Source: Candidatus Auribacterota bacterium (lineage in GTDB: Bacteria; Auribacterota; JAFGBW01). Taken from it: DNA of 42,261 nt. Below the pieces are notes generated by a model. It saw nothing but the letters and a program-made list of their open reading frames with translations. It did no database searches and was not told the origin of the DNA. Of the stretch, positions 1 to 42,261 are shown in pieces (position 1 is the stretch's first letter; every line of letters begins with the position of its first letter). Both the position numbers and the translations under genes were made by a program. The DNA lies in NCBI GenBank assembly GCA_016932965.1, contig JAFGBW010000138.1:1-42261 (forward strand), read 5' to 3'.

Positions 1-708
1 CCAGGCTATGCCAGAAAAATCGGAGTCAAGACAGATGAACTTCTGATTTCACAGCCGGACTGCGGAGAGGACGCCCTGAGTATCGCTGAAACTCTGGTGA
101 GAAGCAACGCGGTGGATGTCATTGTGGTGGATTCCGTGGCTGCTTTGACACCGAGAGCGGAACTGGACGGTGAAATGGGCGACAAATTCATCGGTTTGCA
201 GGCCCGAATGATGTCACAGGCCATGCGTAAACTGACCGCGACAGTGGCCAAAAGTAAAACATGCCTGATCTTCATCAATCAAATCAGGGAAAAAGTGGGC
301 ATCATGTTTGGAAATCCTGAGACAACAACAGGTGGACGCGCTCTCAAATTCTTCGCCTCCATGCGCATCGAGGTCAAAAAGCAGGAAATCCTGAAAAGCG
401 GTGATGAAGAGGCAACCGGGCACAAAGTGAAAGCCAAAGTAGTCAAAAACAAGCTCGCGGCCCCTTTCAGATATGCGGAATTCGAAATCAATTTCAATCA
501 GGGAATTTCGAAATCAGGAGAACTCATTGATTTGGGAGTGGAGTATAAAATCATTGATAAAAAAGGTTCCTGGTTTTCCTATGGAGATGAAAAAATCGGA
601 CAAGGCAGGGACGCTGCCAAATCATATCTGGATGGAAACCATAAAATTCTGCACGAGTTGGAAGAAAAAATCAGAAAAATCCTTTTTGAAAAATACAGAG
701 CAAAATAA
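1..708 (+). CDS. recA: Recombinase RecA, C-terminal part (5' end lies outside the window)
   Basis: Frame 1 is open from base 1 ([39 protein letters not shown]) and runs into the listed ORF. RecA hallmark stretches are [33 protein letters not shown] and [35 protein letters not shown]. Stop TAA at 706-708. Confidence 0.95.
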
Positions 709-716
709 TTAGGACA

Positions 717-1191
717 TTAACGGCCGCACATTGAAAATTCACAAATAGATGCAGTTGTTTCCCGGATCATGAATTCGTCGGCCGTAAACTCCTTTGTTTT
801 CGGCGGGATTAGGCCGATCAAACAATTGTGAAGCATCCTTTTGAGCGGAGATTCCCAAATGCTTGTTTTAGGGAACTTCAATATCCAATCAGAAATCCAA
901 CCGGCTTCAAACCGATCGCTGCTCCATTCCGGGAGGAACCGGTTGTACCGGCCGGAGTTGACGCACCTGTTCCGCATCTTGAATCGCTCTATTATAATCC
1001 GGTTCAGAAAGATATTTCACTTCTTTTTCCGATGGATCCACACAAAGGTAGAACCAATCCTGGGTATGCGTGTTCTGACAAGTGAAGTATAAAATCCCGT
1101 CTTTCAGATAAGGGAGCCGGCTGAACTGGATCCTTCCTGATGTGTTGAGATGATAATTGCCCTGCCAGGTCCTTTGATAGTCCTCTTTAAA
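717..1191 (-). pseudogene. Possible decayed gene remnant with a broken reading frame; function unknown
   Basis: Minus-strand translation gives a protein-like stretch with no start codon from about 1191 to a stop at about 907 (FKEDYQRTWQGNYHLNTSGRIQFSRLPYLKDGILYFTCQNTHTQDWFYLCVDPSEKEVKYLSEPDYNRAIQDAEQVRQL). It overlaps ORF 717..977, which is in a different frame (..LPEWSSDRFEAGWISDWILKF..). No intact ORF fills the roughly 560-bp gap between recA and the next gene. Confidence 0.25.
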
Positions 1192-1273
1192 TCATATGGA
1201 ACAGGTCATTTTCATTCGCCATGATGACCACAAAGGGTGTAGCTGATCATATCAATGACAGGGAAACATTCCC

Positions 1274-2740
1274 TCATCCGGTTACATGATTTTTAAGTGC
1301 TGTTCCGGTTTTTCCCGATTCAAATTCATGAATATTGTCAACCGTTGTCTGGGCAATATTGTTCAAGGCCTCCGTGGTAAGAAAGGCCTGGTGACTTGTC
1401 ACGATGACGTTATTGAAAGTCAAAAGCCTGGCCAGCGTGTCATCGGATAACACCTTGTCAGAGACATCTTCAAAAAAGTAGGAGCCTTCCCCTTCGTACA
1501 CATCAAGCCCGGCATAGCCTATCTTCCCTGTTTTAAGGCCGTCAAGCAAAGCAGTTGTATCGATCAAAGCACCTCGGCTTGTATTAATCAGCATGACTCC
1601 TTTTTTCATTTTACTGATGGCAGCGGTATTGATCATATGTTTGTTTTCTGCAGTTAACGGGACATGGAGGGAAATGATGTCGGATTCCGCAAAAAGGGTG
1701 TCCAGATCTACGAAACGGGCGTTGAAATTCTTTTCAACAGACAGATCAGGAAACGGATCATAGACAAGAAGCCGGCATCCGAATCCGGCCAGAATACTGA
1801 GAGTGCACCTGCCGATTTTTCCTGCGCCTAAAATACCGGCGGTTTTTCCATGCACGTCAAATCCGACAAAACCGTTCAACGAGAAGTTCCCTTCCTTGAC
1901 GCGGTTATTGGCGCGATGGGTCCTCCTGTTCAATGTCATCATCAGGGCAACGGCATGTTCCGCAACCGCGAAAGGTGAATACGCAGGGACCCTGACCACT
2001 GAAACACCGCGTTTTTTACAGGCATTGAGATCGACGTTATTGAATCCGGCGCACCTCAATGCAATGAGATTGATTCCCATTGAATGGAGGTTGTCCAAGA
2101 CCTCGGCATCCACTCTATCATTAACAAATATACAGACCGCATTACATCCTGCAGCCAGAGAAACCGTATCAGGTGTCAATTTTGTTTCAAAGAAACGATA
2201 GGAATAATTATACGGATTGTTCCTCGTGAAGGTCTCCTCCATGTACGGTTTTGAATCAAAGAAGGCCACTTTGTAACGCCGGTCCAGGTCCTGCCCCAGC
2301 AGCTTTGCAACCATGTTCGTTTCCCTGTGGAGGCGGCTTGTGATGCTGGAAAGGATTCCTCTGGCGATAGAGCTATTGGCCTCCAAAAGCTCATTGAAAT
2401 TGGAATAATTCAATATCCAGGCAACAACCCGGGTACGAGCCTTTAAAGTGGCAGAACGAACCATTTCTCCAAAAAGTCCCATCTCCCCTGCTATGTCATT
2501 GGCCTTTAAAAGTGTAATTTCAATGAGATTTCCGTCCGCATGGGTTTTTAGCACACTGATTTCCCCGGACTCAATGATGAACATGCAGTCTCCTTTTTCA
2601 CCTTCAGAACAAAGAATGTCATCAGTTTTATATTCGGATTTTTTGAGTTTCCGCATGACCTGCTGAAGGGCATCCTCTGCAAGTTTCGAAAAGGCAGGGA
2701 CATGGCGCAAAACTTCAATTGAAATGGATGGTGAGCTCAT
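1274..2740 (-). CDS. Fusion protein: N-terminal cyclic-nucleotide-binding (CAP-effector-type) domain plus D-isomer-specific 2-hydroxyacid dehydrogenase (D-lactate dehydrogenase-like)
   Basis: The N-terminal ~130 aa carry the cNMP-binding signature FIIESGEISVLK...GEMGLFGEMVRSATLKARTRV. The rest matches LdhA-type D-2-hydroxyacid dehydrogenases: KVAFFDSKPY, LRCAGFNNVDL, VVRVPAYSPFAVAEHAV, the NAD fold GILGAGKIGR, and catalytic-His context VTSHQAFLT. A strong RBS (GGAAGGAG) lies upstream of the ATG at 2740. Confidence 0.85.
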   Translation of the reverse strand: MSSPSISIEVLRHVPAFSKLAEDALQQVMRKLKKSEYKTDDILCSEGEKGDCMFIIESGEISVLKTHADGNLIEITLLKANDIAGEMGLFGEMVRSATLKARTRVVAWILNYSNFNELLEANSSIARGILSSITSRLHRETNMVAKLLGQDLDRRYKVAFFDSKPYMEETFTRNNPYNYSYRFFETKLTPDTVSLAAGCNAVCIFVNDRVDAEVLDNLHSMGINLIALRCAGFNNVDLNACKKRGVSVVRVPAYSPFAVAEHAVALMMTLNRRTHRANNRVKEGNFSLNGFVGFDVHGKTAGILGAGKIGRCTLSILAGFGCRLLVYDPFPDLSVEKNFNARFVDLDTLFAESDIISLHVPLTAENKHMINTAAISKMKKGVMLINTSRGALIDTTALLDGLKTGKIGYAGLDVYEGEGSYFFEDVSDKVLSDDTLARLLTFNNVIVTSHQAFLTTEALNNIAQTTVDNIHEFESGKTGTALKNHVTG

Positions 2741-2761
2741 GATTATTCTCCTTCCTTATCA

Positions 2762-4237
2762 TTACATCAAGAATGCCCCAAAATAAATCAAAAGGCCGAG
2801 AACAGCCACATAAATCAAACAATATAAAAAAGTCTTTCGAAATATTTCATTCTGTCTGGATTCAATTCCCACGGTTGCCGCGGCCACTGAGATGCTCTGG
2901 GGGGAAATCATCTTACCGGCTGTGGCTCCTGCCGTATTGGAGGCGGTAATCCAGGAAGGATCATAACCCGTGGAAACAGCCGTTTGTTTCTGAAGCTCTC
3001 CCAGCAGAATATTGGATGATGTATCGCTTCCGGTTACAAACGTTCCCATTGCGCCAAGTAAGGGTGCAATGAGAGGAAAAAATGCTCCTGAAAAGGAAGC
3101 GATCATGACGGCGATCAAGGAGATCATTCCGGAGGCCCCCATCACCTTGGCAAGAATCAGAATGGAAATGATGGTGATGCATGTCCATTTGATTTTCTGA
3201 GCGGTTTTCCATATCAAAATTCGTATTTGATTCAAGGTAATACCCTGAATGAATCCCCCTGTCAGAGCGGAAAGGAAAAGAAGGGTGCCGGGAGTCGTCA
3301 GCCAATCGATCTTGACGGCATGTCCGTTTAAATGGATTTGAATGAGAAAGGGAGATTCGTTGAGAAAACAAATAGGTATCAGGCGGGTGACCAGAACCAG
3401 GAGCAATAAAATGGAAAAGGGAATGACTGCCATGATGATTTTTACAGAGATGAAATTTTCAGAACCGGGATGTTTCAAGCGCCGGAGGACAACATAAAAA
3501 ATGAGGGAGCCGATGGAGGCGGCGATGGCTACCAGTTCAGGACCTGCAGTGAATGCGACTGCGAGCTGAATGACTGAAAAAACCGCTCCTATTGACAACA
3601 CCTCCAGACAGGCTGAAAATCCTGGCCGTTTGTCTTTGTCTGCGAGAAACACAATGCCTAGAGGAACCAAAAGTGCAAATACGGCAAGCTGAACAGCAAC
3701 ATGATGTGTCAGAGTGTTTTGATCAAGACCGGTGACGTTAGCCAAAATGATAACAGGAATTCCAAGAGCTCCAAAAGCTACCGGTACAGAATTGGCCACA
3801 AGGCAGATCACAGCGGCCAGGACCGGTTCAAATCCGATGGAAATAAGCATGGCGGTGGGGATCGCCACGGCTGTTCCGAATCCTGCAACAGCCTCAAGAA
3901 ATCCCCCGAAACAAAAGGCGATCAGAACAGCCTGAATATTTAAATCAGGACACAAACGGATTAAAAAACTCTTGATTTCATCCATGGCGCCTGTTTCCAC
4001 ACTGATGAAATAAGTAAAAACAGCGGCAAAAATAACCCAGATAATGGGCACAATCGCTGTAATCAGACCCTCCATTGAAGATAACAGGATGGTCTTGAAT
4101 GACGTTTTCATGACGAAGAAAGCGATCATCTGTGTAATCAGCATCGTTCCAAATGTGGCAGTATGGGCTCTGATCCGGGTGAATCCCAGTGTATAGAGCA
4201 GAATCAAAAAAGGGCTTAAACTTACTAATTCTTTCAC
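2762..4237 (-). CDS. lctP: L-lactate permease (LctP family)
   Basis: Polytopic membrane protein with the LctP-family stretch FCFGGFLEAVAGFGTAVAIPTAMLISIGFEPVLAAVICLVANSVPVAFGALGIPV. GTG start at 4237. It ends 21 nt upstream of the cNMP-LDH gene on the same strand. Confidence 0.88.
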   Translation of the reverse strand: MKELVSLSPFLILLYTLGFTRIRAHTATFGTMLITQMIAFFVMKTSFKTILLSSMEGLITAIVPIIWVIFAAVFTYFISVETGAMDEIKSFLIRLCPDLNIQAVLIAFCFGGFLEAVAGFGTAVAIPTAMLISIGFEPVLAAVICLVANSVPVAFGALGIPVIILANVTGLDQNTLTHHVAVQLAVFALLVPLGIVFLADKDKRPGFSACLEVLSIGAVFSVIQLAVAFTAGPELVAIAASIGSLIFYVVLRRLKHPGSENFISVKIIMAVIPFSILLLLVLVTRLIPICFLNESPFLIQIHLNGHAVKIDWLTTPGTLLFLSALTGGFIQGITLNQIRILIWKTAQKIKWTCITIISILILAKVMGASGMISLIAVMIASFSGAFFPLIAPLLGAMGTFVTGSDTSSNILLGELQKQTAVSTGYDPSWITASNTAGATAGKMISPQSISVAAATVGIESRQNEIFRKTFLYCLIYVAVLGLLIYFGAFLM

Positions 4238-4307
4238 ATGACTATCTCCAGTTGATTTTTATCAAACTAGCAGATAGTATGGGACATGTAAAAACGAATC
4301 CACAGGG

Positions 4308-4802
4308 TTGTCCCTCTATAATGAACCGATATTAAAATGCTGTTCATTTGAATTGTCTTATGCTGCCGAACTTATACCTTTTCATTATGTTAAGTCTTTT
4401 CACCTGGAGCCTGGCCGGTATACGTTGTTTTTTGATCACGATGCCATTGCGTCCGGAATAGTGGCAATCGGACTTATTTTTATTGTCACCTCCATGACCC
4501 AGGGGTTCAAGAGACGGCCTTTCGCCATCAAAAAGCTCTGGTTGATCGTGATTCCTTGTTTTGTTGTCTTTTTTGCAGTCACCCTATTTTTCAGCGGCAG
4601 TCTCGGAGCACCGGAAACGGGTGATCTGCCTGTATTCGCCCTGCGTGAACACTATCTGTTCACAAAGGGAACTGAAGTGAGCCGACTGCGTTTCATCACT
4701 GTTGCCTCGAGTTTTTTAATTTGCTGGCATGGATTCATGATGGCATTTGTGATTGACCAATGGATGCATTTCAAAAATTCTGGGAAACATCTGCAAAAAT
4801 AA
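4308..4802 (+). CDS. Hypothetical small membrane protein (about 3 predicted TM helices)
   Basis: Only an ORF with hydrophobic segments (IVAIGLIFIVTS, LWLIVIPCFVVFFAVTLFF, FITVASSFLICWHGFMMAFVI). TTG start in the track, so the true start is uncertain. No recognisable motif. Confidence 0.4.
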   Translation: MSLYNEPILKCCSFELSYAAELIPFHYVKSFHLEPGRYTLFFDHDAIASGIVAIGLIFIVTSMTQGFKRRPFAIKKLWLIVIPCFVVFFAVTLFFSGSLGAPETGDLPVFALREHYLFTKGTEVSRLRFITVASSFLICWHGFMMAFVIDQWMHFKNSGKHLQK

Positions 4803-5072
4803 GTCTAGTTTTTCAACAGGTCTTCATACATTGTTCAATACGTCAAAATCAGGACAGGATCTGACAGATGCAAATCAGTTACAACAGCAACTTGTATCGT
4901 TCCTATGATAAAAACATTCACCAAGATTTTATCTCCCGAGATGAACCGGTCAATCATCTATCCAGGAATTTGTTCTGAGATTCATCATCCTGATGCTCCT
5001 TATCGAATAATTTAAGAAAGTAATGGAGATAAGATGTTCTATTTTATTTATTTGCAACAAGTTAAAAAAAAT

Positions 5073-5192
5073 GAAAAAAAGATAAAAAGCCTGAATTCCT
5101 TATTTCCATGTTGATTATCCACAAAAAAAATGGAAAAGAGATTATTGTTTCTCATTTATTACCATCATTCCCCTTTTTTTATCTTTTTTTTC
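5073..5192. repeat. AT-rich imperfect inverted repeat (GAAAAAAAGATAAAAAG at 5073-5089; its approximate complement CTTTTTTTATCTTTTTTTTC at 5173-5192)
   Basis: Read directly. The arms are homopolymer-rich, so the significance of the pairing is limited. Confidence 0.4.
5115..5123 (+). promoter_or_regulatory. Perfect consensus DnaA box TTATCCACA
   Basis: Exact 9-mer TTATCCACA at 5115-5123, in the AT-rich 500-bp intergenic region downstream of pcm and between the two inverted-repeat arms. I saw only one such box nearby. Confidence 0.3.
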
Positions 5193-5310
5193 TATTGATG
5201 GATCTGATAACTCGACATGGTGTTCTGCAGATTAACGGAATTTGAACATGCAAAACATTCAAAAATGATTCATCCTGATGAAGATTATCATAAAAAAACT
5301 ACTGTGAATT

Positions 5311-5949
5311 TTATTTGCCTTTCACCATGGGAACAAACCGAACTCCGATTGTCTCTTTGGTAATGACTCGGTGTTCCTGTTTTTCAAGGAGCAATAATTC
5401 CTGAGTCCATGTGCCGATCGGAATGACCATTTTCCCGCCTACAACCAATTGTTCCACTAACGAGGAAGGAATTTCTGCAGGAGCCGCCGTGACACAGATT
5501 TTTTCATATGGAGCATGTTCCTTCCATCCGGCGTGTCCGTCACAGCATCTGAAAAAAATATTGTGATAGCCGTATTCCTTCAATCTTTTTTCGGCAGAGG
5601 AAGCCAGTTCAGGAATGATTTCCATGGTAAATACCTCCTTTACGAGAGAAGCCAAAACGGCCGTCTGATAGCCTGCACCAGTCCCGATTTCCAACACCCT
5701 GTCATTTTTTGAAAGTTGAAGTAATTCCGTCATCAAAGCAACAATATAAGGCTGGGAAACCGTCTGACCGCATCCAATAGGAACGGGATAATCCTCATAA
5801 GCCTCCTCCAGGGATCCTTCTGGAATAAAAATATGCCGTTCAATTTTTAATAACGCTTCCAGGACTTTTTTATCTGAAATCCCCCTGGCTTGGATTTGTT
5901 GTTCCACCATCTCTTTTCTTTTTTCAGTCCACTTCTGCATAAAGCACAA
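5311..5949 (-). CDS. pcm: Protein-L-isoaspartate O-methyltransferase
   Basis: Motifs GQTVSQPYIVALMTELL, the SAM-binding VLEIGTGAGYQTAVLA, and GGKMVIPIG. The track start at 5949 is TTG. The in-frame ATG at 5940 (MQKWTEKRKEM) is the more likely start. Confidence 0.9.
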   Translation of the reverse strand: MCFMQKWTEKRKEMVEQQIQARGISDKKVLEALLKIERHIFIPEGSLEEAYEDYPVPIGCGQTVSQPYIVALMTELLQLSKNDRVLEIGTGAGYQTAVLASLVKEVFTMEIIPELASSAEKRLKEYGYHNIFFRCCDGHAGWKEHAPYEKICVTAAPAEIPSSLVEQLVVGGKMVIPIGTWTQELLLLEKQEHRVITKETIGVRFVPMVKGK

Positions 5950-6065
5950 GACCTATTTATAAGATTCTTGATAACTAATTATTGATCAGTCCGTTACCTC
6001 CAGCAGAGGTGGAGACTTGATATGAGAATCCCCCAAAGGGATTTGTTTATAGTTGATATGGCAAT

Positions 6066-6179
6066 AAAATCGAGAATATAAGATAAAAAATCCCGAAAAA
6101 TAAAAAACAAAAGAAATAGGATTCATTACTTTTTTATAAATTCAGATTCTTTTATCTTTTCTACTCAATTCTCGATTTT
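6066..6179. repeat. AT-rich long inverted repeat (AAAATCGAGAATATAAGATAAAA at 6066-6088; TTTTATCTTTTCTACTCAATTCTCGATTTT at 6150-6179)
   Basis: The reverse complement of the right arm is AAAATCGAGAATTGAGTAGAAAAGATAAAA. It shares AAAATCGAGAAT and AAGATAAAA with the left arm. An inner AATCC/GGATT pair extends the hairpin. It lies in the divergent pcm/iolB intergenic region. Confidence 0.45.
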
Positions 6180-6285
6180 TAATTCTTACTCATCAGTTAT
6201 TATTTTTAATGCGTTATGTTTAACTTATGATTATATTTTTACCCGGAAAATAGTGTAATTATACATAGCACATTCAAATTTTATC

Positions 6286-7053
6286 ATGATACCAACACTT
6301 TGTATACATCGATGGCTTATTCCTGATATCAGGGTAAAACAACTTGATTTCATGGCGTTCAAAATACTTTCCGGGAAAACAATCACTCTTCCCCCCAAAA
6401 AGACTGAATCCTTTATCGTACTGATCAAAGGGTCAGCCAGCTTCCATATTAATGATGTTCATTTCAAGTCCAAAAGATCATCTCCATTTACTGATTTGCC
6501 CAGCGGCATGTTTATACCGGCAGACCATGCCTTGTCTATTCAAGCTAAAAACGAGACTGAGGTTGGATGGTGCATCTCCAAATCCAAACCAAGGAGAAAA
6601 AATCTTCTCCCATTCTTTGTTCCTGAAAAAGAGGTCCGGATCCGCACGGTAGGACAAGAACATCATCAAAGAACCGTCATGGATATCCTCTCTGAGTCGC
6701 ACCAGGCAGATTATCTGCTTGTTGGGGAGACGCTTTCCAAACCCGGCATGTGGTCCAGCTATCCGCCCCATAAGCACGATCATTCTAAATTAAATCAGGA
6801 GTCAAAAATGGAAGAAATCTATTATTACCGTACTGAGCTGAAAAACCGTTTTGGATTGCAATGCCTTTATTCTCCGGAACATAAAATGGACTTCTGTTTT
6901 CGGGTAAAAAACCATGATTGTCTGGCTATCCCGTTTGGTTTTCATCCTGTTTCAGCGCCCCCGGACAGCCGTTTTTACTATCTTTGGATGCTCAGCGGAA
7001 ATACCAGGAAATTACACTATAAAACTGATCCGGATTTTAATGAGATCAAATGA
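6286..7053 (+). CDS. iolB: 5-deoxy-glucuronate isomerase (KduI/IolB family)
   Basis: IolB-type signature KPGMWSSYPPHKHDH, then EEIYYYR and PFGFHPVSAPPDSRFYYLWMLSG. An alternative start ATG lies at 6352 (MAFKILSGK). Confidence 0.72.
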   Translation: MIPTLCIHRWLIPDIRVKQLDFMAFKILSGKTITLPPKKTESFIVLIKGSASFHINDVHFKSKRSSPFTDLPSGMFIPADHALSIQAKNETEVGWCISKSKPRRKNLLPFFVPEKEVRIRTVGQEHHQRTVMDILSESHQADYLLVGETLSKPGMWSSYPPHKHDHSKLNQESKMEEIYYYRTELKNRFGLQCLYSPEHKMDFCFRVKNHDCLAIPFGFHPVSAPPDSRFYYLWMLSGNTRKLHYKTDPDFNEIK

Positions 7054-7328
7054 TTTACTATTGTGATCACTCTCTGGTCAAAATGTCCAGCACGACTCCG
7101 TAAAAATCTTGTTATTAAACAAAAAATTCATCATAATTTATTATTATTTATGTTAGTTGTTTAATTCGCGGATTAAAATATTACATCCCTTGAATTTGAT
7201 TGCGGCAGAACTCTCGCGGCAAATCATCTGTGGTGTAATGAATGCTTAGAAAATCTCCGGAAGTGTCAAAGTTTGGGCTAAGAAAACCGGATGGCGGCAT
7301 ACCCGGTTTAATCAAAATAAGGAAAAGC

Positions 7329-8387
7329 ATGAAAACAAAAATAAATCCTGATGTACAATCCCTCTCGTACAAGGAATGCGGGGTCAATATTGATGAAGGG
7401 TCCCGTTTCGTTTCAAAAATAAAAAAAATCGTATCTTCCTGGCATAGACCAGAGCTCATGAAAGGCATCGGCGGATTCGGCGGCCTTTTTGATATTTCCA
7501 GCCTTGGCATGAAACACCCGGTACTGGTTACTTCCATCGACGGTGTGGGAACCAAACTGAATATTGCACGAATGATGAAAAAACACGATAGCGTGGGCAT
7601 GGATATCGTCAATCATTGCGTCAATGACATTTTAGTCCAGGGTGCGAAACCGTTATATTTTACCGATTACATCGGTACCGGCAGGCTTGACGCTGATTGC
7701 ATGGAACAGGTCGTCAAGGGCATGTTCCAGGCATGCAAAGATGCCAACTGTGAACTGATCGGTGGTGAAACAGCGGAAATGCCCGGCATGTATAAGGACG
7801 ATGAATACGATCTCGTCGGCTCTATCACGGGAGTGGTTGAAAAAGAAAAAATCATCACCGGCGACAGATTGGTCCATGGAGATGTTCTCATCTCCCTGCC
7901 ATCGAACGGACTCCATACCAACGGATATTCGCTGGCCAGAAAGATTGTTTTCGATATAAAGAATCTTAAGGTGGACTCCTATGTGGAAGAACTGGAGTGT
8001 AGTATCGGTGAAGCCCTTCTGGTTCCCCACCGTTGTTTCGGACCCCTCATGTACGGTCTTTTTGATCAGGTGGATATCAAAGGCATGGCCCATATTACCG
8101 GGGGTGGAATCACGGATAATCTGCCCAGGATTTTCCCAAAAGGTATTGGAGCGGAAATCAAGATCAGTTCCATTCAAGTATTGCCAATTTTTCATTGCCT
8201 CCAAAAATGGGGAGGGGTTGAACTCATGGAGATGATGAAGGTTTTCAATATGGGAGTCGGAATGGTGTTGGCGGTTTCTCAGGAAGAGAGTGAGTTGTGT
8301 CTCAAACTTTGCCGAGAAAATTTTCCTGGATCCGCAGTCATCGGTCGCATTATTCAGGCAGAACAAAAAGCAGTTAAATACATCTAA
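7329..8387 (+). CDS. purM: Phosphoribosylformylglycinamidine cyclo-ligase (AIR synthetase)
   Basis: Motifs YKECGVNIDEG, GIGGFGGLFD, TSIDGVGTKL, DIVNHCVNDILVQGAKPLYFTDY and GGETAEMPGMY. The track ORF starts at 7242. The ATG at 7329 (MKTKINPD), preceded by AAGGAAAAG, fits PurM length better. Confidence 0.93.
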   Translation: MKTKINPDVQSLSYKECGVNIDEGSRFVSKIKKIVSSWHRPELMKGIGGFGGLFDISSLGMKHPVLVTSIDGVGTKLNIARMMKKHDSVGMDIVNHCVNDILVQGAKPLYFTDYIGTGRLDADCMEQVVKGMFQACKDANCELIGGETAEMPGMYKDDEYDLVGSITGVVEKEKIITGDRLVHGDVLISLPSNGLHTNGYSLARKIVFDIKNLKVDSYVEELECSIGEALLVPHRCFGPLMYGLFDQVDIKGMAHITGGGITDNLPRIFPKGIGAEIKISSIQVLPIFHCLQKWGGVELMEMMKVFNMGVGMVLAVSQEESELCLKLCRENFPGSAVIGRIIQAEQKAVKYI

Positions 8388-8535
8388 TCTGTATCTATTG
8401 TAAATGTCATCCTATGCCAGAGCAAAATGTTTCATAAGCACTTGTCGATAAATGGACGAACAAATATCTCATCCGTTTTTTCAATTCTTTCCTATTATGT
8501 AAAATCAATGTTGTCCATTTTGTTAGATCAATTCA

Positions 8536-8551
8536 TATCAACACGTTGATA
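8536..8551. promoter_or_regulatory. Palindrome TATCAAC-AC-GTTGATA, a possible operator upstream of the response-regulator gene
   Basis: Perfect 7-bp inverted arms with a 2-nt spacer, about 55 nt upstream of the ATG at 8606. No binding factor can be assigned. Confidence 0.25.
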
Positions 8552-8605
8552 AATTTATACTTTTACAAAAATCTGTTTTAAGATAATCTTTCTTTAGGAG
8601 AGGCA

Positions 8606-8986
8606 ATGGATATTCTTGTTGTAGATGACGACACGATTTTACTCGAACTGATTACCCAACTTTTTGAACTTCATGGTCTTTCCTGTGAAACGGCAAAAGA
8701 CGGTTTTGAGGCACTCGAAAAAATAAAACAGCATTTTTATTCAATCGTTATTTCCGACATCAGAATGCCAAAATTAACCGGTACCGAACTTCTTCAGGAA
8801 ATACGAAATCTGCAGTCCGCATCCGAACATAAAACTAAAGTCATTCTCATGACGGCCTATTCAACTGCAGAGATCCAGGAAAAATCCATGACCCTGGGAG
8901 CAGATGAATTCATTATCAAACCATTTGATATCAAAGATTTTATGGATAAATTTTATCAAGTTGCTGGAAATAATCCGAATCATTAA
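8606..8986 (+). CDS. Single-domain response regulator (CheY-like receiver)
   Basis: Receiver residues are all present: acidic pair VVDDD, phospho-acceptor context IVISDIRMP, MTAY, and KPF. RBS AGGAGAGG lies upstream. There is no output domain. Confidence 0.9.
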   Translation: MDILVVDDDTILLELITQLFELHGLSCETAKDGFEALEKIKQHFYSIVISDIRMPKLTGTELLQEIRNLQSASEHKTKVILMTAYSTAEIQEKSMTLGADEFIIKPFDIKDFMDKFYQVAGNNPNH

Positions 8987-9062
8987 GACAAAACTGAACA
9001 ACGGATTTAAATCTTTTTACGCATCCTAACCGTGATGCTTTATTCCTCCTGAACTCCCTGGC

Positions 9063-12000
9063 TTATTTCATCTGTTTATTAAGCTCATCTAATCGTAGAG
9101 ATACCTTTTCAGGATTGACCCAGCCTAGACCATAAGACGAGAGGTCTATCAATAACTGTTTAAAGTCCTTATCATTCCAGTGCGCATGGTCCTGACGAAT
9201 CAAAGCGGATACTATTTGCTCCTTTGATAAATGTTGGTCCTTTTCCGGTTGAAATAAATAATCCGTATGATTGATTAAAAAAATCCTGAGTTGACTATCC
9301 AATTTTTTTTCAACCTCTTCTTCTTGACCTTCATTTACGGCAACAAATGACCAGTCTAATTCATATAATTGAAGCACCTTTGAATGAGCGGTCACTAAAA
9401 AACGTCCATCCTGGCTTAAATCCATAGCATAAAACGGTTCTTCACCCTGTTGGGCAAAAACGCATTGACCTGATTCGACACTCCAAAAACGCAATGTTTT
9501 ATCGGAGGAGGCGGATACGATGAATCTGCCGTCGGCTGTAAAACGAATGATATTCACGGATTCAGAATGATTATCAAAGACCTGCAGGCATCCCCCTGAT
9601 TCAACGTCCCAAACCCGAACGGTTTTGTCCGCCGATGAAGAAACGGCCAATGAACCATCCAGATTAAAAGACGCCATGTGAATGTAATCCGTATGTCCTC
9701 GGAAAGAACGAATAGATTTCCCCTGCCTGATATCCCACAGATACAATGCCGCATCCCACCCGCAGGATAATAAGAACCGGTTATCCGGACTAAAAACGAC
9801 TGAACTGACGTTATCAGTGTGTCCGGACAGATGAAGCAATTCCTGACCGGATAACCTATGCCATACCCTCAATATTCGGTCATAACCTGACGAAGCAACC
9901 AACATACCGTCATGACTAAACACGGCGAATGTGAAGCCCCCTGCATGAGAAATCCATTCCCGTATCATTTCCCCTTTATAAAAATCCCATAGACGCATGG
10001 TTTTATCCGTACTGCAGGATAAAAAATATCGCAGATCCTTCGTGATATCCACGGATATGATCTCCCCACTATGTCCGCTGCAGGTTGTTACACATTGTCC
10101 GGTTCCCGTATCCCAGATACAGATTTTTTTATCTAATGAACCCGAAATCACATATCGACCGTCTTTCACGATACGAACGACACTTATTTTATCCTGATGT
10201 CCTTCCCATTCAAAAAGCTTCCAGATGTGGTCCAGCAAAGCCCTGCGGGTTTTAAATCCCATTATCACACGGAGGCACAACGTCTCCATGTCTCTTTCAT
10301 AACCGGTAGAACGCCTGGCGTCCTCAATCAGACGCAAGGCTTCATCGAGCTTTCCTTCTTCCGAAAGAGATTTGGCATGATAAAGAGTATTCACAAATTT
10401 TGTCTGAGCCCGTTTAATGTGTTCGGGATCTATGGCAGGACAAAACACATAAGGAGCACGCATTTTCACAACAGAAGAACTGAAAAAAGAAAGGTCCCAT
10501 AATCTCATTGTATGATCGGGGCCTCCGGAAAGAATCATATTATTAGCCGGATTCCAGGCAACGCATGTCACTCTCTCCAAATGTCCCTCAAGAACCTGAA
10601 CACATTTCCCATTCAGGAGGTTCCATAACCTTATGGTTTTATCATTGCTTCCGGAAACACACCATTTATTGTCATGACTGACAGACACACAGTTTATCCG
10701 ATCCTCATGTCCGGTCAGAACCTGATAACGCTCTCCCTTTTCAATTTCCCATAATTGAATCTGTTGATCCCATCCTGCAACGGTGGCAGTCCTTTTGTCG
10801 GAGGTGACATCCATCGAATACACCCATGGGACAGATAAATTTATATCATGGACTATTTTCCCTGATTTCACATCCCATACATGAAATATCCCGTCCAAGC
10901 TTCCTGAACAACAATAAAAAAAGTCCTCATACAACTTGACATAAAGCACCCAATGTTTATGCCCGCTAAAAACCTTTAAATTTGTTCCGGTTTTTATCTC
11001 CCATAACCGAAGGGTCCTGTCCGCACTTCCTGAAAGAAGATATTGCATGTTCTTGCTTACACTCAGACAAAGAACAGGGCCTGAATGTCCTTTCAAAACT
11101 TGGACGCATTTACCGGAAGCCCAATCCCAGATACGGATGGTATGATCATAACTTCCTGTGACCGCATATGGACCGTGTATTAGTATGACGGAAATCTGAG
11201 CCTGATGCCCCTCCCATCTCATCGGAGCCTTGTCGGTAAAAAGATCCCAGACCATGAGTGATCCATCCATATTCCCGCTCAAGGCCTTCGTTCCATCAGG
11301 AAAAAAACACAAGGATTGAATCGAATCATTTCCAGTCTGATAGACAACAGCCGAACCGGATTTCCTTACTATTTGCTTTTCCAGAAAATGCAAAGCCTCC
11401 CGGATCTCTCTTCCTCCCCCCAAACGGACAGCGGCATGCAAATGATCTTTTGCCGCTTCCATTTCATTTTCTTCCATGCAAATCAGACCGAACAGATACT
11501 CTTTGATCCAGGGTTTAGATGCCGGCGCCAGCGTCGCTTCACTAACGTCGCTCATGAGTGCTGTCAGCGGGACATCCTTTGAGTAATAATGCAGCAATCC
11601 CATGTTATAAATTGTTTCAGGATGATGGGGATTGACTTTTAAAGATTCCTGAAAAAAATATTCCGCCTCCTTGATTTTACCCATATCAATCATGGAAAGA
11701 GCCCGATTGTTCAGCATATCGGATTTTGCCTGAATCCTGCCCGGCTGATTTCTCGGATAAGATTTATGAAATAATTTGATGTATATATCCCTCAGTTCTT
11801 TCACTACCTCCTCCATCGAATGAGGGCGTTCATCCGGATTAATCTTGAAACAACGTTTTAATAAACCGGCCAATAAATCCGGCATGGGAATAAGAAAAGA
11901 ATTGGATGCAAGTTTGATTTCAAGCACCTTGCCTGCCAAAGTGCCTGAAGGCCATTCAACACCACCAACAAACATTTCAAGAACCGTCACGGCCCAGCTC

Positions 12001-12698
12001 CAAAGGTCAGACCGGCGGGTCACTTTTTCCCTTCTGGACTGTTCAGGCGAACAATAAGAAGGGGTCATACCCCCGAATGTCGCCAGTACGCTTTTACCTT
12101 CTGATGAATCAATTCTATCAATATGGATCTTGGCTGCCCTGGTCAGACCGAAATCCGTCACTTTAGCCGTTCCTTCCGGAGTCATCAGAATATTTTCAGG
12201 TTTCATATCCTGATGAACGATCTGGTGCTGGTGAGCATGTAAAAGCCCCCAACCTGCTTGAATAGCAATATCAATGATTTTTTCCAGGGTGGCATCAGGA
12301 CTGGCCAGGTAAAGATTTTTCTTTTTATCATCATGACGGATCCAATCCTTCAGCGTCCCCCCTTCCAGATACTCAATGAAAATCCTTGGAATATTGTTGA
12401 TTTCACTGACATAGTAACAAGTGACCACATTGGAATGAAGGTCCAGATTGACCCACGTTTCTGCCTCTAGAATAAAACCCTTCTTAAAATCCGGATTCTC
12501 GAATATTTCCCATTTGGGAGTTTTCACAGCCAGAAAACGGTTCCAATTTCTATGCCAAACCTTGTAAACCTTTCCCATCCCCCCTTCACCAAGAATCTCC
12601 CTGACTTCATATAAATTTAAAACGACATCCCCCTTTCGCCATTCTGCATGCTGAATGACGCTAGGCCGGCTGTTTTCAACAAATGTTTCCTCTTTCAT
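9063..12698 (-). CDS. Ser/Thr protein kinase (non-RD) fused to TPR-like helical repeats and two 7-bladed WD40 beta-propellers
   Basis: Kinase motifs are GEGGMGKVYKV, LAVKTP, a VHQDMKPENIL catalytic loop (HQD instead of HRD, at 12207-12215), VTDFGLTRA and YCSPEQ. TPR-like region: ALSMIDMGKIKEAEYFFQESLKVNPHHPETIYNMGL. I counted 14 WD40 units ending in motifs such as SGSADRTLRLWEI, SGSNDKTIRLWNL, SSSADKTVRVWDV and SASSDKTLRFWSV. They fall into two groups of seven separated by a helical linker. Confidence 0.9.
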   Translation of the reverse strand: MKEETFVENSRPSVIQHAEWRKGDVVLNLYEVREILGEGGMGKVYKVWHRNWNRFLAVKTPKWEIFENPDFKKGFILEAETWVNLDLHSNVVTCYYVSEINNIPRIFIEYLEGGTLKDWIRHDDKKKNLYLASPDATLEKIIDIAIQAGWGLLHAHQHQIVHQDMKPENILMTPEGTAKVTDFGLTRAAKIHIDRIDSSEGKSVLATFGGMTPSYCSPEQSRREKVTRRSDLWSWAVTVLEMFVGGVEWPSGTLAGKVLEIKLASNSFLIPMPDLLAGLLKRCFKINPDERPHSMEEVVKELRDIYIKLFHKSYPRNQPGRIQAKSDMLNNRALSMIDMGKIKEAEYFFQESLKVNPHHPETIYNMGLLHYYSKDVPLTALMSDVSEATLAPASKPWIKEYLFGLICMEENEMEAAKDHLHAAVRLGGGREIREALHFLEKQIVRKSGSAVVYQTGNDSIQSLCFFPDGTKALSGNMDGSLMVWDLFTDKAPMRWEGHQAQISVILIHGPYAVTGSYDHTIRIWDWASGKCVQVLKGHSGPVLCLSVSKNMQYLLSGSADRTLRLWEIKTGTNLKVFSGHKHWVLYVKLYEDFFYCCSGSLDGIFHVWDVKSGKIVHDINLSVPWVYSMDVTSDKRTATVAGWDQQIQLWEIEKGERYQVLTGHEDRINCVSVSHDNKWCVSGSNDKTIRLWNLLNGKCVQVLEGHLERVTCVAWNPANNMILSGGPDHTMRLWDLSFFSSSVVKMRAPYVFCPAIDPEHIKRAQTKFVNTLYHAKSLSEEGKLDEALRLIEDARRSTGYERDMETLCLRVIMGFKTRRALLDHIWKLFEWEGHQDKISVVRIVKDGRYVISGSLDKKICIWDTGTGQCVTTCSGHSGEIISVDITKDLRYFLSCSTDKTMRLWDFYKGEMIREWISHAGGFTFAVFSHDGMLVASSGYDRILRVWHRLSGQELLHLSGHTDNVSSVVFSPDNRFLLSCGWDAALYLWDIRQGKSIRSFRGHTDYIHMASFNLDGSLAVSSSADKTVRVWDVESGGCLQVFDNHSESVNIIRFTADGRFIVSASSDKTLRFWSVESGQCVFAQQGEEPFYAMDLSQDGRFLVTAHSKVLQLYELDWSFVAVNEGQEEEVEKKLDSQLRIFLINHTDYLFQPEKDQHLSKEQIVSALIRQDHAHWNDKDFKQLLIDLSSYGLGWVNPEKVSLRLDELNKQMK

Positions 12699-13444
12699 TC
12701 ATCAATCGCCTTCAGTTTACCCTGAATGAGTTCGTGATATTTGATTCGGTCATCTTCAGAAATGGAAAGTATTTCCAGGCCTGCCTGAAATTGATTGCCC
12801 GGCAAATCCAATTTTTGAATCCACACAATCCGAGTTAGCATGGATAAAATATTATCAAACGTGTTGATTTTTAACTGGAGCCGGATATCAGGAGGGAAAT
12901 ATTTGGTCAAAAGGATCCTCAATCCTCCTTGAGAGATATCCACAAAGGTGATAAAAATCTTTTCACCTTCTATATCACACTCAGAATAAAAATCCGCATG
13001 AAACCGGGTAAACTGCCTGCGTTCAATGTTTCTATCTTCAGTCTGGACCAGTTTTCTTTTAACAGCAACTCCTTCCATCGAAACCCGCTGAACTGGCGAT
13101 TCCTTTTTTTTTGATAAATCAGGAATTTTCCCGGAAAAAGAATGAGCGTTTTCTTCCTCTATTTCCCGCTTTTTCCCCACTTCTTTTTTTGTCGTTTTTT
13201 TTACAGGAACACCGGCTCCTAACGCCTGAATAAAAGGGTCTATATCAAGACCCAGTATATACGCAATCCGCTTTAATTTTCCGACGGAAGGAAGAAGCAT
13301 GCCCTTTTCAACCATGTCGATGTAACGGACAGAAAGAGAGGTTTTCTTAGCCAAGTCATCCAATTTCATCTTTCTGGCCATCCTGGTTTCCATGATACAG
13401 AAACCGATTTCATCTGTCTTGATATCGGGAGAGGGTTCACTCAT
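12695..13444 (-). CDS. XRE-family helix-turn-helix domain fused to a C-terminal PilZ (c-di-GMP-binding) domain
   Basis: N-terminal HTH: MKLDDLAKKTSLSVRYIDMVEKGMLLPSVGKLKRIAYILGLD. A Lys/Glu-rich linker follows. The C-terminal PilZ domain has both canonical motifs, RxxxR (RRQFTRF) and DxSxxG (DISQGGLRI). Its stop overlaps the ATG of the downstream kinase (ATGA at 12695-12698). Confidence 0.8.
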   Translation of the reverse strand: MSEPSPDIKTDEIGFCIMETRMARKMKLDDLAKKTSLSVRYIDMVEKGMLLPSVGKLKRIAYILGLDIDPFIQALGAGVPVKKTTKKEVGKKREIEEENAHSFSGKIPDLSKKKESPVQRVSMEGVAVKRKLVQTEDRNIERRQFTRFHADFYSECDIEGEKIFITFVDISQGGLRILLTKYFPPDIRLQLKINTFDNILSMLTRIVWIQKLDLPGNQFQAGLEILSISEDDRIKYHELIQGKLKAIDE

Positions 13445-13705
13445 GATGGATCATCACCGGTCCTCAATAAAACAATACTATAGATAGGATAGATTATTCC
13501 ATGAAAAATCAAAAGTCAAAAAGCAAGTATCAAGCATTCAACTGCATGAAAAAAAACAGGATTGAACAGTTCGAATATTTTTTCAGTGAGCGTCTGCCGT
13601 TCAAACCAAATAATGTGAAAAGATTTTGTATTCTCTCTTCTGAATTCTGATTTCATTTCCAAAAAAGAAATGCCGAAAAAGTAGTATGAACGGACAGCCC
13701 TTATG

Positions 13706-15223
13706 TTAGAAAGCTTCCTCAAGCGCTTTTTTGAAATCCAAAGCAGAGGAAAAAGCACTCTCACCTGTATCCCTTAAAGCCGCATCAATCACCTTGGCTA
13801 AAGAAACAGGAACAGCCGGATTCCTCTTGAGTATGGACAATGGTTCGGTTTCAGCCACAACAAGAAAAGGATCCATATTTTCAGGGAAATCCCTCGGATA
13901 TGCTCCGCAAATCATGAAATACAGTGAGGCAGCTAAAGACCAAATGTCCGACTGGACAGAGGCATGTTTAAAATCTAAAAGTTGTTTTCTGGAAACAAAA
14001 GCCGGAGTTCCTGCGGATGATCCTGTTTTGGTGCAATTGCTGAGCCCGGCTTGATTCAAGGCTTTAGCCAGCCCAAAATCAGCGAGTTTGGCTATTCTAT
14101 TTGTCGTTGTTCCGCAAAGCAGAATATTGGACGGTTTTATGTCCCTGTGAACCAATCCGCGAACCTGGATAAGAGTCCCCTCATCAGAAGGATAATCGAA
14201 TTCAAACGTATGGCCATAATGAAGACCGTCCAAGGCCTGTGAAATAACTTGAACCGACTCCATGACAGGAAGAGAACCCGTATTTTCATTCATCCATTGC
14301 TGGACATCCCCCAAATTGCAATATTCCAAAGTAAAAAAAACATATCCTTCATAGCAGGTATGATCATATTGCCGAACAATATTGGGATGTTTTAAAAACT
14401 GAGTGATCCAGCATTCACGAATAAATCGTTTTCTGGATATTTCATCCGAACTGATATGGGGTTTCATCAATTTGAGTACTAACAATCGATCCTTTTCTCT
14501 TTTATGCTGAAGAAGAAAAATCACTCCCATTCCTCCTTCACCCAGAATTTTTTTAACGGTATATCCCTGGATTGAAGCAAGTGTTTTCTCGCCTGCCTCT
14601 TCTGTTAAAAACCTGGCTATCTGGACAGGATTATTCTGACAGGCAGGACAAACAGCTTTGTCTTCTTTTTTCACATGGATCCAGTAAGATAAATCCTTTC
14701 CGCAGTATCCGCAGGGTGAGTTAAAAAAATCCGCTTTTTCTGAAACAGACGAAGGAATTGAATCTACGAATGTTTGTACAAAAGCCTCGGATTTTTCCAG
14801 ATGTGCAGTGCCAGGATGATCCATTTCCCCAAAAAAGGAAAAAATATGAATTTCAAACAGGTTCTTGCCGACCCGAAACCTATCCCCGTCCTTTAAAACT
14901 GAATCCCTCTGAGTATGATTCCGGGCCGGACCATTTTTTAGATCAGACAAGGAGGCAATATTCATCTCATTGATCCAGGTTCCGTTGCTGCTGCCTAAGT
15001 CCCTTACATGAATTTTGGGAGGAACGATATCCAAAAGGCAATGGTGCCTGGAAACACCTTTATTTTCACTGGAATCTGGAAGGACTATCCGGCAATCTTC
15101 CGCACGACCGATCATGCAGATGACAGGTTCATTGAATTCAAACTCCTGTCCTGCCAAGGAGCCTTCCACGCTTTTGATGATCACTTTTGAATTCATAACA
15201 ATCAAAAATAATAAGGAATTCAT
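13706..15223 (-). CDS. FHA domain / CxxC...CxxC zinc-ribbon / Ser/Thr protein kinase (RD type)
   Basis: FHA: MIGRAEDCRIVLPD..VSRHHCLLD..VRDLGSSNGTWINE. Zinc ribbon: CGYCGKDL...CPACQ. Kinase: GEGGMGVIFLL, VLKLMKP, VHRDIKPSNILL, LADFGLAK, GTPAFVSRKQ. An alternative start ATG lies at 15196 (MNSKVIIKS). Confidence 0.9.
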   Translation of the reverse strand: MNSLLFLIVMNSKVIIKSVEGSLAGQEFEFNEPVICMIGRAEDCRIVLPDSSENKGVSRHHCLLDIVPPKIHVRDLGSSNGTWINEMNIASLSDLKNGPARNHTQRDSVLKDGDRFRVGKNLFEIHIFSFFGEMDHPGTAHLEKSEAFVQTFVDSIPSSVSEKADFFNSPCGYCGKDLSYWIHVKKEDKAVCPACQNNPVQIARFLTEEAGEKTLASIQGYTVKKILGEGGMGVIFLLQHKREKDRLLVLKLMKPHISSDEISRKRFIRECWITQFLKHPNIVRQYDHTCYEGYVFFTLEYCNLGDVQQWMNENTGSLPVMESVQVISQALDGLHYGHTFEFDYPSDEGTLIQVRGLVHRDIKPSNILLCGTTTNRIAKLADFGLAKALNQAGLSNCTKTGSSAGTPAFVSRKQLLDFKHASVQSDIWSLAASLYFMICGAYPRDFPENMDPFLVVAETEPLSILKRNPAVPVSLAKVIDAALRDTGESAFSSALDFKKALEEAF

Positions 15224-15274
15224 ATCACGAAACAGACAGATGAAGCTAATACTTTTTTAATTCAGAATCCGTTC

Positions 15275-17926
15275 TTATATTTTTTCCTTCAAGGCTCGGT
15301 AGTCTGTTTTACCTGAGCCCAGTACTGGAATGGAGTCCAATTTAATGATACGGCGGATATGGTTAATCGGACCCAATCCTGACTGGCGGATCCATTCATT
15401 CACCTGGGCACGGTCCGCTTCCTTGACGGTAAAAAGGATCAGTTCAGGATGTTCTAAATCCGGTGACGCTTCAACGGCAATCACAGAACCTTCGTCTTTT
15501 TCGGAAGTAAAACGGGGAATCAATACCGACTCAATGGCTGGAAGAGAAATCATTTCCCCTCCCAATTTCACAAATCGATTCAGTCTTCCCTGAAAAAACA
15601 AAATACCCTCTTGATTTTGTCTGACTAAATCGCCAGTGCGGTACCATGCTTTATCACCCCATTCAACAAATGGGGAATCGCCCGTATAGTTCAAATAACC
15701 TTTGAAAATACTGGGCCCGCGCACCAGGAGCATTCCTGTTTCTCCCGGTTCAACTTCTTGATTTGAATCCATATCTAAAATAACAAATTCAATAGAGGAA
15801 AGAACGTGACCGATTGAATAGGAAACTGGATCAAGAAAATCATTCATAGAAACAACCGGAGAACATTCCGTAATCCCGTAACCTTCGACTATTTTCATGG
15901 CTGGACACAGAATCTTCAATGCTTGATACAGATGCTCAGGGCATTTCTCAGCCCCTGTTACAGCAAATTTCAAGGAACTCAATTGATCCTGTCTGGAAAC
16001 CCTCACAATACCCGAAAGAAAAGTAGGAGTACCGGCAAGGATGGTCGCTTTAAAATTATCAATGAGCCCAGCTAAAATAGCGGATTCCATTGGATTCGAA
16101 TGAAACACTGTTCGCAGTCCAAGACAAAGCGGTAAAATCAGAGTGACCGTCAGACCGAAAGAATGAAAAGGCGGCAGCATCCCCATCAAGACATCTGAAC
16201 GGTTGAATTTCCCCAGTTTAAGCATATCTCTGATATTGGTTAATATATTTTGATGGGACAACGGAACTGCTTTGGGCAGGCTTTCTGATCCGCTGGTAAA
16301 CAGGACTGCTGCCGTTTCAGGCACAACAGATGAGCGAAGATGAGAACATCTGGCCAGTTTGTATTGAAGAATGGCTCTGATTTTTTGTTTCCAGGTGATG
16401 GATCCGATCAAATCCTCAACAAAAATAAAACGATCCTGCAACGCTTCGAGACTAATTCCCTGTGAATTCAATTTAGTCACAAGTGATTTGGCTGTCAGAA
16501 CTTTTTTGACTCCAAGCAGATCGAGAGAATGGTTGAGGTTCCTGATTCCTGTAGTCCAATTAATCATGACCGGTATTTTTCCGCCAAACAGACAACTCAA
16601 ATAAAAGATAACACTTCCAACTGAGGCAGGGGTCATGAGGCCTATATAGCTTCCTTCTAATTTGCCTATGACAGGCGCCAAAATATTGATTCCTATAAGA
16701 ATTTCAGAAAATTTTTTTTCACCGGTAATGAGGTCAGAAAATATCATTTGACCGGGATTCTTCAGCGCTTTTTCCAAAAAGGCACTTGTGATGGTTTCTT
16801 CATCAGGCATATTCAATCGTTCCGTGGAAGTGACATCCTCAAACCATTTTTTAGCCGGCGTTTTGATATCGGCCTTCAGAACAGAAATGCCTTTTCCCGA
16901 GGCCGCAAGCAGTACATCCTGAACGGATTTCAATGCATCAGGTGTCCCCACGGAAAATCCGAATTCCTTTTCTATCCAGGAAACCAGTTCCGCGATGTTC
17001 AAACTGTCCAAACCGAGATCAGATGATAATTGATCTTGATCATCAAACTGTTTTTTTCCAGACATTCGTTCCAGTTCTTCGAACACAATCTGGCATGTGG
17101 CCTGGGGCACTTTTGTTACGTCTCCTTTCATGCAGAGACAGGTTGGTTCGGGCAGTTCCCTCATTGGTTCCTTTTCCCAAAAAAAATAGGACACATACGT
17201 ATTTTTCCATGCCCCGCTATTAAAATAATCTTCAATATAATGATTGACTTCCAAACGGTCCGCTCCCCTAGGAAAATCTGACGGCTCCAGAAACTCATAA
17301 AGTAATTTTCTCCGGGGCATGAAAAAAAAAGCGTTCAGCAACAGATATTGGAAGCCTTTGAATGCGCTTCGTCCGAATTTGGGTGCGGTCCGGTCAGGAT
17401 AATAACCGTAGCTGAAACTGCTTCCCCATAATCCATTTTGTCTGACTAGCACGATTCTTATTTCAGGGACTTCTTTGAGTATCGTTTCCACTGCGCTGGC
17501 GGCGCCAAGAGTTTCCAGAGAAGTGCGTTTGAGATGTCCGGCTGGATAAAGAAGCAGATTTTCTCCTTGTTTCAATCCTTCAATAGTCGTGGCGAGAATT
17601 TCTTTTGTGAAGCCGGCGACTCCTCCTCTTTCTAGATTAGGAAGCGTTCTGACTCCGTACCATCTGGCGAACGAACGGATCACAGGGCGGTTGATTTGAT
17701 ATTCATCCGCCAGGGTCCTGGGAACAAAATCAGCGTACAGATGACAAAACATCAGTACAGGGTCTATCAAGGCCGGATGATTGGAAAGGAACAGGATGCG
17801 TTTATTCCCCCGGGACAAAACGCTGTCTAATCCTATGATTTCCCAGTTATATCTTAATTGAAGAGACAGGCGCACCAGCCTGACAAGAAAATTTTTCAAT
17901 AAAAACAGAAATGATTTTTGGGGCAT
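15275..17926 (-). CDS. Tri-domain lipid-metabolism enzyme: PlsC-type acyltransferase, acyl-carrier (PP-binding) domain, and AMP-dependent acyl synthetase/ligase (Aas-like)
   Basis: Acyltransferase motif I is LSNHPALIDP (NHxxxxD), with LLLYPAGHLKR. The carrier domain has the phosphopantetheine serine context DLGLDSLNIAELVSWIEKEFG. Adenylation motifs are VLFTSGSESLPKAV, GYGITECSP, WYRTGDLV, VKLGGEMISL and LGSGKTDY. Confidence 0.85.
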   Translation of the reverse strand: MPQKSFLFLLKNFLVRLVRLSLQLRYNWEIIGLDSVLSRGNKRILFLSNHPALIDPVLMFCHLYADFVPRTLADEYQINRPVIRSFARWYGVRTLPNLERGGVAGFTKEILATTIEGLKQGENLLLYPAGHLKRTSLETLGAASAVETILKEVPEIRIVLVRQNGLWGSSFSYGYYPDRTAPKFGRSAFKGFQYLLLNAFFFMPRRKLLYEFLEPSDFPRGADRLEVNHYIEDYFNSGAWKNTYVSYFFWEKEPMRELPEPTCLCMKGDVTKVPQATCQIVFEELERMSGKKQFDDQDQLSSDLGLDSLNIAELVSWIEKEFGFSVGTPDALKSVQDVLLAASGKGISVLKADIKTPAKKWFEDVTSTERLNMPDEETITSAFLEKALKNPGQMIFSDLITGEKKFSEILIGINILAPVIGKLEGSYIGLMTPASVGSVIFYLSCLFGGKIPVMINWTTGIRNLNHSLDLLGVKKVLTAKSLVTKLNSQGISLEALQDRFIFVEDLIGSITWKQKIRAILQYKLARCSHLRSSVVPETAAVLFTSGSESLPKAVPLSHQNILTNIRDMLKLGKFNRSDVLMGMLPPFHSFGLTVTLILPLCLGLRTVFHSNPMESAILAGLIDNFKATILAGTPTFLSGIVRVSRQDQLSSLKFAVTGAEKCPEHLYQALKILCPAMKIVEGYGITECSPVVSMNDFLDPVSYSIGHVLSSIEFVILDMDSNQEVEPGETGMLLVRGPSIFKGYLNYTGDSPFVEWGDKAWYRTGDLVRQNQEGILFFQGRLNRFVKLGGEMISLPAIESVLIPRFTSEKDEGSVIAVEASPDLEHPELILFTVKEADRAQVNEWIRQSGLGPINHIRRIIKLDSIPVLGSGKTDYRALKEKI

Positions 17927-18070
17927 TTAATAAATCCAAGAAACAACCACCTTCTGATGGAAGATAAACAGTATTTTTTTCTTGATCCTTGATTGCATAT
18001 ATAAATAATCCGTGATGGAGAGATTCCCATTTTATACACCGGGTTCTGCCGGCAGGATTGAATGGATTCC

Positions 18071-26998: not shown

Positions 26999-28651
26999 AT
27001 GATTCGTCCCGTCCAAACCCCGGTGCCGTTAAGACTCCTATCCTTGATATTGATTTCACCGTTTGTATTATTTCTATTTTTCAGATTTGTGCCTTCTTCC
27101 GAACCCTTTATCATCGGACGCCTGGCGTCATGGAACGCCTTGGTGTTTTTTATGCCGGGAATACTGCTCTATCTCCTGTCCCGTTATAAAAGAATCGTTT
27201 TTCACTATTCGCTTCTTTCTCAGGTCTTGATGATGTTCCTCGTCTATTTGAGTCTTCATTCCATCCTGACCGGCTATTATCTCCAGATGCTGACGCCTCT
27301 GGGACTGTTGTTTTATCTCATTCTTTTTTCCCAAATGTCTCATGAAAAGGAAAACCTGAAAGATCTTGTCCTCAAAATATCCCCTTTTCTGGTTGCATGG
27401 GGCCTCACCTTTTCCTTTCTCAGCCGTTACCCTGTTTTTTCTTTTCTTGATCTCTTTGGCCATCCTCATTTTACAGGAAGCTGGCTGCTCCTCTTCCTTC
27501 CCTTATTATTGACGGAGCTCAACCTGTCCAAGGGCCGCATCCTCAGGTCAGTTTTTACCGGCTCGGTGTTGGCCGGGGCCATTCTCTTTCTCTCATGCTT
27601 CGCTCAATCGCATTTTCTCTGTCTGCTGGCCCTGTGCAACGTCTCTGTCTTCTTCTATCATAAAGCCCCCCGTGCCTATAAACGATTTCTGGTATGGTTT
27701 TTTATAATCGCAGCATGCGCTTTTGTCTTTTTCCAAAGGGCTGACCTCCTGCGCTCGATCAAAGACCGTCTCTTTATTTGGCAATTGTGTCTGCAGGAAT
27801 GGAACAACGTGCCATTTTTCGGGAAAGGAATGGGAAACTTTGAATGCTATTATGCAAACATGTTAAACACAAAGCTCTTTAAGACCCCCTTTCTTTTTGA
27901 GAACACCCGTACCATTGGCGTGGAATGGGCGCACAACGAATTTCTCCATTCTTTCGTGGAATATGGAATACCCGGACTGGTGCTGGCGCTCGCGCTTTGC
28001 TTTTTGACTCTTTATCAATACGTTTTTTTTAACAACATGAAAGACCGGTTCTTTTATCTCGGACTGGTGAACCTGCTTCTGTATTCTTTTGTCTCCTTCC
28101 CCTTCAGGATGCCCTGCTCAGGCATTTTTTCATTTCTGTTCCTTTCTTTACTGGCATTGGAAAATACGGAAAAAACCTTTCTCGTTATAAAATTCGATCT
28201 CAAAAAATCGGCCAATTACCTGTTTCTGGAAACCGCTGTTTTATTTATGCTGGGGCTTGTCATCCTGAATTACAGAAACACAGCCGGATTGTATTTCTTC
28301 TCAAAAGCTGTGCGGCAAACCCCTATTTTGAAAACATCCTGGCTGGAAAAAAGCGTGCAATATGATCCTCATTCAAAGTTGTATTCTTTTGCCCTGGGAA
28401 AGGCTTATCTGAACTCAGGCCGTTTTCAGGAGGCGGAATACGCCTTTGAAAAAAGCGTGCAAATCGTGCCGCATTACGCCTGTTTGTTCGGCCTCGCCGT
28501 TTCCAAGGACCTCCTGGGTAAAACCGAACAGGCCAAAGACCTCTATGAGCGCGTCAAAAGAATCGCCCCGGATTTCTATCCCGCCTCTCATAATCTCGAT
28601 GTTTTACTGAAACGGGTCTCCCTGGAGAATTTTAAAAGGGATAATCAGTGA
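26999..28651 (+). CDS. O-antigen ligase-like (Wzy_C domain) polytopic membrane protein with C-terminal TPR repeats
   Basis: About 10 or more hydrophobic helices. The Wzy_C/WaaL/PglL-type loop is GVEWAHNEFLHSFVEYGIPGLVLALALCF. C-terminal TPR: LGKAYLNSGRFQEAEYAFEKSVQIVPHYA and GKTEQAKDLYERVKRIAPDFYPA. It is divergent from the LamG gene. Confidence 0.78.
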   Translation: MIRPVQTPVPLRLLSLILISPFVLFLFFRFVPSSEPFIIGRLASWNALVFFMPGILLYLLSRYKRIVFHYSLLSQVLMMFLVYLSLHSILTGYYLQMLTPLGLLFYLILFSQMSHEKENLKDLVLKISPFLVAWGLTFSFLSRYPVFSFLDLFGHPHFTGSWLLLFLPLLLTELNLSKGRILRSVFTGSVLAGAILFLSCFAQSHFLCLLALCNVSVFFYHKAPRAYKRFLVWFFIIAACAFVFFQRADLLRSIKDRLFIWQLCLQEWNNVPFFGKGMGNFECYYANMLNTKLFKTPFLFENTRTIGVEWAHNEFLHSFVEYGIPGLVLALALCFLTLYQYVFFNNMKDRFFYLGLVNLLLYSFVSFPFRMPCSGIFSFLFLSLLALENTEKTFLVIKFDLKKSANYLFLETAVLFMLGLVILNYRNTAGLYFFSKAVRQTPILKTSWLEKSVQYDPHSKLYSFALGKAYLNSGRFQEAEYAFEKSVQIVPHYACLFGLAVSKDLLGKTEQAKDLYERVKRIAPDFYPASHNLDVLLKRVSLENFKRDNQ

Positions 28652-28709
28652 AGGGAACCCGTTCTTTACCAGAAAAAAATAAATCGGATAGCAGTGATTA
28701 CATACCACC

Positions 28710-29723
28710 TTATGCAGCAGTCATTGCCTGACTTGCAGCTCTCATCACACTTGAAATTCTATCAACCACAAAAGAATCGATATTAGATCCAAGCATTACA
28801 TCCATGCCGCGAGGACCTCTATTTAAGGCATTCCTCCAAAATGCAAGTCGCATCATTTTATCCGCCAATTCATTATCAGGCAAGGCAGGCACCCCAAGAT
28901 TTTTTTTCATGAGCACTTCAGCTTCCGGAGAACGCAGCAGTGCCTCCTTATTTTTCTTCACTTCCTGTGCTTTATTTTTTCTGAATTGCCAATTCATGTA
29001 AATCATGAAAAAAGGAACCACAAAGGCAAAAATGTACCAGATATATGATTGAAAAAAGACAAGGGATATAAATAAGGGAACGGCAAAAGGGACAAAAGCA
29101 TGAAGAACTTTTTTCCTGATATCGGATTCTTTACCCAGTTTCAGGATGATGGGGTAAATCACCATCAGGTCAAGCATGCTGAACGTACCGCTTTTTATGA
29201 AGATATTTGCTCTTTGCTGGAACAGGGGAAGAGAGAAATAATCCATGACAGTAGAAAGGTAATCGAATCCGTAAATAAACCAGGCTAATTCTATTGCTAT
29301 GACAAAGAGAAAGAAAAAGCTGACAACCCCCCTCCTGTATTGTGAAGGAGAGATTTTTGGCATGACAAAATAACTCAATATTGAATTCGCAATGTAATAA
29401 CCCAGACTCAGAAAAAGCAGATTATTGAATTGCATCCCGGCTAAGGCTAATAGGGTATGTCCGCTGATATAGGCAAAAACCAATAAAACAAATATGGATG
29501 AAATGATATAGGGCCATGTGCTTGTGATCAAATCCATGAACGATTCAGCCGGGCTTACTTCCTCTTCCTGCAAACCGATTAAAACGCTCTGAGGGGCAAG
29601 ATGTTTGTTTGATGAATCATCTGATCCCTTTTCATAACACGGACAACACTCAACGAGTTGCAAAATAAAGGTTAAGATAAGAAAATATCTTATCCCATCA
29701 GCATGCATGAGTAAATTTTTCAT
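28710..29723 (-). CDS. Hypothetical polytopic membrane protein with a soluble C-terminal tail
   Basis: ORF with a signal-like N-terminus and a Cys cluster (VECCPCYEKG), several TM helices and a basic/helical C-terminal ~80 aa. No motif recognised. Confidence 0.5.
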   Translation of the reverse strand: MKNLLMHADGIRYFLILTFILQLVECCPCYEKGSDDSSNKHLAPQSVLIGLQEEEVSPAESFMDLITSTWPYIISSIFVLLVFAYISGHTLLALAGMQFNNLLFLSLGYYIANSILSYFVMPKISPSQYRRGVVSFFFLFVIAIELAWFIYGFDYLSTVMDYFSLPLFQQRANIFIKSGTFSMLDLMVIYPIILKLGKESDIRKKVLHAFVPFAVPLFISLVFFQSYIWYIFAFVVPFFMIYMNWQFRKNKAQEVKKNKEALLRSPEAEVLMKKNLGVPALPDNELADKMMRLAFWRNALNRGPRGMDVMLGSNIDSFVVDRISSVMRAASQAMTAA

Positions 29724-29870
29724 GGTCGTTCTATCTTGTTTTCTAATCCATCTATCATATTTTTACCACATAAAACAAATCTGTCAAAGTGTTAACTCAT
29801 ATTATTTTATCTTATAGTATTCTCGCTAAGCTTTGATAAATCAATGAACATATAAAAATTAATTTTTTAG

Positions 29871-29974
29871 ACAGGATTTTATTTATCCATAGGCAAACCT
29901 GTTAACTGCATCCTGTCAATCCTGTCTATATTTTCCTTCTATCGGCGAAGCTGAACCTATCCTGTTAATCCTGT
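29871..29974. repeat. Cluster of ACAGGAT/ATCCTGT heptamers (5 copies, pairs spaced 9 nt apart)
   Basis: ACAGGAT at 29871. ATCCTGT at 29910, 29919, 29959 and 29968. The same word cluster recurs at 37613-37691, including a shared GACAGGATTTTATTT string. Confidence 0.8.
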
Positions 29975-30054
29975 TTGATTAATTCCCTTCTTGTTTCGTA
30001 AATGCCTAACTAATGATATCTTCTTTTTCAACTAAGTTTGTGTAAACTTTTGAG

Positions 30055-30084
30055 TTGACATACAGATCAAACACAAATTATATT
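30055..30084 (+). promoter_or_regulatory. Sigma70-like promoter for the tRNA-Val / infC operon
   Basis: TTGACA at 30055-30060 and TATATT at 30079-30084 with an 18-nt spacer (or TTATAT with 17 nt). It lies about 20 nt upstream of the tRNA 5' end. Confidence 0.55.
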
Positions 30085-30104
30085 GCACCCTTAAATCCTC
30101 TCAT

Positions 30105-30178
30105 GGGTGATTAGCTCAGATGGATAGAGCGCTTGCTCGACACGCAAGAGGTCACTGGTTCGATTCCAGTATCGCCCA
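30105..30178 (+). tRNA. tRNA-Val (anticodon GAC); 74 nt, CCA not encoded
   Basis: Manual cloverleaf:
- Acceptor GGGTGAT/ATCGCCC plus discriminator A.
- D arm GCTC-AGATGGATA-GAGC.
- Anticodon arm CTTGC-TCGACAC-GCAAG.
- Variable loop AGGTC.
- T arm ACTGG-TTCGATT-CCAGT.
The acceptor stem and A73/A35/C36 fit valine identity. Position 33 reads C instead of the near-universal U. Confidence 0.85.
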
Positions 30179-30225
30179 TCTTGATACGGAAAAATATAAA
30201 TAACCATTCAATAAAGGAAAACAAT

Positions 30226-30747
30226 ATTAGTAATCTCAAGTTTAGAATCAATCGGGAAATCCCGGCCAAAGAAATCCGGGTCATCGCTGATGACGGACAA
30301 CAATTAGGCATCATCTCCAGAGATGAAGCTATTCGATTGGCAGAATCCAAACTCCTTGATCTGGTAGAAGTCAATCCCACCTCTGTCCCCCCTGTTTGCA
30401 GGATCATGGATTATGGCAAATTCAGATACAAGCAAACCAAAAAGGAAAAAGAAGCGAAAAAGAAGCAGCATGTGGTCAAAGTTAAAGAAATCAAATTAAG
30501 ACCGCAAATTGAAGAACATGATTATCTGGTCAAACTGGAAAGTGCTAAAAAATTTTTAACAAAAGGAAACAAGGTAAAAGTAACCCTGGTGTACAGGGGG
30601 AGAGAGCTGGCTCATAAAGAAATCGGAGAAGAGGTTCATAAAAAATTTTGCGCCGATATCGTTGAAACAAAACTGGGAGCCATAGAAAGCGAAGCAAAAA
30701 TGATCGGGAGGACTGTCCTGGTTGTTATAGGCCCTCTCAAACATTAA
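30226..30747 (+). CDS. infC: Translation initiation factor IF-3, probable ATT start codon
   Basis: IF-3 motifs: INREIPAKEIRVIADDGQQLGIISRDEAIRLAESKLLDLVEV, PPVCRIMDYGKFRY and KEIKLRPQIEEHDY. The track ORF (30133) starts inside the tRNA and is an artefact. ATT at 30226 sits 7 nt after AAGGAA and gives about 173 aa. Non-AUG (AUU) starts are the well-known autoregulatory feature of infC. Confidence 0.9.
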   Translation: MSNLKFRINREIPAKEIRVIADDGQQLGIISRDEAIRLAESKLLDLVEVNPTSVPPVCRIMDYGKFRYKQTKKEKEAKKKQHVVKVKEIKLRPQIEEHDYLVKLESAKKFLTKGNKVKVTLVYRGRELAHKEIGEEVHKKFCADIVETKLGAIESEAKMIGRTVLVVIGPLKH

Positions 30748-30783
30748 ACAATGACAGAATCGAACGCAGCAGGAAGGTAATGT

Positions 30784-30981
30784 ATGCCAAAATTAAAAAC
30801 GAATAAAAGCGTGTCAAAGAGATTTAAAAAAACGGCATCCGGTTTATTCAAAAGAAACAAAACCAGACGGCGTCATTTGATGATCTCAAAAAATACCAAA
30901 CAGAAAAGACAGTTTCGTAAAAAAGTGATTGTCAAACAACAGGACGCAAAACGGCTGTCTCGACTCATGCCGTATGCATGA
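30784..30981 (+). CDS. rpmI: 50S ribosomal protein L35
   Basis: MPKLKTNKSVSKRFKKTASG; a basic 65-aa protein in the canonical infC-rpmI-rplT position. Confidence 0.95.
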   Translation: MPKLKTNKSVSKRFKKTASGLFKRNKTRRRHLMISKNTKQKRQFRKKVIVKQQDAKRLSRLMPYA

Positions 30982-31006
30982 GCACCACAATCCGGAGGAA
31001 TAAATC

Positions 31007-31363
31007 ATGGTTAGAATAACAAATGTTCCTGCTTCAAAAGCAAGAAGAAAACGCGAACAAAAACTGGCAAAAGGATTTGTCGGCAGAAATAAGCATCTCA
31101 ATAGAATCACGTCAGGTGTTGTTAAAAAGGCTCTCGCCTATAAATTCAAAGGAAGAAAAATCTTTAAGAGAAACATGCGCTCGCTCTGGATCACCCGAAT
31201 AGGGATAGCGGTAAAGGAGCTGCAGATGAGCTATTCCGGTTTCATGAACGGATTGAAGAAAGCACAGGTGATCCTTAACCGGAAGATGCTTTCAGAATTG
31301 GCTGTCCGTCATAAAGAAGTGTTCGCACACTTGGGAAAAATATCAGCCGAAGCACGGAAATAA
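31007..31363 (+). CDS. rplT: 50S ribosomal protein L20
   Basis: MVRITNVPASKARRKR..., SLWITRIGIAVKE and ILNRKMLSELAV. Canonical position after rpmI. Confidence 0.95.
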   Translation: MVRITNVPASKARRKREQKLAKGFVGRNKHLNRITSGVVKKALAYKFKGRKIFKRNMRSLWITRIGIAVKELQMSYSGFMNGLKKAQVILNRKMLSELAVRHKEVFAHLGKISAEARK

Positions 31364-31402
31364 TTTTTCTTTGTCTTGAGTGAACTAAAATTGAGCTGAA
31401 TC

Positions 31403-32437
31403 TTGAATAATTCCTATCCTACAAACCTGTCCCCCGTTTTTCAGCAAGCAGAGGACCTGAAAAAACAGTTTTCTTCTGATTTGGCTCAGGCCGCATCAGA
31501 TGACCTCCCTCAGCTAAAGATAAAATACCTGGGCAGGAATGGATTGATCACTTCGTTGTTCAATGAATTGGGAAATGCAACCAGGGAGGAAAAGCCTAAG
31601 TTAGGAAAACTCCTCAATGAACTCAAAAACGAATTGTCCCAAACTCTCGAAACGATGCAAAAAACCAAAGTTCCTGGGACAAATACGGCCTCCTATGACG
31701 TCACGCTTCCAGGACGGACTCATGAAACAGGTACTCTTCATCCCCTGACAACCGTTCTTCAGGAAATCTGCGTTTTTTTTGAAAACATGGGTTTTACCGT
31801 TGCTGAAGGACCCGATATTGAATCCGAATACAATAATTTTACGGCTCTGAATATTTTAAACAACCATCCTGCCAGAGACATGCATGACACCTTCTATCTT
31901 GACAGCGGCGGATTGCTTCGAACCCATACCTCGCCTGTTCAAATCAGAGTCATGCAAAACGGGAAGCCTCCTTTTCGGGTGATCGCTCCTGGAAAAGTCT
32001 ACCGATGCGATTCGGACCTGAGGCACTCACCGATGTTTCATCAGGTGGAGGGCTTTTGCGTAGGAGAAGGAATCCATTTCGGACATTTGAAATATCTGCT
32101 GAAACTTTTTGCGAAAAAGATATTCGGCGAATCCGTTAAACTACGTTTCAGACCGTCTTTTTTTCCTTTTACTGAACCTTCGGCTGAAGTGGATATTTCC
32201 TGTGTCATTTGCCGGGGAAAAGGATGCAGGACATGTTCCAACTCCGGCTGGATCGAAATTCTGGGAGCGGGAATGATTCATCCCAATGTGTTGCATAACG
32301 TCCGTCTGGATCCTGAACACTTTAGCGGATATGCTTTTGGCATGGGTGTTGAACGGATTGCCATGCTGAAGTACGGTATCGGCGATATCCGCCTTTTTTT
32401 CGAAAATAATCACGACTTCCTGGTACAATTCAAATGA
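31403..32437 (+). CDS. pheS: Phenylalanine--tRNA ligase alpha subunit
   Basis: Class II aaRS motifs: FRPSFFPFTEPSAEVD, GWIEILGAGMIHPNVL and GYAFGMGVERIAMLKYG. TTG start at 31403. Confidence 0.95.
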   Translation: MNNSYPTNLSPVFQQAEDLKKQFSSDLAQAASDDLPQLKIKYLGRNGLITSLFNELGNATREEKPKLGKLLNELKNELSQTLETMQKTKVPGTNTASYDVTLPGRTHETGTLHPLTTVLQEICVFFENMGFTVAEGPDIESEYNNFTALNILNNHPARDMHDTFYLDSGGLLRTHTSPVQIRVMQNGKPPFRVIAPGKVYRCDSDLRHSPMFHQVEGFCVGEGIHFGHLKYLLKLFAKKIFGESVKLRFRPSFFPFTEPSAEVDISCVICRGKGCRTCSNSGWIEILGAGMIHPNVLHNVRLDPEHFSGYAFGMGVERIAMLKYGIGDIRLFFENNHDFLVQFK

Positions 32438-34803
32438 AATTGACTTTTAACTGGTTGAAAGAACATCTGGATTTCTCTCCCACTCTGGAAGAGACCCTGA
32501 CCAATCTGACGATGCTCGGATTAGAAGTGGAAGAAGTGAATCCTGTCAATCCTTTGTTTCCTGCTGTGATTTCCGCAAGAATAGAAAGCGTTGAAAACCA
32601 CCCCGGCTCGTCACAAATGAAAATATGCTCGGTTTCTGACGGCCATGAAACCCTCCCTGTTGTCTGCGGAGCCATGAATGTGCGCCCTGGCATGATCGTC
32701 CCCCTGGCAAAACCATCCTCCGAGATCTTGGGTAAAACCATCCAGGTTGCCTCCATCGCGGGAATCAATTCATACGGCATGCTCTGTTCGGAAAAAGAAC
32801 TCCAAATCGGATTCGATCAAACCGGAATTCTTGAACTGGAACAGGATACTGTTATAGGAAAAACCCTGAATGAAATATTATCATTAAACGACACGGTGAT
32901 AGACCTTTCCATCACGCCCAACCGCGGGGATTGCCTTTCAGTCAGAGGTATTGCCAGAGAAGTAGCCGCTTCTTTTTCTCAAAAAATACTAAAAAAAGAA
33001 CCTCCTATTCCGGCCGGAAAAAAAACGCAGATAAAAGTTGAAATACAGGAAAAGACACAGTGTCCAGTCTATGGCGGGGCCTTTTTAACGAATGTCAAAA
33101 TAGGAACATCCCCCTTTGCCATGCGATACCGTCTCTTTCTTGCCGGCATCCGCCCCATCAATAATATAGCGGATATCACCAATTTCATCCTGATTGATAT
33201 CGGTCAGCCGATGCACGCTTTTGATCATGATAAAATCGCCGGAAAAAAAATCATTGTCAGAAAAGCCAGAAAAGGGGAAAGCATTCTGGCTCTGGACGGT
33301 TTAAATTATGACTTGCATGACGAAGATCTGGTGATAGCAGACGAACATCAGGTTTTGGCAATCGCAGGCATCATGGGAGGCGAACTCTCTTCCGTCCATG
33401 CGGACACAAAAAACGTTTTTTTTGAAAGCGCCTGTTTTGATCCTGTTACTGTCCGCAGGACTTCGAGACGTCTGAATCTAAACAGTGAATCCTCTTATCG
33501 ATTTGAACGCGGAATCGACAGGGAAGCCATCCCCCTATCATTACTTCTTGCCTCAAATATGTCCAGAAACCTTGCAGGAGGAAACATCATCCATCCCCGA
33601 ATCAATCTTCATGACAAAATCTTTAAAAGGAAAAAAATCCTTCTCAGAACGGAACGATGTCATGCGCTATTGGGATTGAAATTAAAAGAAAAAGAAATTG
33701 AACGCATTTTAACCAGAATCGATATCAAAAAGTCAGGCAAACATTACTTGATTCCCTCCTTCCGTTCTGATTTAGAAAAAGAAATTGATCTGATTGAAGA
33801 AATAGCCCGTGTGCACGGATATGACCGTATTCCTGAAACTCATGAAAAAGTGGAAATCCTTTATACCTCCCCCTCACCCTTGATTCAACTCACTCAAACC
33901 ATCAAAGCCACCCTTGTTCAGGCAGGGTTCCTTGAAACCATCAATTACTCCTTCATGGACCCCAAAAACAATTTCTCCCTGGAAGGTTTCATTGAAAAAC
34001 CTTTATTTCCTGAAATAATATTGAATCCGCTCAGCCCGTCACAGTCGGTCATGAGACATAGTCTGTTACCGGGTCTTGTCCAGTCTGCCGTCAACTCAAG
34101 GCATTACGGAACCGCTGGAATAAAAATGTTTGAAACAGGCTGTGTTTTTCCTGGTAAAAAATCAAAATCTGGTTCAACGGATTCCCCACAGGTTTCCCAT
34201 ACCGGTCTGATTTTGACAGGAACGCATGTGCCTTCTTCACTCGGGGAGTCTGCCAGAAAACTGGACTTCCTCGATTTAAAAGGAGCGATCGAAATGATGT
34301 TCAATAAATTAAGAATTCCTGTTGAATTTGAACCACTGGAAAATCATTTGTTCCAAACCGGTCTAAAAGCAACATGCCGAGAAATCATATTGGGAATGTT
34401 CGGCGAACTTTCCGCCAATTTCATCAAACAAGATTGCAAAGACACTTTGTTTTATGGAGAATTTTCCAATGAAAAAATGGTATCCTGTCTGCCTCCTGAA
34501 ATTCAATACAGCCCTCTGAACAGGCTTCCCGCCATTACGGAAGACATGTCTTTTCTGGCAGATCAAAACATCACGCATCAAGAAATTGTCTCGACCATCC
34601 GGAAATGCGGCATAACGCTTTTAGAAGCCGTCAAGTTATTCGATATCTACCAGGGAAAAGGGATCCCTGACGGAAAAAAAAGCATGGCCTACTCCCTGAC
34701 TTACAGAGATAAACAAACCACTCTCACCATGGAAGCCGCTCACGCATCACATGAACAGATAAAAGAAAACCTGAAAAAAGAACTAAACGTGGAGTTCCGA
34801 TAA
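32434..34803 (+). CDS. pheT: Phenylalanine--tRNA ligase beta subunit
   Basis: MKLTFNWLKEHLD N-terminus, tRNA-binding domain (ARIESVENHPGSSQMKICSV), B3/4 (ITPNRGDCLSVRGIAREV), and FDIYQGKGIPDGKKSMAYSLTYR at the C-terminus. There is a 4-nt ATGA overlap with pheS. Confidence 0.95.
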   Translation: MKLTFNWLKEHLDFSPTLEETLTNLTMLGLEVEEVNPVNPLFPAVISARIESVENHPGSSQMKICSVSDGHETLPVVCGAMNVRPGMIVPLAKPSSEILGKTIQVASIAGINSYGMLCSEKELQIGFDQTGILELEQDTVIGKTLNEILSLNDTVIDLSITPNRGDCLSVRGIAREVAASFSQKILKKEPPIPAGKKTQIKVEIQEKTQCPVYGGAFLTNVKIGTSPFAMRYRLFLAGIRPINNIADITNFILIDIGQPMHAFDHDKIAGKKIIVRKARKGESILALDGLNYDLHDEDLVIADEHQVLAIAGIMGGELSSVHADTKNVFFESACFDPVTVRRTSRRLNLNSESSYRFERGIDREAIPLSLLLASNMSRNLAGGNIIHPRINLHDKIFKRKKILLRTERCHALLGLKLKEKEIERILTRIDIKKSGKHYLIPSFRSDLEKEIDLIEEIARVHGYDRIPETHEKVEILYTSPSPLIQLTQTIKATLVQAGFLETINYSFMDPKNNFSLEGFIEKPLFPEIILNPLSPSQSVMRHSLLPGLVQSAVNSRHYGTAGIKMFETGCVFPGKKSKSGSTDSPQVSHTGLILTGTHVPSSLGESARKLDFLDLKGAIEMMFNKLRIPVEFEPLENHLFQTGLKATCREIILGMFGELSANFIKQDCKDTLFYGEFSNEKMVSCLPPEIQYSPLNRLPAITEDMSFLADQNITHQEIVSTIRKCGITLLEAVKLFDIYQGKGIPDGKKSMAYSLTYRDKQTTLTMEAAHASHEQIKENLKKELNVEFR

Positions 34804-34809
34804 AATAAA

Positions 34810-35097
34810 ATGGCTAAATCCATCGAGGTCACTTTATTCGGCAAGCAATATCCTGTCCTATCAGACAAGGACGAGAAACATGTCGTAAAGGTGGCCACTT
34901 TGGTTGATTCCAAGATGAAAGAAATAGCTCAGGCTGCACCAGGGGCGTCCTATTCTCATCTGGCGGTAATGACTTGTCTCAATCTGGCTGATGAACTCTG
35001 TACCGCTAAAGAAAGACATTCTAACCATTATAAAGAAATTGACGAAAAAATCAACTCTCTTATTCAAGAAATCAATATCAAATTATCGAATGAATGA
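34810..35097 (+). CDS. zapA: Cell division protein ZapA
   Basis: A 95-aa protein with the ZapA-like pattern VTLFGKQYPVLSDKDEKHVVKVATLVDSKMKEI...AVMTCLNLADEL and a coiled-coil tail. It sits in the conserved position upstream of ssrS and the 5-FTHF cyclo-ligase gene. Confidence 0.8.
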   Translation: MAKSIEVTLFGKQYPVLSDKDEKHVVKVATLVDSKMKEIAQAAPGASYSHLAVMTCLNLADELCTAKERHSNHYKEIDEKINSLIQEINIKLSNE

Positions 35098-35105
35098 TTT
35101 AAAAG

Positions 35106-35133
35106 ATTGACCTTGCCGAAAAATATGGTAAAA
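35106..35133 (+). promoter_or_regulatory. Near-consensus sigma70 promoter with extended -10, driving the 6S RNA
   Basis: TTGACC at 35106-35111, a 16-nt spacer, and TGG-TAAAAT (-10 at 35128-35133, preceded by TG at 35125-35126). Confidence 0.65.
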
Positions 35134-35139
35134 TAATCT

Positions 35140-35340
35140 TAGATATAAGGAAGCAAACACAAACCCTGTTTTGCACGAGACCTTTGTCAATTTCGTTGAG
35201 CCAACACAAAAAAATGGGGAATTCGGAGTTCAGGCAGGGTAGTAACCGTGGTGACGGGACGCTCAGTCATGCCTGACAGAGTACCCACTTATGAAACGGG
35301 CTCCAATAGAAATGCAATGACGGCAAAAACAGGGTTTTTT
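35140..35340 (+). ncRNA. ssrS: 6S RNA (ends approximate)
   Basis: A 257-bp non-coding gap between zapA and the 5-formyl-THF cyclo-ligase gene, which is the conserved zapA-ssrS-ygfA arrangement known from E. coli and many other bacteria. A strong promoter lies upstream. The 5' segment AACCCTGTTTTGC (35161-35173) pairs with GCAAAAACAGGGTT (35323-35336) as a long closing stem, followed by a T-run. An inner pair TCAGGCA/TGCCTGA flanks a bulged central region. The length of about 180-200 nt fits 6S RNA. Confidence 0.7.
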
Positions 35341-35354
35341 ATTTTCTTCTCTGC

Positions 35355-35996
35355 ATGAGCAGCATGAGCACAAATTTTTCTCCCACAAAAAAAAATATTC
35401 GTCAATCTATAAAAAAAGACTTGCAAAATTTTTCTAAAGAGAAAAGATATTCATTATCAGACCGTATTAGGAAACGTTTTTTCATACTTTTGGAAAAATG
35501 GTTCCCAAAAAGCTCTTTATCTTCTTTGAAAATAATGAGTTATGTTTCATTGGAGAGTGAAGTGGATACGGTCGCAATCATAAAGAAAATCATAAAAATG
35601 AATAGGGTCATTTGGATCCCGAGATGCAATGGCGATAAGATTGAGTCGGTGAAAATTTCTTCGTTAGAAGGATTGCAGCCTGGACGGTTCGGAATTCATG
35701 AACCGGGTCAGGAATTTTCTGTTTTTAAAAGGACTGAAGAATTGGACATGGTTATTGTACCCGGTCTGGGTTTTGACCGTTTCTGCAATCGTCTTGGCCG
35801 TGGAAAGGGTTATTTTGACCGTTTCCTGTCCTCCCTTGGCAACCATCCTGTAACTATTGGACTGGCTTTTGATATCCAGATCGTTGACTTTATACCATGC
35901 AATGACAACGACAGATCACTGGATTTTGTTCTAACGGAAACATCCCTTTATTCGTCCGGCAACAAACCGCTGCCATTCTCTCTTCCTTTGCCCTGA
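35355..35996 (+). CDS. 5-formyltetrahydrofolate cyclo-ligase (MTHFS/YgfA family)
   Basis: Family signature VIVPGLGFDRFCNRLGRGKGYFDRFL, plus GRFGIHEP. Confidence 0.88.
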   Translation: MSSMSTNFSPTKKNIRQSIKKDLQNFSKEKRYSLSDRIRKRFFILLEKWFPKSSLSSLKIMSYVSLESEVDTVAIIKKIIKMNRVIWIPRCNGDKIESVKISSLEGLQPGRFGIHEPGQEFSVFKRTEELDMVIVPGLGFDRFCNRLGRGKGYFDRFLSSLGNHPVTIGLAFDIQIVDFIPCNDNDRSLDFVLTETSLYSSGNKPLPFSLPLP

Positions 35997-36014
35997 ACAA
36001 TAAAAGGAGGAAAA

Positions 36015-37604
36015 ATGGATCAGGCTGAAGATATTATCTTGAAACACCCGACTGTCTTCTTGCTATGGAGCATCTTAATCCCTTTTGTCGGATTCCTAGC
36101 GGGATGGTTGATCAAAAAAATCCTTTTCACCCGAAAAATCGGAGATGCCAGGAAAAAGGCCGATGGCTTGATTACTGATGCCAGAAAAGAAGCTGAAATT
36201 ATAAAAAAACAGGCTGAAATCGAAGTTAAAGATATCATCCTGAAAACAAAATCGGATCTTGAAAAGGAGAGCAACCAGAGGCGCATTGAACTCACCGCCA
36301 TCGAGAAACGCCTTCTTTCCAAGGAAGAACTGCTGGAAAAAAAATACAGTTCTCTCGATAAAAGAGAAAACGACTACCGCAGCAAAGAGGCGAAACTCGA
36401 TTTATCGCAGAAAGAATTGGATTATCTGAAAAATGATGTAAAAAAACAAATGGAACAGCAAAAAATCCAGCTGCTTTCCGTGGCAAGATTGTCCGAAGAC
36501 GAGGCAAAAAAACAAGTTTTCAGAGTATTGGAACAGGAACTGGAATCGGAACGGGCATCCTTTGTCAGAAAATACGAGGCTGAAACAAAACAGATTTCCG
36601 ATAAAAAAGCCAGAAACATCATTGTCCTTTCCATCCAAAGACAGGCGCTGGAACAGGTACAGGATCACAGCACCAAAACGGTTCCCATTCCCAATGACGA
36701 AATGAAAGGACGCATCATTGGACGGGATGGGAGAAATATCCGCGCTTTTGAACAGGCCTGCGGAGTGGACCTCATCGTGGATGACACTCCTGACTCCATT
36801 CTCATTTCCTGTTTTGATCCGGTGCGCAGGCACATCGCGAAAATCGCGCTTGAAAAATTGCTGACAGACGGCCGGATCCATCCGGTCCGCATAGAGGAAT
36901 TGGTCGAAAAGGCCAGAAAAGAAACAGCCGCGTCCATTAAGGAAGCCGGGGAAACGGCGATTGCGGAAGCGGGGCTCTCCTCTTTTTCCCCGGAACTCAT
37001 CAAACTGCTTGGACAGCTTCAATTTCGGACCAGTTACGGCCAGCCGCAATTGAAACATTCCATCGAAGTGGCTCATCTCTCCGGCACGATGGCCGCAGAA
37101 CTTGGAGCGGACATCAAACTGGCCAAACGGGCCGGCATACTCCATGATATTGGAAAAGCTGTCACTCATGAAATTGAAGGGTCACACGCCATGATCGGTG
37201 CAGACCTGTGCAAGAAATACGGAGAAAGTCCGGACGTGGAGCATGCCATACGCGCCCATCATCATGATGTGGAACCGAGAACAGTCTACGCCTATCTTGT
37301 TGATGCTGCTGATGCCATTTCAGGAGGAAGACCCGGAGCAAGAAGCAAAACGGAAGCCATGTATATTCAGCGTCTCGAACAACTGGAGGAAATCTGCCTC
37401 AGCTTTAAGGGGGTCCAGCGTTCCTATGCCATCCAGGCTGGCCGCGATGTCCGGGTTCTTGTTGATCCGCACAAAATCTCGGATGAACAGGCTGTTTTGA
37501 TGGCCAGAGACATCACGAAAAGGATTGAGCAGGAAATGCAGTTTCCCGGACAAATCAAGGTGAGTGTCATCCGTGAACTTAGGGCTGTTGAATATGCTCA
37601 ATAA
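36015..37604 (+). CDS. rny: Ribonuclease Y
   Basis: N-terminal TM (VFLLWSILIPFVGFLAGWLI), a long coiled coil, KH domain (MKGRIIGRDGRNIRAFEQACGVDLIVDDTP) and HD domain (SIEVAHLSGTMAAELG...AGILHDIGKA). RBS AAGGAGG lies upstream. Confidence 0.95.
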   Translation: MDQAEDIILKHPTVFLLWSILIPFVGFLAGWLIKKILFTRKIGDARKKADGLITDARKEAEIIKKQAEIEVKDIILKTKSDLEKESNQRRIELTAIEKRLLSKEELLEKKYSSLDKRENDYRSKEAKLDLSQKELDYLKNDVKKQMEQQKIQLLSVARLSEDEAKKQVFRVLEQELESERASFVRKYEAETKQISDKKARNIIVLSIQRQALEQVQDHSTKTVPIPNDEMKGRIIGRDGRNIRAFEQACGVDLIVDDTPDSILISCFDPVRRHIAKIALEKLLTDGRIHPVRIEELVEKARKETAASIKEAGETAIAEAGLSSFSPELIKLLGQLQFRTSYGQPQLKHSIEVAHLSGTMAAELGADIKLAKRAGILHDIGKAVTHEIEGSHAMIGADLCKKYGESPDVEHAIRAHHHDVEPRTVYAYLVDAADAISGGRPGARSKTEAMYIQRLEQLEEICLSFKGVQRSYAIQAGRDVRVLVDPHKISDEQAVLMARDITKRIEQEMQFPGQIKVSVIRELRAVEYAQ

Positions 37605-37612
37605 AATGGTGA

Positions 37613-37691
37613 CAGGATTAACAGGATCGACAGGATTTTATTTCGCCTGCGGCGAGTGATCAATCTATCCTGTACTCATGGTAATCCTGTT
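37613..37691. repeat. Cluster of ACAGGAT/ATCCTGT heptamers (3 direct at 9-nt period plus 2 inverted) with a central GC hairpin
   Basis: ACAGGAT at 37613, 37622 and 37631. TCGCC-TGC-GGCGA hairpin at about 37644-37656. ATCCTGT at 37668 and 37685. It lies immediately downstream of the rny stop. The left and right halves are mutually complementary, so a long hairpin is possible. Confidence 0.8.
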
Positions 37692-37765
37692 TTCACATTT
37701 CATTTAACATTCTATCTTTGTAAATCTTTGTTAATAGTAACATGTTGAAAATTTAATGAACTAAT

Positions 37766-38188
37766 ATGTCCACCTCTTCTTCACATTCTCAGCCCTGTTT
37801 CAGATACAATATCCGGGTTCCTTACGCTCATGTGGACCAAATGGGTTTCGTATATTATGCGAACTATTTTGTATATTTCGAAATGGCCAGGTCTGAACTC
37901 CTGAGAGAAGCAGGAATTCCTTACACGAAGATGGAAAAACAAGGCGTCTTTCTGCCGGTTGTAGAGGCTCATTGTGTGTATAGAAAACCTGCACATTACG
38001 ATGATCTACTTTCGATTGAGAGCCGTTGCTCCATAAGAGGAATAAGGCTGAGAATAGATTATACCCTTCAATCTCAAAACGAATTACTGGCTGAAGGGCA
38101 CACGGAACACGTCTGCATGAACCGCAAAGGAAAAGCGTTACGCCCGGTCCAAGAGATTAAAAGATTGGTCCATCCGCCTGTCGTATAA
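37766..38188 (+). CDS. Acyl-CoA thioesterase, YbgC/4HBT (hotdog) family
   Basis: VPYAHVDQMGFVYYANYFVYFEMARSELLREAGIPYTKMEKQGVFLPVVEAHCVYRKPAHYDDLL is the typical YbgC/FadM-like hotdog pattern, with the catalytic Asp in HVDQMG. Confidence 0.85.
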   Translation: MSTSSSHSQPCFRYNIRVPYAHVDQMGFVYYANYFVYFEMARSELLREAGIPYTKMEKQGVFLPVVEAHCVYRKPAHYDDLLSIESRCSIRGIRLRIDYTLQSQNELLAEGHTEHVCMNRKGKALRPVQEIKRLVHPPVV

Positions 38189-38200
38189 CAAGGTTCCATC

Positions 38201-39691
38201 ATGCGTTTGGGAATAAAAAAATACATCTTTGTTTTAGGCTTGATATTCATAGCATGGTTATCAGCGGAGTGCCTCACATCCATGTCATATTTTATTATTC
38301 ATAAACAGTTTCTGCTTCCATACGAAATGAAAAAAAATATCGTCATGCACAGGGATAAGCAAAAAAATAAATCCCGTTTATTTCAGCAAAACTACACCCA
38401 TATTTATTGGGATAAACTAGTTGAAATCATCCATCCCTACTTTGGTTTTATCCCTGATCCTTACCGGAACGAAGGACTTGGAGTATCCGATTTCGGTTTC
38501 ATATCAGGAAAAAATTCGACTCCCATCCATAAAAAATCGAAAGATAAAATCATCATCGCTTTTTTTGGCGGGTCTTTTTCACTGGGGACTTATTTCTCAA
38601 CAAAGGAAAGTCTGAAGGAAATGAACCGGAAAAATAAAGAGATTGTCTTGCTTAATTTCTCTGCCGGAGGGTATAAACAACCGCAACAATTATTGATACT
38701 CGCTTATCTTTTGTCTCTGGGTGCCGACTTTGATGTGGTCATCAATCTGGATGGCTACAATGAACTGGTCCTGCCTGAAACGGAAAATATCAGGGCACAC
38801 GTCTATCCCTTTTATCCGCGCATGTGGCATTCACGCACCATGGGACTCCTTGATCATCAAACCATTAAAAAATTGGCCTTTGTCGAACTGCTTAAAGATC
38901 ATGCATCGGACTGGACCGAATTTTTTTATCAAAATAACCTGTTTTACAGCCCGTTATTATATACGATCTGGCAATACCGGGAAAACCATCTGACAGAAAA
39001 AATCAATCGTTCAACAGAAGAAATTGTTTTTGGACATTATTCATATAGATTGTCTCCCTATTCCATTCAAACCTTACGGAAGAAAAGTCTTCCCTCTCAT
39101 ATAACCGATGATCTGATTCCTTTGCAGAACCGGTCTTTTTCCAATTTGAAAGAGCTCATTGCAGCTATTGAAAAGCAGATAGGGCCGACAGAAACTGCCC
39201 GATATAAAAATCCAATTTTATCTGTCATTCAGACGGTGGATCCAACCATTGAATATGTATCCAAAGGCCCTGATTATTCCTTTTCTTCAGATGATGAATT
39301 CATTGCTGATCTGGCAAACGTATGGGAAAAAAGCTCTCTCCAGATGAAAAATTTATGCGATGCCAATGATATCCGGTATTATCATTTCCTTCAGCCCTGC
39401 CTGTATCTCACTGGATCAAAACTCATGCATCAAAACGAAAAAGATCTGATGCATTCAAAGGATGCTTCCTTTCAGTCCGTGATAGAAAAAGGCTATCCAT
39501 GTTTAAAAAAATCCGGCGAAAATCTAAAACAAAAGGGGATTGATTTCATCGATCTGACAATGATATTCAATGAAAATAAGGAAACGTTATATACGGACGG
39601 ATGCCATCTGAACGATCAAGGTTATACCATTGTTTCCAGGAAGATCCGTGAATATATCTTCTCAGACCAAGAACAGCCTGCAGACGGATGA
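38201..39691 (+). CDS. Signal-anchored hypothetical protein, possibly an SGNH/GDSL-like hydrolase fold
   Basis: N-terminal anchor: YIFVLGLIFIAWLSA. Weak SGNH-like blocks: IIIAFFGGSFSLG (block I-like) and LYTDGCHLNDQGYTIVSRKI (DxxH block V-like). The function call is tentative. Confidence 0.45.
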   Translation: MRLGIKKYIFVLGLIFIAWLSAECLTSMSYFIIHKQFLLPYEMKKNIVMHRDKQKNKSRLFQQNYTHIYWDKLVEIIHPYFGFIPDPYRNEGLGVSDFGFISGKNSTPIHKKSKDKIIIAFFGGSFSLGTYFSTKESLKEMNRKNKEIVLLNFSAGGYKQPQQLLILAYLLSLGADFDVVINLDGYNELVLPETENIRAHVYPFYPRMWHSRTMGLLDHQTIKKLAFVELLKDHASDWTEFFYQNNLFYSPLLYTIWQYRENHLTEKINRSTEEIVFGHYSYRLSPYSIQTLRKKSLPSHITDDLIPLQNRSFSNLKELIAAIEKQIGPTETARYKNPILSVIQTVDPTIEYVSKGPDYSFSSDDEFIADLANVWEKSSLQMKNLCDANDIRYYHFLQPCLYLTGSKLMHQNEKDLMHSKDASFQSVIEKGYPCLKKSGENLKQKGIDFIDLTMIFNENKETLYTDGCHLNDQGYTIVSRKIREYIFSDQEQPADG

Positions 39692-39716
39692 AGATTTTCT
39701 TCAAGTACAAGCACCA

Positions 39717-41399
39717 TCAACATTCGTTCTTTTCAATGGCTTCCCCCCCTTTTTTTAAAAGAAAATAGGACAAGAACAAGCTGCCTGATCCGTTGAGAAT
39801 GAGAAGGAAGGTCAGAATAAACAAAGCGGTGTTATGTCCTATCCATCCCATGACATCAGCGTGTTTGACAAAAGCGCAAGGCACGATCAATAAAACAATA
39901 TACGCAATGCTGACAATCAAAGAAAGCGTCCCGCCAAAACCTGATACGGCTTCGGAAGCGGTCAACGCATTGAAATTCGGGAAAAGCGCTCCCAGTCCGA
40001 TGGAACTGGCTGAAAGTCCTGCGGTAGCAAGAACAACCAGAATCAGAGTCAGGACAAAATCGAAACCGGATACATTCAACATCGAATTGGAGGTGATGAT
40101 CAACGGAACCGTGATGCACAGCAAAAAGAGACAAAATGAAATATATTTGACATGAAGCACCTGCCTGAAACGAAAAGGACTCATTCCCAACACCCACATT
40201 CCTTTGCCTTCCATGGAGATCTGGGGAAACAAAAATCGGGTGGAAAGAGTCGCGAGCGTCAGACATACAGAACCCAAATTCAAAAAAATGATGAGATTTT
40301 TCCAGAACAGGCTGTCGATCTGGTAACGCATGTTATGCAGATTGTAAAAATAGACAAAAAGAATACCGAAAAAGATTCCAAACTGGGAATATTGCACCGG
40401 ATCCCTGAAAAACAATTGAACATCCCTGGCGACTATTGATGCGACATCCCTTTTTATCTTCAACAATTTGACAAAAATATGATCGATGATAAAAAACAGG
40501 CTCCACGACTTTCGTCTGGATCCTGCAGATTGATACCGTGTCCATGCCCTGTATCCAAACAGCGAATGAAAAAACAACAGAAAAGCTGTCATGAAGAAAG
40601 CGGAAGAAAAAACCAGATGAAAAGAAATATTTATCGGAAGACGGCTTTCTCCGGACAAGCTCAAAAAGAGCGAAGTAAACCAGGCGGTCGGGTTGAAAGG
40701 ATTCACTGCCCAGCTCGTGTGTTTTAACAAGTGGTCAAAAAGAATATGGATATCACCATGGGTATAAGTATTCCTGGTTTTCAAGGTGAAAAAAATTTTT
40801 ATAAGAACCAGAAAGAGCATGCCGGTTGCGATAAAAATCTTTCCCCGGATTTTGGATAAAAAACTAAGAAAAAGAGCCAGAATAAAACCAAGGCTGGAAG
40901 AGACTAAAATAAAGGGAATCAGAATCAACACGATGGAGCAAACATATCTGGTTATTGAAATATCTTTGACCAAGCCATAAGCGATAAAAAGGGGCAGAGA
41001 CATAAACAGAAAAGCCCAGCTGGACAGGAAAGCGACTTCAATGAATTTTAAAAAAAACAGCTGGTCAAAAGGAACGGGCAAAACAAGATGGAATTCCATT
41101 TCTTTTGAGGAAAACAACGAAGAAACAGTCATCACAATGGAACTGACAGCAAGCATGATAAAAAGAACAAAAAAATACACGTGAAATATCCGTTCGATCA
41201 GCAGATTTCCGATGAAGGAAAAATCCATTAAGAAATGGAACGCCCGGAAGGCGCAAAAAATCCCGGAGAAAAAAAACCCCAAAACAAAAAAAAGGATAAA
41301 ATACACTTTCAATTTTGAATGCGCCGGCAATTCCCTTAGACTGTTCATAAGGCAAAGAGCTTTATAGCGGATCAGTGAAAAAAGCTTAGGCATGGCCAA
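39717..41399 (-). CDS. Polytopic membrane protein (12 or more TM helices), ABC-2 / putative-ABC-exporter-like permease; no ATPase partner in the window
   Basis: Long hydrophobic ORF with a basic N-terminal amphipathic segment (LFSLIRYKALCLMNSLRELPAHSKLK), typical of permease-only exporter-like families. The family assignment is weak. Confidence 0.5.
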   Translation of the reverse strand: MAMPKLFSLIRYKALCLMNSLRELPAHSKLKVYFILFFVLGFFFSGIFCAFRAFHFLMDFSFIGNLLIERIFHVYFFVLFIMLAVSSIVMTVSSLFSSKEMEFHLVLPVPFDQLFFLKFIEVAFLSSWAFLFMSLPLFIAYGLVKDISITRYVCSIVLILIPFILVSSSLGFILALFLSFLSKIRGKIFIATGMLFLVLIKIFFTLKTRNTYTHGDIHILFDHLLKHTSWAVNPFNPTAWFTSLFLSLSGESRLPINISFHLVFSSAFFMTAFLLFFHSLFGYRAWTRYQSAGSRRKSWSLFFIIDHIFVKLLKIKRDVASIVARDVQLFFRDPVQYSQFGIFFGILFVYFYNLHNMRYQIDSLFWKNLIIFLNLGSVCLTLATLSTRFLFPQISMEGKGMWVLGMSPFRFRQVLHVKYISFCLFLLCITVPLIITSNSMLNVSGFDFVLTLILVVLATAGLSASSIGLGALFPNFNALTASEAVSGFGGTLSLIVSIAYIVLLIVPCAFVKHADVMGWIGHNTALFILTFLLILNGSGSLFLSYFLLKKGGEAIEKNEC

Positions 41400-41407
41400 A
41401 CAAGATA

Positions 41408-41914
41408 CTACTGCTTGAGAGGTTCATTGCTTTGTTTGAAACAAACTTCAACTGTAAAAGGGCCTAAGTCAGGAATCATGAATTTGATCACGATGATAAA
41501 CATTTTCGAGGAATGGGAAACATGATGATTTTCCCCGCAAATCACCGAAGGAAGGGAAAGACTGTAATGCAGACCAAGGGAATTGGTGATGCTCCCCTTG
41601 GCATGTCCTACGATCATGTTGCATATCTCCCCGACACCATCTCTAACCATCTGGTCATTAAGCGATTCTGGCTTTTCTCCGATCATGCATTCAATGATTT
41701 TCATGGCAACCTGGCCCGGAAAAGATATAGCCAGGCTTCCCGTGATATCACCGGCAAAACCGATGATCCCCGAAATGTCCCCAAAACAGCACTCATCCTT
41801 CTGTTTGATCCCAAGACCGGTCCTCTCAGGCCTGAGTTGTGTCGTGATCAATAAAACATCAATGGTTGAAAGGACGAAAGGATTAATAAAATTAACATCA
41901 ATTTGGGCAGCCAT
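41408..41914 (-). CDS. cheX: Chemotaxis phosphatase CheX (CheC/CheX family)
   Basis: CheX pattern: INPFVLSTIDVLLITTQL...GDISGIIGFAGDITGSLAISFPGQVAMKIIECMIGE...DGVGEICNMIVGHAKGSI...SLPSVICG. Confidence 0.8.
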   Translation of the reverse strand: MAAQIDVNFINPFVLSTIDVLLITTQLRPERTGLGIKQKDECCFGDISGIIGFAGDITGSLAISFPGQVAMKIIECMIGEKPESLNDQMVRDGVGEICNMIVGHAKGSITNSLGLHYSLSLPSVICGENHHVSHSSKMFIIVIKFMIPDLGPFTVEVCFKQSNEPLKQ

Positions 41915-42024
41915 GACTTTAAACGCAATGTATCCTTTTCAATTCTTTACTGTTATCTATTTTTTGCATTGAATATTTGATGAATTAAAACAATAATAGT
42001 CACAAAAATAAAGCACTTTCTCAT

Positions 42025-42261
42025 ATGACATTACCATCTTTATCTACCATCTTTTCGGTTTTGAATGCGGATAAAACCTCTTCCCCGGTATCACTTGGTT
42101 TTGACGGCTATCTTGACCAGCTGATGTCCGCAGTGGATTCCCGTGAAGACACCAGCCATCACACAAACATCACCACCATCACCCAATTTGGAAACCGTAT
42201 CCTTGCTGCTGCTGGAAAAAGCACCAATATTGAATTGTTCACCCACAGGATCAAATTCGGA
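42025..42261 (+). CDS. Partial CDS (3' end outside the window); hypothetical, N-terminus reminiscent of PfkB/ADP-dependent sugar-kinase-like proteins
   Basis: ATG at 42025 opens a frame that stays open to the window end (MTLPSLSTIFSVLNADKTSSPVSLGFDGYLDQLMSAVDSRED...FGNRILAAAGKSTNIELFTHRIKFG). It is absent from the ORF track because no stop is reached. The functional resemblance is from memory only. Confidence 0.4.
   Translation, partial: MTLPSLSTIFSVLNADKTSSPVSLGFDGYLDQLMSAVDSREDTSHHTNITTITQFGNRILAAAGKSTNIELFTHRIKFG

Follow-up and report, generated by a model that had tools for sequence, protein, structure and literature searches.

Phosphothreonine signalling in bacteria is exemplified by modules composed of Ser/Thr kinases (STPK), FHA domains and PP2C phosphatases, such as PpkA-PppA-Fha1 of the T6SS, PknB-PstP-FhaA/B of mycobacteria, and PknF with the FHA-ABC transporter Rv1747. 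FHA domains bind phosphothreonine, and RD kinases generally need activation-loop phosphorylation, while non-RD kinases generally do not. Likewise, the PilZ motifs RxxxR and D/NxSxxG bind c-di-GMP, whose effectors commonly control surface structures. The Esr pathway of Actinomycetales represents a further STPK/FHA/PP2C phospho-threonine module (PMC13622651). The locus described here resembles these systems in the general scheme by which a kinase writes phosphothreonine, FHA reads it and PP2C erases it; for instance, in one related locus (L008) an FHA-kinase and a PP2C precede an ABC transporter that bears three FHA domains. However, in the known systems FHA resides on a separate substrate or adaptor and usually a single kinase is involved, whereas here one kinase carries FHA itself and has a second, non-RD kinase as its partner. 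T6SS, Esx, MoxR and vWA genes are absent from the window (the whole stretch of 42,261 nucleotides analysed).

Two adjacent Hanks-type Ser/Thr kinases acting jointly, one of them bearing FHA, are also known from the PfkA/PfkB/PfpC kinase-kinase-phosphatase (KKP) module of Pf and other prophages (PMC11341870), and many cassettes related to the present one likewise include PP2C. Nevertheless, KKP has FHA at the C-terminus, a cold-shock domain on the second kinase, and genes of about 1 kb in the order PP2C-K-K. Here FHA is N-terminal and accompanied by a Zn ribbon, its kinase is paired with a non-RD WD40 kinase of 1211 aa, and the window lacks PP2C. Furthermore, more than 90% of KKP cases occur in prophages, mostly of Proteobacteria (PMC11341870), in contrast to the chromosomal context found here. 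A third group comprises the STK-WD40 and STK-TPR fusions, a long-known architecture class with a Hanks kinase at the N-terminus and TPR and/or a 7-bladed WD40 propeller behind it, as in PkwA-type kinases, the cyanobacterial cbSTKII WD40(7) kinases (PMC2176072), expansions in Planctomycetota (PMC11032199) and the kinase/beta-propeller RqkA of Deinococcus (bioRxiv 10.1101/2020.04.06.028845). These papers treat the kinases singly rather than as a two-kinase pair, and in this literature we found no statement of a non-RD (HQD) subfamily or of synteny with an FHA/ribbon RD kinase. In addition, a TM helix is predicted to place many such repeats of Planctomycetota in the periplasm (PMC11032199), whereas a hydrophobic-window scan detected no transmembrane segment in any of the three proteins of our locus. 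For the coupling of PilZ to DNA binding, MrkH of Klebsiella is comparable, although it binds DNA via a PilZN-like domain (PMC12564702) and not via an XRE HTH. Finally, an input from phospho-threonine signalling into c-di-GMP signalling has a precedent in Bdellovibrio, whose diguanylate cyclase DgcB is FHA-activated (PMC6733907), yet there FHA is located on the cyclase itself and here on a kinase.

The features of the locus are as follows:

8606-8986, plus strand: stand-alone CheY-like receiver (PF00072 at 1.4e-28; Response_reg is the sole Pfam match)
9063-12698, minus strand: non-RD kinase/TPR/double WD40 protein (gene 3), ORF of 1211 aa
9354-10223, minus strand: second WD40 propeller of gene 3, 7 blades, aa ~826-1115 (Pfam)
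10488-11336, minus strand: first WD40 propeller of gene 3, 7 blades, aa ~455-737 (Pfam WD40/beta-propeller)
11379-11726, minus strand: TPR/TPR-like helical region of gene 3, aa ~325-440 (TPR_2 at 33.3 bits, cut-off 27)
11802-12611, minus strand: non-RD kinase domain of gene 3, aa 30-299 (PF00069 at 3.2e-36; GEGGMG, K59 in LAVK, HQDMKPEN, DFG)
12695-13444, minus strand: XRE-HTH/PilZ protein (gene 2), ORF of 249 aa; XRE-type HTH aa ~10-75, disordered linker of ~75 aa (78-153), PilZ 154-240
13445-13705, minus strand: AT-rich intergenic region between genes 1 and 2, 261 bp (read from the sequence)
13706-15223, minus strand: FHA/Zn-ribbon RD kinase (gene 1), ORF of 505 aa
13781-14563, minus strand: RD kinase catalytic domain of gene 1, aa 221-481 (PF00069 at 4.6e-33; PF07714)
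14639-14713, minus strand: CxxC...CxxC zinc ribbon of gene 1 (C171, C174, C192, C195) in the FHA-kinase linker (read from the translation)
14930-15115, minus strand: FHA domain of gene 1, aa 37-98 (PF00498 at E 3e-14; residues invariant in alignment A2)
15275-17926, minus strand: Aas-like acyltransferase/PP-binding/AMP-ligase gene (Pfam), the upstream neighbour on the same strand

ORFs, Pfam and motifs confirmed the three products named in the preliminary description, namely an FHA/Zn-ribbon RD kinase, an XRE-HTH/PilZ protein and a 1211-aa non-RD kinase with 7+7 WD40 blades, and equally the convergent receiver at 8606-8986(+) and the ATGA overlap of genes 2 and 3 (TGA/ATG at 12695-12698), by which these two genes are translationally coupled. 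The block had also been called compact, which suits the overlapping genes 2 and 3 but not genes 1 and 2, as the 261-bp AT-rich gap between them makes it not uniformly compact and leaves joint transcription of all three genes only putative. Within this gap, an inverted-repeat scan retrieved only weak repeats, no significant RNA hairpin or terminator was predicted (z = -1.1), and a consensus promoter scan gave no match; its counterpart in L002, the sole close relative found, spans ~130 bp. Possibly, the gap represents a candidate internal promoter or operator region. The one metatranscriptome belonging to the study gave no coverage, and the transcription units across the block are putative. The claimed distance of 51 bp to the acyltransferase/ligase gene holds for the 505-aa ORF; however, homologs and a 496-aa database gene model indicate that gene 1 probably starts at M10 (15196) with a product of 496 aa, in which case the gap is 78 bp. 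As for the TPR repeats ascribed to the large kinase, one (aa 329-359) exceeds the Pfam cut-off, whereas the remainder of aa ~325-440 is TPR-like helical.

In gene 1, FHA (aa 37-98) scored 53.6 bits in Pfam (cut-off 20.7) and Pkinase (aa 221-445) 115 bits, and the translation displays HRD (VHRDIKPSN), DFG, K251 and C171xxC174...C192xxC195. All four ribbon cysteines are invariant across 14 family members (alignment A2), as are K251, H359-R360-D361 and D382, while a second, upstream ribbon present in most relatives is missing in the window, P0004, L002 and L091. The activation loop, DFGLAKALNQAGLSNCTKTGSSAGTP, is Ser/Thr-rich, and the nearest solved structures of the kinase domain are generic PknB/StkP kinases. 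According to the same alignment, FHA retains G39-R40, S58-R59-x-H61 and N80-G81-T82, the canonical set for binding phosphothreonine, and it is therefore plausible that it reads phosphosites of the partner kinase, as had been suggested. The family is large, with more than 3000 homologs at E<=0.001 spanning several phyla, and the matches listed share 36-63% identity over ~98% of the length. The 5.6-kb contig of the closest among them, P0004 (63%), holds no PilZ neighbour and no WD40-kinase neighbour that could be identified, which counts against the reading that we favour below.

The product of gene 3 gave 125 bits for Pkinase besides massive WD40/beta-propeller matches. It is classified as non-RD because HQD (VHQDMKPEN) replaces the HRD-type motif, with K and DFG intact; HQD, present in 113 of the 120 top matches to its head (aa 1-450), is a signature of the family. 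About 2000 homologs of the head reach E<=0.001; they occur in several phyla, with 38-52% identity among the matches listed, and direct homologs include members from Scytonema, Ktedonobacter, Nocardia and Planctomycetota. The TPR region is ~60% identical to that of L002, and homologs carry TPR Pfam families. WD blade ends are spaced ~42 aa in both propellers (aa 481, 521, 563, 605, 647, 689 and 731 in the first; aa 859, 901, 943, 985, 1027, 1069 and 1109 in the second); another helical segment (aa 738-825) separates the two propellers, and the C-terminus is a 96-aa tail lacking a Pfam match.

Gene 2 encodes an HTH_3 (30.8, cut-off 23) and a PilZ domain (44, cut-off 22.5), and its AF2 model depicts two folded domains (pLDDT 75-93 for HTH and 70-86 for PilZ) joined via a disordered linker (<35). 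Foldseek related the PilZ domain to PA4608 and the HTH to SinR, DdrO and C-proteins. Both c-di-GMP motifs, RxxxR (R143-R147) and DxSxxG (D169-G174), are present and kept in all four HTH-PilZ family members, and the protein is predicted to be a c-di-GMP-responsive DNA-binding protein. This combination is very rare, with four clusters at E<1e-30 among 1.84e9 representatives, and literature and structure searches found no XRE-HTH/PilZ protein solved or described. It lies between both kinase genes solely in the lineage of the window (window and L002); the two more distant relatives have no kinase neighbours, which again speaks against our preferred reading.

On an independent contig, L002 carries counterparts of all three genes (43-57% identity) arranged as in the window, so that the trio is not due to chance. 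Moreover, an in-family partner kinase was adjacent, or one gene apart, in nine of 22 FHA-kinase-anchored contexts (window, L002, L007, L011, L016, L017, L018, L022 and L091), in varying gene order, and another STK-WD40 was nearby in three further ones (L012, L092, L095). Conversely, starting from the partner, an FHA-kinase was found within ~2 kb in both cases looked up (L093, and L094 from Scytonema). PP2C adjoins nine of the 22 contexts (L005, L008, L009, L010, L011, L012, L015, L016, L092), and in L091 a different PilZ protein (PilZN-PilZ with RxxxR and DxSxxG) is located directly upstream of the same kinase pair. Since the order is kept in L002 and the kinase families are adjacent in many distant genomes, it is supported that the three genes behave as a unit. 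Counting against the reading favoured below, about half of the FHA-kinase loci have no partner, with some contigs truncated although L005, L013 and L015 are not, and pairwise divergence of both kinases is uncorrelated (r = 0.07, Mantel p = 0.34, 10 paired loci), thus giving no sign of strict co-inheritance. Our literature search retrieved no paper combining PilZ, FHA and Ser/Thr kinase, and the earlier remark that no system with this exact gene set is described agrees with the database and literature searches; the trio is a rare version of a widespread bacterial kinase-pair cassette that, as far as found, is unnamed and apparently undescribed.

With a probability of roughly 0.6, we consider the block to be a lineage-specific version of this widespread, multi-phylum two-kinase signalling cassette, operating by the mechanism proposed here. 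We infer that the cassette senses in the cytoplasm and acts through a c-di-GMP-responsive transcription factor; its core would be a soluble FHA/Zn-ribbon RD Hanks kinase paired with a soluble HQD Hanks kinase-TPR-WD40. Elsewhere PP2C very often accompanies the pair, while here HTH-PilZ sits between the kinases. The window contains no PP2C that could reset the cassette, which counts against this reading. The TPR/double-propeller platform of the large kinase may bind a cytoplasmic protein or ligand, upon which this kinase, which as a non-RD enzyme is proposed to need no activation-loop phosphate, would phosphorylate threonines on itself or on its partner. FHA of the small kinase would then dock on these phosphothreonines, bringing in the RD kinase for activation-loop phosphorylation. 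Once activated, the latter might phosphorylate output proteins, the likeliest local one being HTH-PilZ, whose disordered linker carries Thr84/Thr85 and several Ser. HTH-PilZ could thereby integrate its phosphorylation state with c-di-GMP binding and set transcription of its targets.

Instead, the cassette could sense threats in conflict or phage defence, in the manner of kinase-kinase-phosphatase systems: the WD40/TPR repeats would recognise an invader protein and both kinases would hyper-phosphorylate host or phage targets, leading to growth arrest; PP2C would serve as antidote or reset, and the copy in the window would be a variant with transcriptional (HTH-PilZ) output. KKP, with two Ser/Thr kinases, one bearing FHA, and PP2C, is indeed an experimentally shown toxin-antitoxin/defence system (PMC11341870), and PP2C adjoins the related contexts as frequently as stated above. 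Kinase-fused repeat-domain sensors, tandem paralogs (two STK-WD40 genes in L093; P0141, P0151 and P0183, each given with a 19,998-bp contig) and sensor modules that have been exchanged (for LRR in L020 and for HEAT in L092) are also typical of diversifying immune sensors, and several related loci are adjoined by STAND/NACHT NTPases, HicAB and transposases. Although defence-system kinases top the PADLOC results, the matches from PADLOC and NCBIfam are confined to the generic kinase domain and fall far below family cut-offs, and the cassette lacks the cold-shock-domain kinase, C-terminal FHA, ~1-kb genes, PP2C-K-K order and prophage location that define KKP. Besides, recA, infC-rplT-pheST and RNase Y mark the 42-kb window as ordinary chromosome, neither mobile-element genes nor PP2C lie in it, and the XRE-HTH/PilZ protein suggests regulation by a housekeeping second messenger. 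We regard a defence function as unlikely, yet as a serious rival.

Very unlikely, in our view, is the role proposed in the preliminary description, that of a dedicated regulator of the adjacent acyltransferase/ligase gene and LamG/496-aa/YD envelope operon, together with co-transcription of the trio with these genes. The trio and the Aas-like gene do share a strand across only 51-78 bp with no predicted terminator, the N-termini of the YD, 496-aa and LamG proteins are hydrophobic, as would fit export, and control of surface structures by c-di-GMP effectors would fit such a role. However, the gene upstream of the trio in L002 is a divergent flavodiiron-type gene, tblastn found no Aas-like, YD, 496-aa, LamG or Wzy-TPR relatives in any fetched locus except L004, which is a piece of the window, and hence in none of the remaining 21 FHA-kinase contexts for which DNA was available, loci fetched later list no such relatives in their Pfam tables, and the kinase pair is found amid many different, unrelated sets of neighbours. 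Co-occurrence of the kinases or HTH-PilZ with the LamG/YD trio was thus absent at all related loci, and the envelope link is not supported because none of them contains LamG/YD/acyltransferase genes; it reduces to same-strand adjacency in one genome. Under the two-kinase cassette model, the envelope genes are neighbours and putative targets at most.

That three genes without a functional link came to lie side by side by accident in a signalling-rich genome is highly unlikely given the conserved synteny: dozens of such kinases often occur in one genome (PMC11032199), the mirror-tree test showed no co-divergence and 261 bp separate genes 1 and 2, but the order of all three is kept at 43-57% identity, genes 2 and 3 are translationally coupled, and the same two kinase families are repeatedly adjacent, in varied orders, in loci named Cyanobacteria or in independent metagenomes.

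Among the flanking genes, the CheY-like receiver converges on the large kinase across a 76-bp gap and has no counterpart neighbour in the other related loci; we treat it as a neighbour whose membership in the module is only putative. The Aas-like gene gave PRK08633/PRK08043-like NCBIfam matches below cut-offs. The source bacterium is uncultured and stems from sediment.

The three consecutive minus-strand genes considered here lie where the preliminary description had placed them, and Pfam bears out the domains it had assigned: FHA and Pkinase in gene 1, HTH_3 and PilZ in gene 2, and Pkinase together with very strong WD40/beta-propeller matches in gene 3.

Features of the window around the three genes
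8606-8986 (+): receiver-only protein (Response_reg is the sole Pfam match), convergent with gene 3, as had been described
9063-12698 (-): gene 3, non-RD kinase with TPR and WD40 repeats
12695-13444 (-): gene 2, XRE-HTH/PilZ protein (HTH-PilZ)
13706-15223 (-): gene 1, FHA/zinc-ribbon RD kinase (FHA-kinase)
15275-17926 (-): Aas-like acyltransferase/ACP/AMP-ligase, upstream of the trio
further upstream (-): RHS/YD protein, a 496-aa protein without Pfam match, and a triple-LamG protein

Both kinases are Hanks-type Ser/Thr kinases (PF00069, 115 bits for gene 1 and 125 bits for gene 3, cut-off 31.7) that retain every catalytic residue. The translation of gene 1 displays the motifs of an RD kinase (K251, VHRDIKPSN, DFG), and its claimed ribbon (C171xxC174...C192xxC195) sits between the kinase domain and an FHA domain retaining the pThr-binding Arg, Ser, His and Asn; the true start is probably M10 (nt 15196) rather than the ORF start, since homologs and a 496-aa database gene model begin there. 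Gene 3 is indeed non-RD (VHQDMKPEN), with the Lys of LAVK, the Asp and Asn of HQDMKPEN and the DFG intact, and carries one TPR_2 repeat above cut-off (aa 329-359) and the 14 WD blades that had been counted, whose blade-end motifs recur every 42 or so residues and form two groups of seven. The block had been called compact, which holds for genes 2 and 3, where stop and start overlap in the ATGA read from the sequence, but not for genes 1 and 2, which are separated by an AT-rich gap of 261 bp. None of the three proteins contains a hydrophobic segment and the propellers are therefore cytoplasmic, unlike those of many planctomycete WD40-bearing Ser/Thr kinases (STK-WD40; PMC11032199).

The same trio, in the same order and orientation, is found on a 6.3-kb contig of an independent ENA assembly (L002, the contig of the HTH-PilZ homolog P0002). 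Here the FHA/ribbon/HRD kinase shares 46 % identity with gene 1, the HTH-PilZ protein 43-50 % with gene 2, and the HQD kinase with TPR and WD40 repeats 57 % in the head and 38 % in the propellers with gene 3, while the spacing differs (gaps of ~130 and 157 bp, against 261 bp and an overlap in the window). Judged from the sequences, gene order kept at such divergence is good evidence that the trio is functionally linked. The last gene of L002 breaks after 537 aa (4521-4606), and its WD40 part resumes in another frame for 563 aa until cut by the contig end; this split is probably an assembly error or a frameshift, and may be the former, because coverage of the twin contig is about 1x. The exact gene set is rare, with two loci in the public data searched. 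Sampling of the lineage is poor, not allowing a census of close relatives; even L20 and RNase Y of the window lack cluster mates at 90 % identity.

Taken separately, the two kinases belong to large families. The FHA/ribbon/RD-kinase family, which we delimit by homology along the full ~500 aa, FHA at the N-terminus, one or more CxxC...CxxC ribbons and a kinase of the HRD type, all found in gene 1, returned more than 3000 matches at E ≤ 0.001; those listed (120) show 36-63 % identity across ~98 % of the length, and the named organisms among them belong to Nitrospirota (Ca. Magnetobacterium and relatives), Gemmataceae, Verrucomicrobiota and Deltaproteobacteria. Four ribbon cysteines, the pThr-binding residues of the FHA domain, K251, HRD and the Asp of DFG are invariant in an alignment of 14 sequences. 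The number of ribbons varies, with two in most members, a single one, the first of the usual two being lost, in the window, L002, L091 and the closest homolog P0004 (63 %), and none in the FHA-kinases of L018 and L094. The kinase-TPR head of gene 3 gave ~2000 matches at E ≤ 0.001. The 120 listed share 38-52 % identity, some having WD40 repeats fused and some not, and include proteins of Ktedonobacter, Scytonema, Nocardia, Protofrankia, Planctomycetota, Hydrogenedentes, Terriglobia and Ca. Magnetoovum. As HQD occurs in 113 of these 120 top matches, the non-RD state is a character of the family and not a local oddity; we delimit this family by an HQD catalytic loop, a TPR-like region and usually WD40 repeats, a combination that gene 3 possesses.

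Members of the two families recurrently adjoin each other. We inspected 22 contexts anchored on the FHA-kinase, comprising the window, L002, five loci taken for closeness or length of contig, L091, which was picked on suspicion of sharing a contig with a partner match, and 14 drawn from JGI metagenomes by a pattern scan, several of them on truncated contigs (L plus a number denotes a fetched homologous locus).

Neighbours of the FHA-kinase in the 22 contexts
In-family kinase-TPR(-WD40) partner, adjacent or with at most one gene between: 9 of 22 (window, L002, L007, L011, L016, L017, L018, L022, L091)
Other STK-WD40 nearby: 3 of 22 (L012, L092, L095)
PP2C adjacent: 9 of 22 (L005, L008, L009, L010, L011, L012, L015, L016, L092)

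In the unbiased JGI subset (n = 14, including the truncated contigs) a partner was present five times and PP2C seven times. Looked up from the partner side, both loci examined (L093, with the order PP2C, FHA-kinase, STK-WD40, STK-WD40, and L094 from Scytonema tolypothrichoides) encode an FHA-kinase within ~2 kb. The partner may lie on either side of the FHA-kinase and be fused to, or split from, its WD40 protein; that of L095 belongs to a different, HRD-type STK-WD40 subfamily. Elsewhere the WD40 kinase is sometimes replaced by other sensors, among them a HEAT-repeat protein in L092 and, in L020 (6612-10525), a small non-RD (HLD) kinase and an LRR protein behind the FHA-kinase, apparently an LRR variant of the theme of two kinases plus a repeat sensor. 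These counts and the interchangeable sensor modules thus identify the conserved core as an RD FHA-kinase plus a non-RD kinase bearing repeats, often accompanied by PP2C. A mirror-tree comparison of 10 paired loci gave no signal of co-divergence of the two kinases (r = 0.07, Mantel p = 0.34), so that the pairing may be reshuffled among paralogs rather than form a fixed couple. At L008 (2510-7732), another case of an exchanged sensor module, the FHA-kinase and PP2C are followed by a 940-aa protein joining three FHA domains to an ABC transporter (ATPase and ABC-2 permease), an arrangement that recalls PknF/Rv1747 of mycobacteria. Several loci also bear mobile or NTPase genes: an IS200-type Y1 transposase lies between the FHA-kinase and its STK-WD40 neighbour in L095 (8956-9597), a DDE transposase fragment beside the cassette in L093 (281-556), and STAND-type NTPases adjoin the kinase pair in L092 (3931-6705, AAA_16/nSTAND with Sel1/TPR) and L094 (3263-5818, NACHT).

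The protein encoded between the two kinases sets the trio apart from this broader cassette. Both domains of gene 2 score above their gathering thresholds (PilZ PF07238, 44 bits, cut-off 22.5; HTH_3 PF01381, 30.8 bits, cut-off 23), and the two c-di-GMP-binding motifs (R143xxxR147 and D169-x-S171-xx-G174) are present and kept in four relatives, which qualifies the PilZ domain by sequence as a c-di-GMP receptor domain with predicted binding. The AF2 model comprises a confident five-helix XRE HTH (aa 10-75, pLDDT 75-93), a disordered linker of ~75 residues and a confident PilZ beta-barrel. With Foldseek, the HTH resembles SinR, DdrO, the C-protein C.BclI and HipB (rmsd 1-2.5 Å) and the nearest solved fold for the PilZ domain is PA4608, and the structure search with this model returned no solved protein uniting an XRE HTH with PilZ. 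Homologs are scarce. One (P0002, at 43 %) emerged when 5.8 billion proteins were searched by word index, and profiling all 1.84 billion representatives exhaustively with HMMER left four clusters at E < 1e-30, those of the window, P0002, P0250 and P0251. The GTDB genome contigs gave a single spurious match of 29 residues, and the first metagenome scan no match to the HTH-PilZ alignment. HTH-PilZ is the most discriminating anchor for the trio. That it always travels with the kinases is ruled out, as P0250 (adjoining COX15/UbiA genes) and P0251 (on a 1-kb contig) have no kinase neighbours.

Nor is PilZ a general component of the cassette, since among the fetched loci the PilZ HMM finds only the window, L002 and L091. 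At L091 a PilZN-PilZ protein with intact RTDLR and DISEGG motifs lies directly upstream of the FHA-kinase and STK-WD40, and just upstream of these three a 1521-aa Cache/GAF/PAS hybrid histidine kinase with a receiver (1328-5893) suggests that additional signals feed in there. The FHA-kinases of the window, L002, L091 and P0004 have all lost the first ribbon, which hints that PilZ linkage may mark one branch of the family. Together, the HTH-PilZ insertion and the independent PilZN-PilZ gene of L091 point to a direct junction of Ser/Thr phosphorylation and c-di-GMP signalling.

General knowledge of these domains lets us infer how such a cassette would probably operate. A non-RD kinase, which would not depend on phosphorylation of its activation loop, is the likely initiator, so gene 3 would instead be gated by a ligand of its TPR/double-propeller platform; the phosphothreonines it generates would draw in the RD kinase through its FHA domain, and the Ser/Thr-rich activation loop of the RD kinase (TKTGSSAGTP) would then be phosphorylated. 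The RD kinase would act on output proteins, and in other loci PP2C would reset the system. In this lineage HTH-PilZ, encoded between the kinases, would be the most plausible output: its linker (T84, T85 and several Ser) would present a typical target for a kinase and an FHA domain, and through its PilZ domain c-di-GMP would enter the transcriptional decision as another signal.

A more far-reaching reading, to which we give a probability of roughly 0.25, is that the FHA/ribbon RD kinase and the HQD TPR/WD40 kinase, with or without PP2C, represent an ancient class of cytoplasmic two-kinase sensors, widespread and so far unrecognised, composed of a pseudo-receptor and an executor kinase, maybe threat-sensing like KKP or STAND systems, with a single-ribbon branch coupled to c-di-GMP through PilZ. 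If so, HTH-PilZ would be without precedent among known transcription factors in integrating Ser/Thr phosphorylation with c-di-GMP. Hanks-type kinases with WD40 or TPR repeats abound in complex bacteria such as cyanobacteria, Planctomycetota, Ktedonobacteria, actinomycetes and Nitrospirota, and to our knowledge hardly any has had its input, partner or output identified. That one large HQD subfamily repeatedly adjoins one specific FHA/zinc-ribbon RD kinase, often with PP2C too, therefore supplies thousands of orphan kinases with a concrete wiring scheme that can be tested, bearing on which kinase phosphorylates which and on the marks that FHA reads. STK-WD40 and STK-TPR fusions, FHA-kinases and the STK/FHA/PP2C logic are known kinds (PMC2176072, PMC11032199, PMC6213207). 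In the literature outside subscription journals we found no description of the synteny of the two kinases or of an XRE-HTH/PilZ protein, in keeping with the earlier statement that this exact gene set is undescribed, and no paper linking PilZ, FHA and Ser/Thr kinases. The broader two-kinase cassette is common and uncharacterised, and the local gene set is its rare form.

The main rival to a signalling cassette of this kind is a role in conflict or defence similar to KKP, a toxin-antitoxin and anti-phage system of two Ser/Thr kinases (one with FHA) and PP2C (PMC11341870), a combination that the wider family likewise joins. Tandem paralogs, interchangeable repeat sensors, and the STAND/NACHT NTPases, HicAB and transposases adjoining some loci of the family would fit such a role. 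However, the defining feature of KKP, the PfkA kinase fused to a cold-shock domain (PMC11341870), is absent from the window, where the FHA domain is N-terminal, whereas it is C-terminal in the other KKP kinase. Furthermore, KKP keeps the order PP2C-kinase-kinase with genes of 0.9-1.3 kb, in contrast to kinase genes of 1.5 and 3.6 kb in the window and to relatives in which PP2C, although frequent, varies in position; neither tblastn nor Pfam detected a PP2C phosphatase anywhere in the 42 kb. KKP is also typically located in a prophage or other mobile element, whereas the window, which holds no phage, integrase or mobile-element genes, is ordinary chromosome of a sediment-metagenome genome (recA, lactate permease, PCMT, AIR-synthase-like, tRNA-Val, infC-rplT-pheS-pheT, RNase Y). 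Against defence databases the trio gave no specific full-length match: similarity to PD-T4-6, mad6 and Stk2 in PADLOC-DB 2.0 is confined to the kinase domain, the NCBIfam models MAD6, PglW and Stk1 score far under their cut-offs (e.g. 124 versus 460), and the PADLOC, NCBIfam and PDB sequence searches returned generic kinase-domain similarity and no specific family. The NTP-dependent ternary conflict systems (STAND, vWA-MoxR and GAP1-N; PMC7159879) need a core NTPase of the STAND, MoxR AAA+ or GTPase kind, linked to the sensor and effector genes. No such NTPase occurs in or beside the trio, and STAND/NACHT proteins flank the distant L092 and L094. On this balance a defence function is the less likely reading, though a serious rival.

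A second alternative, advanced in the preliminary description, makes the trio a dedicated regulator of the envelope genes upstream, of which the YD, 496-aa and LamG products have hydrophobic N-termini. This proposal gained no support from comparison: relatives of the Aas-like, YD, 496-aa, LamG and Wzy-TPR genes are absent from the fetched loci (tblastn, E ≤ 1e-5) except L004, a fragment of the window itself, and none appears in the Pfam tables of loci fetched later. L002 instead has a divergent gene upstream of the trio, unrelated to the envelope genes, whose N-terminus (YWVGAIDW...FHGY...GTTYNAF) looks like that of a flavodiiron protein. The sole remaining argument is a same-strand gap of 51-78 bp in one genome; we consider envelope regulation unlikely and have removed the annotation as unsupported. 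Consensus scans of the relevant gaps and RNA folding of two of them revealed no promoter or terminator above background, the inverted repeats in the 261-bp gap being weak and not common to L002, and RNA coverage of the window was zero in the metatranscriptomes of the same study, its sequence missing from all three. Adjacency of the trio by pure chance is likewise unlikely, given the gene order retained in L002.

Some further features of the window deserve mention. The CheY-like receiver at 8606-8986 (+), which has no counterpart at the other loci, shares the window with a CheX-type CheY-P phosphatase (41408-41914, minus strand), and no histidine kinase or chemotaxis genes lie near either. The 496-aa ORF between the LamG and YD genes (21631-23121, minus strand) and another of equal length (38201-39691, plus strand) have no Pfam, NCBIfam or PADLOC match and are unrelated to each other, so that paralogy is ruled out. 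The mechanically called infC ORF (30133-30747, TTG at 30133) begins within tRNA-Val(GAC) (30104-30180), and the real start must therefore lie further downstream; it is probably a non-canonical codon, as is usual for infC. Finally, directly downstream of the L-lactate permease gene (2762-4237, minus strand), a 488-aa protein (1274-2740, minus strand) joins a cNMP-binding domain to a D-2-hydroxyacid dehydrogenase, an unusual fusion predicted to be a cyclic-nucleotide-sensing dehydrogenase.
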